Shown one piece after another: positions 1-64,000 of a DNA stretch of 64,000 nt (position 1 is the stretch's first letter; each line of letters begins with the position of its first letter). The translations under genes and the position numbers were made by a program. This stretch comes from Dehalococcoidia bacterium (GTDB lineage: Bacteria > Chloroflexota > Dehalococcoidia > Lucifugimonadales > UBA1127). The stretch spans positions 1,118,669-1,182,668 of the forward strand of contig OZ220679.1 in assembly GCA_965116355.1 (NCBI GenBank), read 5' to 3'. The notes beneath the pieces were generated by a model. It made no database searches. It was not told where the DNA came from and was given only the letters and a program-made list of their open reading frames with translations.

Positions 1-454
1 TGACCTGCACACCGTCAGGGGACTCCTCGACGGCGGGGGAGAATTGCTCGTCCTCCAGGATGCGGCGGAGGAGGGCGACGCGGTCGATCTCCTCGTCCTC
101 GGGAACGCGGGCGCGGTGCTCCTCGACCATGACGCGGGCGACCTGGGTGAGGAGGGCCTTGGCGGCGTCGCCGTTGCCGTTGAGGGAGCCGTTCATGCTG
201 GAGAGAAGGCGCTGGAGGAGGAGGTGGTAGCGCTTGGGCATCAATTCCTGACCCTCGTCAGTGAGGGCGAAGAGGTGCTCGGGGCGGCCGGGCTTGCGGC
301 GGATAGGCTCGAAGGCGACGAGGCGGTCGCGCTGGAGGATTTCGAGATGACGGCGAACCGCCGCTGCCGCCATGCCCAGTTCAGAACTCAACTGGTCCAC
401 GGTGGCGGGGCGGCGCTGCAAGCTGTTCAGGATGCTTAGTCGAGTACCGTCCAT
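1..454 (-). CDS. ArsR/SufR-like winged-helix transcriptional regulator (C-terminus runs off window start)
   Basis: Absent from the ORF track because it is open at the window edge. Own reverse translation from ATG 454..452: MDGTRLSILNSLQRRPATVDQLSSELGMAAAAVRRHLEILQRDRLVAFEPIRRKPGRPEHLFALTDEGQELMPKRY..., a typical wHTH with a GRPxxxFxLTxxG wing. The listed + ORF 44..439 is its antisense shadow. Confidence 0.7.
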   Translation of the reverse strand, partial: MDGTRLSILNSLQRRPATVDQLSSELGMAAAAVRRHLEILQRDRLVAFEPIRRKPGRPEHLFALTDEGQELMPKRYHLLLQRLLSSMNGSLNGNGDAAKALLTQVARVMVEEHRARVPEDEEIDRVALLRRILEDEQFSPAVEESPDGVQV

Positions 455-566
455 AGCTACAAAGCGGGGGAGTTACCTACTCGCAACCATTGTAGCCCGG
501 TGGAATTTGGGGTGTCAAAGGGTTAATGAGGATTTCGTCGTAAAATATGTTTTTGCCGTAAAATGC

Positions 567-595
567 TTGACAAAGACGAAATCGTGTGCTAGGGT
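567..595 (+). promoter_or_regulatory. sigma70-like promoter TTGACA-17-TAGGGT for the 646..903 gene, with flanking repeats (putative operator)
   Basis: TTGACA 567..572, 17-nt spacer, TAGGGT 590..595. Inverted repeat ATTTCGTC 532..539 / GACGAAAT 575..582. Direct repeat CGTAAAAT at 539..546 and 557..564. Sits in the divergent region next to the wHTH regulator. Confidence 0.5.
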
Positions 596-645
596 GGCGG
601 TGTAGAGATTGCAGAATCGTTCAAGTGAGCGAAGGAGTAGCTGCC

Positions 646-903
646 ATGAACCTGGAGAAGGAAGCCCTGCTGGAAACGAATGCTCAAGCCCTGCCTGTGT
701 CACGGTGCGCCCACCACTGGGTCATCGACACGCCGGCAGGCCCCGTCAGCCGGGGACAGTGCAAGCGGTGCGGCGAAGAGCGAGAGTTCCTGAACTCGCC
801 GGACAGCTCCTTCTACTGGGAGGACGACTCCAGCCGCAAGACGGCCAGCGACGCGACCTTCCCGGTGCCCGTGAGTCTCGCAGGCCAGTCGAACGACGAG
901 TAG
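646..903 (+). CDS. small Cys/His-containing hypothetical protein (85 aa)
   Basis: ATG 646 preceded by GAAGGAG 8 nt upstream. MNLEKEALL...SRCAHHWVIDTPAGPVSRGQCKRCGEEREF suggests a zinc-ribbon-like C-x-HH...C-x2-C. Followed by a strong intrinsic terminator. The track start at 586 has no SD. Confidence 0.6.
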   Translation: MNLEKEALLETNAQALPVSRCAHHWVIDTPAGPVSRGQCKRCGEEREFLNSPDSSFYWEDDSSRKTASDATFPVPVSLAGQSNDE

Positions 904-930
904 CCGCAACCGACAACCTCGCAGAAGCGG

Positions 931-961
931 AGGAGCGCCCGTTTGGGCGCTCCTCTTTTTT
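931..961 (+). terminator. rho-independent terminator
   Basis: AGGAGCGCCC-GTTT-GGGCGCTCCT perfect 10-bp stem followed by a T run (CTTTTTTTGTT), 28 nt after the stop codon at 901..903. Confidence 0.8.
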
Positions 962-977
962 GTTCGATACCCGGCGA

Positions 978-1268
978 CTACGCTTCGGAAGCGCCCCCCT
1001 CGGCCTCGCCGGCGGCGGTGTGGGCGGCGACGGGGCGCTCGCGGTAGTAGACGCCCCAGCGCTGCATGAGCGCCTCGACGGCGGGGGACTCGAGCTTGAC
1101 CAGCTCCCGCAGGAAGCCGGCCAGCGCGTGGGCGTGAAGCATCTCCGGGGTGCACACCCAGGACATCTCGCCGGGGACGGTGTAGAGCACGCCGCTCTGG
1201 TGCTCGCACTCGAGCTCGATGCGGGTGCCGCCGGACCCGAGGCTGACCTTGACGCCGGACTCAGCCAT
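978..1268 (-). CDS. hypothetical protein (96 aa)
   Basis: ATG at 1268 has AAGGAGGTG 7 nt upstream, which is better than the track start at 1286. Co-oriented immediately downstream of the VOC-like gene. No family recognised. Confidence 0.5.
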   Translation of the reverse strand: MAESGVKVSLGSGGTRIELECEHQSGVLYTVPGEMSWVCTPEMLHAHALAGFLRELVKLESPAVEALMQRWGVYYRERPVAAHTAAGEAEGGASEA

Positions 1269-1289
1269 CGTCACCACCTCCTTCATTAA

Positions 1290-2144
1290 TCAGGGGACCA
1301 GCGCGTCCCGGCCGTGGACGTACTGCTGCAGGTTCTGGGAGGCGTTCCGGTTCACGAGCGAGCGCTGGAACATGGGGTGGGTGGCGCTGCGGACTTCATG
1401 CTCGATCTTGAAGAGGGTCTCGCCGGTGTCCAGGTCGACGATGTCCTCGAATCGGTACTGGTACGGGTTGGTCTCCTCCGTGATGAGGCCGCGCTCGTTC
1501 AGGAAGGCGTGGGGGCCGGAGAAATTGGAGATGTAGACGGCGATGTGGTGGCCGTCATACGGGGGGATCTCCTCGTCGGTCTCGCGGAAGCGGAGCTCCT
1601 GCCTGAGTCCCATGCGGACGTGGGCGACGTTGTCCTCGACGGTCGAGGGGGCGTCGATGATCTCCCGGTAGAAGCGGGCGATCTTCTCGGCGGCGCCGGC
1701 GGGGACTTCGAACTCGACGTAGGGGATGCCGACGGGCCACTCGTTGGCGTAGGCCTCGCCCTGGGTGCAGCGGAAGCGGTTGCCCCACGGGCAGGTGGCG
1801 AGGACGGCGTCGCCATCGACGGAGCACGAGAATTGCGTGCCTTCCAGCAGGGGCTTGACGGCCTCCAGGCGGGCCTTGAGGGCCTCGATGTCGGGGACCT
1901 CGATGCCGATGACGCCGCGGAGGACCTGCTGGCCGCGGGTGGGGAGGTGGAACTGCTGTTTGCCGGCGTTGGCCCACATGTTGTCCTGGCCGACCATCAT
2001 GTAGGGGTCTCGGGTGAGGCCGAGGCCGGAGATGTAGAAGATCTGGGCGAGGCGCTGGTCCGGGACGAGCACGTTGACGTGCTCCATCATCAGGATGTTG
2101 CCGACGTCCTGTACGGAACGGTCGAACGGGGCTTCAACCACCAT
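1290..2144 (-). CDS. VOC (glyoxalase/bleomycin-resistance/dioxygenase)-superfamily-like protein
   Basis: 284-aa ORF with AAGGAGG SD before ATG 2144. Sequence is non-repetitive with host-like codon bias. The superfamily assignment rests on overall pattern only. Confidence 0.6.
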   Translation of the reverse strand: MVVEAPFDRSVQDVGNILMMEHVNVLVPDQRLAQIFYISGLGLTRDPYMMVGQDNMWANAGKQQFHLPTRGQQVLRGVIGIEVPDIEALKARLEAVKPLLEGTQFSCSVDGDAVLATCPWGNRFRCTQGEAYANEWPVGIPYVEFEVPAGAAEKIARFYREIIDAPSTVEDNVAHVRMGLRQELRFRETDEEIPPYDGHHIAVYISNFSGPHAFLNERGLITEETNPYQYRFEDIVDLDTGETLFKIEHEVRSATHPMFQRSLVNRNASQNLQQYVHGRDALVP

Positions 2145-2269
2145 GGCTTCCTCCTTTGACCGCGAACGCGCCTTGAAGACGCGGGTGCGCGATTGCTTGG
2201 CGGCAGGTTTCGCCCATTATGCCAAACCGCGGGGCGGTCGGCTAGGGTTTGGGTGGCAGGGGAGCGGCC

Positions 2270-2338
2270 ACGAGGGTCGCCCCTACGCGTTTGGAGGGGG
2301 TCGCGTTTGTCGGGGTTCCTGCCTTCGCAGGAACGACG
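2270..2338. repeat. REP-like elements (REP-C fragment + REP-B hairpin)
   Basis: TCGCCCCTACG fragment, then GGGGTTCCTGC-CTTC-GCAGGAACGACG hairpin (stem 2316..2322 / 2327..2333). The same units recur at 6997.., 11633.., 12891.. and 12981... Confidence 0.8.
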
Positions 2339-2442
2339 ATGCAGTGAGCGGGGGTTGCGAGGGGGGGTTGGGGGAGAAAAGCGACTCGCCCCCGGCATGT
2401 GGCCGGAGGCGAGTCCGATGTCGTTTGGATGGAAGGCTGCAG

Positions 2443-2712
2443 CTAGACGGCGGCGGCCTTGACGTAGTCTGCGATGGCGCCCTTGATCCCCCTCATGCGG
2501 GTGAACTCCGGGTACTTGCCGTCCTCACTGTGCCGGTCAAAGACGACCTCGTCGTCACAGGTGACCTTGAGGACGCCGTTGTCGCCGGGGGTGACGGTGA
2601 TGGCTACCTTGTTGCCCAGGTCCGCGAAAATCTCGGTGGCTATCCAAGCCGCCTGCGGGAGGTAGCCTCAAGGCACGCAGTAGGTGATCTCCACAATAGG
2701 TTTGCCTTCCAT
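2443..2712 (-). CDS. Rdx/SelW-like selenoprotein (89 aa) with in-frame UGA = Sec at codon 15
   Basis: Own translation: MEGKPIVEITYCVP-U-GYLPQAAWIATEIFADLGNKVAITVTPGDNGVLKVTCDDEVVFDRHSEDGKYPEFTRMRGIKGAIADYVKAAAV. TGA at 2670..2668 falls in the CxxU position of the SelW/SelT/SelH redox motif. A SECIS-like hairpin follows directly 3' (2667..2638). AGGAG SD lies 7 nt before ATG 2712. Confidence 0.85.
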
Positions 2713-2740
2713 GACACAACTCCTTGGTAAGGTTGAAGGT

Positions 2741-2770
2741 AGGGTAGTTTGAGCAGGGGGAGGCTGTCAA
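2741..2770 (-). promoter_or_regulatory. candidate promoter TTGACA-18-TACCCT for the selenoprotein gene
   Basis: Minus-strand TTGACA (2770..2765), 18-nt spacer, TACCCT (2746..2741), about 30 nt upstream of ATG 2712. Confidence 0.4.
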
Positions 2771-2788
2771 CCGCGAGGAGAATCGAAC

Positions 2789-2824
2789 GGGGGCTGGCGA
2801 CGTCGCCGCAACGCGCCAGCCCCC
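2789..2824 (-). terminator. GC-rich hairpin downstream of nrdJ (possible terminator)
   Basis: GGGGGCTGGCG (2789..2799) and CGCCAGCCCCC (2814..2824) form a perfect 11-bp stem 58 nt after the nrdJ stop. There is no clear U tract. Confidence 0.35.
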
Positions 2825-2881
2825 GCATCTGCGCGGGGCCGGTGGTGAGCCGACCCCGTGTTCGACAGTGTTATGTGTGCG

Positions 2882-5416
2882 CTAGCCGCACTTGTTGTAC
2901 CCGCACTCGTAGCACTTCTGACAGCCTTCCTCGTAGACCAGGGGCCCCGAGCACTCGGGGCACCGGCCCCAGTGCGTCAGATGAGGCGTCACGTCGGGAG
3001 CGGAGGGGGCGAGGGGGAGGGCGACGCCGCCACCGGCCGACTCCTTGGAGAAGAGGGCGAACTGGGCGCCGTAGGGACTGCCGGGCTCCATGCCGCAGAC
3101 CCTCGCCAGCGCAAGGGCGAGGGCATCGGGGGCGGAGCGGACCAGGGTACCCTCGCTCCAGACGGGCTCGTCTGTGATGCCGCGGAGCTGGGCGACGATG
3201 GAGGCGGGGTCGACGCCGGAGCGGAGGGCCATCGACACGAGCCGGGAGATGCCCTCCAGCTGCGCCTGGTCCGAGCTGCCGGCCTTGCCGAGGACGGTAA
3301 AGACCTCGAAGGGGCGGCCATCCCCGTCAAAGTTGATGGTGATGTACATGTTGCCGTGACTGGTGCGGACACGCTCCGTGACGCCGCTGACCCGGGGCGG
3401 GCGGCTCCGCATGGTGCGGTGTCCCTCCTCCTGCTCGGAGACCTCGGCGAGGGCCGTCGACGACTCGGAGGTGCCGGCGGTGAGGACCTCCTTCTCGCGG
3501 CTGCCGGCACGGTAGACGGTGATGCCCTTGCAGCCGGTCTCCCACGCCTGCATGTAGGTGTGCTCGACGTCCTCGACCGTGGCGCTGTTGGGGAAGTTGA
3601 TGGTCTTGGAGATGGCGGCGTCCGTGGACTCCTGGAAGGCGGCCTGCATGCGGACGTGCCACTCCGGCGAGATGTCCGGGGCGGTGGTGAAGACGTCCTT
3701 CACCCACTCGGGCGCCTCGTCGCTGTCCTGAAGGGAGCTGCCGGTGGAGAGGTACTCGGCGAGCTCGTCGCTGTAGAAGCCCTCGTGGCGGGCGACGGAC
3801 TCGAAGGCGCTGTCGATGTAGTAGAGCGTCTGGCCCTCAAGGATGTTGTGCTTGCGGAAGGCGAGGGCGAAGATCGGCTCGATGCCGCTGGAGCAGCCGG
3901 CGATCATGGAGATGGTGCCGGTGGGGGCGACGGTGAGCTGGCAGGCGTTGCGCTGGGGCTTCATGCCGGCGAGCTGCTGGCGGCTGCCCTCCCAGGCGAG
4001 GAAGGGGCCGCGGAGCTCGGCGAGGCGCTCGGACTCGGCGCGGGCCTCGTCGGCGATGAAGCGCATGACGGCGCGGCCGATCTCGACGCCCTCCTCGGAG
4101 TCGTAGGCGACGCCGAGGCGGACGAGCATGTCCGCGAAGCCCATGACGCCGAGGCCGGTCTTGCGGGTGAGCAGGTTCATGCGCTCGATCTCGGGGACCG
4201 AGTAGTTGTTGGCGTCGATGGTGTTGTCGAGGAAGTGGGCGGCGGTGCGGACGGTGGAGCGGAGGAGGTCCCAGTCGATCTCCGCGCCGTCGGGGCCGAA
4301 GGACAACATCCTGGTCAGGTTGATGGAGCCGAGGTTGCAGGACTCGTAGGGGAGCAGGGGCTGCTCGCCGCAGGGGTTGGTGGCCTCCATGGAGCCAAGG
4401 TGAGGCGTCGGCTGGCGGCGGTTGACCTCGTCGAGGAAGATCATGCCGGGCTCGCCGTTGCGCCATGCGCCCTCGACGATCTTCTTGAAGAGGTCGCGGG
4501 CGTCGCGCTCGACGCCGGTGGGCTGCTGGGAGACGGGGTCGATCTCGGCGACCGTGCCGCCGTCAACGACGGCGTGCATGAAGGCGTCGGTGGCGCCGAC
4601 GGAGATGTTGAAGTTGTGGATCTCGCCCTCCTGGGCCTTGCACTCGATGAACTCCTCGATGTCGGGGTGGTGGACGCTCATGACGGCCATGTTGGCGCCG
4701 TCGCGCTTGCCGCCCTGGGTGATCATCGTCGACACGCTGGAGAGGTGGCGAAGGACGGCGATGGGGCCGCAGGCCTTGCCGTGGGTGCTGGAGATGTGGG
4801 CGCCCTTCTGCCGCAGGTTGGACAGGGGGACGCCGGTGCCGCCGCCGAACTTCTGCACCATGGCGATGTCCGAGGCGGTCTTCATGATGTCCGACATGCT
4901 GTCCTCAAGGGGGAGGACGAAGCAGGCGGACAGGGTGCCGGCGTTGGTGCCCGCGTTCATCATGGTGGGGGAGTTGGGCAGGAACTCCAGCCGGGTCATC
5001 ATGCCGTAGAAGGTGTCCGCAGCCTCAGCGACCTCAAGGTCCGTTGCGCCGTAGTTGCGGTCGGCCTCGGCGATGGCGCGGGCGACACGGAGGAACATGC
5101 CGCGGGCGTCCTCAACGGGCTGGAACTGGTCGTTCTTCATGTAGTAGCGGTGGGCGAGGACGCGCTGGGCGTTCTCGGTCAGGTGGGGGCCGTCGCCCTC
5201 CTCGGGGCGGGTCATGCCGGTGGCCTCAAGGGCGCGCGCAACACGGCCGCGGGAGGGGCCGGCCACCGTCACCGCCGGGGCGCCGGACTCTAGTCGGTCG
5301 ATGGCGGCCTTGAGGGCGTCGCGGACGGCGGGCTCGGTCGTGGCGGCGAGCTTGTCGCGCAGGTCGGCCAGGGCCGCATCCCGCTCTACATCTGTTCGAG
5401 AACGAATATCAACCAC
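2882..5416 (-). CDS. nrdJ: adenosylcobalamin-dependent (class II) ribonucleotide reductase
   Basis: 844 aa with class II RNR signatures (..LSACFVLP.., ..NPCGEQPLLPYESCNLGSINL..) and a C-terminal Cys-rich tail CPECSGPLVYEEGCQKCYECGYNKCG. GTG start at 5416 has GGGAGGA SD. Directly downstream of nrdR. Confidence 0.95.
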   Translation of the reverse strand: MVDIRSRTDVERDAALADLRDKLAATTEPAVRDALKAAIDRLESGAPAVTVAGPSRGRVARALEATGMTRPEEGDGPHLTENAQRVLAHRYYMKNDQFQPVEDARGMFLRVARAIAEADRNYGATDLEVAEAADTFYGMMTRLEFLPNSPTMMNAGTNAGTLSACFVLPLEDSMSDIMKTASDIAMVQKFGGGTGVPLSNLRQKGAHISSTHGKACGPIAVLRHLSSVSTMITQGGKRDGANMAVMSVHHPDIEEFIECKAQEGEIHNFNISVGATDAFMHAVVDGGTVAEIDPVSQQPTGVERDARDLFKKIVEGAWRNGEPGMIFLDEVNRRQPTPHLGSMEATNPCGEQPLLPYESCNLGSINLTRMLSFGPDGAEIDWDLLRSTVRTAAHFLDNTIDANNYSVPEIERMNLLTRKTGLGVMGFADMLVRLGVAYDSEEGVEIGRAVMRFIADEARAESERLAELRGPFLAWEGSRQQLAGMKPQRNACQLTVAPTGTISMIAGCSSGIEPIFALAFRKHNILEGQTLYYIDSAFESVARHEGFYSDELAEYLSTGSSLQDSDEAPEWVKDVFTTAPDISPEWHVRMQAAFQESTDAAISKTINFPNSATVEDVEHTYMQAWETGCKGITVYRAGSREKEVLTAGTSESSTALAEVSEQEEGHRTMRSRPPRVSGVTERVRTSHGNMYITINFDGDGRPFEVFTVLGKAGSSDQAQLEGISRLVSMALRSGVDPASIVAQLRGITDEPVWSEGTLVRSAPDALALALARVCGMEPGSPYGAQFALFSKESAGGGVALPLAPSAPDVTPHLTHWGRCPECSGPLVYEEGCQKCYECGYNKCG

Positions 5417-5499
5417 CGTTTTCCTCCCTTGGTGTATCTACAAGGCCCAGCGAGAGGCCCCATGAGGCCCCGATGTTTGGCCGGGGGAAGGGAAGTGTA

Positions 5500-6057
5500 C
5501 TATCCCCCGGCGGCCGGTTTCTTGGGTCGTCTGACCCCTTTTTCCGGTGTTTCCGCGCCGGTTATGGGGAGGGAAAGCTGTGCCTCAAGGGCGGCATCGA
5601 GATTGGGCTCCGGGTCCCGCTGCAGCGCCTCCACTTCCTGGGCGAAGCTCTCCAGGTCCGCGAAGTTGCGGTACACGCTGGCAAAGCGCACATAGGCCAC
5701 GTGATCGAGGGATTTGAGGCCCTCCATAACCATGCGGCCAACCAAGGAGGCGGGGATTTCCGCCTTGGCCAGTGCGCTTATCTGCCGCTCCATGTCATCC
5801 ACCATCCGGTCTATGGCCTGGGACGACACCGGACGCTTGGCGCAGGCGGTGAGGATGCCCTGGCGGACCTTCTCACGATCAAACTCCTCACGGCGGCCGT
5901 CGCGCTTCACGACGAGCTGGGCGCCGGTGAAGACGCGCTCGACGGTGGTGAAGCGGAGGCCGCAACGCGCGCACTCGCGGCGGCGCTTGATGCCGTCGCT
6001 GGCGTCGCGGGAGTCGGTGACGCGGGAATCATCGTGGTCGCAGTATGGGCACCGCAC
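5500..6057 (-). CDS. nrdR: transcriptional repressor NrdR
   Basis: MRCPYCDHDDSRVTDSRDASDGIKRRRECARCGLRFTTVERV = NrdR zinc ribbon followed by an ATP-cone. Carries a C-terminal extension of about 30 aa. Confidence 0.95.
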   Translation of the reverse strand: MRCPYCDHDDSRVTDSRDASDGIKRRRECARCGLRFTTVERVFTGAQLVVKRDGRREEFDREKVRQGILTACAKRPVSSQAIDRMVDDMERQISALAKAEIPASLVGRMVMEGLKSLDHVAYVRFASVYRNFADLESFAQEVEALQRDPEPNLDAALEAQLSLPITGAETPEKGVRRPKKPAAGG

Positions 6058-6081
6058 TGTTGGCCTGCTCTCCTTCTTCCG

Positions 6082-6135
6082 CTACCGTTTATGGTAGGGA
6101 GTGGCAACTATGACACAAGATATTGTGGTTGTCAA
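6082..6135 (-). promoter_or_regulatory. nrdR-nrdJ promoter (TTGACA-17-CATAGT) with two NrdR-box-like palindromes
   Basis: Minus-strand TTGACA 6135..6130 and CATAGT 6112..6107. ACACAAGATATTGTGG (6113..6128) fills the spacer. A second palindrome CTACCGTTTATGGTAG lies at 6082..6097. Centres are 31 bp apart, as in tandem NrdR boxes. Confidence 0.6.
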
Positions 6136-6265
6136 CGCAGGGTTTTGGTGATTTTGCGGAGGTCATGGCGGTGGAACTGAGCTAAATGCGATTCCCGGCA
6201 CGGGCGGTACAATGAGAACAGGAATAGAATCCCGAGCTCTTTGAATTCGCACTAGATGAAGCCCT

Positions 6266-6351
6266 GCACAGTGCTAAAGCACTGTGCGAATACGGGCGCT
6301 ACATGCGCCCACGCGCGCACCCCGTTTACGACGCTAAAGCGTCGTAAACGG
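6266..6351. repeat. cluster of perfect hairpins, two sharing a GC-TAAA-GC centre
   Basis: GCACAGTGC-TAAA-GCACTGTGC (6266..6287), GGGCGC-TACAT-GCGCCC (6294..6310), CCGTTTACGACGC-TAAA-GCGTCGTAAACGG (6322..6351). Confidence 0.7.
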
Positions 6352-6388
6352 CGCGAGCGCGCGAGAATGGTGTTGGAGGAGCGTATCA

Positions 6389-6910
6389 GTGAAGTACTTG
6401 TTGGAGCGCCGACGTCATGTCACGGTCGTGCTCCTGGCCGCGATGCTATCGGCGGCGGTCGCCATGCCGGCGTGCAACGGCGACGGAGCGTCGACCGGGG
6501 GCGGCGGGTCGGCGTCGACGCCGGGGGCGACGGCAGTGCGAGTCGGGCCGACGGCGACGCCGGCGCACCCGGGGCAGGCGAACTACGTGACGCACTGCGC
6601 GTCGTGCCACGGGCTGAGCGGCGAGGGGCAGCCGAACTGGTTCCAGCCGGGGCCGGACGGGCTGCTGCCGGCGCCGCCGCACGACAACTACGGGCACACG
6701 TGGCACCACGGCGACGGGTACCTGTTCCGGGTGACGAAGCGCGGCGGGGCGGCGTTCATGATGCCGGGGCAGCAGAGCAACATGCCCGGGTTCGACGTGC
6801 AGATGACGGACCAGGAGATCATCGACGTGCTCGAGTATATCAAGGGGTTCTGGGGGGAGGACGAGCGGGAGTTTCAGGCTTCGGCGAGCGTTGGGGACCC
6901 GTACCCGTAG
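6389..6910 (+). CDS. c-type cytochrome (class I), secreted/lipoprotein-like
   Basis: Haem-binding CASCH motif, N-terminal signal-like segment ending AMPAC, GTG start with GGAGGAG SD. Confidence 0.85.
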   Translation: MKYLLERRRHVTVVLLAAMLSAAVAMPACNGDGASTGGGGSASTPGATAVRVGPTATPAHPGQANYVTHCASCHGLSGEGQPNWFQPGPDGLLPAPPHDNYGHTWHHGDGYLFRVTKRGGAAFMMPGQQSNMPGFDVQMTDQEIIDVLEYIKGFWGEDEREFQASASVGDPYP

Positions 6911-6931
6911 GGGGTGGGGCCTGCCAGCCCC

Positions 6932-7045
6932 CCGTTCATGCTTCGATTTCCCTCAGCACGAACGGAGCCTCTCTGCCACCGCGACGGGGAGGGACAGGTT
7001 CCCGCCTCAGGGCGGGACGGGCGATTCACGAATCGCCCCTACGCG
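6932..7045. repeat. REP-like array (REP-A, REP-B, REP-C)
   Basis: CCGTTCATGC-TTCGATTTCCCTCA-GCACGAACGG (6932..6965), TCCCGCC-TCAG-GGCGGGA (7000..7017), GGGCGATTCACGAATCGCCC palindrome (7019..7038) followed by CTACG. Confidence 0.85.
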
Positions 7046-7052
7046 GCGGGCG

Positions 7053-8327
7053 CTAGTTGAGGGAGGCGGAGTCTACGAGGCGCTGGAAGCGGGCGGGGTT
7101 GCGGAAGGGGCCCACTACTGCGAGGTTGAGGTTCCGGGGGACGAGCATCTCGCGGGCGGCGAGCTGGAGGTCCTCCGGGGAGACGGCGTCGACGCGGGCC
7201 ACGACGTCGTCGACGTTCATGACGTGCTCGCGCATGAGCCGCTGGCTGCCGAGCCAGAGGGCGACGTTGCGGGTGTCCTCCATCCGCATGAGCATCCGGC
7301 CCTTGGCGTACTCCCTGGCCTTGTGCAGCTCGTCCTCCGGGACGCCGTCCTTGAGCTTGGCGAGCTCCGCGAGGATGGTCTCGAGGGCGAGGGCGGCGTT
7401 GCGGGGGTCGACGGCGGCGTAGACCTCCATGGCGCCGGCGTCGCGGTAGTGGGCGGTGCTGCTGTGGGCCTCGTAGGCGAGGCCGCGTTCCTCCCGGAGC
7501 TCCAGGAAGAGGCGGCTGCTCATGCCCTCTCCGAGGACGGAGCTGAGGATGTCATAGGCGTAGCGCTGGGGGTGCTCCGAGGGGACGCCGTGGAAGCCGA
7601 GGCAGATGTGGGCCTGCTCCGACTTGCGGAGCTCTACGTTGACGCGGGGGACCTGCTGGCCGAGGACGGCGGGGTAGAGGTCAAGGGGCTCGCCGACGGG
7701 CCAGTCGCCCATGGAGCGCTCGAACGAGGCGACGATCTCGTCGTGGTCGATGTTGCCGGCGACGGAGATGACGGCGTTGGAGGGGACGTACTGGTGGTTG
7801 ACGAGGCGGAGCATGGCGTCGCGGGTGAGGGCCTTGACGGACTCGGCGGTACCGCCGACGTCGCGGCCGAGGGGCTGGTCGGGCCACATGGTCTGGTCAA
7901 TGAGGAGGCCGGCGCGGGAGTCGGGGTGGTCCCGGCTGGCGGCGAGCTCCTCCAGGATGACGCCGCGTTCCTTCTCGAGCTCGTTGGGGTCGAAGAGGGG
8001 GTTTCGGACCATGTCGACGATGAGGTCGGCGGCGATGTCGAAGTGGGGGCGGGCGACCTTGCACCAGTAGGTGGTGACCTCCCGGGCGGTGGTGGCGTTC
8101 ATGAGGCCGCCGACGCGGTCCATGGTCTCCGAGACGATGCGGGGCGTAGGGCGGGAGGGGGTGCCCTTGAAGCAGAGGTGCTCCACGAAGTGGAAGGCGC
8201 CGGCCTCCGAATCGGACTCGTAGCGGGAGCCGCCGCCGACGAGGAAGCCGAGGGTGACGGAGCGGGTGTGGGGCATGGCGCTGGTGATGATGCGGAGTCC
8301 GTTGGAGAGGGTGGCTTGTTGAAACAT
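7053..8327 (-). CDS. M16-family (pitrilysin/insulinase-like) zinc peptidase
   Basis: HFVEHLCFKGT = inverted HxxEH zinc motif. Start at ATG 8327 (MFQQATLSNGLRIITS) with GGAAGG SD is preferred over the track start at 8381. Confidence 0.9.
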   Translation of the reverse strand: MFQQATLSNGLRIITSAMPHTRSVTLGFLVGGGSRYESDSEAGAFHFVEHLCFKGTPSRPTPRIVSETMDRVGGLMNATTAREVTTYWCKVARPHFDIAADLIVDMVRNPLFDPNELEKERGVILEELAASRDHPDSRAGLLIDQTMWPDQPLGRDVGGTAESVKALTRDAMLRLVNHQYVPSNAVISVAGNIDHDEIVASFERSMGDWPVGEPLDLYPAVLGQQVPRVNVELRKSEQAHICLGFHGVPSEHPQRYAYDILSSVLGEGMSSRLFLELREERGLAYEAHSSTAHYRDAGAMEVYAAVDPRNAALALETILAELAKLKDGVPEDELHKAREYAKGRMLMRMEDTRNVALWLGSQRLMREHVMNVDDVVARVDAVSPEDLQLAAREMLVPRNLNLAVVGPFRNPARFQRLVDSASLN

Positions 8328-8405
8328 GGCACCTTCCGGAAGTTCTGGTTGTGGGTGACCGCGCCCGCGCGAACCTGGCACTCGCGCGGGGGTACGCTTA
8401 CGGGC

Positions 8406-8435
8406 AGTGTACGCCCGTCACGTGACGGCGGTCAA
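8406..8435 (-). promoter_or_regulatory. candidate promoter TTGACC-18-TACACT with a 14-bp perfect palindrome in the spacer
   Basis: Minus-strand TTGACC 8435..8430 and TACACT 8411..8406. CCGTCACGTGACGG at 8415..8428. Confidence 0.4.
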
Positions 8436-8508
8436 TTTTGCCGGGCGGCGGGGGACTCGTTTTTCTTTTTTTGAGAAACGGGTATTTTGGTAATCACCTG
8501 AACATCTA

Positions 8509-8898
8509 TCAACCCCGCCCCATGATGCGGCAGATGCTGTTGACGGTGCTGATGATGTGCTCCGGCTTGGCATCCGGATTGTTGAGAAGCGCGCGGAGGC
8601 GGACGCGGAGGACGCCGACCTCCGGGGCGAGGCCGCGAATCTCCATGGCTTCCTGCAGGTCTTGCTGTTCCTCCGGGGTCAAGTACTTGGCGTAGAAGCC
8701 GTGCTTGCGTGCGTTCTGGTTGCCGGGCTGGCCGCCGGAGTTTCTGCGTTCGGGTTCCTCCAGGGTTTCCTGCTCCAACTCATCTTCGAGGTCATCGAGG
8801 GCGTCGAGGGCCTTGGCTTTGCGGTAGTCCTGGTAGTTGTGGGCGGCGCGGATCATGTCGGTCATTTCCTTGAGGATGTCGGTCTGGGGCTCCTCCAT
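8509..8898 (-). CDS. small acidic/basic protein, possible phage small-terminase-like or DNA-binding protein (129 aa)
   Basis: ATG 8898 with AAGGAGG SD; the track start at 9063 runs through a repeat and the TcmP 3' end. MEEPQTDILKEM...GGQPGNQNARKHGFYAKYLTPEEQ... The GNxNAxKHG motif recalls N-termini of some phage small terminases, but this is a weak call. Confidence 0.55.
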   Translation of the reverse strand: MEEPQTDILKEMTDMIRAAHNYQDYRKAKALDALDDLEDELEQETLEEPERRNSGGQPGNQNARKHGFYAKYLTPEEQQDLQEAMEIRGLAPEVGVLRVRLRALLNNPDAKPEHIISTVNSICRIMGRG

Positions 8899-8950
8899 GG
8901 CGGGCCTCCTTTGGGTGTGTGTGCATGGAGGACTGTAGCGCGCGGGGCGG

Positions 8951-8978
8951 GGGATGGGGGAGGGGTTGGTGTCAGGGG
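8951..8978. repeat. 28-bp element GGGATGGGGGAGGGGTTGGTGTCAGGGG, copy 1 (copy 2 at 20089..20116)
   Basis: Exact 28/28 identity between the two copies. Each ends 13 nt from a TAnnnT -10-like hexamer on the minus strand (TACAGT 8937..8932; TACCCT 20075..20070). Confidence 0.85.
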
Positions 8979-8980
8979 GG

Positions 8981-9820
8981 TTACCAGTGCTTGAGGATGT
9001 GATCTGCGATGTTGATGGCAATGCGGGCGCCACGCGGGTTGCCTGCAGCAAAGAACAGCTCAAAAATCTCTACGTTCCGCGAGTTCCTGAATGTGCGACG
9101 CGTTGGAGCAACAGCGTGAAACGCGGATTCCAACCGTGCGCGATAGGCTTCCGCAATTTGCTTTGTCCCAGTTGAACGGCTTTGCCGTCGCTCACTGTCG
9201 AACATTGAGAGCTGTGGAGACTCGCTGTAATGACCATACCAGAAGGAACGGCCTCCAAATACTCTATCCAAGCGGCTCGCCAAAGCCGGGCTAGGCTCGC
9301 CATTTCTCCGCATCATGCGAGTAACTGCCATAAGAGGGAACAGAATCCAGCAGTCAATTTTCTTTGTGTCCGCGATGGCAGCTACCGTATCCCAAGACAC
9401 CTCTGTTGCGAACGGATCCAAAAACACAACAGCGCGATCATAAGGCCTCATATCGCGACAGAACCTTTGCACTTCGGCGTTCGCGTCACCTTGAACTACC
9501 TGAATCATTCGCTCAGGGAATTCACTTGCTAGCAGTCGCAAGTCCTCAACTCGGCTTCTATCCTTTTCAATGAATAGGAAGCGGTCAAATGGACGGTTGT
9601 CTATGCTGAGCGCAATTCTCGCAGAACCCGCGTGTACCTCTTGGAATTCTGCGTACTCTTGCGAGGCTTCAACATATGCGCCCGCACCAGCAAACCCGTC
9701 CACATAGGTCAACGTAAAGGGTTGATCCTTCATTACGGTGGTGTAGGCGTCAAGGTAACGTCTGAGGATTTCGAGCTTTTCCGATGTCCATTGGCCGCCA
9801 AACGATGGTACGTTAGTCAT
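8981..9820 (-). CDS. tcmP: three-Cys-motif partner protein TcmP-like (279 aa)
   Basis: MTNVPSFGGQWTSEKLEILRRYLDAYTTVM...LTYVDGFAGAGAY...GSARIALS...FLFIEKD...VVFLDPF matches my recollection of the TcmP family. Starts 2 nt after the DUF5131 stop. Lower G+C than the flanks. Confidence 0.8.
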   Translation of the reverse strand: MTNVPSFGGQWTSEKLEILRRYLDAYTTVMKDQPFTLTYVDGFAGAGAYVEASQEYAEFQEVHAGSARIALSIDNRPFDRFLFIEKDRSRVEDLRLLASEFPERMIQVVQGDANAEVQRFCRDMRPYDRAVVFLDPFATEVSWDTVAAIADTKKIDCWILFPLMAVTRMMRRNGEPSPALASRLDRVFGGRSFWYGHYSESPQLSMFDSERRQSRSTGTKQIAEAYRARLESAFHAVAPTRRTFRNSRNVEIFELFFAAGNPRGARIAINIADHILKHW

Positions 9821-10577
9821 GGTTGGCCGCTCTGTCCGGCATCTCGCGCCATGTTTCGCCGTCAACGACGGCTGCGGCTCCGCCACGCTTGTTTCGGGAT
9901 CCGCCAAGCTGCTTCAGGAAGAAGGCTACGCCCGCCTCTTGCGACTGGTCCCGGAGAAAGCGAACCCACTCCATGTCCATCGGGCGGGCTGCACGGCCGC
10001 TCTCGCCTCCAACGATCAGCCACTGCACGTCGCCGTTGTCGAGCCAGTGGCTCAGGTCCACCTGCCCGAGGAGAGGCTCAGCGGAGACGAAGCGGATGGG
10101 GGCGGGAAGGCGAGACAGAACCGTGATGCGCGGGGCGTACTTTTGGTTTTCGACAGACGTGCCAATCCACACATTCACGGGCCATTCGTCAGCAAAGGCG
10201 GACTTGTTTTCCTCCCACCATGCGACTGCTCGGCCTGGCCGCTTGGTCAGCACCTGGAAGACGTGCCCGCGGGACTCGGCGGCTTCTTGCATGACCTCAA
10301 AGGCGGCCGTCACGAATTCAAAGGGCACGTCATGGTGGAAGAGGTCAGACATGCTGTTGACGAAAACGTGCCGCGGCGTTCCCCAACGGAGCGGCACGTT
10401 CAGACGTTCCGGCAGCAGCCGTACGGTGCTCGGCTCACTTTCGTAGCCCGGCACGCCCATAGCGGTGAGTCGAGGGTAGAGGGCATACATGTAGCAGTGG
10501 TCGCAACCCGGTGACACGCGGGTGCAGCCGGTGACGGGATTCCAAGTCTCGTCCGTCCACTCGATGTTCGACGACAT
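9813..10577 (-). CDS. phage Gp37/Gp68 family (DUF5131) protein with C-x6-C-x2-C motif (254 aa)
   Basis: MSSNIEWTDETWNPVTGCTRVSPGCDHCYMY... is the hallmark N-terminus of the family. ATG 10577 has GGAG upstream; the track TTG start at 10592 is less likely. Confidence 0.9.
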   Translation of the reverse strand: MSSNIEWTDETWNPVTGCTRVSPGCDHCYMYALYPRLTAMGVPGYESEPSTVRLLPERLNVPLRWGTPRHVFVNSMSDLFHHDVPFEFVTAAFEVMQEAAESRGHVFQVLTKRPGRAVAWWEENKSAFADEWPVNVWIGTSVENQKYAPRITVLSRLPAPIRFVSAEPLLGQVDLSHWLDNGDVQWLIVGGESGRAARPMDMEWVRFLRDQSQEAGVAFFLKQLGGSRNKRGGAAAVVDGETWREMPDRAANHD

Positions 10578-10601
10578 CTGGTCACACTCCAATCAGTAAC
10601 A

Positions 10602-10637
10602 GAACGTATATTCTAATAAACAATCGTTCTCTGTCAA
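10602..10637 (-). promoter_or_regulatory. near-consensus promoter TTGACA-16-TAGAAT overlapped by two LexA(Cheo)-box-like sites
   Basis: Minus-strand TTGACA 10637..10632 and TAGAAT 10615..10610. GAACGATTGTTT (10629..10618) and GAATATACGTTC (10613..10602) are each one mismatch from GAAC-N4-GTTC. Confidence 0.5.
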
Positions 10638-10809
10638 GCCCTTCAAAGAAATGAAATGCCACCTCATTTTGTTCCCAGTCCTGGCATGGAACTTCGCACT
10701 GGCGACGGAAGGGCCGAATTCATGTGTTTCCTTGGGCACTCCTACGGGGGATCCTTCTGGGAAGGGGAAGGGTGCCCTTCCACAGGCCCGGGGCGAACAG
10801 TTTGTGGGC

Positions 10810-11619
10810 TCAGGAAGTGCGGCGCGTGCCCAGCGCGTCACCCAGCAGCGCGAAGGCGGCGGCTGTGGTGGCGAGGGCGGCGGCGGGGGCGAGGGTTAGC
10901 CAGGGGGCGGTCTCGAGGAATTCGCGGCCCTCGTTGAGCATGCCGCCCCAGGACGGCGTCGGCGGGGGTGCGCCGAGGCCAAGGTAGCTGAGGGCGGCCT
11001 CGGTGGCGAGGGCGGTGGCGACGAAGCCGGTGGCGTAGACGAGGACGGGGCCGAGGCTGTGCGGGAGGACGTGCCGCAGGAGGACTCGGGCGGGGCTGGC
11101 GCCGATGGTGACGGCGGCGGCGACGTGGCCGGACGTTCGGACGGTGAGGGCGCTCGATCGGGCGAGGCGGGCGGCCTGGGGGGCGAGGGCGACGGCTATC
11201 GCCGTGGTGACGGCGCCGGTGGAGACGCCGAGGGAGACGACGATGACGACGGCGAGGGCCAGCAGGGGAAAGCCGAGGAGGGCGTCGACGACGCGCTGGA
11301 CGGCGAGGTCGAGCCAGCCGCCGCGGTAGGCGCTCGCGAGGCCGACGGCCGCGCCGACGACGGCGCCCGCCGCGACGCCGCCGACGCCGATGGCGAGGGC
11401 GGTGCGCGTGCCGTGGAGGACGCGGGAGAGGACGTCGCGGCCGAAGTTGTCGGAGCCGAGGAGGAAGCTCGCGGAGGGGGCCTCGAGGCGGCGGGCGGTG
11501 TCCTGCGCGAGGGGGTCGGCGGGCGCGAGGACGCCGGCGAGGAGGGCGGCCAGCACGGCGAGGGCGACGACGGCGGCGGGGGCGCCCTTCGACAGGCTCA
11601 GGGTGAACGGCCTCCCCAT
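10810..11619 (-). CDS. ABC transporter permease, peptide/nickel (DppC/OppC-like)
   Basis: LGSDNFGRDVLSRVLHGTR motif and multiple TM segments. The start is uncertain because REP elements (11583..11658) occupy the 5' end: ATG 11619, or 11691 as in the track. Confidence 0.85.
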   Translation of the reverse strand: MGRPFTLSLSKGAPAAVVALAVLAALLAGVLAPADPLAQDTARRLEAPSASFLLGSDNFGRDVLSRVLHGTRTALAIGVGGVAAGAVVGAAVGLASAYRGGWLDLAVQRVVDALLGFPLLALAVVIVVSLGVSTGAVTTAIAVALAPQAARLARSSALTVRTSGHVAAAVTIGASPARVLLRHVLPHSLGPVLVYATGFVATALATEAALSYLGLGAPPPTPSWGGMLNEGREFLETAPWLTLAPAAALATTAAAFALLGDALGTRRTS

Positions 11620-11658
11620 GCCCCTCCCCTCTGGGTTCCCGCCTGCGCGGGAACGACG
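11583..11658. repeat. REP-A + REP-B elements between/overlapping the two permease genes
   Basis: CGCCCTTCGACAGGCTCAGGGTGAACGG (11583..11610); GGGTTCCCGC-CTGC-GCGGGAACGACG (11633..11658). Confidence 0.85.
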
Positions 11659-11752
11659 AAAGTAGGCACTTAGGGCGAACGGAAGTCTCATGGGGACACC
11701 CCCACGCCCCGCCCCTGGATACCGGCTTTCGCCGGTAAAACGTGGTTGGAGG

Positions 11753-12739
11753 TCATGCGGTCACCGCCCGGGGTTCGGCGTGGAAGGAGACGCGGGGGTC
11801 GAGCCAGGCGTAGGCGAGGTCGAGGGCGAGGTTGACGAGGAGGACGGCGAGGACGAGGAGCGTCGTGAGGCTCTGGACGACGGGGAAGTCGCGCACGAGG
11901 GCGGCCTCGACGAGGCCCCGGCCGAGGCCGGGGAGGCCGAAGATGGACTCGAGGATGAGGGCGCCGCCGAGGAGCGTGCCGAACTGCACACCGAGGGCGG
12001 TGAGGACGGGCAGGAGGGCGTTTCGGAGGGCGTGGCCGAGGACGACCTGCCGCTCCGGGAGGCCCTTGGCGACGGCGGTGCGGACGTAGGGCTGCTCGAG
12101 GGTCTCGGCGACGGCGGCCCGGGCGACGCGGAGGACGTGGGCGCCGTACTCCCACGACAGGAGCGCTGCCGGGATGGCGACCATGAGGACGTGCTCCCAC
12201 GGGTCCTCGAAGGGGCTCGCGTAGACGATGGGGGGCGACCAGCCGAGCAGGAGCAGCAGGCCGAGGAGGGCCAGCAGGGCGAGGAGGAAGCTGGGCGTCG
12301 CGAGGCCGGGCAGCATGGCGAGCCTCGCGCAGTGGTCGGGCCAACGGCCGCGCTGCCAGCCGGCGACGACGCCGAGGGGGAGCCAGACGACGAGGGTGAT
12401 CGCGAGGGCGTAGAGGGCGAGGAGGGCGGTGACGGGCGCCTGGCGGGCGATCTGCGAGCGGATGGACTGACCGTCGATGAGGGCGTCGCCGCCGAAGGAG
12501 CCGTCGAACATGGCGGCGAGCCAGCGGGCGTACTGGACGGGGAGCGGGTCGTCGAGGCCGAGCTCGGCGCGGAGGGCCTCACGGACCTCGGGCGAGTGGG
12601 TGGTCTCGCCGCCGCCGGAGAGGATGGTGGCGGCGACGTCGCCGGGGAGGGCGCGCATGACGGCGAAGACGACGAGGGAGGCGAGGAGGGCCGTCGGGAG
12701 GAGCAGCGCGAGGCGTCGGGCGAGGTAGGCGTACGTCAT
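11753..12739 (-). CDS. ABC transporter permease, peptide/nickel (DppB/OppB-like)
   Basis: MTYAYLARRLALLLPTALLASLVVFAVMRALPGDVA... is a typical N-terminus. ATG 12739 is preferred over the track start at 12823. Confidence 0.9.
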   Translation of the reverse strand: MTYAYLARRLALLLPTALLASLVVFAVMRALPGDVAATILSGGGETTHSPEVREALRAELGLDDPLPVQYARWLAAMFDGSFGGDALIDGQSIRSQIARQAPVTALLALYALAITLVVWLPLGVVAGWQRGRWPDHCARLAMLPGLATPSFLLALLALLGLLLLLGWSPPIVYASPFEDPWEHVLMVAIPAALLSWEYGAHVLRVARAAVAETLEQPYVRTAVAKGLPERQVVLGHALRNALLPVLTALGVQFGTLLGGALILESIFGLPGLGRGLVEAALVRDFPVVQSLTTLLVLAVLLVNLALDLAYAWLDPRVSFHAEPRAVTA

Positions 12740-12810
12740 GGCGATGGGGCGCTCCGTCGGCGTGTGTGTTGGGGACAGGATACGGCATGGGGGGCGTTCG
12801 TGGGGGAATG

Positions 12811-13006
12811 ACCCCCATCCCAACCCCGTATCAAGTACGGGGCAGGCTCTTCCCCCTCAAAGGGGGAAGGGGCCTCCTCCCCGCCCCTTTGGGTTCCCGC
12901 CTTCGCGGGAACGACGATGGTGGGAGCGGGACGGGCGATTCGCGAATCGCCCCTACGGGGGTGCGGGTTGGGAAGCGTCGGGGTTCCTGCCTTCGCAGGA
13001 ACGACG
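12811..13006. repeat. 200-bp array of four REP-like units (D, B, C, B) filling the SBP-permease intergenic region
   Basis: ACCCCCATCCCAACCCC..CTTCCCCCT-CAA-AGGGGGAAG (12811..12869), GGGTTCCCGC-CTTC-GCGGGAACGACG (12891..12916), GGGCGATTCGCGAATCGCCCCTACG (12933..12957), GGGTTCCTGC-CTTC-GCAGGAACGACG (12981..13006). Confidence 0.9.
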
Positions 13007-13011
13007 GGGAG

Positions 13012-14772
13012 TTACGGGCGGTCCAGCCAGACGGTGGTGAAGTCTGTGTGGGTGTGGCCGTCCTCGGGGGGGACGACGAGGCCTTTGACGTGGGTGCGGT
13101 AGGGGGCGACGTAGATGGCCTCGGCTATGGCGGCGATGTAGGTCTGCTCGACGAAGATGTAGCGCTGGAGCTGGCGCCAGACATCCAGGCGGCGCTCGGG
13201 GAGGGTGGCCTCGCGGAGGAGGCGGTAGAGCTCGGCGACCTTGGGGTCCTCGTGCTTGGCGTAGGAGTCGGGGGAGACGGAGTACGTGCCGTAGACGCCC
13301 TCGGTGCCCTCGGGGATGGGCAGGACGGAGAGGCGGCCCTGCTGGGAGTCGAAGTCGAGGCTGGTGCGGGCGCGGTTCCACTCGCCCTCGTCGACGAGCT
13401 GGACGCGGAGGTCGACGCCGAGCTCGCGGAGCTGGGCCTGGAGGAACTGGCAGCCGGTGGCCTGGCGGGCGCGGCAGAGGTGGCCCATGGAGAAGCCGAG
13501 GGAGTAGCCGGCCTGCGCCATGAGGCGCACCGCCTCGGCGCGGCGCTCCTCGAGGGGCTCTCGGTCGAAGGTGGGCCAGACGACGTAGGCCTTGTCCTTG
13601 AAGCGGTTGGGCGGGCCGAGGCTGGGCGTCGTCCACCCGAAGCCGCCCAGGACGACGGGTATGGCGGCGTCGCGGTCGATCCACAGGGCCATGGCGCGAC
13701 GGACGCGGGGGTCCTGCCAGGGGCCGGGCTTGAGGACGTTGAAGGCGAGGCGGTACATGCCGCCCTCCATCTCGGCGTAGAAGACGGAATCGCCAAGGTC
13801 GTCGTCGTAGCCGCGCTTGCGCTCGACGGTGAGGTAGTGGCCGAAGCCGCGCGCGCCGCCGTCAAGGCGGCCGGAGCGGAAGGCGGCGTCCATGGCGGCG
13901 GGCTCGCGGATGATGACGTAGTCGATGCCGTCGAGGAAGGGCATGGGGCGGCCGGCGTTGTCGGTCTCGAAGTAGGCGTCGTTGCGCTGGACGCGGATGC
14001 GGGTGCCGCGGTCGTAGTCCTCGAAGGCGAAGGGGCCGAGGCCGACGAGGCCGACGTCGAGGGGGGACACGGAGACGTCGCCGGCCTGCAGGCGGGGCTC
14101 CATGAGGTGCTTCGGGTGGGCGAACTTCAGGCGTGGGTTGGCGAGGACATCGAGAAAGAAGCGGTTGCGCTCGCCGAGGACGATGCGGACGCGGTTGTCG
14201 GGGAGGGCCTCGACGCTGTCGATCTCACCGAGGTCGCCCTTGAAGTAGGCGGGAGCGCGGACCACGCCGTCGGCCTCGTAGCCGTTGAGGGCGAGGTCGA
14301 ACCAGAACTCGACGTCGGCGGCGGTGAAGGGCGTGCCGTCGTGCCAGGTGACGTCGTCGCGGAGGGTGAAGGTCCACTCGGTGTGGCTGGGGTCGACGGT
14401 CCAGGTGGTGGCGAGGTAGGGGCAGGCGAGGTAGAGGTTGCCGCGGCAGCGCATGACGAGGTTGCCGGGGCCGAAGAGGGCGCCGCCGACGTGGTGGAGG
14501 GCGATGCTGCTGGTGCGCATGGTGTCAAAGCCGGAGGGCGGGTCGCCGCGGTTGGCGAGGACGAGGACGCCGCCGTAGGGGCCCTCGGCGGGAGGGGGCT
14601 GGGGGGTTGGGGTGGCGAGGGACAGGGAGGGAGTCGCGGCGGGGTTGGCAGCGGCGGTGGGGGCGGCGAGAGGCGCGTCGGCGTTCGACGCGGGCGCGGG
14701 ATCGTCGGCGGCGGTGCAGGCCGCCGCGAGGGCGAGGCACAGGGCGAGCAGGACGAACGCGCGGCGTGTCAT
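13012..14772 (-). CDS. ABC transporter substrate-binding lipoprotein, family 5 (peptide/nickel)
   Basis: MTRRAFVLLALCLALAAAC lipobox, then a Pro/Ala-rich linker and an SBP_bac_5-like body. ATG 14772 is preferred. Confidence 0.9.
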   Translation of the reverse strand: MTRRAFVLLALCLALAAACTAADDPAPASNADAPLAAPTAAANPAATPSLSLATPTPQPPPAEGPYGGVLVLANRGDPPSGFDTMRTSSIALHHVGGALFGPGNLVMRCRGNLYLACPYLATTWTVDPSHTEWTFTLRDDVTWHDGTPFTAADVEFWFDLALNGYEADGVVRAPAYFKGDLGEIDSVEALPDNRVRIVLGERNRFFLDVLANPRLKFAHPKHLMEPRLQAGDVSVSPLDVGLVGLGPFAFEDYDRGTRIRVQRNDAYFETDNAGRPMPFLDGIDYVIIREPAAMDAAFRSGRLDGGARGFGHYLTVERKRGYDDDLGDSVFYAEMEGGMYRLAFNVLKPGPWQDPRVRRAMALWIDRDAAIPVVLGGFGWTTPSLGPPNRFKDKAYVVWPTFDREPLEERRAEAVRLMAQAGYSLGFSMGHLCRARQATGCQFLQAQLRELGVDLRVQLVDEGEWNRARTSLDFDSQQGRLSVLPIPEGTEGVYGTYSVSPDSYAKHEDPKVAELYRLLREATLPERRLDVWRQLQRYIFVEQTYIAAIAEAIYVAPYRTHVKGLVVPPEDGHTHTDFTTVWLDRP

Positions 14773-14834
14773 GCGACTATTGTGCTGGGGGGAGCGTGGA
14801 GCGTCCACTCCCCTAAGGCAGTCATCTCGTGTCG

Positions 14835-15068
14835 TTACTCCGCCAAGAGGCGTTCCAAACAGAGGGACACTTCTATGCCCAAATGGCCCAACTCGCCCAA
14901 TGCACGCTGGACGTCATCATAGACGACCGAGTCATCGAGGAATGCGACGTAGACTTCAGCATAGAGTTCGTCCTGGTGGTAGAACCATCCGTGGCCAAGC
15001 GCGTCCTGGGTTATAAAGCCGAACTGCTCGAAGCAGTCGATGACATCGCGCCTGCTAAGCAGCTTCAC
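14835..15068 (-). CDS. small protein, divergent HicA-like partner (77 aa)
   Basis: GTG 15068 overlaps the 3' end of the HicB-like gene by 14 nt. The N-terminus LSRRDVIDCFEQFGF...GHGWFYH loosely resembles the HicA layout. Lower G+C. Confidence 0.35.
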   Translation of the reverse strand: MKLLSRRDVIDCFEQFGFITQDALGHGWFYHQDELYAEVYVAFLDDSVVYDDVQRALGELGHLGIEVSLCLERLLAE

Positions 15069-15372
15069 TCAATTCCAATTCCTCAGTGAGTTGCACCCGC
15101 TTGCGCGTGCCGGACTCCTGTCTGGTGCGCCGACCGCTCTTTATATCGAACGCGACGCCCTGGCGGTGCAGGTAGGTCAAGAGACCTTCGACTCCCGCGC
15201 GCTCATGGCACCGGCGCACGGCCTCCGCCAACACGCGTTCGGCCTCCGCCCGTGCCTCCTGCTCGTCTTTCCCGTAGGTGAAGACTGGCATCTTCTCAAC
15301 GGTGGCGCACCAGTAGCCTTCCCGTTCCTCCACCTGAACGACAAATTCAACTCGTAGCTGCAATCGGTCCAC
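15055..15372 (-). CDS. HicB-family antitoxin-like protein (105 aa)
   Basis: FVVQVEEREGYWCATVEKMPVFTYGKDEQEARAEAERVLAEAV matches the HicB/UPF0150 N-domain pattern. GTG start with TAGGAGG SD. Confidence 0.6.
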   Translation of the reverse strand: MDRLQLRVEFVVQVEEREGYWCATVEKMPVFTYGKDEQEARAEAERVLAEAVRRCHERAGVEGLLTYLHRQGVAFDIKSGRRTRQESGTRKRVQLTEELELSEAA

Positions 15373-15535
15373 TAACCCGCCTCCTAGAATGACCCCTCGG
15401 CTCGAACGCAGGCGTACCCATTCCTGCCCTTTGCTGTACGGCGCAGTCTACCATTCTCATTCCATTGTTGCATTTCCCATGACGGCGCTGCGCTATCGGG
15501 TTGGCGGCCTGCCAGATCCGGGAGGGTCGGGCACC

Positions 15536-15754
15536 CTACCCGTACACGGCCAGCACCACCGCGTCGGAGGGGTTGGCGGCATCGAAGAAGAGGACGGCGC
15601 AGTGGCGGCCCTCGGTGACGTCGGCGGCGGGGATGTTGCGGGCTACGGGGACGGCTTCGAGCCAGGTGGCGAGGCTGCCGGTGATCTGGACGGTGGCGGT
15701 GTGGGCAGTCGCGTCAAAGGTGCGGACGGTGGCCTTCAGTATTTCCGGGGGCAT
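15536..15754 (-). CDS. small beta-rich protein (72 aa), last gene of the phage-like cluster
   Basis: ATG 15754 with AGGAGAG SD. MPPEILKATVRTFDATAHTATVQITGSLATWLEAVPVARNIPAADVTEGRHCAVLFFDAANPSDAVVLAVYG. The rest of the 531-aa track ORF is Arg/Pro junk. Confidence 0.5.
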   Translation of the reverse strand: MPPEILKATVRTFDATAHTATVQITGSLATWLEAVPVARNIPAADVTEGRHCAVLFFDAANPSDAVVLAVYG

Positions 15755-15794
15755 GGTCTCTCCTATCTGGGGACTGCTTTGTCTTGCGCCACGA

Positions 15795-15831
15795 ACCCCC
15801 ATCCTACCCTTCCCCCTGCGAGGGGGAAGGG
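15795..15831. repeat. REP-D element
   Basis: ACCCCCATCCTACC-CTTCCCCCT-GCG-AGGGGGAAGG. Same architecture as 12811..12869. Confidence 0.8.
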
Positions 15832-15837
15832 ACCTTG

Positions 15838-17820
15838 TTACAGGCCGGTCAGGGTGATCTTCTGCTGGTACTTGGGTGTGCCTGTGCGGCTGTAGTCGAG
15901 TTCGAGGGCGGATACGCGAAGGCGCTCGGCGGTGGGTGCGCCGGGCGTGTGGATTTCGACGACGTCGTGGAGCTCGAGGGCGCAGTTGGGTGGGGCCAGG
16001 AGCTCGCCGGCGCGAGCTTCGCGGCGGGTGCGAGCGAGGATGTCGGCGGCGCGGGCCTCGGCGTCGGCAGCCGTGCGCTGGTTGAGGTCGTTGAGTTGGA
16101 GGAGGCGCTCGCCGAGGAGGGGAAGGGCGGGCCAGTCGAGGGCCTCGCCGACGGCGTCGGCGGCGCCGAAGACCTGGACACGGGTGGCGTCGGGGGCGCC
16201 GGCGGCAAGGCGGACGCGGTGAACGGCGTGGTACGTGCCGAAGGCGTAGCCGGCGGCGTCCGTTGGCTGCGGGTTCGTGAGGCGGGCGATGCGGCCCCGG
16301 AAGTGGAGAAGGTCTGGGGCGAGGGACATGAGACGCCGGATGGCGGTGGCGCCGGACTCGCCGGGGTGGACGGTGAAGGCGGGACGGTGCGAGAGCATGG
16401 CCGCGCTGGGACTGGCGGCTTCGAGGCCGAGGCCGACGCGCTGGAGGATGAAGCCGAGGATGGAGGCAAGGGCGGCCTCGCCGCGAGCCCAGGCGAACTG
16501 ACGGCGGGCGCGCCAGGCGGCAAGGAGGGCCCAGCCGTCGCCGGCGTGGACGACGAGGCTGGCCTCGCCGCCGCCGTAGCGGTGCTCCCAGCCGGTGACC
16601 CAGAAGGCGGGGCCCGCCGAGGTCTCGACGCCGGAAGGGGTCTCGTAGCCGGGGCTGACGCGCAGCTCCGTGCCCTCGCGGATAGGGGCGCCGACGCTGC
16701 CGACAGCGTCGTAGCGGCCGTCGTCGTTGCGGAGGGCGAGGGTGAGCGCGGCGCCGCGAGGGGTCTCCCGCATGGTGAGCGAGAGGACGTCGGCGGAGAG
16801 GTCGCGGGACGTGGCGTCGAGGGCAGCGCGCCAGACGCCGTCGGGAGTGGCGAGCCAGAGGGAGTTTGCGTCGCCGGCAAGCGCGACGCCGTGGGGGGCG
16901 CCGGCCTCGAGCGGGACGGGGTCGGCCCAGGAGTTGGCGTCGAACGCCGTGCCGGCGAGGGTGTTGAACATGAGGGGGCGTTGGTAGCCGCCCGCGCCGG
17001 TGTAGCGCTCCACGACGGTCAGGCGGTCGACTTGTCCAAGTCGGGCAACCTCGGCGACGTGCAGGAAAGGCGCGTCGAAAGTGACGGCGGAGCCCGCGTC
17101 GGCGCGGGTGATCTCGCGGAGGGGCGACCACGCGCCGTCATAGGTGGCCGACCAGACGCGGTTGCGGCCGGCGGCGTCGACGCCGGTGACGGCGAGCCGC
17201 CACGCAATGTCGGCGTCGCAGGCAAGGCCGGTGACGCTCGTGAGGGAGTAGTCGTGGGCCGCGAGAGCGCTCCACGCTGCGCCGGTGCGCGTCGCGACGT
17301 GGAGGCGGCCATCGTCGCTCGCGAGGAAGAGGGCGGGCGTCCCGGAGGCGTCGAAGGCGGCGGCGAGGCGCACTACCGCGCCGCCGGCGAGGGTGGCGGC
17401 GACGCGGCGGGCTGCCCACGTGGCGCCGGAGTCGGCGCTCTCACGGACGCAGACGGCGCGGGGATCGGCGGGGTCGCGGAAGGCGACAAGGACCGTCGCG
17501 CCGTGGGCGCAGGCGGCGACGCTGCTGGCCGTCGCGGTGGTGTCGAGGCGCGTCCACGCCGAGAAGTCGCTCGATGGGCCGGGGGCGGCGACGCGTTGGA
17601 CGTAGAGGGCGCCGTCGGCCTCGGCGACGCGGGCGCGCACGAGGGAGCCGTCGGCGGGCATGGCGGCGGCGTGGTGGAAGGACGCCTCGTCGCCGACGTA
17701 CAGGCGGGCGAAGTGCGCCCGTGGGACGCCCGCGAGCATGTCGAGGGCCTCGACGCGGACGTGGGGGCGGCCGGAGGCGGCGGTCTGGGCGGTCAGGAGG
17801 GCGTTGGAGATGGCGCGCAT
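15838..17820 (-). CDS. phage tail/host-recognition-like protein with Asp-box (BNR) motif (660 aa)
   Basis: ATG 17820 (MRAISNALLTAQ...) lies 2 nt after the upstream stop. SADSGATW is an S-x-D-x-G-x-T-W Asp-box within a repetitive beta-rich N-half. The C-half has no recognised family. Sits in a phage structural context. Confidence 0.6.
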   Translation of the reverse strand: MRAISNALLTAQTAASGRPHVRVEALDMLAGVPRAHFARLYVGDEASFHHAAAMPADGSLVRARVAEADGALYVQRVAAPGPSSDFSAWTRLDTTATASSVAACAHGATVLVAFRDPADPRAVCVRESADSGATWAARRVAATLAGGAVVRLAAAFDASGTPALFLASDDGRLHVATRTGAAWSALAAHDYSLTSVTGLACDADIAWRLAVTGVDAAGRNRVWSATYDGAWSPLREITRADAGSAVTFDAPFLHVAEVARLGQVDRLTVVERYTGAGGYQRPLMFNTLAGTAFDANSWADPVPLEAGAPHGVALAGDANSLWLATPDGVWRAALDATSRDLSADVLSLTMRETPRGAALTLALRNDDGRYDAVGSVGAPIREGTELRVSPGYETPSGVETSAGPAFWVTGWEHRYGGGEASLVVHAGDGWALLAAWRARRQFAWARGEAALASILGFILQRVGLGLEAASPSAAMLSHRPAFTVHPGESGATAIRRLMSLAPDLLHFRGRIARLTNPQPTDAAGYAFGTYHAVHRVRLAAGAPDATRVQVFGAADAVGEALDWPALPLLGERLLQLNDLNQRTAADAEARAADILARTRREARAGELLAPPNCALELHDVVEIHTPGAPTAERLRVSALELDYSRTGTPKYQQKITLTGL

Positions 17821-17822
17821 GG

Positions 17823-18458
17823 CTAGGCCCCCCGGACCCGGAGGTGGCGCGGCGCGGGCTCGCCCTCGGCGTACATGCGGCGGACGCGGACGCCACGGCG
17901 GGAGGCGGCGCGGCCGAGGGCGAGCTGGAAGGCCTCGAGGCGCTCGTTGCCCCAGACGCGGTAGCGGCGGGCGGTGTCCTCGCCGCCAAGGTTGACGCGG
18001 TTGGCGGCGTAGCTGGCCCACGCGAGGGCGGCGTAGGCGGTGGCGCCCAGCGCGACGGCGTCCTCCAGGTGCTCCGGGACGGTGGAGGAGGCGGCGTCCA
18101 GGGTGTGGAGCTTTGTGTAGTAGACGCGGAGCTGTTCTCCGCCGGCGGGCGTCGCGTCGGACTGGAGGGTGAGGGAGGCGGCCCAGCGGCTGAAGGGGAC
18201 GAAGCAGGCGGGGTTTCGGCCGAGCGGGTACTCGACGGCCTCGACGTCGAGGAGGCCGGCGAGGGAGGTGAGCGTCACCTCGCGGCTGCCGGCGACGGTG
18301 GCCAGCGTGGCGACGGACTCGGCGGGGGCGACTCTGCTGAGGTCATGGACGGCGTGCCGGACGTGGCGGTCGATCTCGTCGTCGGACCAGCGCTCGGCGG
18401 CGGGGTCGGTGTCGCGCAGGTCGCGGCGGACGAGGGTCCGCATCTCGGCGATGTTCAT
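17823..18458 (-). CDS. phage head-tail connector/adaptor-like protein (211 aa)
   Basis: MNIAEMRTLVRRDLRDTDPAAERWSDDEIDRHVRHAVHDLS resembles gp6-like connector N-termini. Position is downstream of the capsid gene. TAGGAGC SD. Confidence 0.5.
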   Translation of the reverse strand: MNIAEMRTLVRRDLRDTDPAAERWSDDEIDRHVRHAVHDLSRVAPAESVATLATVAGSREVTLTSLAGLLDVEAVEYPLGRNPACFVPFSRWAASLTLQSDATPAGGEQLRVYYTKLHTLDAASSTVPEHLEDAVALGATAYAALAWASYAANRVNLGGEDTARRYRVWGNERLEAFQLALGRAASRRGVRVRRMYAEGEPAPRHLRVRGA

Positions 18459-18482
18459 GGCTGGCTCCTATCGGCGGCTTAG

Positions 18483-18511
18483 GCGCCCTTCGACCAACTC
18501 AGGTCGAGCGG
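18483..18511. repeat. REP-A-like element
   Basis: GCGCCCTTCGACCAACTCAGGTCGAGCGG. Confidence 0.7.
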
Positions 18512-18536
18512 TCGTGTCGCCCATCAATGCCGTATC

Positions 18537-18956
18537 ATGGACGGCGGGGGTGACGCTTTGGCCGCATTCATTGTTTTTGTTGTGGTGCTGTGGGCCGGGA
18601 CCATGGGGGCCACGCTGCTGCTTGCCCGGTTCCGGCTGGGGTCCGGCGAGGCGTCCGTCTGGGACCACGTCATCGTGCGCGGCGCGGCCTTGCTGACCGT
18701 GTCCATCGCCATGTGGACGCTGGCGTCGCTGGCGGGGCGGGTCATGGCGATCACGAGCCCGGCAGGCATGGTGCCGTACCTGTGGCTGGTGGCGGCGGTC
18801 CCGCTGGCGGCCCCGCCGCTCAGGAACAACGGCGCCACCCTGATTTCCTCCGAGCACTGGGTCTACCTCTCCATGCTGCTGACCGGCCTCGGCGGGTTTG
18901 CGCTGGCGGCCGTGATCATGGCCCGGGTCATCGCGGGCGGGGTGGAGCTGCAGTAG
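18537..18956 (+). CDS. predicted 4-TM membrane protein (139 aa), opposite strand inside the phage-like cluster
   Basis: Four hydrophobic segments and strong third-position G/C bias in this frame. The antisense ORFs are low-complexity. Confidence 0.5.
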   Translation: MDGGGDALAAFIVFVVVLWAGTMGATLLLARFRLGSGEASVWDHVIVRGAALLTVSIAMWTLASLAGRVMAITSPAGMVPYLWLVAAVPLAAPPLRNNGATLISSEHWVYLSMLLTGLGGFALAAVIMARVIAGGVELQ

Positions 18957-18990
18957 CTCCGCGGGCAGCCCGCACGGATCCCCTCCCCGG

Positions 18991-19113
18991 CGCCCTTCGA
19001 CAGGCTCAGGGCGAACGGATTTGGCGGCTCGTTCCCCAACTAGCGCCACGCGCCCGTTCATGCCCTTGGAGAACCTCAGGACAGGCTTCGAGTCCCCTCA
19101 GCACGAACGGGCG
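18991..19113. repeat. two REP-A elements downstream of the capsid gene
   Basis: CGCCCTTCGACAGGCTCAGGGCGAACGG (18991..19018); CGCCCGTTCATGC...CTCAGGACAGGCTTCGAG...GCACGAACGGGCG (19051..19113). Confidence 0.85.
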
Positions 19114-19125
19114 CGACCCGTGCGC

Positions 19126-20016
19126 CTAGTCACGCACTCCTGTGAGCTTGGCTAGCTTGAGAGTGCTGAAGCAGGCGATTGAGACGTACCACTTCACCCG
19201 GACCCGCGTGGCGTCCTTGCTTTCGAGACTGCCGACGCGCTCGGCGACGAGGCCGCCGGGGGCGGTGAGGCCGGCGACAGCGCCCTCGCCGAACTGGAGG
19301 GCGTAGATGGTGGAGGCGTCCGTCGACGAGCCGGCGCGGTTGTCGTCGGTGATGTGGTCGGAGACGCCGACGGGCACGCCGTCGTAGTAGTCGAGCATCA
19401 TGCCGAACTCGTTGCGATCGGAGACGAGGAGGCCGCTGCCGGCGCCGCGGGAGAGGGCGGTGAGCTTGCGGCGGGAGCGGCGGGACATGAGGAGCATGTG
19501 GGGCTTGCCGTCGATGACCTTGTCGATGAGCTCGTCCACCTTGTCGAGGGTGAGGGTGGCGCCGTTGGCGCCCATGGAGACGGTCTGGGCGGCGGTGGTC
19601 AGCTTGTCGATGCCGTCGAAGGACTTGGCGTCGGAGGAGGTGTCGCCGTTGACGAAGGTGTCCTCGAACTTGGCGCGGACGGCCTTGGCCTTGAGCTCGA
19701 CGACGGCGGCCTCGAGGTCCTGGACGTTGGAGCGGGTGGCGCGGAGGTAGTTGTCGACGTCGGCGTCGCCGCCGAGGATGGCGAGGGTGGCGGTGGCCTG
19801 GGTGAAGGTGGGGGTGGACTCGGCCCAGCCGTCACCGACGGTGTAGAAGGCGGCGGCGGGCGCGGTGTTCTCACGGTTGTACGTGAGGCCGTTGCCGACA
19901 ACCTCGATGAAGGGCAGGGCCTGGAGGACGGGGCTTTCCTTGACGATGGTCTCTATGACGCCGGTCAGGAGCATGTCGTTTGAGAGCTTCGCGCCCTCTG
20001 CCAGGGTGAGTGCCAT
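19126..20016 (-). CDS. HK97-fold phage major capsid protein (296 aa)
   Basis: LSNDMLLTGVIETIVKESPVLQALPFIEVVGNGLTYNRE...ATLAILGGDADVDNYL...FEDTFVNGDTSSDAKSFDGI... follows the Phage_capsid (HK97) pattern. GAGAGGAG SD. No delta/scaffold domain is apparent. Confidence 0.85.
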   Translation of the reverse strand: MALTLAEGAKLSNDMLLTGVIETIVKESPVLQALPFIEVVGNGLTYNRENTAPAAAFYTVGDGWAESTPTFTQATATLAILGGDADVDNYLRATRSNVQDLEAAVVELKAKAVRAKFEDTFVNGDTSSDAKSFDGIDKLTTAAQTVSMGANGATLTLDKVDELIDKVIDGKPHMLLMSRRSRRKLTALSRGAGSGLLVSDRNEFGMMLDYYDGVPVGVSDHITDDNRAGSSTDASTIYALQFGEGAVAGLTAPGGLVAERVGSLESKDATRVRVKWYVSIACFSTLKLAKLTGVRD

Positions 20017-20088
20017 GGGGACTCCTCTCCGCGGGCCGATCGGTGCGGCCCGACTTGTGTGATGCGGAGAGGGTAGAACGGGTGTGCT

Positions 20089-20116
20089 GGGATGGGGGAG
20101 GGGTTGGTGTCAGGGG
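20089..20116. repeat. 28-bp element, copy 2
   Basis: Identical to 8951..8978. Lies 73 nt upstream of the capsid ATG and 13 nt from TACCCT (20075..20070, minus strand). Confidence 0.85.
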
Positions 20117-20272
20117 TGGGGTTGCGGCGGACTCCTTACGGAACTGAAATGCTGTAATCCTACGACGCACTGGGGCAGCTTTGGTGCTATTGTTGAGACA
20201 TCAGCTTAGGCTTCAAGGTTGCAGCAGATGCGTAGCAAGAATAGCAGTCCAGATTCCACAGGAACGACTTGA

Positions 20273-21184
20273 ATGGACTTTACGAAACTCTTTGACGTGT
20301 TTTCGAGGCGCTCAGTGCTCAATGGCATCGACAGCCATCCTCTCACGCCACAATTCAAATACCGTTTCGCAAAGCTCTGCGCTGAGTACTTTTCCAACAA
20401 TGGCTTCATTGAAGAGTTTTGGTGGGAGATCAAAAGCAAGTTCGAATACTTGGAAGGCGGATCAATCGCTCAAGGGGGTAACACACTAGAAGTGGCTACA
20501 GGAGTGCTGGCATTTCTAGAACAGTGTGACGACAAGAAGTTCCTTGACTTTGTAGAGTTGGTCTTCAAGTTAGAGCACTTGCCTCCCGCCCTTATGGAAG
20601 AGCACCCCTTAGTCCGAAGCGTAAACCAATTCTTCGAACTGGATGGGCTGCCCTACGCCTTAACTGACTTCAGTTGGGAGGAGATTGAGGAGACTGAAGG
20701 CTGGTCTTCTGGCAAGAGTTATAGGTTATCCACTTATCCCCAAGTTGTCCTACGGGAGAGCGAGGTTGTCTATCAGAACGCAATTCTCCCATTGCTTACG
20801 CTCTTGCGCCAAGCTCATTTCTCAACGGCCAATGAGGAGTTCCTTAAGGGTCTTGCTGATTTTCGCAATGGTGACCACGAAGATTGCGTCGTTAAGTGTG
20901 TGAGCGCTTTCGAGAGTGTTCTGAAGGTGATTTGCCAGAGGAAGGGGTGGTCCTACAGTCAATCTGACACTGCCAAGGCTCTTGTGCCAAAAGTATTGGG
21001 TAAGACTTCGTTGGAGGAATTCTACAGGGAACCCTTGGTTCTAGTCGCAGACATAAGGAACCGTCAGAGCAGCGCTCACGGGGGTGGCGATCAGCCAAAG
21101 CGCGTCCCAAAGCACGTGGCCAACTATGTCATCAACTCCACGGCGGCTGCCATCTTGCTCTTGGTGCAAGAGGCCAATCTCTAG
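20273..21184 (+). CDS. AbiJ-like / STM4504-type protein: AbiJ N-terminal-like domain + C-terminal HEPN domain (303 aa)
   Basis: The C-terminus FSTANEEFLKGLADFRNGDHEDCVVKCVSAFESVLKVIC...IRNRQSSAHGGG contains an Rx4-6H HEPN motif. The N-terminus FSRRSVLNGIDSHPLTPQFKYRF is AbiJ-NTD-like. Clearly lower G+C. Confidence 0.7.
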   Translation: MDFTKLFDVFSRRSVLNGIDSHPLTPQFKYRFAKLCAEYFSNNGFIEEFWWEIKSKFEYLEGGSIAQGGNTLEVATGVLAFLEQCDDKKFLDFVELVFKLEHLPPALMEEHPLVRSVNQFFELDGLPYALTDFSWEEIEETEGWSSGKSYRLSTYPQVVLRESEVVYQNAILPLLTLLRQAHFSTANEEFLKGLADFRNGDHEDCVVKCVSAFESVLKVICQRKGWSYSQSDTAKALVPKVLGKTSLEEFYREPLVLVADIRNRQSSAHGGGDQPKRVPKHVANYVINSTAAAILLLVQEANL

Positions 21185-21320
21185 AACACGGACTATGGCC
21201 GCTCAAGAGTAGTGCTTTGTGCCCTTGCCAAGTCGTCAAGCTTACCTAGCACCTTAAGTGTTTCATCAGTCATGTTTGTTGATTCTTGATTCGACAGGCA
21301 GAGAGGAAGGCCCCGCCCCC

Positions 21321-21752
21321 CTACGCCTTGGCGCTGAGGCATTGGAAGAGGCGGTCTATCTGTTGCTTGGCGACCGTTAGCATCATGCGCTGGCCTACGC
21401 GCGCGAGGATGCCGGTTACGTTGACGTCGCCGTCAAAGGTGAGGGTGGTGGCGTCGCCGTCGGGGGCGAGGGCGACGTTGCCCTCGCCCTTCAAGTCGGT
21501 GCGGACGCCGGAGCCCTGGACGACCATGCGGTAGGCGTTGGGGGCGTCGACGTCGCGGAGCTCCAGGGTGCCCTTGTAGGCGCCGGAGACGATGCCGACG
21601 CGGAAGCCGACCTCGAAGGCGTAGGTGTCGGGGGCGACGGCGGAGAAGGACTGGACGCCGGGGATGCACTCTCCGATGACCTCGGGGTCCATGAGGGCGG
21701 ACCAGAGGCGGTCGCGCTCGATGGGGAACTGGTAGCTGCCGCTGAGCTTCAT
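21321..21752 (-). CDS. coxG: CoxG-like SRPBCC protein (carbon monoxide dehydrogenase subunit G family)
   Basis: [36 protein letters not shown]... is typical CoxG. ATG 21752 lies 6 nt downstream of TGCTATAGT, which makes it a leaderless candidate. Confidence 0.85.
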
Positions 21753-21938
21753 GTTTTGACTATAGCAGGGGCGTGTGCGCGATGCGAGGGGGCGGGAGCC
21801 CATCGGGCCGCCCCTCGACGGGCCCCATCGAATAGCTCAGGACGCGATCAGGGCGAGGGGCACCAACGTTGGCCGACACCCCGGTATCACTTTCCCGTCC
21901 ACATACGGGCCGCGTATGCGGCATGTGCATATTTGCCA

Positions 21939-21966
21939 TTGACAATCACGCATGGAGTGATACCCT
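21939..21966 (+). promoter_or_regulatory. candidate promoter TTGACA-16-TACCCT for coxSLM
   Basis: TTGACA 21939..21944 and TACCCT 21961..21966, about 55 nt upstream of GTG 22023. Confidence 0.35.
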
Positions 21967-22022
21967 TGCCGCGCCGAGCCCAGTGCGCAATACACCCGGG
22001 GTGTCTCGGGAGGAGGTGCATC

Positions 22023-22496
22023 GTGAGTGTTCCGGTGGAAGTCACCATCAACGGGCGGGCCCATAGCGGGGAGGTGGAACCCCGCCAGCTGCTCGTCCAT
22101 TTCATCCGCGAGAACGTGGGGCTGACCGGCACCAAGGTGGGGTGCGACACCAGCCAGTGCGGCACCTGCACGGTGCAGCTCGACGGGGCGATCGCCAAGT
22201 CGTGCACGGTGCTGACGGTGCAGGCGTCGGGGTCGTCGGTCACGACCATCGAGGGTCTCTCGGACGGCGTGGACCTGCACCCGCTGCAGGAGGCCTTCTG
22301 GAACAAGCACGGACTGCAGTGCGGATTCTGCACGCCGGGCATGATCATGGCCTCCGCGGAGCTGCTCAAGAACAATCCCTCGCCCTCACGTGAGGAGATC
22401 CGGCATGCGCTGGAGGGGAACATCTGCCGCTGCACGGGGTACCAGAACATTGTGAGCGCGGTGGAAGAGGCCGCCGGCGCCATGGGAGGGAGCTAA
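22023..22496 (+). CDS. coxS: Mo-hydroxylase small subunit, [2Fe-2S] (CoxS-like)
   Basis: [12 protein letters not shown] and [10 protein letters not shown] cluster motifs. GTG 22023 with GGGAGGAGG SD. The upstream part of the track ORF has no homology pattern. Confidence 0.9.
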
Positions 22497-22499
22497 GCC

Positions 22500-24854
22500 A
22501 TGACGACGCGCTCATTCGGATCGGGCATCCGGCGCCGTGAGGACCCGCGGCTGATCACGGGCAAGGCGCCGTACACGGACGACATCAAGCTGCCGGGGAT
22601 GGTCCACGCGGCGATCCTCCGCAGCCCCCACGCACACGCGAACATCAAGAGCATCGACACCAGCGCCGCGGCGTCGCAGCCGGGGGTGCTGGCGGTCTAC
22701 ACCGGCGCCGACACGGACGGCGTCCTCGCCGGCATGCCCTGCGCATGGCTGATCCCGGGCTCCGACCTGAAGACGCCAGAGCACCCGGCCATCGCCAAGG
22801 ACCGCGTCCGCTACGTCGGCGACGCGGTGGCCGTCGTGGTTGCGTCGACGCGCTACGAGGCGGAGGACGCGCTGGAGCACATCGACGTCGAGTACGAGAC
22901 GCTCGGCGTAGTCATCAACCCCAGGGACGCCGCGCAGGCGGGCGCGCCGCAGCTCCACGACGACGTGGAGAACAACGTCGCCTTCACGTGGGCGGTGGCG
23001 GGCGGCGACACGGACGCGGCCTTCGCGTCGGCGGACGTGACGGTCAGCGACACCATCACGCTGCCGCGGCTGATCGCGAACCCGATGGAGCCGCGGTCGG
23101 CCGTCGCGTCGTACCTAGCTGCGATGAACGAGCTGACGCTGTGGAGCACGACGCAGAACCCGCACATCTGCCGGTTCCTGACCTCGGTGGTCACGGGCGT
23201 GCCGGAGCACAAGATCCGGGTCATCGCGCCGGAAGTCGGGGGCGGCTTCGGCAGCAAGATCCCCTACTACCCGGACGAGGCCATCACGGCCTTCTGCGCG
23301 ATGAAGCTGGGCGTGCCGGTCAAGTGGACGGAGACGCGCAGCGAGAACTACCTGGCGACGACGCAGGGCCGCGACCACGTCGAGGAAGTCGAGATGGCGG
23401 CCACGTCCGACGGCACGATCACGGGCCTCCGGACGACGGTGTACGCCGGCATGGGCGCATACCTCTCGACGGCGGCGCCGGGCGTGCCGACGATCCTGCA
23501 CGGCCTGATGTACTCGGGCGCGTACAACATCGCGAACATCTCGGGGACGATCTACGGCGTGTTCAACAACGGCACGCCGGTGGACGCCTACCGCGGCGCG
23601 GGCCGGCCGGAGGCCACGACGCTCATCGAGCGGCTGGTGGACCTGACGGCGGCGGCGCTGGACATGGACCCGGCGGAGCTTCGGCGCAAGAACCTGATCC
23701 CGAAGTTCGAGAACGGCCACGACGTCGCGACGGGCATCATCTACGACAGCGGCGACTACGAGCTGACGCTGGACGCCTGCCTGAACAACGCGGACTACGC
23801 CGGCCTTCGGGCATCGCAGGCGGCGGCCCGCGCCGATGGGCGGCTGGTCGGCATCGGCATGGCGACGTGGGTGGAGATCTGCGGGCTGGGCCCGTCACAG
23901 GTGGCGGGCGCGGTCGGATTCCAGGGCGGCCTGTGGGAGAGCGCCATCGTGCGGTTCCACCCCACGGGCAAGGTCAACGTCATGGTCGGCTCCTCGCCGC
24001 ATGGACAGGGTGAGGAGACGACGTTCGCGCAGATCGTCTCGGAGGAGCTGGGCGTGCCGGTGGAGGACGTGGAGATCATCCACGGCGACACGGACAACAC
24101 GCCGATGGGCTGGGGCACGTATGGCAGCCGGACGACGGTGGTGTCCGGCGGCGCGATTGCGTTCGCCTCGCGGAAGATCAAGGAGAAGTCCAAGGAGCTG
24201 GCGGCGCACCTGCTGGAGGCGGCCGTCGAGGACATCGAGTACGAGGACGGGCGGTTCTTCGTCCGTGGGTCGGCCGACCAGGCCAAGACGATCCAGGACA
24301 TCGCGCTGATGGCCAACGTGGCGTGGAGCATGCCGGAGGGCATGGAGCCGGGGCTGGAGGCGAGCGCCTTCTACGACCCGCCGAACTTCACCTACCCCTT
24401 CGGCACGCACCTGGCGGTGGTCGAGGTGGACCCGGAAACGGGGCGCATCGACCTGCAGAACTACTGGGCGGTGGACGACTGCGGCGTGCAGATCAACCCG
24501 ATGATCGTCGAGGGACAGGTGCACGGCGGCGTGGTGCAGGGCGTGGGCCCGGCGCTGTGGGAAGGCGTCGTCTATGACGACAACGGCCAGCCGCTGACGG
24601 GCACCATGCAGGACTACGCCCTCCCGAGGGCCGACCTACTGCCGGACATCAACGTCGGGTCCACGACGACGCCGTCGCCGCACCACCCGCTGGGGCTGAA
24701 GGGCGTCGGCGAGGCGGGGACGATCGCGGCCACCCCGACGGTGTACAACGCCGTCATGGACGCGCTGCGGCCGCTGGGCGTCAACCGGGTCGACATGCCG
24801 CTGACGCCCGAGAAGGTGTGGCGCGCCATCAACGACGCGAAGAATGGAGGCTAA
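22500..24854 (+). CDS. coxL: Mo-hydroxylase large subunit, form II CoxL-like (AYRGAGR active-site loop)
   Basis: 784 aa of the xanthine dehydrogenase/CODH large-subunit family. Contains VDAYRGAGRPEA rather than the form I AYxCSFR motif. Confidence 0.9.
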   Translation: MTTRSFGSGIRRREDPRLITGKAPYTDDIKLPGMVHAAILRSPHAHANIKSIDTSAAASQPGVLAVYTGADTDGVLAGMPCAWLIPGSDLKTPEHPAIAKDRVRYVGDAVAVVVASTRYEAEDALEHIDVEYETLGVVINPRDAAQAGAPQLHDDVENNVAFTWAVAGGDTDAAFASADVTVSDTITLPRLIANPMEPRSAVASYLAAMNELTLWSTTQNPHICRFLTSVVTGVPEHKIRVIAPEVGGGFGSKIPYYPDEAITAFCAMKLGVPVKWTETRSENYLATTQGRDHVEEVEMAATSDGTITGLRTTVYAGMGAYLSTAAPGVPTILHGLMYSGAYNIANISGTIYGVFNNGTPVDAYRGAGRPEATTLIERLVDLTAAALDMDPAELRRKNLIPKFENGHDVATGIIYDSGDYELTLDACLNNADYAGLRASQAAARADGRLVGIGMATWVEICGLGPSQVAGAVGFQGGLWESAIVRFHPTGKVNVMVGSSPHGQGEETTFAQIVSEELGVPVEDVEIIHGDTDNTPMGWGTYGSRTTVVSGGAIAFASRKIKEKSKELAAHLLEAAVEDIEYEDGRFFVRGSADQAKTIQDIALMANVAWSMPEGMEPGLEASAFYDPPNFTYPFGTHLAVVEVDPETGRIDLQNYWAVDDCGVQINPMIVEGQVHGGVVQGVGPALWEGVVYDDNGQPLTGTMQDYALPRADLLPDINVGSTTTPSPHHPLGLKGVGEAGTIAATPTVYNAVMDALRPLGVNRVDMPLTPEKVWRAINDAKNGG

Positions 24855-24856
24855 CC

Positions 24857-25723
24857 ATGTTTCCATCACAGTTCACGTACCATCGCGCCGCCTCGGTTGC
24901 CGAGGCCGTGCAGCTGCTGGGCAGCAATGAGGGCGCGAAGCTGCTGGCGGGCGGGCACAGCCTGCTGCCGATGATGAAGCTGCGCGTGGCCTCGCCGCCG
25001 ACGCTGGTGGACATCGGCCACATCGCAGACTTGAAGGGCGTGTCGGCGGACGGCGACGGCGTGCGCATCGGCGCGCTGACGACGCACGCGGAGATCGCGG
25101 GGTCGTCGCTGGTGCAGGAGCGGGCGCCGGTGCTGGCAGAGGCGGCAGGCAGGGTCGGCGACCCGGCGGTCCGCAACCGGGGCACCATCGGCGGCAACGT
25201 GTCGCACGCCGACCCGCAGTCTGACCTGCCGACGGTGCTGACAGCGCTGGGCGCGACGATCAACGCGACGGGCCCGGGCGGCAACCGGAGCATCGCGGCG
25301 GCCGACTTCTTCACGGGCCTGCTTGAGAACGCGCTGGAGGACAACGAGGTGCTGACGAGCGTGTCGGTGCCGGGCGTGGCCTCGGGCGCGGGCACGGCCT
25401 ACGTCAAGTTCTCGCACCCGGCGTCGCGGTACTCGGTGGTCGGGGCCGCGGCGGTGGTGAGCGTGTCGGGCGGCACGTGCTCGTCGGCCACGGTGGTGGT
25501 CGGCGGCGTGGAGTCGACGCCGACGCGGGCGTCGTCGGTCGAGGCGGCGCTGGCCGGATCGGCCACCGGCGCGGACGCGCTGGCGGCGGCCGCTTCGGCG
25601 GTGTCGGGCGACTTCGGCGGCGACCCGGTGGGCGACGTCTTCGCGTCCAACGAGTACCGGCAGGCGATGGCGGCCGTCTACGTCAGGCGGGCGCTGGAGG
25701 CCGCGGTAGCGCGCGCGGGGTAG
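24857..25723 (+). CDS. coxM: Mo-hydroxylase medium subunit, FAD-binding (CoxM-like)
   Basis: MFPSQFTYHRAASVAEAVQLLGSNEGAKLLAGGHSLLPMMKLR. ATG 24857 with GGAGG SD. Confidence 0.9.
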   Translation: MFPSQFTYHRAASVAEAVQLLGSNEGAKLLAGGHSLLPMMKLRVASPPTLVDIGHIADLKGVSADGDGVRIGALTTHAEIAGSSLVQERAPVLAEAAGRVGDPAVRNRGTIGGNVSHADPQSDLPTVLTALGATINATGPGGNRSIAAADFFTGLLENALEDNEVLTSVSVPGVASGAGTAYVKFSHPASRYSVVGAAAVVSVSGGTCSSATVVVGGVESTPTRASSVEAALAGSATGADALAAAASAVSGDFGGDPVGDVFASNEYRQAMAAVYVRRALEAAVARAG

Positions 25724-25750
25724 CCCGCGCAGCCCGATTACAGGCACAAT

Positions 25751-25811
25751 GAGGGGGCGGCACACCGACCGCCCCCTCCGTTCACCCTTCGATTTCCCTC
25801 AGGGCGAACGG
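25751..25811. repeat. 10-bp perfect hairpin (possible coxM terminator) followed by REP-A
   Basis: GAGGGGGCGG-CACACCGA-CCGCCCCCTC (25751..25778), then CCGTTCACCCT-TCGATTTCCCTC-AGGGCGAACGG (25778..25811). Confidence 0.75.
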
Positions 25812-25857
25812 GCATGCAAGAACGCCATCTCAAAAACCGCCTTGGAGGACCCTGACA

Positions 25858-26793
25858 GTGGAGCAATCGACCGCGCCCACCATTCCCGAGTCCGTCGACG
25901 GGCTGCAGGAGGCGCTGCGGGGCGAGATGTACGTCGCCGACCGCGGGCTGGCGATGTCGGTCTACCTGGCGCTGCAGCTCGGGCGGCCGCTCTTCCTGGA
26001 GGGCGAGGCGGGCGTCGGGAAGACGGAGGTGGCGCGGGCGCTGTCGTCGGCGCTGAACGCGCGGCTCATCCGGCTGCAGTGCTACGAGGGGCTGGACATC
26101 AGCCAGGCGGTGTACGAGTGGAACTACTCGCGGCAGTTGCTGCACCTGCGGCTGCTGGAGGCCTCGGGCGGCGTCGACCGTGAGAGCGCCGAGCGGGAGC
26201 TGTTCAGCGAGGACTTCCTGATCAAACGGCCGCTGCTGCAGGCGCTGGAGGGCGGCGGCCGGAAGGTGCTGCTCATCGACGAGCTGGACCGGGCGGACGA
26301 GGAGTTCGAGGGGTACCTGCTGGAGATGCTCTCGGACTTCCAGATCACGGTGCCGGAGGTCGGCACGTACACGGCGGAGTCGCGGCCGGTGGTCGTCATC
26401 ACGTCGAACCGGACGCGGGAGATCCACGACGCGCTGAAGCGGCGGTGCCTCTACTACTGGATCGACTACCCGGACCTGGCCAAGGAGACGGAGATCGTCC
26501 GGAGCAAGGCGCCGGGGGCGTCGGGGAGGCTGGCGGGGCAGGTGACGGCCTTCGTGCAGGAGCTTCGGGGAGCCGAGCTGTACAAGGTGCCGGGGGTGGC
26601 GGAGACGCTGGACTGGACGGCGGCGCTGGTCAGCCTGAACACGGAGCAGCTCACGCCGGAGGTCATCGACGAGACGCTGGGCGTCATGCTGAAGTACCGC
26701 GAGGACGTCGAAAACGTCCGCGGCGAGCAGACCCGCGCGCTGCTGGCTCGGGCGCAGAACCGCGGCGCGGGGCGCGGCGGCAGGCGTGGCTAG
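25858..26793 (+). CDS. coxD: MoxR-family AAA+ ATPase (CoxD-like)
   Basis: Walker A GEAGVGKT, Walker B LLIDELDRA. Position is downstream of coxSLM. Confidence 0.9.
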   Translation: MEQSTAPTIPESVDGLQEALRGEMYVADRGLAMSVYLALQLGRPLFLEGEAGVGKTEVARALSSALNARLIRLQCYEGLDISQAVYEWNYSRQLLHLRLLEASGGVDRESAERELFSEDFLIKRPLLQALEGGGRKVLLIDELDRADEEFEGYLLEMLSDFQITVPEVGTYTAESRPVVVITSNRTREIHDALKRRCLYYWIDYPDLAKETEIVRSKAPGASGRLAGQVTAFVQELRGAELYKVPGVAETLDWTAALVSLNTEQLTPEVIDETLGVMLKYREDVENVRGEQTRALLARAQNRGAGRGGRRG

Positions 26794-28135
26794 CGAGGCG
26801 GTCGGCCCAACGAGTGGGCCGGTCGGCCCGGCTGGCGGGCCAGAGGGGCAGTTCCTCCCCAACCTGCTGCTCTTCGGCAGGCTGCTGCGTCGGGTGGGCC
26901 TCGACGTGCACGCGGGGCGAATGCTGGACGCGGTGCACGTGCTCGAGGACATCGGACTGCGGCGGCGGGGCGACGTGCACGCGGTGCTGCGCACGCTGCT
27001 GGTGCACCGCCGCGAGGACCTACCCGTCTTCGACGAGGCTTTCTCCGTCTTCTGGCGGCAGCGCAAGGACCAGACGTTCACCATGGACCTGCGCTCCATG
27101 GGCGAGCAGCGCCGCTACCGGTACGTCGAGGCGGGGCCGCCGCCGCTCGGGCAGCCCTCGGACGCCGTGGGCGGCGAGGACGACAGCTCGGAGGAGGGCG
27201 GCGACCGCATCGACATCACACGCACCTACAGCGCGCGCGAGGTGCTGCAGACCAAGGACTTTTCCGAATACACGCCGTCGGAGATGGCGCAGGCCCGGCT
27301 GCTGATGGCGTCGCTGGCGTGGAATCCGGGCACTCGGCGGTCGCGGCGGCTGGAGCGCGGAGACGGCCACGGCCTCGACCTTCGGCGGACGCTGCGGGAC
27401 AACGCGCGGTACGGCGGCGAGCTGCTCGAGCTGCGCCGGCGTCGTCGGAAGGAGAAGCCGCGCAAGCTGGTCGTCGTCTGCGACGTCAGCGGCTCCATGG
27501 AGCGCTACACGCGGATGCTGCTGCACTTCATCCACAGCCTGTACGGGGGTCTGAACGGGCAGGTGGAGGCCTTCCTCTTCGCGACGCGGCTGACGCGGGT
27601 CACCAAGCAGCTCCAGCACCGGGACATCGACCAGGCGGTGGGTGACGTGTCGAAGGCGGTGCCGGACTGGTCGGGCGGGACGCGCATCGGGGCGGCGCTG
27701 CGGGAGTTCAACTTCACGTGGGCGCGCCGGACGCTGGGGTGGGGGTCGATCGTGCTGGTCGTGTCCGACGGCTGGGACCGGGGCGAGCCGGAGCTGCTGG
27801 GGCGCGAGATGGAGCGGCTGCAGCGGAGTTGCCGGCGGCTGATCTGGCTGAGCCCGCTGGCCGGCGTCGAGGACTACGAGCCGCTGACGCGGGGGCTGCG
27901 CGCGGCGACGCCGTACGTCGACGATCTGCTGCCGGTGCACAACCTGGCGGCGCTGATGGACCTGGCGCGGCACCTGAACTCGCTGACGTCGGGCGCGCCG
28001 GAGCGGCGGCAGCGGCCCTCGCCTGCGGCGGACGAGGCAAGCGAGGAGGAGCCGTCGGCGCCGGTGCAACGCTCGTGGCACCGGGACGCGAACCCGACGT
28101 TCCGGCACCCGCTGTGGGGGCGGGGGGATCCCTAA
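26786..28135 (+). CDS. coxE: VWA domain protein (CoxE-like)
   Basis: MIDAS motif VVVCDVSGSM in the C-terminal VWA domain. Overlaps coxD by 8 nt. Confidence 0.85.
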   Translation: MASEAVGPTSGPVGPAGGPEGQFLPNLLLFGRLLRRVGLDVHAGRMLDAVHVLEDIGLRRRGDVHAVLRTLLVHRREDLPVFDEAFSVFWRQRKDQTFTMDLRSMGEQRRYRYVEAGPPPLGQPSDAVGGEDDSSEEGGDRIDITRTYSAREVLQTKDFSEYTPSEMAQARLLMASLAWNPGTRRSRRLERGDGHGLDLRRTLRDNARYGGELLELRRRRRKEKPRKLVVVCDVSGSMERYTRMLLHFIHSLYGGLNGQVEAFLFATRLTRVTKQLQHRDIDQAVGDVSKAVPDWSGGTRIGAALREFNFTWARRTLGWGSIVLVVSDGWDRGEPELLGREMERLQRSCRRLIWLSPLAGVEDYEPLTRGLRAATPYVDDLLPVHNLAALMDLARHLNSLTSGAPERRQRPSPAADEASEEEPSAPVQRSWHRDANPTFRHPLWGRGDP

Positions 28136-29628
28136 GTTACGAGAGCATCCACCGTGTCTTCCCTCAGCCCACCTTCCAACCTCTCGACAGCCGCTTGTTC
28201 GAACAGATTGGCGCGGTCTTTCATCTCGAACGCTTCCAGCACCTTGCTCCCAATTGCATCTTGAACCTTCTTGGGAGCATCAGGGATAAGAACCTCAGAC
28301 AGATCCTCTGGCGTTAGTTCGTCCACGACAGCACCATAGATCTTGGACTGGACTTGATGCTGGCCATAGGGGGTCATTAGGAACAAAGAGATGTACCCAG
28401 GATTGTAAGCTCCTTCTTCAGCAACAAGGCGGATTAAATGTTCCGACGCTGCCCACCCATTAGTTATGCTGGATACGATCCCAACTTGGCCCACTGTACC
28501 CGAACGAGTTATCAACATCCAGTGTCGGCTTACTCTACATTGTTGCAGGTGGCGTTCGTCGCTCCGCGCTAGGTATTGCAAGTCGTACGGTTTCATTAAG
28601 GGGACGTGCGAACCTTGGATGAAGGGAACGCCATATTCTTTGGTAACGTAGATACGCTTGAACCTGCCTGGATGGAATATGTCCTCACATGCTTCTTCTA
28701 AAGGCACCGGGTGATAACGTCCCGTAAGCATGATTCTGACTGCTGTCTTTGCCAAGGGTATATGAAAGGAAGCGTCTAGGCGCGAGCGCAACGTTGAAGA
28801 GGTTACGGTAAATGCCCGAAGTGAGCCCATAACGAAGTTCGATTCATTTTGGGGTAAGTATTCGATAAGGCTTTCCTCGAATGGCGGTAGAGCTAACTCA
28901 CCGTAGAGCTCAGTAGTGGCAGTGTCCAATAGCTGATTCGCCTTCTCTCGTAAGACATAGGCACGTTCAATCAGATTCGCGATCTCTTGCATTTCAGAAA
29001 CAGACAATAGCGGCACTGGAATATCGGTAACGTGGTGAGGTTCTAGGTGTTTGATGACTGCTCCATACCGGTTCCTTGTCAACAACGCTTGCCCAATCCA
29101 AGACGAAAGATAAGTGTAGAGGTAGCCCGCCGGTATGTCTGTCGACGGGACGATTCGAATCAAATCGTGAGAGAGGAAGAACCGTTCAACACGTTGTGTC
29201 GCCAACATAGGACGCCCGACGGTTCCTGATGCTGACAGCAAGATCCACCCGGCTTTTGCGAAGTGGTCGTCAGAGTCCTTAGGCGCATTTTCACGGGCAA
29301 TCCACCGGGTGCTGGCAGGACGGAAGTGAAAGGTCTCTGACGGGCTCAGGTATGGCCAACCCATTTCCGAAGAACCCGCGTAGATCCGTTTGAACCTTCC
29401 AAGGAGAAAGCATTTACTGACCAATTTACCTAGCTGTTGAGTTCCTCCAGCATGCCTATCAAGCGCAAGCAATGCATGAGCAGCTCCAGTGGAGTAGTAG
29501 CCTGCATCAAGGCGAAGATCACCATAATCTATCCAGCCGGATCGTACCTGCGATACGAACCCGCTAGGGTTGGCAGCTATCTGCTCAGCAAGGTCCTGCC
29601 CTTTGATCAGATCTCCGACTTCAACCAT
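28132..29628 (-). CDS. restriction-modification specificity (S) subunit with two target-recognition domains (498 aa)
   Basis: HsdS-like duplicated TRD architecture with conserved spacer helices (..IANLIERAYVLREKANQLLDTATTELYGEL..). 8-nt overlap with the upstream RM gene. Low G+C. Confidence 0.85.
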   Translation of the reverse strand: MVEVGDLIKGQDLAEQIAANPSGFVSQVRSGWIDYGDLRLDAGYYSTGAAHALLALDRHAGGTQQLGKLVSKCFLLGRFKRIYAGSSEMGWPYLSPSETFHFRPASTRWIARENAPKDSDDHFAKAGWILLSASGTVGRPMLATQRVERFFLSHDLIRIVPSTDIPAGYLYTYLSSWIGQALLTRNRYGAVIKHLEPHHVTDIPVPLLSVSEMQEIANLIERAYVLREKANQLLDTATTELYGELALPPFEESLIEYLPQNESNFVMGSLRAFTVTSSTLRSRLDASFHIPLAKTAVRIMLTGRYHPVPLEEACEDIFHPGRFKRIYVTKEYGVPFIQGSHVPLMKPYDLQYLARSDERHLQQCRVSRHWMLITRSGTVGQVGIVSSITNGWAASEHLIRLVAEEGAYNPGYISLFLMTPYGQHQVQSKIYGAVVDELTPEDLSEVLIPDAPKKVQDAIGSKVLEAFEMKDRANLFEQAAVERLEGGLREDTVDALVT

Positions 29629-31657
29629 TCAGCCACTTCATACGGGAAGGATTGCTTACCCAAGTGCGAAAGCTCTCCGCTACGATAGGTAGTTCATCAT
29701 GGACTACCGGGACACGTCTGGTGAAAGTCTCTCCTACAAACTTGCCGTCAGGGTCGCGCCGGAGTATGCGTTCAACCTCTTCATGCTCAATGACGTGACC
29801 CTCTAGCGTACGGCGAGGAAGGGAATTGCCGCGTCGGTCATGTCCAACAGCGCTCGGCACAGCCATAAAGATTTCATATTCTATGCGATGTCCAGATTCT
29901 TTCTCGAAGGTGATTTCCGCGTTGGTCTTCTTTTGAAGGAGGAGCACACTCGTCTGAGTACCAGTATGTGGTTGAAAGGTTTCCTGCGGAAGATCAATGC
30001 TCGCTATCACTCTGGCGTTTTTGAGGATCCATTCCCGTGTTCCCACTAAGCCTGGGTTCGAAAGGATGCTGTCAGGAAGTACTATCGCCAAACGCCCCCC
30101 CGGCCGTAACAACTGCAAGCTGCGCTCAATGAAAAGTTGGTCTGGCGGTATGGCTAGCGTAAGTGTATCGCTACCAAGGGTGCTAAGTTGAAACTGCTCA
30201 AGTATGTGTGGGTCATCAATAGGAATGTCAGCTCCGAACGGAGGGTTAGTAAGTATCGCGTCAAATTGGTCGAATCCTATGCTCCCTGCTACATTGTTCT
30301 TTTCCTCACGTGACCATTCCCCTGGTGGACGGAGTGAGTTTTCATGAAAAACGTTTGTGGAACCATCTCCGTGCATTACTAGATTCATCTGCGCTGCTCG
30401 CGCTAAAGTGGGGTTAAAGTCAATTCCAAATAACTGCCTAGAAGCTACATCCCGCAGGCGCTCACGAGCCGCATGGCTAACTTGCGTATCGTCCTCACCC
30501 CACCGGCCTTGCTCTATTTGACGAATATGGTCGTTCCAAACGTTGATAAGAGCGACCAAGAACCCACCTGTACCAACAGCAGGGTCAAGAACGCGGATAT
30601 CTAACCATCGCTCCGGTGGAAAGGTAGCCAAAACCATTTCCGCGACCATTCTACATACGGTACGCGGAGTAAAGAACTCTCCACGGTCACCACGCAAGTT
30701 GGATCCTACCAGTTGTTCATAAGCAATTCCCTTCACATCGGCACGAGTACGAATGAGAGAATAACGCTGCAATTCTCCCACGACATAAGCCAAGACCTGA
30801 TCGTTAAGGCGGATCGCCTCATCACTGCCAAAAATGTAGGGATAGCGACTCCGAACCTCCGAATAGAGTCCTTCCAGGGTATTCCTCAAACGGCCTTGTC
30901 CTACTCTAGATCGCCGTTCTTCATTGCCTATGAAAAAGCGAAGCGTGTCAAAAGAGTTTGCTTCATCTTGGACCTTGCAAAAGATCACTTTCAGTAACTC
31001 ATTGAAGGCAAGGTCTTTCTGGAGGCCTTGGTTGCCATAAATATAATTATGGCAACGACGAAATGCCGCAACCAAGTCTGTTTCAGCTGGAACCAGATCA
31101 GCAAACCGCGGAGGTTGCGGGGCGTCTGCGCCAAATCGTGGAATATCGCTTGCTGGAAGGAAATCATGGGTGTCTTGAGACGTGACGATGCGTTCCCATG
31201 CCTGCAACTCTGATCCTACCCACATGCCATAGCTGCAATTCAAAGAGGCTGACATGTAGGACTTTAACTGCTCAACGCCATTGTCCTTATCAGTTGGCTT
31301 AATGTCCTCACTTTTGCATTCTATAATTATGTTGATGTGTTCTTGGACGTGCTTTATATTTGGCGGGAAAATCGCTATGTCAACTCTTGGACGCCGTACC
31401 CCAATGTTTATCCGGTATTCTACTTCGACGTCTTCGCGCTTGTACCCGTAGTCCGTTATGAGGCTGCGAGCGACGCGTTGCCTAACATGTTCCTCGGAGG
31501 TGTCTTTGCGGAGTTTGTCCGTGATGATGCAACGGAGCTTGCCGACTGGAATGAAGGTCAACTCGGTGGAAGCGTCACTGTCGACTGGACTCTCTGCCGA
31601 AGATGAGCTTGCTTGTGTATCGGCCGGGGGCGTCGACGATTCTGCGTGCATCTTCAC
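29621..31657 (-). CDS. fused endonuclease-like (PD-(D/E)xK, HSDR_N-type) + N6-adenine DNA methyltransferase; BcgI-A-like RM subunit (678 aa)
   Basis: The N-domain has ..PRVDIAIF...INIIIECK.. (D...E-x-K). The MTase has motif I VLDPAVGTGGFL and motif IV NPPFG. No HsdR motor gene is adjacent. Confidence 0.8.
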   Translation of the reverse strand: MKMHAESSTPPADTQASSSSAESPVDSDASTELTFIPVGKLRCIITDKLRKDTSEEHVRQRVARSLITDYGYKREDVEVEYRINIGVRRPRVDIAIFPPNIKHVQEHINIIIECKSEDIKPTDKDNGVEQLKSYMSASLNCSYGMWVGSELQAWERIVTSQDTHDFLPASDIPRFGADAPQPPRFADLVPAETDLVAAFRRCHNYIYGNQGLQKDLAFNELLKVIFCKVQDEANSFDTLRFFIGNEERRSRVGQGRLRNTLEGLYSEVRSRYPYIFGSDEAIRLNDQVLAYVVGELQRYSLIRTRADVKGIAYEQLVGSNLRGDRGEFFTPRTVCRMVAEMVLATFPPERWLDIRVLDPAVGTGGFLVALINVWNDHIRQIEQGRWGEDDTQVSHAARERLRDVASRQLFGIDFNPTLARAAQMNLVMHGDGSTNVFHENSLRPPGEWSREEKNNVAGSIGFDQFDAILTNPPFGADIPIDDPHILEQFQLSTLGSDTLTLAIPPDQLFIERSLQLLRPGGRLAIVLPDSILSNPGLVGTREWILKNARVIASIDLPQETFQPHTGTQTSVLLLQKKTNAEITFEKESGHRIEYEIFMAVPSAVGHDRRGNSLPRRTLEGHVIEHEEVERILRRDPDGKFVGETFTRRVPVVHDELPIVAESFRTWVSNPSRMKWLNG

Positions 31658-31759
31658 CCACCCGAGTCGTTTCGCCTTTTGGCCGATGCATGCTATGTGA
31701 AAACGACTAATACGTCAACTAGATACACTGAGGCTTTCAAGGCGATCTCCCCTCCTCCC

Positions 31760-33175
31760 CTACCTCTCCTCCACCCGCCGCACCCAGAGGAAGTTCGTCG
31801 GGGCGCGGGCGGTGAAGGGGGCGGAGCCTACGAGGACGATCTGGTCGCCGTGGCGGACGAGGCCGTGGGCGAGGAGGGCCGTGTCGACGATCTCCGCGTT
31901 GTTGACGGTGATCTGCGGCAGGCCGGTCATCACGGGCAGGACGCCCCACCACAGGTTCATCTGCCTCGCCGCCTCCGCCGACGACGTGAGGGCGATGATG
32001 GGCGCGGCTGGGCGGTGCCGGCTCACCCGATGGGCCGTCACGCCCGAGCGCGTGAGCACGACGATGGCGCTCGCGTTGAGGTCGCCGGCCATGCGGCAGG
32101 CGGCGCGGGCGACGGCCTGGGCCTCGGGGCGGCGTTCGCGGAAGTCGCCGGGGTCGTCGAGGGACGAGGTGGCCTCGGCGCGCGCGATGATGCGGGCCAT
32201 GACCTCCACGGCCTCGACGGGGTAGGCGCCGATGGCGGTCTCGCCGCTGAGCATGACGGCGTCTGCGCCCTCCCACACGGCGTTGGCGACGTCGGACGCC
32301 TCCGCGCGGGTGGGGCGCGGCTCCGAGATCATCGACTCCAGCATCTGCGTTGCCACGATCACCAGCTTGCCCTGCGTCCGCGCACGATTGATGATTGCGC
32401 GCTGCCAGACAGGGACCTCCTCGGGCGAGAGCTCCACGCCCATGTCGCCGCGGGCCACCATGACGCCGTCGAAGGCGCGGAGGATGCCGTCGAGGTTGGC
32501 GAGGGCCGTGGCGCGCTCGACCTTCGCGATGAGGGGTGTCGGGCGCCGGAGCCGCCGCATCAGGTCGCGGGCGGGCCGGGCGTCGTCGCCCGCGTTGACG
32601 AAGCTCATGGCCACCCAGTCGACGCCAAGGCTGAGGCCGAACTCCAGGTCCTCGCGGTCCTTCTCCGTGAAGGTGGGGATGTCCAGCCGGACGCCGGGGA
32701 GGTTGATGCCCTGGAACTCGCCGAGGAGGCCGCCCTTGGTGACCGTCGTGCGGATGTCGCTGCCCTCGACGGCGAGCACCTCGGCCTCGAGGCGGCCGTC
32801 GTCGAGGAGGACGCGGTCGCCGCGGGCGAGGAAGCGGTGGATGTCCGGGTAGGTGCTGCTGATGCGCCCGGGCCCACCCTCGATGGGCTCGTGGACGATG
32901 AGGAGCTCCTCGCCGGCACGCAGCTCGAGCGGACCGCCGCCCCGGAGGGGCCCCGTGCGGATGCGCGGCCCCTGCAGGTCCTGCAGGACGGCGACGTGCA
33001 CGCCGAGGCGATGGGAGGTCTCGCGCACCTGCGCTACGAGACGGGCGTGGTCGTCATGGGAGCCGTGCGAGAAGTTGAGGCGCACGGTGTTGACGCCGGC
33101 GCGCAGGAGCGCCTCGACGCGCTCGGGCGCGGCCGAGGCGGGGCCGAGGGTGGCGACGATCTTGGTGGCGCGCAT
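31760..33175 (-). CDS. pyk: pyruvate kinase
   Basis: MRATKIVATLGPASAAPERVEALLRAGVNTVRLNFSHGSHDDH. ATG 33175 is preferred over the track start at 33244. Confidence 0.95.
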   Translation of the reverse strand: MRATKIVATLGPASAAPERVEALLRAGVNTVRLNFSHGSHDDHARLVAQVRETSHRLGVHVAVLQDLQGPRIRTGPLRGGGPLELRAGEELLIVHEPIEGGPGRISSTYPDIHRFLARGDRVLLDDGRLEAEVLAVEGSDIRTTVTKGGLLGEFQGINLPGVRLDIPTFTEKDREDLEFGLSLGVDWVAMSFVNAGDDARPARDLMRRLRRPTPLIAKVERATALANLDGILRAFDGVMVARGDMGVELSPEEVPVWQRAIINRARTQGKLVIVATQMLESMISEPRPTRAEASDVANAVWEGADAVMLSGETAIGAYPVEAVEVMARIIARAEATSSLDDPGDFRERRPEAQAVARAACRMAGDLNASAIVVLTRSGVTAHRVSRHRPAAPIIALTSSAEAARQMNLWWGVLPVMTGLPQITVNNAEIVDTALLAHGLVRHGDQIVLVGSAPFTARAPTNFLWVRRVEER

Positions 33176-33539
33176 AGGGAGACCCCATTCCTCAGTGACG
33201 GCGCCGGTGATTGCCGGCCCGATTGCCGTTTGCCTTTGTAGCATCTTCGCCCCGCTGCCGCAATAACGGATGCCGCACCGCCTCCTCGACGAGGACGCCG
33301 CCTCTCACGGTATGGCCTGACGTGAGCAGGCCATTGCGGGACGGGCTGGGTGAGTATTTTTGCGTATAGCTGATTACCCTATTTCGTGTTCACTTTATAC
33401 CAGTTATTTATCTTACTGTTTAGCTCTCTTTCATATAATAGTCTTCTTAAATACATGGTTATTTCTTAAGAATTACAGTCTTACAATAGAGAACCTGAGT
33501 AAGGGGTCGCCGTGAGTTCAACGAGTGAAAGGAGGAACC

Positions 33540-34676
33540 ATGATCTATCAACGACTTTTCAACTGTAGCCGCCGGACCATGATCTTCGGCCTCCTCGCCG
33601 CGACCGCCATGGCAGTCGCGGCATTCATCCTGTGGCCGTCGGTTGCGCTGGGTCAGTCGCCGGACCGGGCGGCTGTGCAGGGGGTGACGGTCTCGGCCGG
33701 CGACGCGCCCGGCGAGCTGCGCATCGCGTGGGACGCTCCATCGCCCACGCCGAACGACTACCGCGTCATCTGGGCGCTGAGGAGCGAATCGTTCTCAAGC
33801 TGGCGGGACCCGGACGGGAACGCGTACCCCACCGAGCCGGAGTTGACCCTGACAGGCCTGGAGGCGGGCGCCGAGTACAAGGTGCGCGTGCGAGCGCGGT
33901 TCGGGCCGGGCGATTCGTCGCCGTGGAGCGACATCGTCTACGGAACGGCGGCCAACGCGCCACCGCCGCAGATAAAGGCCGTCGACGAGCAGGAGGCGCC
34001 CCTCGTAGGCGCACGGCAGCTGGGCCACACGATGCCCGCGACGATGGATGAGTGCGGGGCGCTGATTCGGTCCGGGGACGTGGTCCGATGCGCCGGAGAC
34101 AGATTCTCCGTGCAAGCCGTATTCGCCGACGGGAGCTTCACGATCGACTGGAGCGTGTGGGCGTCACAGCACGACAACATCACCCACTACACCGTGCAGC
34201 ACCGGGAGTTCCAGTACCGGAACCGGTTCAAGCGTGCTGACACCAACGAACCATTCAACGTCGATCCGGCAGAAGGCGACGGCTGGGTTGTGCCGGGGAG
34301 CTGCGAGGCAGCAGTACTGACGACCGACAGCATGGGGAGGGCGACCGAGTACCATTGGCGGTGCCAGGGCCTCACCAGCGTAAACGTCGACACCGAAGGC
34401 AACCCGACGTCTGTGGAGACGGACGGCGTCCTGCCGGCATCCCAACCCCACTGGGAAGGCTCGCTGGCGTCGCCGAGCCGGAAGCACGACGTCCCCGTGA
34501 CGGGGATGCGCATTCCCGTCCGCGCCCCAACGAGCCTGAGCGACGAGCTGACGCCAGCGGAACTGGACGACACGATAGAGCTGACGGCGACGGAGACGCA
34601 GATGCTGCTCTACGGCATCACCGTGCACCTCGACGACGATACGACCGACTTTCACTACGACTTGATCACGGGGTAG
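33540..34676 (+). CDS. secreted hypothetical protein with N-terminal fibronectin type III-like domain (378 aa)
   Basis: ATG 33540 with AAAGGAGG SD. Signal/TM segment MIFGLLAATAMAVAAFILWPSVALG. GVTVSAGDAPGELRIAWDAP...YRVIW...LTGLEAGAEYKVRVRARF is Fn3-like. The Cys-containing C-half is unassigned. Confidence 0.7.
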   Translation: MIYQRLFNCSRRTMIFGLLAATAMAVAAFILWPSVALGQSPDRAAVQGVTVSAGDAPGELRIAWDAPSPTPNDYRVIWALRSESFSSWRDPDGNAYPTEPELTLTGLEAGAEYKVRVRARFGPGDSSPWSDIVYGTAANAPPPQIKAVDEQEAPLVGARQLGHTMPATMDECGALIRSGDVVRCAGDRFSVQAVFADGSFTIDWSVWASQHDNITHYTVQHREFQYRNRFKRADTNEPFNVDPAEGDGWVVPGSCEAAVLTTDSMGRATEYHWRCQGLTSVNVDTEGNPTSVETDGVLPASQPHWEGSLASPSRKHDVPVTGMRIPVRAPTSLSDELTPAELDDTIELTATETQMLLYGITVHLDDDTTDFHYDLITG

Positions 34677-34712
34677 GGAGACAAGGGCGCAAGCCCTGAG
34701 GGTTCAGGATGC

Positions 34713-34741
34713 AGGGGCGGCGGCAGATGCCCGCCGCCCCT
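34713..34741 (+). terminator. hairpin terminator candidate after the Fn3 gene
   Basis: AGGGGCGGCGG-CAGATGC-CCGCCGCCCCT followed by GTTCGTGTGTGTGTGT. Confidence 0.55.
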
Positions 34742-34794
34742 GTTCGTGTGTGTGTGTCGAAGTAAGAACAGTAGTAATCCCTAACCAACCCACC

Positions 34795-34823
34795 TTGACT
34801 CAACCGTCCTACTCGCTTATTTT
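34795..34823 (+). promoter_or_regulatory. candidate promoter TTGACT-17-TATTTT for higB
   Basis: TTGACT 34795..34800 and TATTTT 34818..34823. Confidence 0.35.
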
Positions 34824-34898
34824 GCATTGGGACTGCTTACTATTGCAGAATTTTGGGAATATTATATAATAAACTGTATATGGGAAGGCTTACGGGAT

Positions 34899-35192
34899 TT
34901 GCGCGTGCTTTCAAAGAAGATCCTGCGGCTGTTCTGGGAGCAGCACAGGGAAGCCCAACAACCACTTCTCGCGTGGTATCGGGAAGTTGAACGCGCGGAC
35001 TGGTCTCTACCGGGCGAAGTGCTGGAGAGATTTCCGAGGGCAAGCATCGTAGGAACCGACAGGGTGGTATTCAGGATAAGCGGCGGAAGCTACCGAATCG
35101 TTGCGCGTGTGTTCTACCCAGGGCGTCGCGTGTACATTCGTTTTGTGGGAACACACAACGAATACGAGCGCATCAATGTGGAGGAGGTCTAG
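34899..35192 (+). CDS. higB: type II toxin HigB (RelE/ParE superfamily mRNA interferase)
   Basis: From TTG 34899: MRVLSKKILRLFWEQHREAQQPLLAWYREVERADWSLPGEVLERFPRASIVGTDRVVFRISGGSYRIVARVFYPGRRVYIRFVGTHNEYERINVEEV. This is collinear with HigB_toxin family members that begin MRVISKK. The track start at 34827 adds an unlikely extension. Confidence 0.85.
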   Translation: MRVLSKKILRLFWEQHREAQQPLLAWYREVERADWSLPGEVLERFPRASIVGTDRVVFRISGGSYRIVARVFYPGRRVYIRFVGTHNEYERINVEEV

Positions 35193-35194
35193 TG

Positions 35195-36460
35195 ATGGCG
35201 AATATTCGGCCGATCCGCACCGACGAGGACTACGAGGCAACCCTCAACCGCATTCAGGAACTCCTTGACCAGCTTTCCGGAGAGGATGGACAGGTCGAGG
35301 ACACGGACCACCCTGCCCGCATCGAACTCGACGTGCTCAGCGACCTCGTGGAACATTACGAGGACAAGACTGTGGAAATTGGGTACCCAGACCCTGTCGC
35401 GGCTATCCAATTCCGAATGGATCAAGCGGGCCTTACGCCTCGCGACCTCGTACCGTTCATTGGCAGTCGCTCCAAAGTATCGGAAGTCATGTCCGGTAAG
35501 CGGGCAATTACTATGCCCATAGCGCGGGCTCTCCACACGCACTTGGGCATTTCGGCAGACATTCTTCTGAAGCAGCCTGGATCAAGTCTGCCAGACACAG
35601 CGTACGACATTGACTGGACAAGATTCCCGTTGCGGGCAATGGCAAACGCTGGCTGGATACGGTCTGTGCATCGCCTAAAGGACAATGCTGAGGACTTGGT
35701 GTCTACCTTAATGCAACGAGCGGGAGCCTCATCGCCAACGGCGGCGATGTTGTATCGCAAGAACGACCACAGACGCCTGAACGCAAAGACAGACGACTAC
35801 GCGTTGCAAGCGTGGTGCTGGCAAGTTATGGCGCAAGCTCGGGAAAGGGTTCAGATAGCCCCCTACTTGCCAGAATCGGTCGACTCCGAATTCCTACGAA
35901 GCGTGGCTCAACTCAGTGCGAGTGAGGACGGCCCCAAAAGGGCCCGCACCATGCTGGCTCACTCTGGCATCGGATTCGAAGTGGTTCACCATCTCCCAAA
36001 AACATATTTGGACGGCGCTGCTTTCCTCTTGGACGATGGCCGGCCTGTCATTGGGCTAACCCTCCGGTACGATCGCATAGATAATTTTTGGTTCACCCTC
36101 CTCCACGAACTGGCGCACGTGAGTCTGCACTTGGAAGAAGGCGGAGAGGACTCAGCATTCGTAGACGACCTCAGCCTGAGGGATGTCGACAAGGGCATCG
36201 GGGACGCTAGGGAAAGGCAGGCAGACGACATGGCAGAGGAAGCACTCATACCTTGGGAACTCTGGGTCAATAGCCCTGTCCGTCAGGAGCCAACCCCAAT
36301 GCGGGTTCTGAATTTCGCCCATCGCTGGGGAGTGCACCCGGCTGTTATCGCGGGCCGAGTCCGTCACGAGTGCGGAAATTACCGATTGCTTAGTCAGTTC
36401 GTTGGCACCGGCGAAGTGCGATGGCAGTTTGAGGGTAGCCGGGAGGCAGCGAGTACTTGA
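35195..36460 (+). CDS. higA: HigA-like XRE HTH antitoxin fused to an ImmA/IrrE (M78) metallopeptidase domain (421 aa)
   Basis: N-terminus MANIRPIRTDEDYEATLNRIQELL...LTPRDLVPFIGSRSKVSEVMSGKRAITMPIARALHTHLGISADILL = HigA. The C-terminal half contains HELAH (HExxH) in the FWFTLLHELAHVSLH context typical of ImmA/IrrE. Confidence 0.8.
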   Translation: MANIRPIRTDEDYEATLNRIQELLDQLSGEDGQVEDTDHPARIELDVLSDLVEHYEDKTVEIGYPDPVAAIQFRMDQAGLTPRDLVPFIGSRSKVSEVMSGKRAITMPIARALHTHLGISADILLKQPGSSLPDTAYDIDWTRFPLRAMANAGWIRSVHRLKDNAEDLVSTLMQRAGASSPTAAMLYRKNDHRRLNAKTDDYALQAWCWQVMAQARERVQIAPYLPESVDSEFLRSVAQLSASEDGPKRARTMLAHSGIGFEVVHHLPKTYLDGAAFLLDDGRPVIGLTLRYDRIDNFWFTLLHELAHVSLHLEEGGEDSAFVDDLSLRDVDKGIGDARERQADDMAEEALIPWELWVNSPVRQEPTPMRVLNFAHRWGVHPAVIAGRVRHECGNYRLLSQFVGTGEVRWQFEGSREAAST

Positions 36461-36492
36461 GCTCAATTTGCAGATAGTGAGGTTTGCACAAG

Positions 36493-37335
36493 ATGCCCAG
36501 TAGATACACACCCATGGCGTTGATATACGACTTTGATGGAACGCTAGCCTCCGGCAACATGCAGGAGGGGAGATTCATTCCCAACTTGGGCATGACCAAG
36601 GAAGAGTTTTGGGCAGAGGTCAATCGACTCGTTAAGGAACATCATGGAGACAATGTGCTGATCTATATGCACCTTATGCTAAAGAAGGCATCGGAAAGGG
36701 GTGTGCCTGTTCGCCTAAAGGACTTCAAGGACCTAGGCCAAAGCCTATCTCTCTTTGCTGGAGTCGAGGACTGGTTTCGGAACATTGACTCATATAGCCG
36801 AACCAAGGGGATCAAGAATGAACACTACATTGTTTCCTCCGGCAATGCGGAGATCATCGAAGGGTCATGCATCGCCTCCAAGTTCAAGAGAATCTACGCT
36901 TCTCGCTTCATGTTCGATGAAAACGAGGTCGCTAAGTGGCCGGCGCAAGCAATCAACTACACCACGAAGACCCAGTTTCTCTTTCGTATCAATAAGGGCG
37001 CTCATGATCTCAGTGACGAGAGCGAGGTGAACAAATTCGTGCCAAAGAACCAGCGTCCGGTTCCGTTCGAGAACATGATTTATTTTGGTGACGGCGCTAC
37101 CGACATACCTTGTTTCCGTCTAGTCAAGGAAGAGGGAGGCCTCTCAATCGCCGTTTTCAAACCACACGGCAAAAGGGCTCGAGTGAAGGCGCGACAGTTG
37201 CTGACCGACGGGCGAGTCCACCACATAACGCCCGCTGACTACCAAGAAGGCAGTGACCTCACTAGGCTAGTCAAAGCACAGATTGACTATGTTGCCGCAA
37301 GGGAGATTCGCACACGCCAATTGACCCCCATTTAA
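36493..37335 (+). CDS. HAD-superfamily hydrolase (about 280 aa), island-borne
   Basis: Motif I IYDFDGTLA near the N-terminus and motif IV-like FGDGATD. Low G+C. The start is ambiguous (TTG 36484, ATG 36493 or ATG 36514). Confidence 0.7.
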   Translation: MPSRYTPMALIYDFDGTLASGNMQEGRFIPNLGMTKEEFWAEVNRLVKEHHGDNVLIYMHLMLKKASERGVPVRLKDFKDLGQSLSLFAGVEDWFRNIDSYSRTKGIKNEHYIVSSGNAEIIEGSCIASKFKRIYASRFMFDENEVAKWPAQAINYTTKTQFLFRINKGAHDLSDESEVNKFVPKNQRPVPFENMIYFGDGATDIPCFRLVKEEGGLSIAVFKPHGKRARVKARQLLTDGRVHHITPADYQEGSDLTRLVKAQIDYVAAREIRTRQLTPI

Positions 37336-37392
37336 CCCCAAATTATCCCCTGGCCTCTTTTCTCGGAAAGGGTTTCCCTGTACACTCAACCC

Positions 37393-38295
37393 ATGCCGCC
37401 TCTCTTGGAAGCTCGCGCCCTGTCGAAGCACTATGGCCGTACTGTGGCCCTCGACGGGGTCTCGTTTGAGGTGGGCGAGGGCGTCACGGGGCTTCTGGGG
37501 CCGAACGGCGCGGGGAAGAGCACGGCCATGAAGCTCTTCCTGGGGCTGATCCAGCCGACGGCCGGAGACGCCCTCATCCTGGGGGAGGCGCCGTACGACT
37601 CGCCGGAGGGGCGGAACCGCATCGGGTACATGCCCGAGAACGATTGCCTGCCCCGCGACATGACGGCCACCGAGTTCCTCATGCTGATGGCGCAGCTCAG
37701 CGGGCTGCCGCCGTCGCAGGCGAGGACGCGCGCCGCCGATACCCTCCGCCACGTTGGGCTGGACGAGGAGCGCTACCGGCCGATGCACGAGTACTCGACC
37801 GGCATGAAGCAGCGCGTGAAGCTGGCGCAGGCCATCGTGCACGACCCGGTGCTGGTGCTGCTGGACGAGCCTACGGCCGGGCTCGACCCCGACGGGCGGC
37901 AGGAGATGCTGAGGCTCATCGACCGGACCGCGCGCAACTTCGGCATCAGCGTCATGCTGAGCACGCACCTGATGGGCGATGTCGAGCGGATCGCCGACAC
38001 GGTCATCGTGCTGGAATCGGGAGCGCTGGCGCAGGAAGGGGCCGTCGCGAGCCTGACGCAGGAGACGGAGACGCTGCTCATCGAGGTGGCGGAGGGCGTG
38101 GACGCCTTCGCCGCCATCCTGGCCGAGCGGGGCGTCGAGGCGAACGCCGACGGTAACCTGCTGGTCATCGAGCACGCGAAGGAAGAGGACTACGACACTG
38201 TGCGCGACGCGGCCGTCGACGCCGGCGCGCGGCTGAGGCGGCTGGCTCCCGCCCGGCGGACGCTGACCGACATCTTCCGGGGCGACCGGGCATGA
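37393..38295 (+). CDS. ABC transporter ATP-binding protein (ABC-2 type)
   Basis: Walker A GPNGAGKST, signature YSTGMKQRV, Walker B LVLLDEP. Confidence 0.9.
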   Translation: MPPLLEARALSKHYGRTVALDGVSFEVGEGVTGLLGPNGAGKSTAMKLFLGLIQPTAGDALILGEAPYDSPEGRNRIGYMPENDCLPRDMTATEFLMLMAQLSGLPPSQARTRAADTLRHVGLDEERYRPMHEYSTGMKQRVKLAQAIVHDPVLVLLDEPTAGLDPDGRQEMLRLIDRTARNFGISVMLSTHLMGDVERIADTVIVLESGALAQEGAVASLTQETETLLIEVAEGVDAFAAILAERGVEANADGNLLVIEHAKEEDYDTVRDAAVDAGARLRRLAPARRTLTDIFRGDRA

Positions 38296-39287
38296 GGCAG
38301 CCGAGCGCGGAGGTCTTCGACCTTGGGTACCAGCGCTACACGGGCCCCCGCGAGGGGCGCAACCGGGCGCGCTGGGCGCTCTTCTGGAACGGCGTCCGAA
38401 CGCTGCTGGGCATAGGGCGCGGGGGCAAGTCAAAGATCCTGCCGGTGCTGCTCTTCATCTCCGTGATGACCCCGGCGGTGGTCTTCGTCATCATCCTCTC
38501 GTTCATCGGCGACCTTGTGGAGGCGGCGGAGGCGGGGGACTTCATCCCCGGGCCGGCTGCCTACTACGGCATCGTGAGCCTGGTGCTGATCCTCTTCGGC
38601 GCGATCATGGCGCCGGAGCTGCTGGGGCCGGACCGCCGCGACAACGTGCTGCCGCTCTACCTGGTGCGCCCGCTGACCACCAAGGACTACCTTGGCATGC
38701 GGCTGCTGGCCTTTGCTGCCGTGGCCCTGGCGCTCGTGTATTCGGGGCAGGCGGTGCTGTACGGCGGCTTCGTGCTCACGGCGGAGTCGCCGATGGACTA
38801 CGTGCGCGACAACTGGGGCGACATCCCGCGCATCCTGTTCGTGGGCGCGGTCATCACGCTGTTCATCTCGGTCCTGACGCTGGCGGTCTCGGCGTACGTG
38901 GAGCGGCGGGCAATCGCCGCGGCGGCCATCATCGGCGGGTTCATCCTGATCGGCGGGATCACCGACGGGCTGACCTCTCGGCAGGACTGCAGCGAAGTCA
39001 GTTTCTCCGACGATGCAGGGCCCTTCCAACAGTTTGAGGGCTGCGACTACCTGACGGGCGACTACGCGCCCTACATCGGGCTGCTGAGTCCCTCGGGCGC
39101 CACGGAGAACATCAACAACGCGGTGTTCGACGTGGACGTGACGCCGGAGTTCGGCCCGGACGAGGCGGCGCCGTCGGTCGTCGCGGCGTCGGAGCTGTCG
39201 AGGCCGTGGCACATCGCCGCGTACCTGGTGTGGGTCCTTGTGCCGGCGGCAGTGCTGTGGAACCGGTACCGGAGGATCCGCCTATGA
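38292..39287 (+). CDS. ABC-2-type transporter permease-like membrane protein
   Basis: Multi-TM protein translationally coupled (4-nt overlaps) to the flanking ATPase genes. Confidence 0.7.
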   Translation: MRQPSAEVFDLGYQRYTGPREGRNRARWALFWNGVRTLLGIGRGGKSKILPVLLFISVMTPAVVFVIILSFIGDLVEAAEAGDFIPGPAAYYGIVSLVLILFGAIMAPELLGPDRRDNVLPLYLVRPLTTKDYLGMRLLAFAAVALALVYSGQAVLYGGFVLTAESPMDYVRDNWGDIPRILFVGAVITLFISVLTLAVSAYVERRAIAAAAIIGGFILIGGITDGLTSRQDCSEVSFSDDAGPFQQFEGCDYLTGDYAPYIGLLSPSGATENINNAVFDVDVTPEFGPDEAAPSVVAASELSRPWHIAAYLVWVLVPAAVLWNRYRRIRL

Positions 39288-40207
39288 CGATGGCGAACGG
39301 CGCGACCGTCGAGGTGCAGGCCATCTCCAAGTGGTACGGCAACGTGGTGGCCGTGAACGACATGTCGTTCGAAGTCTACCCCGGTGTGACGGGAATCCTG
39401 GGCCCCAACGGCGCGGGGAAGACGACGCTGCTCAGCATGATGTGCGGCCTGCTGCGGCCATCGCAGGGGACGGTCCGCGTGCTGGGCGAGGAGGTTGTCG
39501 GCAACGTCGCCCTCTACCGGCGCGTCGGCATCATGCTGGAGCATGACGCGCTATACCCGTTCATGACGGGACGCAGCTTCGTGCAGCTTGCCGCCAAGCT
39601 GCAGGGAGTCAATGACCCGGACGCCATCGAGCGGGCGATCTCCGCCGTGAACCTGCTGGACGCGCAGGACCGGGCGACGGGCACGTACTCGCGCGGCATG
39701 CGGCAGCGCATCCGGCTGGCGGCGACCATCGTGCACGACCCGGAGGTGCTGGTGCTGGACGAGCCGCTGAACGGCACCGACCCCCGGCAGCGCGTCGAGT
39801 TCGGCGAGTTCGTCGAGCGGATGCGCGGCGAGGGCCGGACGGTGCTCATCTCGTCGCATATCCTCGAGGAGGTGGAGGCGCTGGCGGACCGGATCCTGCT
39901 CGTCGTCAGCGGCAAGCTGGCGGCGGCGGGCAACCACCGCGAGATTCGGGAGAAGCTGGACGAGCGGCCCTTCGTGGTGCGGCTGGTGGCGTCCAAGCAG
40001 CGGGAGATGGCGGCGGCGCTGGTGGGTCTGGAGGCGGTGGAGTCGGTGCGGCTGGAGCGCGACGCCATCGAGGTGACGACGCGGAACCTGGCGGACCTGC
40101 AACGGTCGGCGCCGCGGCTGGCGCGGGACATCGACAGCCGGCTGTACCGCATCGAGCCGCTGGACGACTCGCTGGAGAGCGTCTTCAGCTATGTGGTGCA
40201 GCGATGA
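39284..40207 (+). CDS. ABC transporter ATP-binding protein (second copy)
   Basis: ATG 39284 (MTMANGATVEVQAISKWYG). Walker A GPNGAGKTT, signature YSRGMRQRI, Walker B VLVLDEP. Confidence 0.9.
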   Translation: MTMANGATVEVQAISKWYGNVVAVNDMSFEVYPGVTGILGPNGAGKTTLLSMMCGLLRPSQGTVRVLGEEVVGNVALYRRVGIMLEHDALYPFMTGRSFVQLAAKLQGVNDPDAIERAISAVNLLDAQDRATGTYSRGMRQRIRLAATIVHDPEVLVLDEPLNGTDPRQRVEFGEFVERMRGEGRTVLISSHILEEVEALADRILLVVSGKLAAAGNHREIREKLDERPFVVRLVASKQREMAAALVGLEAVESVRLERDAIEVTTRNLADLQRSAPRLARDIDSRLYRIEPLDDSLESVFSYVVQR

Positions 40208-40917
40208 TCGGCGCGCTCTTCTGGCTGTCCATGCGGCAGGCGGCCTCGCCGAAGCGGCTGCTGTTGCTGTCCCTGGTATCGCTGCTGCCGGTGGGGCTGG
40301 CCGCCCTGCTGGTGGCCCTGGACGAGGCGGACATCGAGGGCATCGTCGGCGGGGGCTTCGAGCCGCTCGTCATCTCATTCATCCTGCCGCTTGTGGTGAT
40401 CGTGCTGGCGTCGGGGTCATTCGGGAACGAGGTGGAGGACCGGACGCTGTCGCTGCTGACGACGAAGCCGGTCCCGCGCTGGTCGCTGGTGTTGGCGAAG
40501 CTGCTGGGGACCATCGTCGTGGCGGCGCCGTTGATGGCGGCCGTGGCCGTCGCGATGACGGCGCTGGCCCCGGACCGCGAGGGGGGCATCATCGTGGCGG
40601 CGGCCGTCGGTTCCGTGGTGGGCGTGGTCGTGTACGCGTCGGTGTTCACGTGGGCGGGGATGGTGACGACGCGAGCGCTGGCCTTCGGGCTGGTCTACGT
40701 GCTGCTGTGGGAGGCGCTGATCACCAGCTTCCTGAGCGGGACGCGCTACCTGAGCGTGCGCAGCTACACCATCGGCGTCATGCACGGCATGGAGGGAAGC
40801 CCGTTCAGCGAGACGCTGGCGCTCGGCTACGAGGCGTCGATCATTGGAGCGGCCGTCGTGACCGTGCTGTTCTTCGCGCTGGCGGTGCGCCGGCTGAGCC
40901 GAATGGACGTGCCGTAG
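40204..40917 (+). CDS. ABC-2 family permease
   Basis: Six hydrophobic segments; 4-nt overlap with the upstream ATPase. Confidence 0.7.
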   Translation: MIGALFWLSMRQAASPKRLLLLSLVSLLPVGLAALLVALDEADIEGIVGGGFEPLVISFILPLVVIVLASGSFGNEVEDRTLSLLTTKPVPRWSLVLAKLLGTIVVAAPLMAAVAVAMTALAPDREGGIIVAAAVGSVVGVVVYASVFTWAGMVTTRALAFGLVYVLLWEALITSFLSGTRYLSVRSYTIGVMHGMEGSPFSETLALGYEASIIGAAVVTVLFFALAVRRLSRMDVP

Positions 40918-40920
40918 GGA

Positions 40921-40972
40921 GCGCCCTTCGACAAGCCCTTCGAGAGCCTCAGGACAGGCTCAGGGCGAACGG
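40921..40972. repeat. REP-A element
   Basis: GCGCCCTTCGACAAGCCCTTCGAGAGCCTCAGGACAGGCTCAGGGCGAACGG, directly after the stop codon of the permease gene. Confidence 0.85.
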
Positions 40973-40974
40973 AG

Positions 40975-41658
40975 ATGTCCATGACCACACCCTTCACCGC
41001 CGTCCTCTTTGACCTCGACAACACCCTCTTCGACCGGGAGACCGCCTTCCGCCGCGTGGCCGAAGACTTCCACGCCGAGTTCCTGGCGTCGGCGGCGACG
41101 GTTGGCCGGGACGAGGCGGTTGCGCTCATGGTCGGGTGGGACGACGACGGGTACTCCAACCGACGGGAGTTTCGGGAGGCGGTGCTGGCCCAGTGGCCTG
41201 AGACCGGTCTCGACTTCGATGCGCTGAGCGCCTGGTACCGCGTCGCGATGGACCGGCGCTCGGTGCCGGACGCCTCGGTCAACGCATTCCTCACCGACAT
41301 CAACCGCGCGGGAGTGCCGTGGGGCATCGTCACCAACGGCAACGGCCCCAACCAGCGGAACAAGTGCAGGCTGGCGGGGCTGGCGGAGTTGGCGCGCTTC
41401 ATCATCGCCTCGGAGGAGCAGGGGTACGCCAAGCCCGACCAGCGCATCTACGCCGACGCGCTGTCGGCGCTGGGGCTGGCGTCGCCGCAGGGCGTGCTGT
41501 TCGTGGGGGACAACCCCGTAACGGACATCGACGGCGCGGCGCGCTTCGGCATGCGGACGGCGTGGGTGTCTCGAGGGCGGGCGTTCCCGTCGGATCTCGC
41601 CACGCCGGACCACGTCATCGAGCGCGTGACTGAGCTGCGGGGGGTGTTGGGGGTGTAG
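40975..41658 (+). CDS. HAD-IA family hydrolase
   Basis: Motif I VLFDLDNTLF; C-terminal FVGDNPVTDIDGA motif. Confidence 0.85.
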   Translation: MSMTTPFTAVLFDLDNTLFDRETAFRRVAEDFHAEFLASAATVGRDEAVALMVGWDDDGYSNRREFREAVLAQWPETGLDFDALSAWYRVAMDRRSVPDASVNAFLTDINRAGVPWGIVTNGNGPNQRNKCRLAGLAELARFIIASEEQGYAKPDQRIYADALSALGLASPQGVLFVGDNPVTDIDGAARFGMRTAWVSRGRAFPSDLATPDHVIERVTELRGVLGV

Positions 41659-41700
41659 CGGCCCTTGCCTGCCCTCCATCGCCCTCGAACGCAGGATGCG

Positions 41701-43515
41701 CTACTCCACCGCCGTCAGAATGGCGGAGACGCGCACTTCCCGCGGGGTGACGGACGAGGTCACCAGGAAGGCGCCGAGGTTCTCGATGTAGGGCCGCACG
41801 TCGTTGCGGAAGGTCCGCCGGTCCTCCCCGGTCAGCGCATCGTCGATCGCTTCGACAAGAGCCGCGACATTGACGTAGAAGAAATAGTGCGCCGGGGACG
41901 GCGCCGCATCCATGACGCGACGGAACTCGGCATTGTCGTCCAGCGAGTCGGTCCCGCCCGTCAGGGCGTCATGGAACAGCTCCAGACTCTCCAGGGTGGA
42001 GCCCAGCACCGCCCACTCGTCCATGACGGCGTAGCTTGGCGTGTACGCCTCCAGGGGATCGTCCGCCTGGGCCGAGCCCGAGTCGACTGACGGCATCACC
42101 TCCACGCCATCAACGAACAGCCGCCCATCGGGGGTGACCTCAAAGCTCCCCGGAGGGTAGACCTGCGAAGTCGCTTCGTCCATGCCGGTAATGCCCGGCG
42201 TGAACTCGCTCGATGACTCGTCCGTCTCGCCCAGCGGGACGGTCACCGCCTCGAACTCGCCGATGTCCACCTTTTCGGGGTCGTAGTCAAAGTTCTCCTC
42301 AAGGGCGGCGAGGAGGTCGTCCAGGGTGTCTTCCAGCGTCTCCGGGTCGTCCAATCCGGCGAGGAACAGGGCATGGACCGGGGACGCCAACGCCGCATCC
42401 TCTGAGCTGAAATCAAAGTCACTCGGCAAAAGCGCCGCCGCCATTTCACCCGACAGAGTGTCCAGCACGTCGTCTTCAACGTCGATGCCGGCTTCCTCCT
42501 CAAAGTCCAACAGCAACTGGTGAAGGTCATCCGCAGCGTAGGGGTCCGTCTCCTCAATGATTTCCCACCAATCCTCCCATGCCTCAAGGACACCCGTGGT
42601 GGACATGGCGACAAGCGAGTCCGCAGGCAGGACCTGTTGGGCAAGGACCGGAGAGCCGTCCCACTCGATGGATTCTTCTTCAAGGAAGTAGCTGAAATCC
42701 ATCCGCATGCCGTTGCTCTGGAAGGAGGCGGACATGGAAACGTACACTGGCCAGTTGCCCTCAAGCTCGTCACGCAGCTGTTCCGACGTCACGCCCAGAT
42801 CCAGCAGGTCCGTCTGCTCCGGCCAGAGGGCTTCGATGTCAAGGTAGCCGAAGGCCATGCGCGGCGACGGGGCAGCCTCTTGCGCCGCAACGAACGCGTC
42901 GTTGTCCAGGAGGGACCTCCTGAGAGACTCCTCCACGTTTTCCGCGATGTCCTCCACCGTATCCTCGCCGTCGCCGATGAGGAGGTATGCGTCGCTGACG
43001 GCTATCGCAACACTGTCGTCCTCGGCGATCCAGAGGTCCAGGCCGTCACTGCTGTCTTCCTCAAACTCCGTCCAGCTGTCCTCAGTGATGTAGTCCACGA
43101 GGTCTTCGGCAAAGTCCTCCGCTCCCTCCCGGTCGGAGACCTGAAACATGACGACCCACTCCAAATCGTCAATGTCGTCGTTGAGGATGGCGGCGGAGAT
43201 GTCGGTGCCCAGCCAATCGGCGACGTCTTCGGTTGGGTGGATGCCGGTCTCGTCTTCAATCTCCTCCAGGCGCTCCTCCCGCCAGTCTTCCAATTCATCC
43301 GAGTCGATCCTGGAGAAGAAGTCACCGGCGTTCATTGTCTGACGGAGGCCGGGGCGGAGGTTGACGGAAAAGTACGCGGTGGCGCTGGCAGGGATGTATT
43401 GGGCGGTGGCCTCGCTGGGGTTGTTCAAGACGACCAGAACGTACGCGGTGGCGGCGCCGGCGCCGACGACCACCAGCGCAAGGAGTCCAAGGAGCGCCTT
43501 CACAAGCAGGGGCAT
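41701..43515 (-). CDS. membrane-anchored, highly acidic hypothetical protein (DUF3352-like)
   Basis: N-terminal TM segment LLGLLALVVVGAGAATAYVLVV followed by about 570 aa rich in D/E. The family call comes from memory of the N-terminal YIPASATAYFSVNLRPG pattern only. Confidence 0.6.
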   Translation of the reverse strand: MPLLVKALLGLLALVVVGAGAATAYVLVVLNNPSEATAQYIPASATAYFSVNLRPGLRQTMNAGDFFSRIDSDELEDWREERLEEIEDETGIHPTEDVADWLGTDISAAILNDDIDDLEWVVMFQVSDREGAEDFAEDLVDYITEDSWTEFEEDSSDGLDLWIAEDDSVAIAVSDAYLLIGDGEDTVEDIAENVEESLRRSLLDNDAFVAAQEAAPSPRMAFGYLDIEALWPEQTDLLDLGVTSEQLRDELEGNWPVYVSMSASFQSNGMRMDFSYFLEEESIEWDGSPVLAQQVLPADSLVAMSTTGVLEAWEDWWEIIEETDPYAADDLHQLLLDFEEEAGIDVEDDVLDTLSGEMAAALLPSDFDFSSEDAALASPVHALFLAGLDDPETLEDTLDDLLAALEENFDYDPEKVDIGEFEAVTVPLGETDESSSEFTPGITGMDEATSQVYPPGSFEVTPDGRLFVDGVEVMPSVDSGSAQADDPLEAYTPSYAVMDEWAVLGSTLESLELFHDALTGGTDSLDDNAEFRRVMDAAPSPAHYFFYVNVAALVEAIDDALTGEDRRTFRNDVRPYIENLGAFLVTSSVTPREVRVSAILTAVE

Positions 43516-43607
43516 TTCGCCTCCAATCGGTGTAGAGAATTCTCAGGAGATGCGGACATTGAGCGGAGCAAAAGGGGAACCGCACAGGCGCATTGCACTG
43601 TAGGACA

Positions 43608-45974
43608 TCACACCCCCAGCACCGGCTGCTCGGCTGCGACGGCGTCCTTGCGCTCGCCCTCGACGGACCATCCCGTCGAGAGGCCGACGACGAACCAGCC
43701 AAAGCCGAGGATGCCCGCGGCGAAGATGGTGTCGCCGATGGTGCGGAGCCAGCGGAAGACCTCGAGCACCGGCGTCTGCAGGAACTCGGCGGAGCGCGCA
43801 TACCACATGCCGTGCTGGACGCTGGCCCACGTCTGCGCGAGGCCGACGGGCAGCAGGCTCATCAGCACCATGAGCATGAGGCCGACGTTGACCGTCCAGA
43901 AGGCGAAGCCGATGGACCCGTTCCGCCACTCCTTTCGCACCGTCAGCACGCGCAGGCTCAGCAGCGTGAGGCCGAGGCCGAGGTTGCCGTAGACGCCGAA
44001 GAGGGCCGCGTGGGCGTGAACGGACGTGGTGTTGAGCCCCTGCATGTAGTAAAGCGCGATGGGCGGGTTGATCAGGAAGCCAAACAGCCCCGCGCCCACC
44101 AGGTTCCAGAAGGAGGCCGCGACGAAGAAGTACACGGGCCACTTGTAGTGGTGGATCCACGACGTGCGCCGCGTCATCGAGAGGTTGTCGTAGGCCTCGT
44201 AGCCGACCATGACGAGCGGCATCAGCTCCAGCGCGCTCATCGTGCCGCCGACGACGAGGATGATAGGCGTGGTGCCGGAGAAGTAGAGGTGGTGCAGCAT
44301 GCCGAGCACGCCGCCCGACAGGTAGAGGATGGTGCTGAAGAGGATGGCCATCGTCGCGGAGCGGACGCGCACGAGGCCCAGCCGGACGAAGACGAGGGCG
44401 ATGACCGTCGTGGCGAAGACCTCGAAGAAGCCCTCGACCCAGAGGTGGACGACCCACCAGCGCCAGTACTCGGCGATGGCGAGGTTGGTGTGCTGTCCGG
44501 GGATGAGGCCGGGGAAGTAGAAGACGGCGATGGCGGCGACGGAGAGCATGAAAATGCCGAGGAACTGCCGCCGCCGTGAGTTGCCCTCGGCCTGCTTCCA
44601 CGCGAAGAGCAGCGGCCTAATCATGAGCGCGAGCCAGAGGAGCAGGCCGACGAAGAGAAGAGTCTGCCAGAGCCTGCCAAGGTCGAGGTACTCGAACCCC
44701 TGGTGGCCGAACCAGAAGTTGACGTTGTCGCCCAGCACCTGGTGGATGGCGAGGGCCTGGCCGAACATGGAGCCGCCCACGACGATGACGAGGGCCACCA
44801 ACAGCACGTTGACGCCCAGCCGCTGAAACCGCGGCTCGTGGCCGGCCACCAGCGGCGCGAGGCAGAGCCCCGTCGCGAGCCACGACGTGGCGATCCAGAG
44901 CATGCCCATCTGCACGTGCCACGTGCGGGCCAGGGAGTAGGGCACGATGTCCGAGAGCGGGAAGCCGTAGAAGCCCGTGCCCTCCACGCCGTAGTGAGCG
45001 ATGACGATGCCCGTGACGATCTGCCCCACGGCCAGCGCGCCCACCACCCAGAAGTACTTGTGCGTCGCGCTCATGGAGGGCGTCGGGACGATGCCGATGA
45101 GGGGATCTGCGGCGGGCGTGCGCTCCTGGCTGCGCCAGACGTCGCGGCTGGCGGCGAAGAACCACGCCAGCCCGCCGATGCCGCCCAGCAGCAGGACGAA
45201 GCTGATGACGGAAGTGACCACCATGACGGGCGTCGCGTGGTTGCCGACGAGGTCGTCCGGCGGCCAGTTGTGGGTGTAGGTGATGTCCCGGCCGGGGCGC
45301 TCCGTCACCGTCACCCAGGACGCCCAGAATATGAAGGCGGTGAAGGCCTCCCGCCGATCGGCGTCCGGGATGGTGTCGGCGGGCATGGCGTAGTCTTCAC
45401 GCAACTGGTGAAGCGCAGGATCGTCGCCGAACAGCGCCATGTAGTGGGCCTGCACGGCGCGGATGGCGCGGAGGCGGTCGGCGGAGATGGTGATGACGCC
45501 GGTGTCCTCGTCGTAGGTGTTGGTGCGCAGCTCCACCTGGAGCGCGGCCTGGAGCGCGGCGGCCCGCTCGGGGTCGAGGTCCTCGTAGGGGGCACCGTAG
45601 CGGCTGCGCGACCACGTCTCTGCGAGCCAGACGGCCTCGCGGTGGAGCCAGTCGGCGGTCCAGTCGGGCGCCTGGTAGGCGCCGTGGCCCCAGACGGAGC
45701 CGAGCTCCTGCCCGCCGATGGAGCGCCAGACGTCCATGCCGCGCTCGATGTCGGCGCGGTCGAAGACGGGCTGGCCGCCGAGGGTCTCGATCGCCTCGGG
45801 GACGGGGGGCGCGACCTGGTAGATCTCGCCGCCGAAGTAGAGGAGCGCTGCAAAGGAGACGCCGACGACGGTAATGAGCGTGATCCAGAGCGCTCGGATG
45901 CCCCGGCGGGTGCGCGGCGCGCGGAGAAACTGCGGCGCGGAGGGTTGTTGGGGCAATGCGCTGGCGTTCTCCAT
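43608..45974 (-). CDS. norZ: quinol-dependent nitric oxide reductase (qNOR, NorZ/NorB large form)
   Basis: 788 aa of the haem-copper oxidase subunit I family, with the qNOR N-terminal extension (..GHGAYQAPDWTADWLHRE..) and conserved His-containing TM helices. Confidence 0.9.
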   Translation of the reverse strand: MENASALPQQPSAPQFLRAPRTRRGIRALWITLITVVGVSFAALLYFGGEIYQVAPPVPEAIETLGGQPVFDRADIERGMDVWRSIGGQELGSVWGHGAYQAPDWTADWLHREAVWLAETWSRSRYGAPYEDLDPERAAALQAALQVELRTNTYDEDTGVITISADRLRAIRAVQAHYMALFGDDPALHQLREDYAMPADTIPDADRREAFTAFIFWASWVTVTERPGRDITYTHNWPPDDLVGNHATPVMVVTSVISFVLLLGGIGGLAWFFAASRDVWRSQERTPAADPLIGIVPTPSMSATHKYFWVVGALAVGQIVTGIVIAHYGVEGTGFYGFPLSDIVPYSLARTWHVQMGMLWIATSWLATGLCLAPLVAGHEPRFQRLGVNVLLVALVIVVGGSMFGQALAIHQVLGDNVNFWFGHQGFEYLDLGRLWQTLLFVGLLLWLALMIRPLLFAWKQAEGNSRRRQFLGIFMLSVAAIAVFYFPGLIPGQHTNLAIAEYWRWWVVHLWVEGFFEVFATTVIALVFVRLGLVRVRSATMAILFSTILYLSGGVLGMLHHLYFSGTTPIILVVGGTMSALELMPLVMVGYEAYDNLSMTRRTSWIHHYKWPVYFFVAASFWNLVGAGLFGFLINPPIALYYMQGLNTTSVHAHAALFGVYGNLGLGLTLLSLRVLTVRKEWRNGSIGFAFWTVNVGLMLMVLMSLLPVGLAQTWASVQHGMWYARSAEFLQTPVLEVFRWLRTIGDTIFAAGILGFGWFVVGLSTGWSVEGERKDAVAAEQPVLGV

Positions 45975-46205
45975 CTCGACCTCCCGATCAGGTCTTCCGG
46001 CAAAGCCGTCGGGTTGCGTGCTTACAGATTACAAATCCGTGTGCCGCCTTTCAATGCTCAAACAGCTAACGGCTCCAGGGATTTCAGGCGATACCTGGTG
46101 TGCCGTCCCGTTTGGCCCCTGGGCGGGGGTCTGCTACTGTATTCGTGCGCCGCAACCGCACGCAAACGTCACGCGCGCGGCGCCGAATCCGACCGGGAGC
46201 GCACC

Positions 46206-46811
46206 ATGACCAGCATTGCCGACATCGAGGGGATCCGCCTGCACAACGTCGCCGTCGCGCCGGTGCGGCATGACGGGCGGGACGGCGTGCTCGTCACCGA
46301 GCCGCCGGGGACGGAGGACCACCGGGAGGACAAGCTGGCAGTGCTGCCGGACTCGCTCTTCCGCGACGGGACCATCGAGGTGGACGTGGCGGGCCGGCCG
46401 GCGGCGGGGGCGCAGGAGGCGGCGCGGGGGTTCGTCGGCATCGCCTTCCACGTCGCGCCAGCCGTGGAGGCGTTCGAGTGCTTCTACATCCGGCCCACCA
46501 ACGGCCGCGCCGAAGACCAACTGCGCCGGAACCACTCGACGCAGTACATCTCCTTCCCGGACCACCCGTGGCACAAGCTGCGGGAGGAGACGCCGGGGCT
46601 GTACGAGTCCTACACCGACATGGTCCCGGGCGAGTGGACGCGGCTGCGCATCACCGTCGAGGGGGAGCGGGCGCGGCTGTACGTCGGCGGGGCGGAGCAG
46701 CCGGCGCTCATCGTCAACGACCTGAAGCTCGGCGCGGGCGAGGGGGCCATCGGCCTCTGGATCGGGCCGGGGACGGAGGGGTTCTTCGCCGACCTGCGCG
46801 TGACGGGGTAG
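46206..46811 (+). CDS. concanavalin-A-like/LamG-fold protein (DUF1080-like), 201 aa
   Basis: Only the last 201 codons (from ATG 46206) of the 702-aa track ORF look like protein; the upstream part is antisense to norZ. The family call has low certainty. Confidence 0.65.
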   Translation: MTSIADIEGIRLHNVAVAPVRHDGRDGVLVTEPPGTEDHREDKLAVLPDSLFRDGTIEVDVAGRPAAGAQEAARGFVGIAFHVAPAVEAFECFYIRPTNGRAEDQLRRNHSTQYISFPDHPWHKLREETPGLYESYTDMVPGEWTRLRITVEGERARLYVGGAEQPALIVNDLKLGAGEGAIGLWIGPGTEGFFADLRVTG

Positions 46812-46813
46812 GG

Positions 46814-48292
46814 TTACACGTCCGGCAGACGCGCCGTGTCGGCGGTGTGGCGCTGCCAGAGGCGGATGCGGGCCGCGAGGTCTCGGATGCGGTCGCGCTG
46901 GGCGGGGTCGTCGAAGAGGTTGACCATCTCGTGCGGGTCGTTCGCCAGGTCGAAGAGCTCGCACTGGTCGCTGGCGCAGAGGTTGAGCTTCCACCGGCCG
47001 GACACGACCGAGCGCCACGTCGAGTGGTTCATCCGGTCCACCGTAGGCGTGCCCATAGCCCGGTCCAGACGCTCCGGGTGGACGCCGTTCCACTCCATGA
47101 AAACGTCCTCGGGCAGCGCCTCCGTCCCCTCCAGCACTCCCTTGCGGCTGCGGCCGTGCAGGTGATCGGGGACGTGCTCGCCGAGCAGGTCCAGCACCGT
47201 GGGCACGGCGTCGATGTGCGACCAGTTGCCCTCGATGTGCTTCTGTCCGCGCGAGAGGCCGGGGACATGCATGAGCAGCGGCACCTTCGCCGACTCCTCA
47301 TAGAACGAGCGCTTCTCCAGCATGCCGTGGTCGCCGAGTTGGTCGCCGTGGTCGCTGGTGAAGACGACGATGGTATTGTCCGCGATGCCCGCCCGCTCGA
47401 TGGCGCCGAGGATTTTGCCGACCATCATGTCCACCAGCATCACGCTGCCGAAGTAGTGGGCGCGCAGGGCCCGCCAGCCCGCCTCCGTCGTCACGTCCTC
47501 GCGGACGGCGGCCCACGTGGTCATGTAGCGGTCCGCGCCGGGGTCGCCGCCGTCCAGGTACTGCAGGAAGTAGTCGGCCTTGACGCGGCTGAGCAGCGAG
47601 GCGCCATCGGGCCGCACCAGGAACGCGGGGCCGACGGGCAGGCTTGCAGGGTCGTACAGGTCTTTGAAGGGCCCGATGTAGGGCGAGTGGGGCTCCGGGC
47701 AGCTCACATAGGCGACGAAGGGGCGAGCGCTGTTGCGCTCGATGAACTCTGCCGCGCGGCCGCCGAGCCAGGGAGCGATGTGGTATTCGGCCGGATGGTC
47801 GATGTGGCTGTTGAGGCCAAAGGTGCGGAGCGCGCCGATCTGCACGTCCGGCTCGAAGCCGCTGTCGACGAGGTGTTGGTGATAGTCGCTGAGGCGGGGC
47901 GGCGTGTCGGGGCTCCACACGCCGCCGGAGTCCTCCGTGCTGACCCAGTGGGTGAAGCCGTGCTGCGCCTCCGACCCCCGGCCCAGGTGCCACTTGCCGA
48001 AGTAGCCGCACAAGTAGTCGGGCGAGACCATCTCGGCGACGGCGGGCACGTTCCCGGGCAGCGGGATGCCGTTGAGCACGGGCCCGGCGGTGTGCGGGTA
48101 GAGGCCGGTCATGATCGACGCCCGGGAGGGCGTGCACACCGTCTGCGTCACGTACGGGTTGCGGAAGACGAAGCTGCGCTCCGCGAGGGCGTTCAGGTTG
48201 GGCGCCTTGATCCAGCCGTTGCCGTTGCAGGCGAGCGTGTCGTAACGCTGCTGATCGCTGAAGATGAAGACGAGGTTGGGCCTGTCCGCCAT
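46814..48292 (-). CDS. sulfatase (formylglycine-dependent arylsulfatase family)
   Basis: NLVFIFSDQQRYD and the CTPSRASIMTG (C-x-P-x-R) formylglycine motif. Confidence 0.9.
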   Translation of the reverse strand: MADRPNLVFIFSDQQRYDTLACNGNGWIKAPNLNALAERSFVFRNPYVTQTVCTPSRASIMTGLYPHTAGPVLNGIPLPGNVPAVAEMVSPDYLCGYFGKWHLGRGSEAQHGFTHWVSTEDSGGVWSPDTPPRLSDYHQHLVDSGFEPDVQIGALRTFGLNSHIDHPAEYHIAPWLGGRAAEFIERNSARPFVAYVSCPEPHSPYIGPFKDLYDPASLPVGPAFLVRPDGASLLSRVKADYFLQYLDGGDPGADRYMTTWAAVREDVTTEAGWRALRAHYFGSVMLVDMMVGKILGAIERAGIADNTIVVFTSDHGDQLGDHGMLEKRSFYEESAKVPLLMHVPGLSRGQKHIEGNWSHIDAVPTVLDLLGEHVPDHLHGRSRKGVLEGTEALPEDVFMEWNGVHPERLDRAMGTPTVDRMNHSTWRSVVSGRWKLNLCASDQCELFDLANDPHEMVNLFDDPAQRDRIRDLAARIRLWQRHTADTARLPDV

Positions 48293-48346
48293 GCGGCGCC
48301 TCCTGTGTTTGGACGGCGCCAGTATAGCGGAGCGGGGGGATGAGCG

Positions 48347-48772
48347 TCAGGAGCGGGACTGCTCCGCCGCGATGAAGTCCCGAGCGTCCCGATACGCGGC
48401 GTGGACCAGTCCCACCAGCCCATCGGCGTCGATCTCGACGCCCGGATGCAGCTTCACGTGGCGCATTCGCTTGCCGGCGCCCTCCAGCAGGCCGAGGGGG
48501 TCCGGCAGAAACGCTCCCATGAAGAAGCCGACATTCACATGCTTCGTGAATGCCGCCACATAGGCGAACGGCACGTCCCGCACGCAAGCGGTCGGCTGAC
48601 CGTCATGCATCAGTTCCACCACGTCTTCGCCGCAGTCGCGGATGTGCGTAAACCACGAACTCGCAATTGCGCCGAGCGCATCCGTGTGCTCGGCGAACCA
48701 GGCGGCCACGGCAGGGTCCCGAGTCACGGCTCCGCCGAAACGCAGTCTAGGCTCCATATGGGGTCTCCCCAC
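48347..48772 (-). CDS. DUF1801 (YdhG-like) domain protein
   Basis: ..FTKHVNVGFFMGAFLPDPLGLLEGAGKRMRHVKL.. pattern. The start may be ATG 48757. Confidence 0.7.
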   Translation of the reverse strand: MGRPHMEPRLRFGGAVTRDPAVAAWFAEHTDALGAIASSWFTHIRDCGEDVVELMHDGQPTACVRDVPFAYVAAFTKHVNVGFFMGAFLPDPLGLLEGAGKRMRHVKLHPGVEIDADGLVGLVHAAYRDARDFIAAEQSRS

Positions 48773-48848
48773 CGTGCAGCAAATGGACGGGTTGCACGTC
48801 CACCGTGCCGTTCGTGGCTGCAGCGGGTCCGAGCGGACCGGGCGCGTC

Positions 48849-51596
48849 CTACCCCTCGACCCCGTGGCCGTTGGCCATGAGGGCGGCTCGCGCCGCGGCC
48901 AGCCTCGCGACGGGGACGCGGTAGGGCGAGCAGCTCACGTAGTCCAACGGGAGCGTGTGGAAGAACTCGATGCTCTGCGGGTCGCCGCCGTGCTCGCCGC
49001 AGATGCCCATGGAGATGCCCGGCCGCGCCTGCCGCCCCAGGATGCACGCGAGGCTGATGAGCTTCCCCACGCCGTCGCGGTCGACCACCTGGAACGGGTT
49101 CTCCTCGATGATGCCCGTCTCCTTGTAGCGGTTCAGGAACTTCACCTCGACGTCGTCGCGGCTGAACCCGAAGGTGTTCTGCGTCAGGTCGTTGGTGCCG
49201 AAGCTGAAGAACTCGGCCGACTTGGCGATCTGGTCGGCGATGAGCGCCGCGCGGGGGATCTCGATCATCGTGCCGATTTCGTAGTTCTGGGTGTTGCCGG
49301 TCTTCTCCTGGAACTCGCGGATGGTCTCCTCCAGGGTCTCGCGGAGCCGTGTGAACTCGTTGGTGTGGGAGACGAGCGGCACCATGATCTCCGGCGCGAC
49401 GGGGATGCCCTCGGCCTCGACCTGCGCCGCAGCCTTGATGATGGCGCGCACCTGCATGGTGTAGATCTCCGGGAAGATGAGCCCCAGCCGGCAGCCGCGC
49501 ATGCCGATCATCGGGTTCGACTCGCGCATCTCGTCCACGGCGAAGAGCAAGTTCTGGCGCTCCTGGAGCTCATCCGGGTTGCCTCCGCTGACGCGCAGCT
49601 CGATGACCTCGGCGAGAAGCTCGTCGCGCGGCGGGAGGAACTCGTGCATCGGCGGGTCCAGCAGGCGGATGACGACGGGCTTGCCGTTCATTGCGCGCAG
49701 GATGCCCACAAAGTCGGCAATCTGGAACTCCTCCAGCTCGGCCAGCGCCTTGTTGTAGCGCTCCCACGCGCTCTCACCCTCATCGATGATGATGGCGGCG
49801 TGGGCGGCGAGCATGCACTCGCGCACGATGGAAAGCCGGTCCATCTCAAAGAACATGTGCTCCGTGCGGCACAGGCCGATGCCCTCCGCGCCGAAGGCCA
49901 TGGCGATTTCGGCGTCGCGCGGGTAGTCGGCGTTGGCCCAGACGCCGAGGCGGCGGGTCTCGTCGGCCCACTCGAGGAGCGTCGTCAGGTCTTCGTCGTC
50001 CTGTACGGAGGGCGCGATGGTGGCGATGCGCCCGGCATAGACCTCGCCGGTGGCGCCGTCGATGCTGATCTCCTCGCCCTCGCTGATGACAATGTCGCCG
50101 CAGACGAGCACGCCCTCGTCCGGGCGCACCTCGAGCTGCTCCGCGCCGGCGACGCAGGGCTTGCCGAGGCCGCGGGCGACGACGGCGGCGTGGCTCGTGG
50201 CGCCGCCCCGTGACGTGAGCACGCCCTTCGAGGCGATGAGGCCGTGAACGTCGTCGGGGCTGGTCTCCGGGCGCACGAGGACGACGCTGACGCCTCGCTT
50301 GCCCTGCTCGGACGCCTCGTCGGCCGTGAAGACGACGCGGCCCGTGGCGCCGCCGGGCGATGCGCCGATGCCGACGGTGACGAGCCGGCCCGCCTCTGTG
50401 GCGTCGTCCTTGGCCTGCGGGTCCAGCCGGGGCAGGAGGAGCTGGTAGATCTGGTCAGGCTCCACGCGCATGAGCGCCTCGTCCTTGCTGATGAGGCCCT
50501 CGCCGTACATGTCGACAGCCATCTTGACGGCGGCCTTGGCGCTGCGCTTGGCCGAGCGGGTCTGCAGCAGGTAGAGCTTGCCCTGCTCGACGGTGAACTC
50601 GACGTCCTGGGCGTCGCTGTAGTGGGTCTCAAGCTGCTGGGCCATGGTGTCGAGCTGCTGGTACACGCCCGGCATCTGGTGCTGGAGCTGCGCGATCTTC
50701 TGCGGCGTCGCGATGCCGGCGACAACGTCCTCACCCTGGGCGTTGACGAGGTACTCGCCGTACAGGGTGCGGACGCCGGTGGAGGGGTCGCGGGTGAAGA
50801 GGACGCCGGTGCCGCTGGTCTCGTCCATATTGCCGAAGACCATGGCGACGACACAGACGGCGGTGTAGAGGTCGTGTGGGATGCGGTTGTAGTTGCGGTA
50901 GTCGATGGCGCGGCGCGTCTCCCAGCTGTCGAAGACGGCGAGGATGGCCCGCTCGAGCTGGTATTTGGGCGTGTCGGGGAAGTCCTCGCCCGTCACGCGC
51001 AGCACGAGCGCCTTGAACTCGTCGATGACCAGCTGCAGCGCGTCCGCGCTCAGGTCGGAGGCTATTTTGACGCCGTCCTGGTGCTGCCGCCACTCCAGCA
51101 CCGCGTCGAAGTGCGTGCTGTCTATGCCGAGGACGACGTTGCCGTACATCTGGATGAAGCGGCGGTAGAGGTCCAGGGCGAAGCGGCGGTTGCCCGTCCG
51201 GCGCGCGATGCCGTTGGCGACGGCCTGGTTGAGGCCCAGGTTGAGGACGGTGTCCATCATGCCGGGCATCGACACGGGGGCGCCGGAGCGCACCGAGACG
51301 AGCAGCGGGTCGGCGGGGGCGCCGAAGTAGCGTCCCGTCGCCCGTTCCAGCGCGACGAGGGCTTCCAGCGCCTGCGCCCACAGGTCCTCGGGCATGACTT
51401 TGCCCGAGTCGTAGTAGGAGCGGCAGGCCTCCGTCGTGATGATGAACCCGGGGGGAACGGGCAGCGAGGCCGCGGTCATGTCGGCGAGGCCGGCGCCCTT
51501 GCCGCCGAGCAAGTCACGGCGACTGCCGTCGGCCTGCGAGAACGAGTACACCCACTGGGTCTGGCTCAGCGTTTCGCGGAGCGTCATAGCTGCCAC
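48849..51596 (-). CDS. ppdK: pyruvate, phosphate dikinase
   Basis: 915 aa. N-terminal GGKGAGLADM ATP-grasp, central phospho-His domain TSRGGATSHAAVVARG, C-terminal PEP-utilising domain. Confidence 0.95.
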   Translation of the reverse strand: MAAMTLRETLSQTQWVYSFSQADGSRRDLLGGKGAGLADMTAASLPVPPGFIITTEACRSYYDSGKVMPEDLWAQALEALVALERATGRYFGAPADPLLVSVRSGAPVSMPGMMDTVLNLGLNQAVANGIARRTGNRRFALDLYRRFIQMYGNVVLGIDSTHFDAVLEWRQHQDGVKIASDLSADALQLVIDEFKALVLRVTGEDFPDTPKYQLERAILAVFDSWETRRAIDYRNYNRIPHDLYTAVCVVAMVFGNMDETSGTGVLFTRDPSTGVRTLYGEYLVNAQGEDVVAGIATPQKIAQLQHQMPGVYQQLDTMAQQLETHYSDAQDVEFTVEQGKLYLLQTRSAKRSAKAAVKMAVDMYGEGLISKDEALMRVEPDQIYQLLLPRLDPQAKDDATEAGRLVTVGIGASPGGATGRVVFTADEASEQGKRGVSVVLVRPETSPDDVHGLIASKGVLTSRGGATSHAAVVARGLGKPCVAGAEQLEVRPDEGVLVCGDIVISEGEEISIDGATGEVYAGRIATIAPSVQDDEDLTTLLEWADETRRLGVWANADYPRDAEIAMAFGAEGIGLCRTEHMFFEMDRLSIVRECMLAAHAAIIIDEGESAWERYNKALAELEEFQIADFVGILRAMNGKPVVIRLLDPPMHEFLPPRDELLAEVIELRVSGGNPDELQERQNLLFAVDEMRESNPMIGMRGCRLGLIFPEIYTMQVRAIIKAAAQVEAEGIPVAPEIMVPLVSHTNEFTRLRETLEETIREFQEKTGNTQNYEIGTMIEIPRAALIADQIAKSAEFFSFGTNDLTQNTFGFSRDDVEVKFLNRYKETGIIEENPFQVVDRDGVGKLISLACILGRQARPGISMGICGEHGGDPQSIEFFHTLPLDYVSCSPYRVPVARLAAARAALMANGHGVEG

Positions 51597-51731
51597 CCTG
51601 CCACAGTTTCCGCCATTGTCCTGCCCATGCGCGCGGAAGTGGTTACGAAAACGTTACATCCTGCGCAGTCCGGGCGTGCCAAAAGGGCCCAATGCGGGCG
51701 TGAACGCCCGGTAGAAGGGGTCGGATACGCC

Positions 51732-51740
51732 AGTATAGCA
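51732..51740 (-). promoter_or_regulatory. extended -10 promoter TGCTATACT upstream of ppdK
   Basis: Minus-strand TGC-TATACT. The same TGCTATA(C/G)T occurs at 54405..54413 (Rieske gene) and 21759..21767 (coxG). Confidence 0.4.
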
Positions 51741-51939
51741 CACACCGGCAGCGCCCGTTTTGGCCGGAAATTACGAATTTCGACAGTTTCCGATGAATTT
51801 GCGCGGAGGCTGCCCGACGATTCGGTATCCCGCGGCCACGAAATGCTCGATTGCGTCCTCGCCATTGAGGGTAGCGCGCCTGCTAGAATACGCGCATTCC
51901 CACTCGGGCGCGGCGCGCCCACAGGCAGGCCGAGCCGAC

Positions 51940-53088
51940 ATGCACCTCACGCACCTTGCGCTGCGGAACTTTCGCAACTACGCCGCCGCCGAGCTCACCC
52001 TCGGGCCGGGGCTGACGGTATTCCGCGGCGCCAACGCGCAGGGCAAGAGCAACCTGCTGGAGGCTGTCGCGATGCTGGCGCTGACCAAGTCGACGCGCGC
52101 CGAGCAGGAGCGCGACGTGGTGCGCTTCGCGTCGTTGGCGGACACGCCGTACACGCGGGTGTCCGGGACGGCCGAGCGGCGGGACGGCGGGGCCGTCGAG
52201 GTGCAGATCGACATGGCGCTGGCCCCCGGCGACAGCCGGGACAGGCTCGCCTTCCAGAAGCGGCTGCGGGTCGACGGGGTCCCGAAGGCGGCCGGGCAGG
52301 CGGTGGGCGCCATCGCGGCCGTGCTCTTCTCCGCCGACGACCTCGACATCGTCACCGGCTCGCCGGCGAACCGGCGTCGGTACTTGGACGTGCTGCTGTC
52401 GCAGGCGAACCGGGGCTACCTGCGGGCGCTCCAGGGTTACCAGCGGGTGATCACGCAGCGGAACCAGCTCCTGCGGCGCATCCGCGAGGGACTGGCTCGC
52501 ACACCTGAGCTGGCCTACTGGGACGGCGAGCTTTGCCGGCTCGGCGCGCAGGTGACGGGTTGGCGCCGGGACGCCGTCGCCGCGCTTGCCCCGGCGGGCG
52601 CGGGAGCGTACGCGGCGATGGCGCCCGACGATGGCACCTTCGAGGCCGTGTACGCGCCATCCATCGACCACGGCGGCACGACGGAGGAGGTCTCGGCCCA
52701 CGCAATGGGGCTGCTGGCCGAGCGGCGGGAGCGCGAGGTGCAGATGGCGCAGTCGCTCGTCGGGCCGCACCGGGACGACCTGCTCCTGACCGTCGGCGGG
52801 CTGGACGTGGGGCAGTTCGGCTCGCGGGGGCAGGTGCGGACGGCGGCGCTGTCGCTGCGGCTGGCCGAGGCGGCCTACCTGCGGACCGCGCTGGGAGAGG
52901 AGCCCGTGCTGCTGCTGGACGACGTGCTCTCGGAGCTGGACGGGCAGCGCCGGCAGCACGTTCTGGAGGCGGCCTGCCGCGCCGAGCAGTCGCTGGTCAC
53001 GGTGGTCGAGGGAGAGGAGCCGCCCGGCCTGCACGAGGCCGTCGCGACGTACACCGTCGAGGCGGGGACGCTGCGGCGCGAGGGGTGA
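51940..53088 (+). CDS. recF: DNA replication/repair protein RecF
   Basis: MHLTHLALRNFRNYAAAELTLGPGLTVFRGANAQGKSNLLEAV (Walker A GANAQGKS); C-terminal LLLDDVLSELD. Confidence 0.9.
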   Translation: MHLTHLALRNFRNYAAAELTLGPGLTVFRGANAQGKSNLLEAVAMLALTKSTRAEQERDVVRFASLADTPYTRVSGTAERRDGGAVEVQIDMALAPGDSRDRLAFQKRLRVDGVPKAAGQAVGAIAAVLFSADDLDIVTGSPANRRRYLDVLLSQANRGYLRALQGYQRVITQRNQLLRRIREGLARTPELAYWDGELCRLGAQVTGWRRDAVAALAPAGAGAYAAMAPDDGTFEAVYAPSIDHGGTTEEVSAHAMGLLAERREREVQMAQSLVGPHRDDLLLTVGGLDVGQFGSRGQVRTAALSLRLAEAAYLRTALGEEPVLLLDDVLSELDGQRRQHVLEAACRAEQSLVTVVEGEEPPGLHEAVATYTVEAGTLRREG

Positions 53089-53091
53089 GGG

Positions 53092-54360
53092 TTACCCCAC
53101 GTCCTCCAGGGTCTCGCCCTTGCCGAGGGTGGTGGAAGCTGCGCGGACGTTGTAGGCGTGGCCCATGTGCGCGGCCGCCGGCTCGGTGCCCTCGCGCAGG
53201 TCTATGGCCGCTTTCATCAGCATCCTGCGGGCGGCCACGACGGCGATGTCGTTCTCGTCGAGTTGCTCCTTGGAGCGGTCGACGATGGCGCCCATGCTCT
53301 CCTCGAGCACCAGCGCGAGCTCGAACTGGTTGGAGATGGAGGCGAGGGGGTTGGCGCCGGATGTCTTGCGCTCGATGAGGTAATCGTTCTCCTTGTTGCG
53401 GGCGCGCTTGTAGGTGCCCTCCTCGAGCGTGGGGTGGAAGCCGTGGCCCGCCCTGCGTTGCGAGACCTCATCCTCCGTCAGCGGCCGGTCCGGGTGGTAG
53501 GTGATGGCGAAGACCATCGTGTTGCGGTCGTCGACGGGCACCCACGCGAGACAGCCAAGGAGGCCTTCGCCCTCGGGCTTGGGCGTGGTGTAGAAGGGCA
53601 TGAGCCACTGGTTGAGCTGCCACTGGCTCTCGTCCCTGCCCTTCTCCGTGGACGCGCCCACCAGCAGGCCGTAGTCGGTTGTCTTGATGGCGACTGTCTG
53701 GATGGGCTTCTCCGTCTCGCCCGGCTGGTCCTGCAGACCCTGCACCAGGCGATCGGCCGTCGACTCGACCGACGGCGGGTCGCCGAAGAGCATGTCGTAC
53801 AGGTAGGCGATGCGGGTGCTGTCGATACCCCCCTCGAGGCCCTGCAGGTAGTTGCACTCCTGAACGTACTTGGTGATGAAGCGGTTTTCGGCGGGCAGCT
53901 CGACCCACTCGAACTGGGGCAGCTCCGCTGACTCCTCGGCGGGGCCCATGTATGTCCAGATGACGCCGCCCCACTCCCGGGCGCGGTAGGCGACAGCCCT
54001 GATGTCCTTCATCATCTGCTGCGCCTCCTCTTCCGGCTCGAGGGGCATGTCGACGATGTTGCCTTCCACATCGAACTTCCAGCCGCAGCGGGGGCAGCGC
54101 AGGCCGTTCTCCTCATTGATGCCGTAGGACAGGTCGACGCCGCGGTGGGGGCAGGCGGCCTCGAGGATTCCGAGCCGGCCCGAGGTGTCGCGGAAGCCGA
54201 CGATGTGCTCACCGAGCAGGCGGGTGCGCGCCGGCGTGCCGTCGGGCTCGGCCAGCTCCCGCGAAAGGAACGCCGGGACCCAGAAACGGCGGAACAGGTC
54301 GCCCATGGGGGTCTCCGGCCCAATTTGCGTGACGAGCTTGTTTTCTTCCGGCGTTAGCAC
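53092..54360 (-). CDS. Rieske-type aromatic-ring-hydroxylating oxygenase alpha-subunit-like protein with atypical second ligand box (CPRC)
   Basis: CPHRG...(16 aa)...CPRCGWKF where the canonical sequence is CxH...CxxH. The C-terminal catalytic domain is present. GTG start. Confidence 0.8.
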   Translation of the reverse strand: MLTPEENKLVTQIGPETPMGDLFRRFWVPAFLSRELAEPDGTPARTRLLGEHIVGFRDTSGRLGILEAACPHRGVDLSYGINEENGLRCPRCGWKFDVEGNIVDMPLEPEEEAQQMMKDIRAVAYRAREWGGVIWTYMGPAEESAELPQFEWVELPAENRFITKYVQECNYLQGLEGGIDSTRIAYLYDMLFGDPPSVESTADRLVQGLQDQPGETEKPIQTVAIKTTDYGLLVGASTEKGRDESQWQLNQWLMPFYTTPKPEGEGLLGCLAWVPVDDRNTMVFAITYHPDRPLTEDEVSQRRAGHGFHPTLEEGTYKRARNKENDYLIERKTSGANPLASISNQFELALVLEESMGAIVDRSKEQLDENDIAVVAARRMLMKAAIDLREGTEPAAAHMGHAYNVRAASTTLGKGETLEDVG

Positions 54361-54649
54361 TGCGGCACCTCCAGACAGAACCCTGCGGGAAAAACGGCCA
54401 CCATACTATAGCACACATGCGCGGCAGCGGATTTGGGAGCCAGGGGCGCGGTCAAGTTAACGCTGGGCATAGGGATGAAAGGGTCTGAATTTTGCCTTTA
54501 GTGACAGGGCAAAAGCACCGTTGAAAGATTGTTGCCTATGGTATCCTGCCACGCACGGGCGCATCATTTGCCTGTGCGTTCGCAAGCGGGAGCGCCGCGA
54601 GCGACCCCGGCGACCATGAGGGTATTCACTGAGAGGGGATGGATGAAGA

Positions 54650-54937
54650 ATGGCCGCATACGTTATCACCGACGTTGAGATCACGGACCCGGACCTCTAC
54701 AGACAGTTCATTGAACAGGTGACCACCACCGTGGAGGGTCATGGCGGTAAGTTTGTCGCACGGGGCGGCGCACTCGAGACCATCCTGGGCGGCTGGACGC
54801 CCAAACGCCTCGCGATACTGGAGTTCGGCAGCATGGAACAGGTCCACACCTGGTTGGACTCCCCCGAGTACACGGCTCTTGCTGACATCCGCGACCGGTC
54901 TTCCCGCATTAACATGGTAGTCGTCGAGGGCCTGTAG
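54650..54937 (+). CDS. DUF1330 domain protein
   Basis: MAAYVITDVEITDPDLYRQF...ILEFGSMEQVHTWLDSPEY is typical of DUF1330. Confidence 0.85.
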   Translation: MAAYVITDVEITDPDLYRQFIEQVTTTVEGHGGKFVARGGALETILGGWTPKRLAILEFGSMEQVHTWLDSPEYTALADIRDRSSRINMVVVEGL

Positions 54938-55074
54938 CCCCGAGAGGGTTGGCGGTCCAGACCATCCCGGCGCGCAGCCTGTCACGACGCGCCCCTGATT
55001 TGCGGACATGGTGGAGCGGTCCCACAGCCACAGCCCTTGAGAGCATCAACTCGACCATGAGGAGCAAGTGAACT

Positions 55075-56763
55075 ATGGCCGTTATGAGCGGAGGCGAAGC
55101 CCTGGTCAAGTCACTGGTGCGCGAAGGCGTTGAGGTCGTCTTCGGGATTCCGGGCATCCAGATCTACGGCATCGTGGCTGCGCTTCGGGACGAGCCGTCC
55201 ATCCGCATGATCACCACGCGTCACGAGCAGGCGACGACCTACATGGCCGACGGCTACGCTCGAGCATCGGGAAAGCCGGGGGTCGCCATGGTGGTGCCGG
55301 GCGCGGGCGTGTACAACGCGGCGTCCGGGTTGACCAACGCCTACTCCCGCTCGACGCCGGTGCTCCTCGTCGCCGGACAGGTGCCGCGCGCCGCAATGGG
55401 GCGGAACCTGGGGGCGGTCCATGAAATCGCAGACCAGCCCGGCGCCGTTCGGTCCGTGACCAAGTGGCAGCGTCAGGCGCTCCGGCCCCGCGCCATTCCG
55501 GAGGCGGTGTTCGAGGCGTTCCGGCAGATGCGGACGGGCCGTCCGCGCCCCGTGCTGATCGAGATTCCCCCCGACACCGGCGTGGAGCGCGAGGAGGTCG
55601 CGCTCCGGGACCCGGCCCGTGTCTCGCGCATCGTGCCGAGCCGCGAGGACCTGGAGTCAGCCGCCCAGGTCATCGCCAGTTCCCGGCTCCCCCTGATATA
55701 CGCCGGCGGCGGTGTGGCGCGCTCCGACGCCGAGGAGGCCCTGGTCAGGCTGGCCGAGGCGACAAACATCCCCGTCATCACCTCCAGCGGCGGCAAGGGG
55801 ACGATACCGGACAACCATCCCCTGTCCTACGGTTCCTGCTTCAGTCCCAGGGCGGAGCGGCAGGAGATGAACCAGCTCTATGAGGTGATGCAATCGGCGG
55901 ACGTGGTGATCGGCATCGGCGCGCGCTTCTCGCTGGGCAATCCGGCCGGGGAGCGGTCCACACTGATAAACATCAACATCGACGACACGGAGCTCACCAG
56001 GGTTCAGGCCAACACCGTTCCGCTGCACGGCGACGCCCGGGCAACCATCGAAGCCCTGCTTCCCGTGCTCCTCGAGGCGGGGGCGGCGGACCGCACCTCG
56101 CCCGCCGAGGCCGTCGCCGCGGCCCGCAAGCTGATCGCCTACTACGACATCGATCTCCATGAGCCGCAGTACCCGGTCATCGAGGCGCTGCAGAGGGGCA
56201 TCCCGGAGGACACCTTCATCGTCTGGGACGTGACCCAGTTCGGCTACTATGCCCGCACCCACTACCAGGTGAACCACCCCAAGACCTACATCGACTCGGG
56301 CTACTCCTTCAACCTCGGCTACGCCTTTCCGACGGCGCTGGGCGTGAAGGTCGCGCAGCCGGACCGCCCGGTGGTGTGCATGGCGGGCGACGGCGGGTTC
56401 ATGTTCAACGCCTCGGAGCTCTCAACGGCGGTGAGGTACGGGATCAACGTGGTAACCGTGGTGTTCAGGAACGACTCCTACGGCAACGTTGCGCGTGACC
56501 TTGAGACGGCGTTCAACGGGACGTACGAGACGGACCTGCACAACCCGGACTTCGTGAAGTTCGCCGAGTCCTTCGGCGCCGTCGCCATGCGGGCGGAAGG
56601 CCCGATGGAACTGGAGACGCTCATACCGCAGGCGTTGGAACGACAAGCGCCCGTGGTGATAGACGTGCCCTTTGGGGACATGCCCATCCCGCGAGCGCCG
56701 CAATTCGCGCCCCTCTACAACCTCCCCTGGACGCAGCCGCAAGAAGGGCTCATCAACTCCTGA
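55075..56763 (+). CDS. thiamine-diphosphate-dependent enzyme (acetolactate synthase-like family)
   Basis: N-terminus GGEALVKSLVREGVEVVFGIPG; C-terminal TPP motif GDGGFMFN...N. Confidence 0.9.
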   Translation: MAVMSGGEALVKSLVREGVEVVFGIPGIQIYGIVAALRDEPSIRMITTRHEQATTYMADGYARASGKPGVAMVVPGAGVYNAASGLTNAYSRSTPVLLVAGQVPRAAMGRNLGAVHEIADQPGAVRSVTKWQRQALRPRAIPEAVFEAFRQMRTGRPRPVLIEIPPDTGVEREEVALRDPARVSRIVPSREDLESAAQVIASSRLPLIYAGGGVARSDAEEALVRLAEATNIPVITSSGGKGTIPDNHPLSYGSCFSPRAERQEMNQLYEVMQSADVVIGIGARFSLGNPAGERSTLININIDDTELTRVQANTVPLHGDARATIEALLPVLLEAGAADRTSPAEAVAAARKLIAYYDIDLHEPQYPVIEALQRGIPEDTFIVWDVTQFGYYARTHYQVNHPKTYIDSGYSFNLGYAFPTALGVKVAQPDRPVVCMAGDGGFMFNASELSTAVRYGINVVTVVFRNDSYGNVARDLETAFNGTYETDLHNPDFVKFAESFGAVAMRAEGPMELETLIPQALERQAPVVIDVPFGDMPIPRAPQFAPLYNLPWTQPQEGLINS

Positions 56764-56922
56764 GCCGACGGCCCCCGCCGGCTCAGGCATTTGCCCGGGC
56801 CACGGACGGCTGCGGGACCGGTGTTCGGCCGGCGCGAGGAGACCGCACAATTGCGGCCGACCTTGCCGCAACCTATACTGGCGTCGCCCACAGACCGAGA
56901 TCCCTACCGCGAGGAGCGCGCC

Positions 56923-57891
56923 ATGACCATCTACCTGAGCAACGAGGACGTCCGCACCCTGCTGCCCATGGACGAGTGCATCGACCTGATGGAGCAGGTC
57001 TTCCGCGACGAGGCCGAGGGGAAAGCCGTCAACCTGCCGCGGCAACACCTGCCTTTGCCCAAGGGGTTTCACCGGACGGTCCAGGGGATCGCCGAGGGAT
57101 TCGGCGTCTATGGCATGAAGACCTATGGAAGCGACCGCCGCCCCAACGCCCCAAACCGCACCCGCTACCTGGTGCTCCTCTACAGCCTGGAGACCGGCGC
57201 CCTCGACGCCATCGTAGACGCCCGCGACCTCGGCCAGATCCGCACGGGCGCGGTGAGCGGGCTCGCAACACGGTACATGGCCCGTGAGGACGCCACGACG
57301 CTCGGCATCATCGGCACCGGCTGGGAGGCGCGGGCGCAGATGGCGGCGATGAACGCCGTGCGCAACATCAGCCACGTGAAGGCGTACAGCCGCTCGGCGG
57401 AGAACCGCGAGAGCTTCAGCGCCGAGATGCGCGAGAAGCACGGGTTGGACGTCGACCCGATGGACTCGGCCGAGGAGGCTTCCCGCGACGTGGACATTCT
57501 CGTCACCATCACGGGCGCGAACGAGCCGGTCATCTCGGGCGAGTGGCTGGAGCCGGGCATGCACGTCAACGGCATCGGCGCAACGGGCACCAACCGCCGC
57601 GAGTTGGACGTCGAGGCCGTCCGCCGCTCCGACCTGATCGTCGTCGAGTTGCTGGAGCAATCGAAGAACGACAGCGGCGAGCTGCTGCACGCGGAGCGCG
57701 AGGGGGTCTTCGACTGGTCCAACGTGACGGAGCTGGCGGACATCGTCGTGGGCAAGGCGTCCGGACGGCCCTCGGCGGAGGCCATCACGCAGTTCAACGC
57801 GCTGGGCGTCGGAACGGAGGACCTGGCGGCCGCGTCCGTCGTCTACCGCAAGGCCGTCGAGCGGGGCATGGGCGTGGAGCTGGCGATGTAG
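56923..57891 (+). CDS. ornithine cyclodeaminase/mu-crystallin family protein
   Basis: MTIYLSNEDVRTLLPMDECIDLMEQVF...IRTGAVSGLATRYMA...GIIGTGWEARAQ. ATG 56923 is preferred. Confidence 0.85.
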   Translation: MTIYLSNEDVRTLLPMDECIDLMEQVFRDEAEGKAVNLPRQHLPLPKGFHRTVQGIAEGFGVYGMKTYGSDRRPNAPNRTRYLVLLYSLETGALDAIVDARDLGQIRTGAVSGLATRYMAREDATTLGIIGTGWEARAQMAAMNAVRNISHVKAYSRSAENRESFSAEMREKHGLDVDPMDSAEEASRDVDILVTITGANEPVISGEWLEPGMHVNGIGATGTNRRELDVEAVRRSDLIVVELLEQSKNDSGELLHAEREGVFDWSNVTELADIVVGKASGRPSAEAITQFNALGVGTEDLAAASVVYRKAVERGMGVELAM

Positions 57892-57898
57892 GGGACTA

Positions 57899-57926
57899 CC
57901 CAAGCCCCCCGTTCGAGGCGGGCTTG
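57899..57926. terminator. hairpin CCAAGCCC-N12-GGGCTTGG after the OCD-family gene (contains a REP-A-like CCGTTCGAGG core)
   Basis: 8-bp stem seen in the sequence; no U tract. Confidence 0.3.
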
Positions 57927-57948
57927 GTGGGGCCGTAGTGGGACGAAA

Positions 57949-58449
57949 ATGACTTCTTCCGACATGATTATGTCCTCAAGCAATGGCCTCACCTTCATGT
58001 ACCGCGTCGGCGCCATTGCCGTTCACAACGAGCGCGTTCTGGTCGAACTTGCCGTCAAGAAGGGTTTTTGCTTCGCCCCCGGAGGGCGCGTGGAATACGG
58101 TGAAAATGCTGTTCAGGCGTTGGCGAGGGAGCTTCGGGAAGAATTTGGGGAGGAAGTGACCATCGGCCGCCTCCTTCTTGTCACCGACAACCTGTTCGAG
58201 CTCGAAGGCCGCCGATACCAGGAAATGGCCCTGTATTTCCTGATCGAGTTTAGCCCCGGCTCACCGGTCCTCGACCGGGAGGGCCCCTTTGAGGGGATGG
58301 AGGCCGGCACCGTATTCCAGTGGATTCCCCTTGACCAAGTGGAGCAGGCCAACCTCCTCCCGGCCTTACTCCAACCGCGCGTGAAGGAGATTCCTCCCGC
58401 TACCGAATACGTCGCCCACCCGGACTTCATAAACACTAGTACCCCATGA
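57949..58449 (+). CDS. NUDIX hydrolase
   Basis: Nudix box GGRVEYGENAVQALARELREEFGEEV. Confidence 0.8.
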   Translation: MTSSDMIMSSSNGLTFMYRVGAIAVHNERVLVELAVKKGFCFAPGGRVEYGENAVQALARELREEFGEEVTIGRLLLVTDNLFELEGRRYQEMALYFLIEFSPGSPVLDREGPFEGMEAGTVFQWIPLDQVEQANLLPALLQPRVKEIPPATEYVAHPDFINTSTP

Positions 58450-60047
58450 CCGGCCCTGATCTCACCGTCCTCAACTGGCTGCTTGCCGTCCTGCCGCTTG
58501 TCGTGCTGGCGGGGGCGATGCTGTGGCTCAACCGGCCTGCCGAGCAGGCCGGCGCCGTAGCCTTCGCGCTGGCAGCCGCGCTTGCGCTGCTGGCCTTCGG
58601 CGCCGAGTGGGGGCACGTGGGCATCGCGGCGGCCAAGGGCGTGAACCTGGCCGTCTTCGTGCTCCTCATCGTCTGGGCCGCCGTGTTTCTCTACAACATC
58701 CTCGAGCGGCTGGGCGCCGTCGACGCAGTGGGGCGGCACATGGCCGCGCTGTCCGGCGACCAACTGGCGCAGTCGCTCATCATCGCGTGGGGATTCTCCA
58801 GCACGATACAGGGCGTGTCCGGCTTCGGCGTGCCGGTAGCCGTGGCGGCGCCGCTGTTGATCATGCTGGGCGTCCCGCCGGTCCGCGCCGCCGCGATGTC
58901 CCTCGTCGGGCACGGGTGGGCGGTCACCTTCGGGTCGCTGGGCTCCTCCTACTACACCATCCAGCTCGTCACGGGCATCGAGGAGACGGCGCTCGCGCCG
59001 CACATGGCGCTGCTCTTCGTGCCGGTGACCATCGCGAGCGGCGTACTCGTCGCGCACATCCAGGGGGGCATGCGGGCCGTGTGGCGGAGCCTGCCGGTGG
59101 TTGTTGTCGCGGGCGGGGTCATGTCCGGGACGATGTACGCCCTCGCGCTGGCGGGAGCGCCGCAGGTGGCGTCGCTGGGGGCGGGCATGCTGGGCACGGC
59201 GGCGCTCGTCGTCCTGACGCGCACGCCGCTGCTCGCCGGCGCGCGAGCGGGCGAGGGGCGTCCGGCAACCGTCACGGCTGCGCCTAGCGACGGGCCCGGC
59301 ATGCCGCCGGTCCTCGCCTTCATGCCCTACTTCGTGGTGATCGCCCTCAGCTTTGCGGCGCATATCGGGCCGGTGAAGGAGGCGGCGAGCGGGCTGCGGC
59401 TCGCGCTCGACTACCCCGGCTTCACGACGGGGCAGGGCTTCACCGTCGCGCCCGCCGACGACTACGCCGCCATCCGCCTGCTGGGCCACCCCGGGCCGCT
59501 CATCCTCATCGCGACGGCGCTGAGCGCGGCAGTCTACGCGGCGACGAAGCGGTGGCGGGCGGGGCTCGTCTCGGGCGCGCTGCGGTTCACCTACGACCAG
59601 TGCGCGAGCACCTCGCTGGCGGTGCCCGCGATGGTGGCGATGGCCGTCGTCATGGCCGACACCGGCATGACGGTCCTGCTGGCGCAGGGCATCGCGAACG
59701 TGTCCGGGCCGCTCTTCCCGTTGGCGTCGCCGTTCATCGGCCTGCTGGGGTCGTTCATGAGCGGCAGCAACACCAACTCCAACGTCATGTTCGGGCTGCT
59801 GCAGGTGGAGGCTGCGCGGGCGCTGGGCATTGGGACGGTGACCATCGCGGGCATCCAGTCGCTGGGCGGGTCCGTCGGCAGCTCGATGTCGCCCGCGAAG
59901 GTGGTCGTCGGCGCGACGGTGGCGGGGCTCGGCGGCGAGGTGCGCGCGATCTTCCGCATCGTCGTCCCGTACGTGCTCGCGCTGGTGCTGCTGGCGGGGG
60001 TGGAGGCGTTCCTGGTGGTGCGGTTCCTGCCGGCGCTGGCGCGCTAG
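58446..60047 (+). CDS. lctP: L-lactate permease (LctP family)
   Basis: 533 aa, multi-TM. The N-terminus and ...FMSGSNTNSNVMFG... motif are typical of LctP. ATGA overlap with the NUDIX gene. Confidence 0.85.
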   Translation: MTGPDLTVLNWLLAVLPLVVLAGAMLWLNRPAEQAGAVAFALAAALALLAFGAEWGHVGIAAAKGVNLAVFVLLIVWAAVFLYNILERLGAVDAVGRHMAALSGDQLAQSLIIAWGFSSTIQGVSGFGVPVAVAAPLLIMLGVPPVRAAAMSLVGHGWAVTFGSLGSSYYTIQLVTGIEETALAPHMALLFVPVTIASGVLVAHIQGGMRAVWRSLPVVVVAGGVMSGTMYALALAGAPQVASLGAGMLGTAALVVLTRTPLLAGARAGEGRPATVTAAPSDGPGMPPVLAFMPYFVVIALSFAAHIGPVKEAASGLRLALDYPGFTTGQGFTVAPADDYAAIRLLGHPGPLILIATALSAAVYAATKRWRAGLVSGALRFTYDQCASTSLAVPAMVAMAVVMADTGMTVLLAQGIANVSGPLFPLASPFIGLLGSFMSGSNTNSNVMFGLLQVEAARALGIGTVTIAGIQSLGGSVGSSMSPAKVVVGATVAGLGGEVRAIFRIVVPYVLALVLLAGVEAFLVVRFLPALAR

Positions 60048-61204
60048 TATGACCGAGGCATGCCCAGCACCCGCTGGCCGAGGTACGCCAGCACGAGGTT
60101 GTTGTTGATGGGGGCGACGGTGTAGAGGCGCGTTTCCCGGAACTTGCGCTCCACGTCGTAATCGGCAAGGAAGCCGTAGCCGCCGTGGGTGTCGACGCAG
60201 GCGTTGGCCGCCTCCCACGACGCCTGCGAGGCGAGGAGCTTGGCCATGTTGGCCTCCGGCCCGCAGGGCTGGCCCGCATCGAACTTGGCCGCCGCCTTGT
60301 GCCGCACGAGGTCCGCGGCCTCAACGTGGGCGTAGGCCTGCGCGATGGGGAGCTGCACGCCCTGGTTTGCGCCGATGGGCCGGTCAAAGACGACTCGCTC
60401 CTTCGCCCGTGACGACGCACGCTCGATGAACCAGCGGCCGTCGCCGATGCACTCGGCCGCGATGAGGATGCGCTCGGCGTTCCACGAGTCGATGACGCAG
60501 CGGAAGCCGCCGCCCTCCTCGCCGACCATGTGGTCCGCGGGGACCTCCAGGTTGCGGAGCGTCACGGCGTTGGTGTGGTTGTTCATCATCACGCGCAGCG
60601 GCCGCGCATCGACGGCCTCGCCCGCCTCACGCAGGTCGACGAGGAAGAGCGAGAGCCCCCGCGTCCGGTCGTCGAGCTCCTCGAGGGACGTCGTCCGCGC
60701 GAGCACGAGCATCAGGTCGGACTGGAGCACGCGCGAGATGAAGACCTTTTCGCCGTTGATGACGTAGGTGTCGCCACGGCGCTCGGCGGTGGTGGCGATG
60801 CGCGTGGTGTCGGAGCCGGCGTCGGGCTCTGTGATAGCGAAGGCCTGCAGGCGGAGGTCGCCGGCCGCGACGCGGGGGAGGTAGGCGCGCTTGAGGGCGT
60901 CGCCGGCGTGGCGGAGGAGGACGCCCATCATGTAGACCTGTGCATGGGCGGCGTTGGCGTTGGCCCCGCAGCGGTTCACCTCCTCCAGCACGACGCTGGT
61001 CTCGGCGAGCCCCATGCCCCCGCCACCGAGCTCCTTCGGGATCATGGTGGACAGCCAGCCCTCGCGGCTCAGCTCACGAATGAACTCCTCCGGGTAGCCG
61101 CGGTCGACGTCGAGGCGGCGCCAGTACGCGTCGCCGTAGCGCTCGCACAGGGCGCGCACGCCGGCGCGGAGGGTCTCCCAGTGCGCGGGGGTCTCGAAGT
61201 CCAT
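60044..61204 (-). CDS. acyl-CoA dehydrogenase family protein
   Basis: 386 aa with the ACAD N/M/C domain pattern (..AFAITEPDAGSD.., ..GGYGFLADYDVERKFRE..). Confidence 0.9.
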   Translation of the reverse strand: MDFETPAHWETLRAGVRALCERYGDAYWRRLDVDRGYPEEFIRELSREGWLSTMIPKELGGGGMGLAETSVVLEEVNRCGANANAAHAQVYMMGVLLRHAGDALKRAYLPRVAAGDLRLQAFAITEPDAGSDTTRIATTAERRGDTYVINGEKVFISRVLQSDLMLVLARTTSLEELDDRTRGLSLFLVDLREAGEAVDARPLRVMMNNHTNAVTLRNLEVPADHMVGEEGGGFRCVIDSWNAERILIAAECIGDGRWFIERASSRAKERVVFDRPIGANQGVQLPIAQAYAHVEAADLVRHKAAAKFDAGQPCGPEANMAKLLASQASWEAANACVDTHGGYGFLADYDVERKFRETRLYTVAPINNNLVLAYLGQRVLGMPRSY

Positions 61205-61263
61205 AGGCGGCCTCCATGAGGGTTGGCGGGCGTATTGTACACCGGCGGCGTGGGAGCGCCGTG

Positions 61264-62076
61264 CTAACCCTTGGCCGGCAGCAGGCGCGAGAGCTGGTTG
61301 AGGAACTCGGCGCTCCGGACCTCGCGCTCCAGCAGATAGCGGATGTAGCCGCCCTCGACGCGCTCGAGCTCGCGCGCGAGCGGCGCGTCAATGTGGAGCC
61401 GGCGAACGTCCTCGTACGGGTGGTCGCGGAAGAAGCGCAGCACCTTGAGGGCGTTCACCGAGAGGGGCAACAGCAGCGCGCCCGCTCGCTCGTGCGGGCC
61501 GCCCGGGTCGCCGCCGCGGGCGCACGACGTGCAGACGACGCCGCCGAGGCCGGGTGTGAAGAGGTGCTCGTCGGGCTGGACCTGCGCGCCGCAGACGACG
61601 CACTGCTGCAGCTCCGGCATGTAGCCGGTGAGCACGAGGACGTGGAAGGCGAAGTGCCACAGGAGCAGGTCCCCATCGCCCTCGTCCAGCATGCCGAGCG
61701 CGTTCAGCAACAGTCGGAAGAGCTCCGGGTTGGCCTGCTCGTCGGGGGCGAAGGCCTCGACGAGCTCCGCGCAGACGAGACCGCGCGCGATGCCCTCGAG
61801 GCTGCTGCGGAGGGCGGTGTGGCCGTGCACTGTGTCGGCGCCCGCGACGACGTCGGGCCCCCGGCCGCGGGCGAGCTGCAGGGAGGCGTGCACGAGGGGT
61901 TCGAGGTGGCCCGCCATGCGGCTTGTCGGGCGGCGGAGACCGCGCGCGACCAGCCGGAGCGTGCCGAAGTCGCGGGTGTAGACGGTGAGCATCCGGTCGG
62001 CCTCGCCGTAGGCGGCCTGGCGCAGCACGACGCCCTCGGTCTTGAAGGTGCGTGGCTTCTCGTACGAGGAGGTCAC
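61264..62076 (-). CDS. recO: DNA repair protein RecO
   Basis: FKTEGVVLRQAAYGEADRMLTVYTRDFGTLRLVARGLRR OB-fold N-terminus; zinc motif CVVCG...CTSC. Confidence 0.9.
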   Translation of the reverse strand: MTSSYEKPRTFKTEGVVLRQAAYGEADRMLTVYTRDFGTLRLVARGLRRPTSRMAGHLEPLVHASLQLARGRGPDVVAGADTVHGHTALRSSLEGIARGLVCAELVEAFAPDEQANPELFRLLLNALGMLDEGDGDLLLWHFAFHVLVLTGYMPELQQCVVCGAQVQPDEHLFTPGLGGVVCTSCARGGDPGGPHERAGALLLPLSVNALKVLRFFRDHPYEDVRRLHIDAPLARELERVEGGYIRYLLEREVRSAEFLNQLSRLLPAKG

Positions 62077-62091
62077 GGCTGCACCGGCGGG

Positions 62092-62868
62092 CTAGAGCGT
62101 CGAGAACTCGCCGCCGCCGACCTCCAGCACCTGCGCCGTGATGTAGTCGGCGTCCTCCGACGCGAGGAAGGCGATGGCTTTGGCCTGGTCCTCGGGCACC
62201 GCGACGCGTCCCACCGGGATCCGCTGCGAGTACTGCGCGCGCTGCTCCTCCGAGATGTTGTCCCAGCGGACGGCGGCGACGCGAGGCGTCAACGTCAGGC
62301 CGGGCGCGACGGAGTTCGCGGTGATCCCGAAGCCGGCGGCCTCGTGGGCGATGCGGTTGGTCAGGCCGACGATGCCCGCCTTCGACGCGACGTAGGACGC
62401 CACGATCTCCGACTTGCCGTAGCGCACCTGCGAGGAGATGTTGACGATCTTGCCCGACCCCCGCCGCTTCATGTGCGGCAGCACGGCCTGGCAGTAGAGG
62501 AACACCCCCCTGAGGTTGAAGTCGAGCACGGCCTGCCACTCGTCTACGGTCACGTCCTCAATGCGGGCGCGCGAGTTGGGCGCGCCGGCGGTGCCGCCGA
62601 GGCAGTTCACCAGGATGTCGGCGCGGCCCCAGCGGCCGACGACGTCCTCGACCGTCGCGGCAACGGCGTCCGGGTCCATGGCGTTGCTGACGAAGGGGAC
62701 GACCTCGCCGGGCAGGCCGGATAGCTCGCCCATCAGCGTCTCAAGCAACGCTCCGTCTACGTCGACGGCAGCCAGCTTGGCGCCCTCGCCGACCATGATG
62801 CGCGCCGTCGCGCTGCCGATGCCGCCGCCGGCGCCCGTGATGATGGCCACCTTGCCGTCAAACCTCAT
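62092..62868 (-). CDS. SDR-family oxidoreductase
   Basis: TGAGGGIG cofactor motif; YVASKAG catalytic motif. Confidence 0.9.
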   Translation of the reverse strand: MRFDGKVAIITGAGGGIGSATARIMVGEGAKLAAVDVDGALLETLMGELSGLPGEVVPFVSNAMDPDAVAATVEDVVGRWGRADILVNCLGGTAGAPNSRARIEDVTVDEWQAVLDFNLRGVFLYCQAVLPHMKRRGSGKIVNISSQVRYGKSEIVASYVASKAGIVGLTNRIAHEAAGFGITANSVAPGLTLTPRVAAVRWDNISEEQRAQYSQRIPVGRVAVPEDQAKAIAFLASEDADYITAQVLEVGGGEFSTL

Positions 62869-62892
62869 GCGCTTCCCCCACTTCCGGCAACC

Positions 62893-63534
62893 CTAGAAGA
62901 AGTCCTGCCGCCCCTCGAAGGCGCGGCTGATCGTGGTCTCGTCGGCATACTCCAGCTCCGCGCCGGTGGGCAGCCCCCGCGCCAGCCGCGTCACGCGCAC
63001 CTCGAGGGGTTCCAGCAGTCGGAAGAGGTACATAGACGTGGCCTCCCCCGCCATGTTGGAGTTGGTGGCGAGGATGACCTCGCGGACGGCCTCGCCGCCG
63101 GCCTCGCTCGCCTTCAGCCGATCGATCAGCTCCGACATCTTGAGCTCGTCGGGGCCGATGCCGTTCATGGGCGAGATGGCGCCGTGGAGCACGTGGTAGA
63201 GGCCGCGGTAGGCGTTCGAGCGCTCGACGGCCAGCACGTCCAGCGGCTCCTCGACGACGCAGATGGTCGAGCGGTCGCGGCTGGGGTTGGCGCAGAGGGG
63301 GCACGGGTTCTGGTCCGTGATGTTCTGGCAATGGACGCAGAGGCTGACCAGGTCCTTCACGGCGAGGATGGCCTCGGCGAGGGCGCGGGCCTCGCGGGCG
63401 GGCATGCGGACGAGGTGGTACGTGAGCCGCTGGGCGTTCTTCGCGCCGATGCCGGGCAACTTGTGGAGCTCGTCCACCAGCCGCACGACGGGCGCGGCGG
63501 CAGGGAGCCCGCTGCTGTTGGGGTTGTTGGTCAT
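62893..63534 (-). CDS. recR: recombination protein RecR
   Basis: LPGIGAKNAQRLTYHL HhH motif, CVHCQNITDQNPCPLC zinc finger, Toprim domain. Confidence 0.95.
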   Translation of the reverse strand: MTNNPNSSGLPAAAPVVRLVDELHKLPGIGAKNAQRLTYHLVRMPAREARALAEAILAVKDLVSLCVHCQNITDQNPCPLCANPSRDRSTICVVEEPLDVLAVERSNAYRGLYHVLHGAISPMNGIGPDELKMSELIDRLKASEAGGEAVREVILATNSNMAGEATSMYLFRLLEPLEVRVTRLARGLPTGAELEYADETTISRAFEGRQDFF

Positions 63535-63549
63535 GGCGCGGCCCGGCCC

Positions 63550-63855
63550 CTACCGGAGCCCGGGGATGTTGAGGCCGCCGGTGATGGCCGCCATTTTCTG
63601 TTGCGCCAGCTCCTGCGACTTCACCAGCGCCTCGTTGACGGCGGCCATGACCATCTCCTCCAGCACCTCGAGGTCGTCGGGGTCGACGGCTCCGGGGTCG
63701 ATGGTGATGGACGCGACGGTCTGCTTGCCGGTGACGACGGCCTTCACCATGCCGCCGCCCGCCGATGCCTCGACGGTCGCGCTCTCCAGCTCCTCCTGCA
63801 TCTTGGCGAGGCGCTGCTGAAGCTGCTGCGCCTGCCGCATCATGTTCCGGTTCAT
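63550..63855 (-). CDS. ybaB: nucleoid-associated protein YbaB/EbfC
   Basis: MNRNMMRQAQQLQQRLAKMQEEL...GGGMVKAVVTGK... Confidence 0.95.
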   Translation of the reverse strand: MNRNMMRQAQQLQQRLAKMQEELESATVEASAGGGMVKAVVTGKQTVASITIDPGAVDPDDLEVLEEMVMAAVNEALVKSQELAQQKMAAITGGLNIPGLR

Positions 63856-64000
63856 TCCGGCTCCTCCTGCTCCTGGATGATCTTGGCGCCAAGGGACACC
63901 GCGCTGCGCACCAGGTGCCCGTGGGTGTTGTTCGGCAGGTCGGCGGCCTCACCCGTCTCGACCCGCACGCTGAGTTCGCCGCCGAGGGCGCCGGCCACGG
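63852..64000 (-). CDS. dnaX: 3' end of an upstream gene, probably dnaX (DNA polymerase III gamma/tau), partial
   Basis: Own translation ends ...SLGAKIIQEQEEPE-stop, with TGA overlapping the ybaB ATG (ATGA). The call rests on the conserved dnaX-ybaB-recR synteny only. Confidence 0.45.
   Translation of the reverse strand, partial: VAGALGGELSVRVETGEAADLPNNTHGHLVRSAVSLGAKIIQEQEEPE

What the first reader, a model, noticed from the sequence alone, without database searches (positions are those of the whole stretch)
2443..2712. Unannotated Rdx/SelW-like selenoprotein: in-frame UGA in a CVPU redox motif with a SECIS-like hairpin
No ORF in the track covers this minus-strand stretch, because a TGA at 2670..2668 splits it. 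Reading through gives an 89-aa protein: MEGKPIVEITYCVP-U-GYLPQAAWIATEIFADLGNKVAITVTPGDNGVLKVTCDDEVVFDRHSEDGKYPEFTRMRGIKGAIADYVKAAAV. The UGA falls exactly at the second redox position of the CxxC/CxxU motif after the first beta strand that defines the SelW/SelT/SelH (Rdx) thioredoxin-fold family. The rest of the sequence is collinear with that family. Immediately 3' of the UGA the mRNA can fold as GGCUA-CC-uc-CCG(CAGG)CGG-cuu-GG-a-UAGCC (window 2667..2638). That is a stem-loop with a G-containing apical loop at the distance expected for a bacterial SECIS. A good SD (AGGAG) and a TTGACA-18-TACCCT promoter precede the ATG. Standard gene callers would miss the gene or truncate it to 14 codons.
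Basis: partly seen in the sequence, partly recalled or inferred. Interest (0 to 1): 0.75.

Follow-up and report, generated by a model that had tools for sequence, protein, structure and literature searches.

The report
Unannotated SelW-like selenoprotein gene, Dehalococcoidia

Summary
The minus-strand frame 2712..2443 reads as described: 89 codons with one in-frame TGA (2670..2668) in a C-V-P-U motif. With U scored as C, the protein passes the curated cut-offs of Pfam Rdx (58.7 bits vs 22.6) and TIGR02174 CXXU_selWTH (43.3 vs 34.2).

- The TGA is kept in 28 of 30 species-level Chloroflexota/Dehalococcoidia genomes, two close metagenomic relatives and 7 of 8 distant family members. Cys homologues, including six solved structures, place Cys opposite it.
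- TGA is an ordinary stop elsewhere in the window.
- The conserved element is a 19-nt hairpin at UGA+15..+33 (window 2653..2635), GGcGGCU[UGGAU]AGCCaCC. It shows compensatory changes at 3-4 pairs, and no shuffle reaches its covariation score. It decays in Cys forms that encode the same peptide.
- selA, selB, selD and tRNA-Sec are not in the DNA I hold, so the machinery in this genome is untested. The literature lists Dehalococcoidia MAGs with 46-49 selenoproteins.

CxxU SelW-like proteins have been the most abundant marine prokaryotic selenoprotein family since 2005. This is a new member of a known kind and an annotation gap.

The parts
2443..2712 (-). Coding sequence of the SelW-like (Rdx family) selenoprotein: 88 residues plus Sec, from ATG 2712..2710 to TAG stop 2445..2443
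   Evidence: Translation. Pfam Rdx 58.7 bits vs cut-off 22.6. TIGR02174 43.3 bits vs 34.2. GC3 0.84. Orthologues in 30 genomes.
2668..2679 (-). Redox motif C-V-P-U: TGC 2679..2677, GTG, CCT, then the Sec codon TGA 2670..2668
   Evidence: Aligned to the CxxC of Cys homologues and of PDB chains 2OKA and 3DEX. TGA kept in 28 of 30 genome loci, in L001 and L002, and in 7 of 8 distant representatives.
2635..2653 (-). Proposed bacterial SECIS hairpin, UGA+15..+33. 5' arm 2653..2647 (GGCGGCU), apical loop 2646..2642 (UGGAU, containing the invariant Trp codon), 3' arm 2641..2635 (AGCCACC). It has one conserved C.A mismatch (C2651/A2637).
   Evidence: RNAalifold consensus. 100% of cells paired, 3 of 6 pairs compensatory, 0 of 500 shuffles reach the covariation score. 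On 18 divergent sequences the covariation score is 0.519 vs 0.175. All 31 Sec forms keep at least 6 of 7 pairs, against 5, 3 and 2 of 7 in same-peptide Cys forms.
2638..2667 (-). It can form in this sequence but is not conserved, and it overlaps the conserved hairpin so the two cannot form together. It is probably not the functional element.
   Evidence: no covariation, pairs broken in most relatives. (-12.2 kcal/mol here, -0.8 kcal/mol in L013).
2720..2724 (-). Shine-Dalgarno AGGAG, 7 nt upstream of the ATG
   Evidence: Read directly from the sequence. Conserved in all 9 close relatives.
2741..2770 (-). Candidate promoter: TTGACA (2770..2765), 18-nt spacer, TACCCT (2746..2741)
   Evidence: Both hexamers are conserved while the 17-18 nt spacer varies in 8 of 9 close relatives. 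Not called by the sigma-70 consensus scan. Inferred, not shown.
2373..2415 (-). Intrinsic terminator after the gene: 14-bp stem (11 G-C pairs), 5-nt loop, then GCTTTTCTCC

Best explanation
Window 2712..2443 (-) is a monocistronic gene, with its own SD, a probable promoter and a terminator. It encodes an 89-residue thioredoxin-fold-family protein of the Rdx / SelW-like group whose active-site dyad is Cys12-x-x-Sec15.

Proposed mechanism:
1. When the ribosome reaches UGA 2670..2668, the 19-nt hairpin 14 nt further on (2653..2635) sits at the mRNA entrance. Its small G-containing loop is UGGAU.
2. The hairpin recruits SelB.GTP.Sec-tRNASec, so Sec is inserted instead of termination.
3. The product is a CxxU thiol/selenol oxidoreductase, presumably cycling through a selenenylsulfide. 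Its physiological substrate is unknown, as for all bacterial SelW-like proteins.

Shown here: the frame, family membership by profile, the position of the UGA in the dyad, conservation of the UGA, and covariation and Sec-specificity of the hairpin.

Inferred: SelB binding, actual Sec insertion, and the redox role.
For: 1. Family. Pfam Rdx 58.7 bits (cut-off 22.6). TIGR02174 CXXU_selWTH 43.3 bits (cut-off 34.2). Six solved bacterial Rdx proteins match at E 4e-12 to 2e-5 with CxxC aligned to CVPU.

2. UGA in the dyad. In a 31-sequence alignment, 13 full-length homologues have CxxC at the site, and two database proteins read W there. One of those, P0009, was checked and is a TGA in the DNA.

3. 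Conservation. The TGA is in frame in 28 of 30 species-representative Chloroflexota/Dehalococcoidia genomes at 40-99% protein identity. The other two have TGC. It is also in frame in L001 and L002 and in 7 of 8 distant truncated representatives. The peptide upstream of the TGA is conserved too, so translation starts before it.

4. No global recoding. TGA ends 12 of 49 called genes, 8 of them among the 37 Pfam-supported genes.

5. SECIS.
- RNAalifold predicts UGA+15..+33.
- Every cell pairs, and there are compensatory changes at 3 of 6 pairs: G-C/A-U, C-G/G-C 14:11, and U-A/G-C 22:3. No shuffle of 500 reaches the score.
- Synonymous codons mirror each other exactly: GCC19/GCG12 with GCG19/GCC12, and GCU28/GCG3 with AUA28/AUC3.
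- In divergent members the stem sequence changes but the register and loop stay. Pair 27:39 is CG7 GC7 UA3 AU1 with none unpaired.
- Cys forms encoding the same A[AG]WIATEF peptide lose the hairpin, keeping 5, 3 and 2 of 7 pairs.

6. Literature.
- CxxU SelW-like was the most abundant prokaryotic selenoprotein family in the Sargasso Sea and GOS data: 427 Sec forms vs 56 Cys forms in GOS (PMC1088965, PMC2398784).
- BSepDB lists Dehalococcoidia MAGs with 46-49 selenoproteins, and identifies the Sec system by searching for SelA, SelB and SelD (PMC13326102).
Against: - No selA, selB, selD or tRNA-Sec in the 64-kb window or in about 600 kb of relatives' flanks. This is expected for unlinked genes but leaves the machinery unverified for this genome.
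- No second selenoprotein gene in the window or the flanks.
- No match to any Rfam SECIS family, even at E <= 10.
- The hairpin is small (-7.7 kcal/mol alone). In this particular sequence the non-conserved competing fold is more stable (-12.2 vs -9.1 kcal/mol).
- The covariation rests on few independent events among related sequences.
- The score against the NF041051 equivalog is below its cut-off (55.4 vs 88).
- There is no experimental evidence of Se incorporation.
Confidence: 0.9

Rival explanations
1. Pseudogene: a Cys-form Rdx gene (TGC/TGT) that suffered a nonsense mutation to TGA, so only a 14-residue peptide, or nothing, is made.
For: One base separates TGC/TGT from TGA, and Cys forms exist in the same clade (L019, L026). 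Sec machinery is not demonstrated for this genome.
Against: - The TGA is kept at the same codon in 28 of 30 species-level genomes spanning 40-99% identity, and in 7 of 8 distant members.
- The reading frame stays intact, with a conserved peptide and coding-type GC3 on both sides.
- A covarying hairpin specific to the TGA forms follows it.
- SD, promoter hexamers and terminator are conserved.
Confidence: 0.01
2. The UGA is read through to give a full-length protein, but with an amino acid other than Sec. Options are Trp or Cys by near-cognate or suppressor tRNA, or SelB-dependent insertion of Cys by a tRNASec-like tRNA. The hairpin would act as a read-through stimulator.
For: The identity of the inserted residue cannot be read from DNA. 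The Sec machinery is not verified in this genome. Two public pipelines translated the codon as W (P0008, P0009).
Against: - TGA is an ordinary stop for 12 of 49 genes in the window, so there is no code-4/25-type reassignment.
- The W calls are explained by the source pipelines' choice of genetic code (the locus does not translate to the query under table 11).
- The codon sits exactly where Cys homologues have the catalytic Cys. This family is an established selenoprotein family with more Sec forms than Cys forms in marine data (PMC2398784).
- Position and loop composition of the hairpin fit bacterial SECIS features (PMC1088965).
- Dehalococcoidia MAGs are documented Sec users (PMC13326102).
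Confidence: 0.04
3. The gene is a selenoprotein gene, but the functional SECIS is the first reader's larger stem-loop starting directly after the UGA (2667..2638), at least in the window's own narrow clade.
For: In the window's RNA this fold is the more stable of the two (-12.2 vs -9.1 kcal/mol). It is the MFE of the sequence downstream of the UGA. It is intact in WIN and L001-L008.
Against: - No compensatory change, and pairs 10:39, 20:27 and 21:26 are broken in most relatives.
- It is indistinguishable from shuffles on the divergent set.
- It collapses to -0.8 kcal/mol in L013.
- Codons 3 and 4 inside it drift freely at synonymous sites.
- From established knowledge of the E. coli system (my recollection, not tested here), a stem starting at UGA+1 would lie inside the ribosome's mRNA channel when the UGA is in the A site. 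The essential fdhF SECIS hairpin begins about 11 nt downstream.
Confidence: 0.05

Closest known systems
Bacterial SelW-like selenoproteins (CxxU; Zhang, Gladyshev and colleagues: Sargasso Sea 2005, PMC1088965; GOS 2008, PMC2398784)
   Same: Same family by profile (Pfam Rdx, TIGR02174). Same CxxU motif near the N-terminus, same size of about 85-95 aa, and a SECIS inside the coding sequence just after the UGA with a small G-containing loop. Sec forms outnumber Cys forms.
   Different: Nothing categorical. This is a Dehalococcoidia subfamily with the strongly conserved peptide U-GYLPQAAWIATEF. I did not compare its SECIS with the published SelW-like example, because the figures are not held.
Cys-form bacterial Rdx proteins with solved structures: 2OKA, 3DEX (SAV_2001), 2OBK, 2FA8 (Atu0228), 2OJL, 2P0G
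   Same: Collinear over about 70 residues at E 4e-12 to 2e-5. The motifs I-x-Y-C-x-x-C and AAW[LI]A.E are shared.
   Different: They have Cys where this protein has Sec, so their genes need no SECIS. They are about 15 residues longer at the C-terminus.
Mammalian selenoprotein W and the SelT/SelH/SelV Rdx group (my recollection of the family description)
   Same: Thioredoxin-like Rdx family with a CxxU dyad after the first beta strand. The biochemical substrate is also unsettled.
   Different: Eukaryotic SECIS elements lie in the 3' UTR and use SBP2/eEFSec (PMC1088965 background). Here the element is a short in-frame hairpin.
E. coli fdhF SECIS, the model bacterial SECIS (established knowledge, not tested here)
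   Same: A hairpin within the coding sequence a short, fixed distance 3' of the UGA, with G in a small apical loop and an imperfection in the stem.
   Different: Here the spacer is 14 nt, the stem has 6-7 bp with a C.A mismatch rather than a bulged U, and the loop is UGGAU. There is no sequence similarity and no Rfam SECIS hit.

Membership tests
Rdx / SelT-SelW-SelH family (Pfam PF10262; NCBIfam TIGR02174 CXXU_selWTH) | Whole-protein score above the curated cut-off of the family profile | tested here: met
   PF10262 58.7 bits vs 22.6. TIGR02174 43.3 bits vs 34.2. Scored with the UGA position entered as Cys.
Rdx / SelT-SelW-SelH family (Pfam PF10262; NCBIfam TIGR02174 CXXU_selWTH) | CxxC/CxxU redox dyad near the N-terminus, with the Sec/UGA aligned to the second Cys of Cys-containing members | tested here: met
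   Alignment A1 has 13 homologues with CxxC in the same columns. HMMER alignments to 2OKA and 3DEX put ITYCVP[U]GYL on ITYCTQCQWL and IEYCTQCRWL.
Rdx / SelT-SelW-SelH family (Pfam PF10262; NCBIfam TIGR02174 CXXU_selWTH) | Thioredoxin-like fold | not tested
The fold is inferred only from sequence similarity to six solved Rdx structures.
NCBIfam NF041051 SelTWH_Campy (equivalog) | Score above the equivalog cut-off | tested here: not met
   55.4 bits vs cut-off 88. It is related to that equivalog group but not a member of it.
Bacterial selenoprotein gene (SelB/SECIS-dependent UGA recoding) | In-frame UGA conserved among orthologues and aligned with Cys in homologues | tested here: met
   28 of 30 genome loci, L001 and L002, and 7 of 8 distant members carry TGA. 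L019, L026, L036 (first gene), L039 and L041 carry Cys.
Bacterial selenoprotein gene (SelB/SECIS-dependent UGA recoding) | Stem-loop immediately downstream of the UGA within the coding sequence, with a small apical loop containing G (PMC1088965) | tested here: met
Hairpin at UGA+15..+33 with loop UGGAU. Supported by covariation and specific to Sec forms.
Bacterial selenoprotein gene (SelB/SECIS-dependent UGA recoding) | selA, selB, selD and tRNA-Sec present in the same genome | not testable with these tools
   None in the 64-kb window or in relatives' flanks. The SelB-like hits were IF-2. Indirect support only: BSepDB lists Dehalococcoidia MAGs with 46-49 selenoproteins (PMC13326102).
Bacterial selenoprotein gene (SelB/SECIS-dependent UGA recoding) | Selenium actually incorporated (75Se labelling or mass spectrometry) | not testable with these tools
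   Needs an experiment.
Rfam SECIS families | Covariance-model match | tested here: not met
   No hit at the gathering threshold in the window. No SECIS hit at E <= 10 in 2400..2800. This does not count against a bacterial SECIS, because these elements are short and gene-specific.

The most novel reading that the evidence does not exclude
In the window's narrow clade, the selenoprotein could be the dedicated hydrogen donor of the class II (B12-dependent) ribonucleotide reductase encoded immediately upstream, in the arrangement nrdR - nrdJ - selW-like. That would be an NrdH-like role, and it would give a bacterial SelW-like protein its first defined substrate. The evidence does not exclude this. 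A still more exotic option, also not excluded, is that the UGA is decoded SelB-dependently as something other than Sec.
Probability: 0.06. Interest if true: 0.5.

Novelty: new member of a known kind. Interest (0 to 1): 0.22.

Why it matters
- **Annotation.** The gene is missing or truncated in every public call I found (58-aa and 50-aa fragments, or W at the Sec site). The same error affects dozens of Dehalococcoidia genomes.
- **Detection.** The comparative result gives a concrete, testable SECIS for this subfamily: a 14-nt spacer, a 6-7 bp stem, and a UGGAU loop built on the invariant Trp codon. That could be used to find and correctly annotate these genes automatically.
- **A caution.** The most stable hairpin after a UGA in a single sequence can be the wrong one.
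- **What it does not do.** It does not change what is known about selenoprotein biology.

Tried and rejected
1. **Thermodynamics alone.** Neither the 51-nt nor the 123-nt region folds better than shuffles, so this was uninformative.
2. **Rfam.** Nothing at gathering or permissive thresholds. The istR and WT1-AS hits are chance (E about 1).
4. **Repeat noise.** The large multi-stretch hits of the exhaustive search (P0003-P0007 and others, 900-3600 aa, up to 24 stretches) were set aside as repeat or low-complexity matches without further analysis.
5. **Alignment too diverse.** Alignment A1 was too diverse for the locus scan, so I used the closer A2. As a result, all 30 loci share the A[AG]WIA[TV]E pattern and are biased towards one subfamily. 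I offset this with 8 distant representatives.
6. **Sec-machinery bait.** The only hits were GTPase domains that NCBIfam identifies as IF-2.
7. **Possible second selenoprotein.** The roughly 550-aa conserved neighbour that is split in six loci is AroK/AroB, fused or separate, with ordinary stops.
8. **Redox-motif TGA scans.** Scans of the window and of all flanks found only this gene and its orthologues.
9. **RNR link.** nrdR-nrdJ synteny with the gene holds only in the close relatives L001-L008, so it is weak evidence for a functional link.
10. **Literature lead.** Mukai et al. 2017 (PMC5424206) was checked for alternative UGA decoding in Dehalococcoidia and is not relevant.

Full report
**1. 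The observation**

The minus strand of window 2712..2443 translates as MEGKPIVEITYCVP*GYLPQAAWIATEIFADLGNKVAITVTPGDNGVLKVTCDDEVVFDRHSEDGKYPEFTRMRGIKGAIADYVKAAAV*. The only internal stop is a TGA at 2670..2668, and no mechanical ORF spans it.

- Third-position GC is 0.84 over the whole frame and 0.89 after the TGA. That matches the real genes of this 66% GC window, which have GC3 of about 0.9.
- AGGAG (2724..2720) lies 7 nt before the ATG.
- A strong intrinsic terminator follows the stop: a 14-bp stem and a T-run at 2415..2373. The gene therefore looks monocistronic.
The E. coli-type consensus scan does not call it. However, both hexamers are conserved islands across a variable 17-18 nt spacer in 8 of 9 close relatives. 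A promoter there is plausible but only inferred.

**2. Family**

With the UGA position entered as Cys, the protein scores as follows:

| Profile | Score (bits) | Curated cut-off | Result |
|---|---|---|---|
| Pfam Rdx (PF10262) | 58.7 | 22.6 | passes |
| TIGR02174 CXXU_selWTH | 43.3 | 34.2 | passes |
| NF041051 SelTWH_Campy (equivalog) | 55.4 | 88 | below cut-off |

Six solved bacterial Rdx proteins (2OKA, 3DEX, 2OBK, 2FA8, 2OJL, 2P0G) match at E 4e-12 to 2e-5. Their C-x-x-C aligns with C-V-P-U.

**3. Homologues and the UGA**

The word-indexed protein search found only two fragments, of 58 and 50 aa. Their contigs carry the same 14 upstream codons, the same TGA and the same neighbouring genes. 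Gene callers had simply restarted after the stop.

An exhaustive HMMER search with the 74 residues after the TGA returned three kinds of short protein:

- full-length Cys forms with CxxC
- two proteins with W at the site
- many proteins that begin just after the motif

In the alignment, the UGA falls exactly on the second Cys of the dyad.

The single genome-collection scan returned 30 loci, all from Chloroflexota/Dehalococcoidia MAGs. The nearest is 99% identical (JAPPNT010000132, RHO3_bin_79). Of the 30, 28 have an in-frame TGA at the site and 2 have TGC.

DNA for eight distant "truncated" or "W" representatives showed YCV[PN]-TGA upstream in seven. The eighth is a Cys form cut by a scaffold gap. 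The W of P0009 is a TGA.

TGA is an ordinary stop in this genome. It ends 12 of 49 called genes, 8 of them among the 37 Pfam-supported genes. Wholesale reassignment is therefore excluded, and a pseudogene is excluded by the conservation.

**4. The hairpin**

On its own, the region folds no better than shuffles (z = -0.56 and -0.28), and nothing in Rfam matches. Comparison with relatives decides the matter.

- 76% of cells are paired, with no compensatory change.
- Three pairs are broken in most of 25 distinct Sec-form sequences.
- On a more divergent 18-sequence set it has 68% paired against 67% in shuffles.

*The conserved hairpin (UGA+15..+33 = window 2653..2635), GGcGGCU[UGGAU]AGCCaCC:*

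- RNAalifold predicts it independently.
- Every cell pairs, and 3 of 6 pairs show double compensatory changes: G-C/A-U, C-G/G-C 14:11, and U-A/G-C 22:3. No shuffle of 500 reaches the covariation score.
- Across the 31 TGA-bearing sequences the synonymous codons mirror each other exactly. Ala codon 6 is GCC in 19 and GCG in 12, while Ala codon 10 is GCG in 19 and GCC in 12. Ala codon 7 is GCU in 28 and GCG in 3, while Ile codon 9 is AUA in 28 and AUC in 3.
- In the divergent members the stem sequence differs (GCAGCC/GGUUGC, GGCUGCC/GGCAGU, and others) but the register and the UGGAU loop persist.
- On the combined set the covariation score is 0.519 against 0.175 (0 of 500 shuffles). Pair 27:39 takes all four Watson-Crick forms with none unpaired.

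*Control with Cys forms.* All 31 Sec forms keep at least 6 of 7 pairs, at -4.2 to -10.4 kcal/mol. Three Cys forms that encode the same A[AG]WIATEF peptide keep 5, 3 and 2 of 7 pairs, at -3.5, -1.7 and +4.7 kcal/mol. The peptide therefore does not force the hairpin.

*Caveats:*

- The sequences are related, so the compensatory changes represent few independent events.
- There are only three same-peptide Cys controls.

A 14-nt spacer and a small G-containing loop fit the published description of bacterial SECIS elements (PMC1088965).

**5. Sec machinery**

- The window has no tRNA at all.
- A Pfam pass over about 50 genes found no selA, selB or selD.
- The relatives' flanks have no tRNA-Sec.
- Bait searches in the flanks found only IF-2.
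- No second selenoprotein candidate turned up in the window or the flanks.

Indirect support comes from two sources. One is the clade-wide conservation of the UGA together with a Sec-form-specific hairpin. The other is BSepDB, which identifies the Sec system by searching for SelA, SelB and SelD and lists Dehalococcoidia MAGs with 46-49 selenoproteins (PMC13326102).

**6. Context and function**

The gene lies between nrdR-nrdJ (class II ribonucleotide reductase; 6057..2882) and two family-less proteins followed by an ArsR-type regulator.

- This arrangement is shared only by the close relatives L001-L008.
- In the distant loci the conserved neighbours are aroK/aroB and other housekeeping genes.

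Context therefore gives no robust functional partner. The mechanism I commit to is the standard one: SelB/SECIS-directed Sec insertion producing a CxxU oxidoreductase whose substrate is unknown. A role as reductant of the adjacent RNR is a low-probability speculation.

**7. Comparison and novelty**

CxxU SelW-like proteins were the most abundant prokaryotic selenoprotein family in the Sargasso Sea data (48 genes) and in GOS (427 Sec forms vs 56 Cys forms) (PMC1088965, PMC2398784). NCBI maintains profiles named for exactly this family.

The finding is a correct detection of an unannotated member, so it is a new member of a known kind. The useful additions are the corrected, covariation-supported SECIS for the Dehalococcoidia subfamily, and the observation that public gene calls for it are systematically truncated.

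**Verdict**

- Confidence that this is a genuine Sec-encoding gene is 0.9.
- Interest is low to moderate, at 0.22.

Noticed in passing
window 28132..31657 (-): A low-GC island (0.49-0.52 against 0.66-0.73 around it). It holds a restriction-modification module: an N6 DNA methylase with an HSDR_N domain (29621..31657) and a specificity subunit (28132..29628). It sits between the cox (CO/xanthine-dehydrogenase-type) cluster and pyruvate kinase and looks horizontally acquired.
   Followed up: partly
window 35192..36460 (+): A lower-GC gene (0.57) that matches the PADLOC defence model PD-Lambda-2_B at 447 bits and carries a Peptidase_M78 domain. It is a candidate anti-phage gene.
   Followed up: partly
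window 19126..21184: An HK97-type Phage_capsid domain protein (19126..20016, -) lies next to a DUF7014/Abi_C protein with atypical GC3 of 0.60 (20273..21184, +). This may be a prophage remnant or a defence islet.
   Followed up: no
whole window (49 called genes): TAG is the commonest stop codon (28, against 12 TGA and 9 TAA) in a 66% GC genome. From my general knowledge, high-GC bacteria usually favour TGA, so this is unusual. I did not examine whether it relates to the cost of UGA ambiguity in a Sec-rich lineage.
   Followed up: partly
L009..L032, within 0.4-2 kb downstream of the SelW-like gene: Shikimate kinase and 3-dehydroquinate synthase are fused into one roughly 551-aa protein in eight Dehalococcoidia genomes and are separate adjacent genes in six. 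This is a gene fusion/fission polymorphism within the class.
   Followed up: partly
L036 450..1085: Two Rdx genes lie in tandem on one metagenomic contig. A Cys form (CVPC) is directly followed by a Sec form (CVP-TGA), which looks like a snapshot of Cys/Sec paralogue divergence.
   Followed up: no
window 21321..28135: A complete aerobic CO-dehydrogenase-type cluster: coxG, a small 2Fe-2S subunit, a large molybdopterin subunit, an FAD subunit, and the coxD-like AAA and coxE-like VWA accessory genes.
   Followed up: no

What the first reader, a model, noticed from the sequence alone, without database searches (positions are those of the whole stretch)
8932..8978. Exact 28-bp element shared by two phage-like genes 11 kb apart, each copy 13 nt from a -10-like hexamer
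GGGATGGGGGAGGGGTTGGTGTCAGGGG occurs at 8951..8978 and again, 28/28 identical, at 20089..20116. In the direction of the downstream minus-strand genes it reads CCCCTGACACCAACCCCTCCCCCATCCC. In both places it ends exactly 13 nt upstream of a TAnnnT hexamer: TACAGT at 8937..8932 before the 129-aa GNQNARKHG protein, and TACCCT at 20075..20070 before the HK97-type capsid gene. The flanking sequences are otherwise unrelated. The element covers the position where a -35 box should be but does not resemble TTGACA. This suggests a dedicated activator or alternative sigma factor that co-regulates two dispersed phage-derived genes. Such an arrangement is reminiscent of late promoters or of scattered GTA-type loci. 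The alternative is one more REP family; it shares a CCCCCATCC core with REP-D.
Basis: seen in the sequence. Interest (0 to 1): 0.65.

Follow-up and report, generated by a model that had tools for sequence, protein, structure and literature searches.

The report
Shared promoter for capsid and terminase-like genes
The repeated 28-base element is the upstream half of a conserved promoter-like unit that, in this uncultured Chloroflexota lineage, sits in front of both a vertically inherited phage capsid operon and scattered small-terminase-like genes, which suggests that these phage-derived genes are switched on together.

Summary
The 28-mer occurs exactly twice (8951-8978, 20089-20116), none expected by chance, and each copy lies 13 nt from a TAnnnT hexamer. 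It has no hairpin potential and there is no third copy in the window.

Related Dehalococcoidia/Chloroflexota genomes show that it is the 5' part of a roughly 55-nt unit with fixed geometry:
- a CCCTGACACSAAC box at about -52 to -40;
- a weak -35-like hexamer (TCCCCC here; TTGCGC or TTGACC in orthologues);
- an 18-nt spacer;
- TACCCT.

Of 30 independent hits to the first 22 nt, 25 carry TAnnnT at exactly the same distance.

The unit precedes capsid-gene orthologues. It also precedes a multi-copy family of cassettes that encode a small-terminase-like protein (GGQPGNQNARKHGFY motif); many copies are internally deleted remnants.

The capsid promoter also carries a LexA-type GAAC-N4-GTTC palindrome in its spacer.

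The terminase-like cassettes are themselves a dispersed repeat family. The identity across all 28 bases, beyond the conserved core, most likely reflects recent gene conversion.

The more novel reading is a gene-transfer-agent-like system in Chloroflexota. It is possible but untested.

The parts
8951..8978 (-). 28-mer, copy 1. It spans positions -1 to 26 of the promoter unit: the CCCTGACACCAAC box (8977-8965), the -35-like hexamer TCCCCC (8961-8956) and the first 5 nt of the 18-nt spacer.
   Evidence: Exact match; register taken from the alignment of 32 units.
8932..8937 (-). -10-like hexamer TACAGT of the terminase-like gene. The start of transcription is predicted near 8926 (CATG).
   Evidence: Sequence; TAnnnT at this exact distance in 25 of 30 related copies. 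The start site is inferred, not mapped.
8509..8898 (-). 129-aa small-terminase-like gene with the GGQPGNQNARKHGFY motif; Shine-Dalgarno AAGGAGG at 8911-8905. It is a 3'-truncated member of the cassette family: the conserved C-terminal ..QRRYRFG tail is missing.
   Evidence: PHROG small-terminase families; alignment A2; the family consensus (not the window protein itself) hits an ORF lying just upstream of the large terminase and portal genes in Ralstonia phage Hyacinthe; orthologue next to the M16 peptidase gene in L040/L041.
8455..8483 (-). Imperfect hairpin ACCCGTTTCTC-A7-GAAAAACGAGT. It is the remnant of the palindromic 3' module that follows terminase-like genes in relatives.
   Evidence: compare the L010 3' region.
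20089..20116 (-). 28-mer, copy 2: box at 20115-20103, -35-like TCCCCC at 20099-20094, and the first 5 nt of the spacer.
   Evidence: orthologous capsid promoters in alignments A1 and A3.
20076..20087 (-). GCACACCCGTTC in the promoter spacer. It is a one-mismatch copy of the GAAC-N4-GTTC palindrome, which is perfect in the orthologues L002, L003, L045, L136 and L137. This is a candidate LexA operator.
   Evidence: motif definition from PMC3323433.
20070..20075 (-). -10-like hexamer TACCCT of the capsid operon. The start of transcription is predicted near 20063-20064.
20017..20062 (-). Capsid 5' leader with the conserved hairpin CGGGCCG..CGGCCCG (about 20032-20052) and Shine-Dalgarno GGAGAGGAG (20030-20022).
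   Evidence: Alignment A1.
19126..20016 (-). HK97-fold major capsid protein, 296 aa. It is 74-95% identical to the 120 best database hits, nearly all 296 aa long, from Chloroflexota MAGs.
   Evidence: synteny in L001-L003, L136 and L137.
17823..18458 (-). Head-tail adaptor (SU10_adaptor family).
15838..17820 (-). 660-aa tail hub protein: an N-terminal beta-propeller plus a C-terminal Mu gp44 / T4 gp27 / VgrG-type hub fold.
   Evidence: AlphaFold model with pLDDT 89; Foldseek 1wru 5.7e-15 and many baseplate hubs; conserved at 41-84% identity in Chloroflexi.

Best explanation
The 28-mer is the upstream half of a lineage-specific promoter unit of the sigma-70 type. Relative to a start site predicted about 6-7 nt after the -10, the unit has four parts:
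- an invariant box, CCCTGACAC(C/G)AAC, at about -52 to -40;
- a weak -35-like hexamer, T(T/C)(G/C)C(G/C)C;
- an 18-nt spacer;
- a strong TACCCT -10.

In this genome the unit drives the capsid-adaptor-tail-hub operon and one small-terminase-like gene. In relatives it also heads several further terminase-like cassettes. The -35 is poor and the box is invariant, so transcription probably needs a protein bound at the box, that is, a dedicated activator. That would couple expression of the packaging-type genes to the capsid operon. The capsid promoter alone also carries a LexA-type palindrome in its spacer, which suggests repression that is lifted by DNA damage.

The identity across all 28 bases goes beyond the conserved core (positions 17-26 vary between orthologues). 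It is best explained by recent gene conversion or promoter capture between the two loci, in line with the homogenised 5' ends of the four terminase-like paralogues in the source genome.

Shown: the sequence architecture, its conservation, and its association with these genes. Inferred: promoter activity, the start site, the activator, LexA control and gene conversion.
For: - The exact duplicate is not expected by chance.
- A scan of GTDB genomes with the first 22 nt (made degenerate to cover the orthologous variants) gave 28 hits in Chloroflexota MAGs, 1-7 per genome, and about 7 scattered hits elsewhere.
- Counting L001 and L003 as well, 25 of 30 related copies have TAnnnT at exactly positions 40-45; 20 of these are TACCCT.
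- Downstream features are capsid orthologues (WIN, L001, L003, L004) and intact terminase-like genes (WIN, L010, L017, L022, L024-L027, L031). L005 carries a second small-terminase type (phrog_2538). The remaining hits are internally deleted cassette remnants.
- Capsid orthologues at 73-92% identity keep the box, the -35, the palindrome and the -10 in register. The -35 is TTGACC or TTGACT in L045, L056 and L044, which shows that this is the capsid gene's own promoter.
- Within one genome (OZ244559), the box of the capsid promoter matches the box of its cassettes at 12 of 13 positions.
- A canonical TTGACC-18-TACACT promoter lies before the neighbouring M16 peptidase gene, so the 18-nt spacing is native here.
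- The paralogues P0121, P0123 and P0124 share an identical first 36 aa but are only about 50% identical afterwards.
- There is no hairpin.
- Both genes have Shine-Dalgarno sequences and show purifying selection (dN/dS 0.27-0.56).
Against: - There are no transcription data.
- The simple sigma-70 consensus scan does not call either site, because the -35 is only 2/6 in this genome.
- No regulator gene is identified.
- The box has no dyad or obvious direct-repeat symmetry.
- Many copies of the unit sit in decayed cassettes next to housekeeping genes, in either orientation. Part of the conservation could therefore reflect spread of a repeat rather than selection for regulation.
- The source genome itself could not be searched, so the copy number and contexts there are unknown.
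- The terminase assignment rests on weak profile hits and position only. The AlphaFold model has no structural match.
Confidence: 0.65

Rival explanations
1. The element is only the 5' end of a dispersed, possibly mobile cassette (promoter-like head, small-terminase-like gene, palindromic 3' module). Its presence before the capsid gene is a leftover of an old insertion. Any co-regulation is incidental.
For: - Cassettes occur in several strict copies per genome (up to 7), sometimes in tandem. They include internally deleted, MITE-like remnants next to ValRS, GatB, VWA and DLH genes, in either orientation to their neighbours.
- Assemblies break inside the repeated 5' end.
- REP elements pile up just upstream.
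Against: - The capsid-upstream unit is kept in register in orthologues down to about 73% protein identity. There it has a canonical -35/-10 and a LexA-type palindrome that cassettes lack.
- The terminase-like family is much narrower (76 hits against more than 5000 for the capsid).
- The capsid promoter therefore looks older, and the cassettes look like the borrowers.
- No transposase, no terminal inverted repeat of the unit and no target duplication were seen.
Confidence: 0.15
2. The 28-mer is an attachment or recombination site for genomic islands, because both copies abut low-GC islands (methyltransferase-like gene plus DUF5131 at 8981-10592; Abi-like gene at 20273-21184).
For: - The composition drops to 51-55% GC right next to both copies.
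- The space upstream of the capsid gene is a variable hotspot in relatives, holding PIN/Phd, Fic or DUF433/DUF5615 genes.
Against: - There is no second full or partial copy at the far end of either island.
- No integrase gene lies beside them.
- In relatives the same sequence is present with different or no islands, and always with the -10 at a fixed distance.
- Islands ending at the edge of a promoter is what selection against promoter disruption would produce.
Confidence: 0.05
3. The element is a REP-type extragenic repeat or a G-quadruplex-forming tract with a structural role only.
For: - The window holds several REP families.
- The 28-mer shares CCCCCATCC with one of them.
- The + strand has four G-runs (GGG, GGGGG, GGGG, GGGG).
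Against: - There is no hairpin potential.
- There are only two copies in 64 kb, and a profile search finds no diverged copies.
- In relatives the G-runs are broken (..CCTCGCGCC..), while the TGACAC box and the TACCCT spacing are kept. Neither a palindrome nor a G4 is the conserved feature.
Confidence: 0.04

Closest known systems
Activator-dependent late promoters of temperate phages (Mu C-dependent and P2 Ogr / P4 Delta-dependent promoters; from own knowledge)
   Same: A recognisable -10, a poor -35, and a conserved box between about -40 and -55 that several structural or packaging operons share, so that they fire together.
   Different: The box sequence is unrelated and has no dyad symmetry. 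No activator gene is known. The genes are chromosomal, syntenic and vertically inherited rather than part of an inducible prophage.
Gene transfer agent regulons with scattered loci (RcGTA: head-tail cluster plus separate loci, co-regulated through CtrA/GafA; from own knowledge)
   Same: Phage structural genes fixed in the chromosome, conserved across a lineage, split over more than one locus and apparently sharing a control element.
   Different: No portal, large terminase or protease gene was seen near either locus. The phylum and promoter motif are different. The packaging-type gene is multi-copy and lies in repeat-like cassettes, which no described GTA has. Particle production is unknown.
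LexA (SOS) operators of the Gram-positive type, GAAC-N4-GTTC (PMC3323433; reported for Dehalococcoides, from memory)
   Same: The capsid promoter spacer carries this palindrome between -35 and -10, perfect in five orthologues. That is the classic position for a repressor.
   Different: The palindrome lies next to the 28-mer, not inside it. It is absent from the terminase-like cassettes. The window copy has one mismatch. LexA binding is untested.
REP / MITE-type dispersed intergenic repeats
   Same: The terminase-like cassettes are multi-copy and intergenic, often internally deleted, and surrounded by true REPs.
   Different: The 28-mer is not palindromic. It has a fixed partner hexamer and a fixed orientation towards a gene or gene remnant. 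It also heads a single-copy conserved operon.

Membership tests
Sigma-70-type promoter | -10 hexamer TAnnnT at a set distance from the rest of the unit | tested here: met
   TACAGT and TACCCT in the window; 25 of 30 related copies have TAnnnT at positions 40-45, and 28 of 30 keep A2 and T6.
Sigma-70-type promoter | -35 hexamer resembling TTGACA, 16-18 nt upstream of the -10 | tested here: inconclusive
   In the window the hexamer is TCCCCC (2/6), and the consensus scan does not call it. The homologous hexamer is TTGCGC or TTGCCC in close orthologues and TTGACC or TTGACT in more distant ones, always with an 18-nt spacer.
Sigma-70-type promoter | Transcription starts 5-9 nt after the -10 | not testable with these tools
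   No RNA data. A conserved C-A-T-G at positions 51-54 is compatible with a start there.
Activator-dependent (phage-late-type) promoter set | Conserved upstream box shared by several structural or packaging genes | tested here: met
   CCCTGACACSAAC precedes capsid and terminase-like genes in several genomes, including both kinds in OZ244559.
Activator-dependent (phage-late-type) promoter set | A cognate activator protein that binds the box | not testable with these tools
   No candidate regulator gene was found next to either locus.
REP (repetitive extragenic palindrome) | Imperfect palindrome able to form a hairpin | tested here: not met
   Minimum free energy of 0 to -2.8 kcal/mol, no better than shuffles.
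REP (repetitive extragenic palindrome) | Many copies, with position and orientation unrelated to genes | tested here: not met
   Two copies in 64 kb and none diverged. Relatives have up to 7 strict copies per genome, all with a -10 and a downstream capsid or terminase-like gene or its remnant. The source genome as a whole was not searchable.
Island attachment site | Direct repeat of the site at both ends of the inserted island | tested here: not met
   No second copy or core at the far ends of either island.
Gene transfer agent | Vertically inherited, conserved phage structural genes at syntenic chromosomal sites | tested here: met
   The capsid protein is 74-95% identical to the 120 best of several thousand database hits, nearly all 296 aa, on contigs up to 3.3 Mb. 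The order CoxG / variable island / capsid / adaptor / hub / SBP_bac_5 is kept in L001-L003, L136 and L137. dN/dS is 0.27-0.40.
Gene transfer agent | Complete particle and packaging gene set (portal, large terminase, protease/scaffold, tail) | tested here: inconclusive
   Only the capsid, adaptor, tail hub and terminase-like genes were seen. No portal or large terminase gene is present in the window or in the 14-21-kb loci of relatives.
Gene transfer agent | Particles that package host DNA and transfer it | not testable with these tools
   Needs experiments.
Small terminase subunit | Sequence or structural similarity to known small terminases, and a position next to the large terminase gene | tested here: inconclusive
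   PHROG small-terminase families at E=8e-7 to 2.5e-4 over residues 43-106. The window protein itself has no tblastn hit in the phage collection. The family consensus hits the ORF just upstream of the large terminase and portal genes in Ralstonia phage Hyacinthe. There is no Pfam hit and no Foldseek match. In this genome the gene is solitary, with no large terminase beside it.
LexA operator (Gram-positive type) | GAAC-N4-GTTC palindrome overlapping the core promoter | tested here: inconclusive
   The window has GCACACCCGTTC (one mismatch). The palindrome is perfect in L002, L003, L045, L136 and L137 at the same position. Binding is untested.

The most novel reading that the evidence does not exclude
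A large Chloroflexota/Dehalococcoidia lineage carries a domesticated, SOS-controlled phage-particle system of the gene-transfer-agent type. In this reading, a conserved capsid-adaptor-tail-hub operon is co-transcribed, through the shared promoter unit, with several solitary small-terminase paralogues. Each paralogue lies beside its own palindromic, pac-like site, so that packaging of chromosomal DNA starts from several dispersed points.
Probability: 0.18. Interest if true: 0.85.

Novelty: new variant of a known kind. Interest (0 to 1): 0.6.

Why it matters
The element gives a concrete, testable handle on a set of phage-derived genes that is fixed in the chromosomes of a widespread, uncultured bacterial lineage: a defined box, a -10, and a candidate LexA site. 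If the unit is a working promoter, it defines a regulon linking a strongly conserved capsid operon to multi-copy terminase-like genes. That combination is the signature expected of a domesticated particle system, such as a gene transfer agent or a helper for satellites. Full-text searches here found no description of such a system for Chloroflexota. The motif can also be used to find the missing parts of the system (portal, large terminase, regulator) in complete genomes.

Tried and rejected
- **Rfam and tRNA scans.** Nothing at either site in the window. In 18 related loci only unrelated tRNAs were found.
- **Exact-protein look-ups of window proteins and paralogues.** Not on record, so the source genome (a 2,591,952-bp contig) could not be read. 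It was also not among the GTDB representatives hit.
- **Consensus sigma-70 scan.** It calls neither site.
- **Sigma-54 and ECF readings of the box.** Considered from the sequence and rejected. TGACAC-N7-TTGC has the wrong spacing for -24/-12. A GAAC-type -35 is broken in half of the copies, including the window's, and no CGTC-type -10 is conserved.
- **CTGACA as the -35.** Rejected: it lies 32 nt from the -10, and no second -10 sits 17 nt after it.
- **Attachment-site model.** No flanking repeats.
- **Hairpin or REP model.** No structure.
- **G-quadruplex.** The G-runs are not conserved in relatives.
- **Viral contigs.** No copy of the unit was found; the single bipartite hit (L125) lies inside a coding region and is chance.
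- **Terminase-like protein.** No tblastn hit in the phage collection for the window protein itself. No PDB sequence match and no Foldseek match against PDB or BFVD.
- **Scaffold-like gene.** It precedes the capsid gene in distant relatives (L071, L127) but has no counterpart in the window or in L001-L003.
- **Literature searches.** Searches for a Chloroflexi GTA or a domesticated capsid found nothing relevant.

Full report
**1. Observation**

The 28-mer GGGATGGGGGAGGGGTTGGTGTCAGGGG is present at 8951-8978 and 20089-20116. With up to three mismatches allowed there is no third copy, and shuffles give none by chance. All relevant genes lie on the minus strand, where the element reads CCCCTGACACCAACCCCTCCCCCATCCC.

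- Thirteen bases downstream lie TACAGT (8937-8932) and TACCCT (20075-20070).
- The first copy precedes a 129-aa ORF (8509-8898) with an AAGGAGG ribosome-binding site. Its only family hits are small-terminase PHROGs.
- The second copy precedes a 296-aa HK97-type capsid gene (19126-20016).
- The element has no hairpin potential.
- A profile built from 32 related copies finds no diverged copy elsewhere in the window.

**2. Setting**

The window comes from a high-GC Chloroflexota/Dehalococcoidia genome, judged by the names attached to the homologues. The source contig is 2,591,952 bp long.

Read along the minus strand, the gene order is:
- 28-mer;
- capsid gene;
- two REP copies;
- SU10-type head-tail adaptor (17823-18458);
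- a 660-aa protein (15838-17820);
- small ORFs;
- a peptide ABC transporter (10810-14808);
- a low-GC pair, DUF5131 plus a methyltransferase-like gene (8981-10592);
- 28-mer;
- terminase-like gene;
- M16 peptidase gene.

An AlphaFold model of the 660-aa protein (pLDDT 89) has an N-terminal beta-propeller. Its C-terminal half matches baseplate hub proteins: Mu gp44 at 5.7e-15, T4 gp27, VgrG and contractile-injection-system hubs. The operon therefore encodes head, neck and tail-tip parts of a phage-like particle.

**3. The capsid locus is chromosomal and inherited vertically**

- The capsid protein has several thousand database relatives. The best 120 are 74-95% identical, nearly all 296 aa long, and lie on contigs up to 3.3 Mb.
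- In five relatives the order CoxG / variable toxin-antitoxin or defence island / capsid / adaptor / hub / SBP_bac_5 is kept.
- dN/dS against three relatives is 0.27-0.34 for the capsid protein and 0.40 for the hub protein.
- No portal or large terminase gene was seen in the window or in these loci.
- In more distant relatives a coiled-coil, scaffold-like gene directly precedes the capsid gene.

**4. What the 28-mer is**

Aligning the capsid upstream regions of close relatives showed conservation starting exactly at CCCTGACAC and running to the start codon. I then scanned the GTDB representative genomes with the first 22 nt of the unit, made degenerate to cover the orthologous variants (CCCTGACACSAACYCCTYSCSC).

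- The scan returned 35 loci. Twenty-eight are in Chloroflexota MAGs, with 1-7 per genome. About 7 are scattered single hits in unrelated taxa, as expected by chance.
- I number positions from the first C of CCCTGACAC. Counting the two previously fetched capsid loci L001 and L003, 25 of 30 related copies have TAnnnT at exactly positions 40-45, and 20 of these are TACCCT. The hexamer was not part of the search pattern.
- The consensus is cccccaCCCTGACAC(C/G)AACCCCT(C/T)GC(G/C)C, then 18 nt, then TACCCT, then cccc.CATG.
- In this register the window's 28-mer spans positions -1 to 26. It contains the box (0-12), the -35-like hexamer (16-21, TCCCCC) and five bases of spacer.
- In capsid orthologues the homologous hexamer is TTGCGC (L001, L003) or TTGCCC (L002, L047). 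In orthologues at 73-78% protein identity it is TTGACC or TTGACT (L045, L056, L044). The spacer is always 18 nt and is followed by TAnnnT.
- The M16 peptidase gene next door has a textbook TTGACC-18-TACACT promoter. An 18-nt spacer is therefore normal in this organism.

The element is thus the upstream half of a promoter-like unit whose -35 has decayed in this genome, while an invariant box at about -52 to -40 is kept.

**5. What the unit precedes**

The downstream features fall into three classes.

(a) Capsid orthologues.

(b) Intact genes of the terminase-like family.
- They are 101-149 aa long, with the invariant motif GGQPGNQNARKHGFY (alignment A2).
- L005 carries a different, helix-turn-helix small-terminase type (phrog_2538).

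(c) Internally deleted remnants of such genes. They keep the leader, a few N-terminal and C-terminal codons and the 3' module, and lie next to housekeeping genes such as ValRS, GatB, VWA proteins and a dienelactone hydrolase.

Other properties of the cassettes:
- Intact cassettes are followed by a palindromic module of 100-180 nt. It has a long-range stem whose sequence differs between copies but stays complementary (for example GAGGTTGTTTCG..CGAAACAACCTC). It also has an inner GTAGCTGG..CCAGCTAC hairpin and extra CAGCTAC repeats. Rfam has no match.
- Cassettes lie in either orientation to their neighbours, sometimes in tandem, and usually have true REPs just upstream.
- The window's cassette is 3'-truncated. 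The protein lacks the ..QRRYRFG tail, and only a short hairpin (8455-8483) remains of the 3' module.
- Even so, an orthologue sits at the same place next to the M16 peptidase gene in another MAG, with dN/dS of 0.56.

Evidence on the terminase assignment:
- The PHROG hits are weak.
- The window protein itself has no tblastn hit in the phage collection. The family consensus matches an ORF immediately upstream of the large terminase and portal genes in Ralstonia phage Hyacinthe.
- There is no Pfam hit.
- The AlphaFold model (pLDDT 78, all-helical) has no structural match.
- "Terminase-like" is therefore a provisional label.

**6. Link between the two gene classes**

- Genomes that carry cassettes also carry the capsid-hub locus: OX638292, OZ244559 and DAOUJQ01.
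- In OZ244559 the capsid promoter reads CCCTGACACGAGCCCCTTCCCC - TTATGCGAACACCCGTTC - TACCCT. Its box matches the box of that genome's five cassettes at 12 of 13 positions.
- The capsid promoter looks like the older partner. It is kept in register across orthologues far more divergent than the range of the cassette family (76 database hits for the terminase-like protein against more than 5000 for the capsid).
- The simplest history is that the cassettes acquired or share the capsid promoter, which argues for co-expression rather than coincidence.

**7. Why 28 of 28**

- Positions 17-26 vary between orthologous capsid promoters and between cassettes within other genomes. RHO3_bin_79, for example, has three different versions.
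- Selection on the box alone therefore does not explain identity over all 28 bases.
- In the source genome, three of the four terminase-like paralogues (P0121, P0123, P0124) have an identical first 36 aa; P0125 differs at two positions. After that the paralogues are only about 50% identical. The 5' ends of the cassettes are therefore being homogenised.
- I infer a short, recent gene-conversion or promoter-capture event between the capsid promoter and this cassette. This is an inference and has not been shown.

**8. Extra control element**

- The spacer of the capsid promoter holds GAAC-N4-GTTC. It is perfect in L002, L003, L045, L136 and L137 and has one mismatch in L001, L044, L046, L047, L056 and the window (GCACACCCGTTC, 20087-20076).
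- This is the LexA-binding motif of Gram-positive bacteria (PMC3323433). From memory, it was also reported for Dehalococcoides.
- Cassette promoters lack it.
- This suggests SOS control of the capsid operon. It lies beside the 28-mer, not inside it.

**9. Rivals**

- *Pure repeat or mobile-cassette terminus.* This is the main rival, and the decayed copies support it. It does not explain the deep conservation before the single-copy capsid gene.
- *Island attachment site.* This was suggested because both copies abut low-GC DNA. It fails because no copies flank the far ends of the islands.
- *REP and G-quadruplex.* Both fail on structure and on what is conserved.
- *Sigma-54, ECF or CTGACA-as-(-35) readings.* These fail on spacing.

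**10. Verdict**

The promoter and co-regulation reading is largely supported by comparative evidence, but it lacks any transcription or binding data. The REP alternative is wrong in its strict form, although the terminase-like gene does belong to a dispersed cassette family.

As a kind of thing, this is a shared, probably activator-dependent promoter of phage-derived genes. That is a known kind with a new motif, a new host lineage and an unusual multi-copy partner. The wider possibility is a gene-transfer-agent-like system in Chloroflexota. It is open, and the motif makes it directly testable.

Noticed in passing
window 20076-20087 (and L002, L003, L045, L136, L137): A GAAC-N4-GTTC palindrome (LexA-type) lies between the -35 and the -10 of the capsid promoter. 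It is perfect in five orthologues and has one mismatch in the window. This suggests SOS control of the capsid operon.
   Followed up: partly
L010, L017, L022, L024-L027, L031, L034, L011, L029, L037 (3' of terminase-like genes); remnant at window 8455-8483: A palindromic module of 100-180 nt follows the terminase-like genes. It has a variable but self-complementary outer stem, a GTAGCTGG..CCAGCTAC inner hairpin and extra CAGCTAC repeats. Rfam has no match. It could be a structured RNA, a pac-like protein-binding site or a MITE.
   Followed up: partly
source genome, outside the window (P0121, P0123, P0124, P0125): There are four paralogues of the terminase-like protein on the same 2.59-Mb contig. 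Three have an identical first 36 aa and the fourth differs at two positions; afterwards they are only about 50% identical. This indicates homogenised 5' ends or a constant/variable cassette arrangement.
   Followed up: partly
window 15838-17820 (-): A 660-aa protein with no family annotation is predicted, with high confidence, to combine an N-terminal beta-propeller with a Mu gp44 / T4 gp27 / VgrG-type baseplate hub. It is conserved at about 655 aa across Chloroflexi.
   Followed up: yes
window 8981-10592, 20117-21300, 28132-31657, 35192-37335: Low-GC islands (50-55% against about 69% GC). They hold: a methyltransferase-like gene plus DUF5131; an Abi-like gene (DUF7014/Abi_C); an N6-methylase/HSDR_N fusion plus a 498-aa unknown; and an IrrE/M78-like peptidase plus a HAD hydrolase. 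The slot upstream of the capsid gene holds different toxin-antitoxin or defence genes in each relative. DUF5131 lies in the same place after the ABC permeases in L137.
   Followed up: partly
window 2309-2338, 11629-11658, 12887-12916, 12977-13006; 11571-11610, 18472-18511, 18979-19018; 15790-15835: Three REP-type families: GGGTTCCYGCCTKCGCRGGAACGACG hairpins; CCCTTCGACAGGCTCAGGGCGAACGG; and CCCCCATCCTACCCTTCCCCC..GGGGGAAGGG. Two copies of the second family lie between the capsid and adaptor genes. The same families crowd the DNA upstream of the cassettes in relatives.
   Followed up: partly
window 20032-20052 (-): A conserved hairpin, CGGGCCG-loop-CGGCCCG, lies in the capsid 5' leader just before the Shine-Dalgarno sequence. 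It is kept in L001 and L003, which differ only in the loop, and is also visible in the L136 and L137 capsid leaders.
   Followed up: no
window 8406-8435 (-): A canonical TTGACC-18-TACACT promoter precedes the M16 peptidase gene. It is a useful reference for what an unassisted promoter looks like in this organism.
   Followed up: no
L005 1660-2308: In MAG OZ241328 the same promoter unit (TTGCCC .. TACCAT) precedes a solitary 175-aa protein of a different small-terminase type (helix-turn-helix, phrog_2538). No other phage gene lies nearby.
   Followed up: partly
L071 3440-3952, L127 7293-7991 and most of L048-L123: In capsid relatives below about 75% identity, a coiled-coil, alanine-rich scaffold-like gene ending in ..EKIR(L/Y)GL.Q. 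directly precedes the capsid gene. It is absent from the window and its close relatives, where the promoter unit takes that place.
   Followed up: partly
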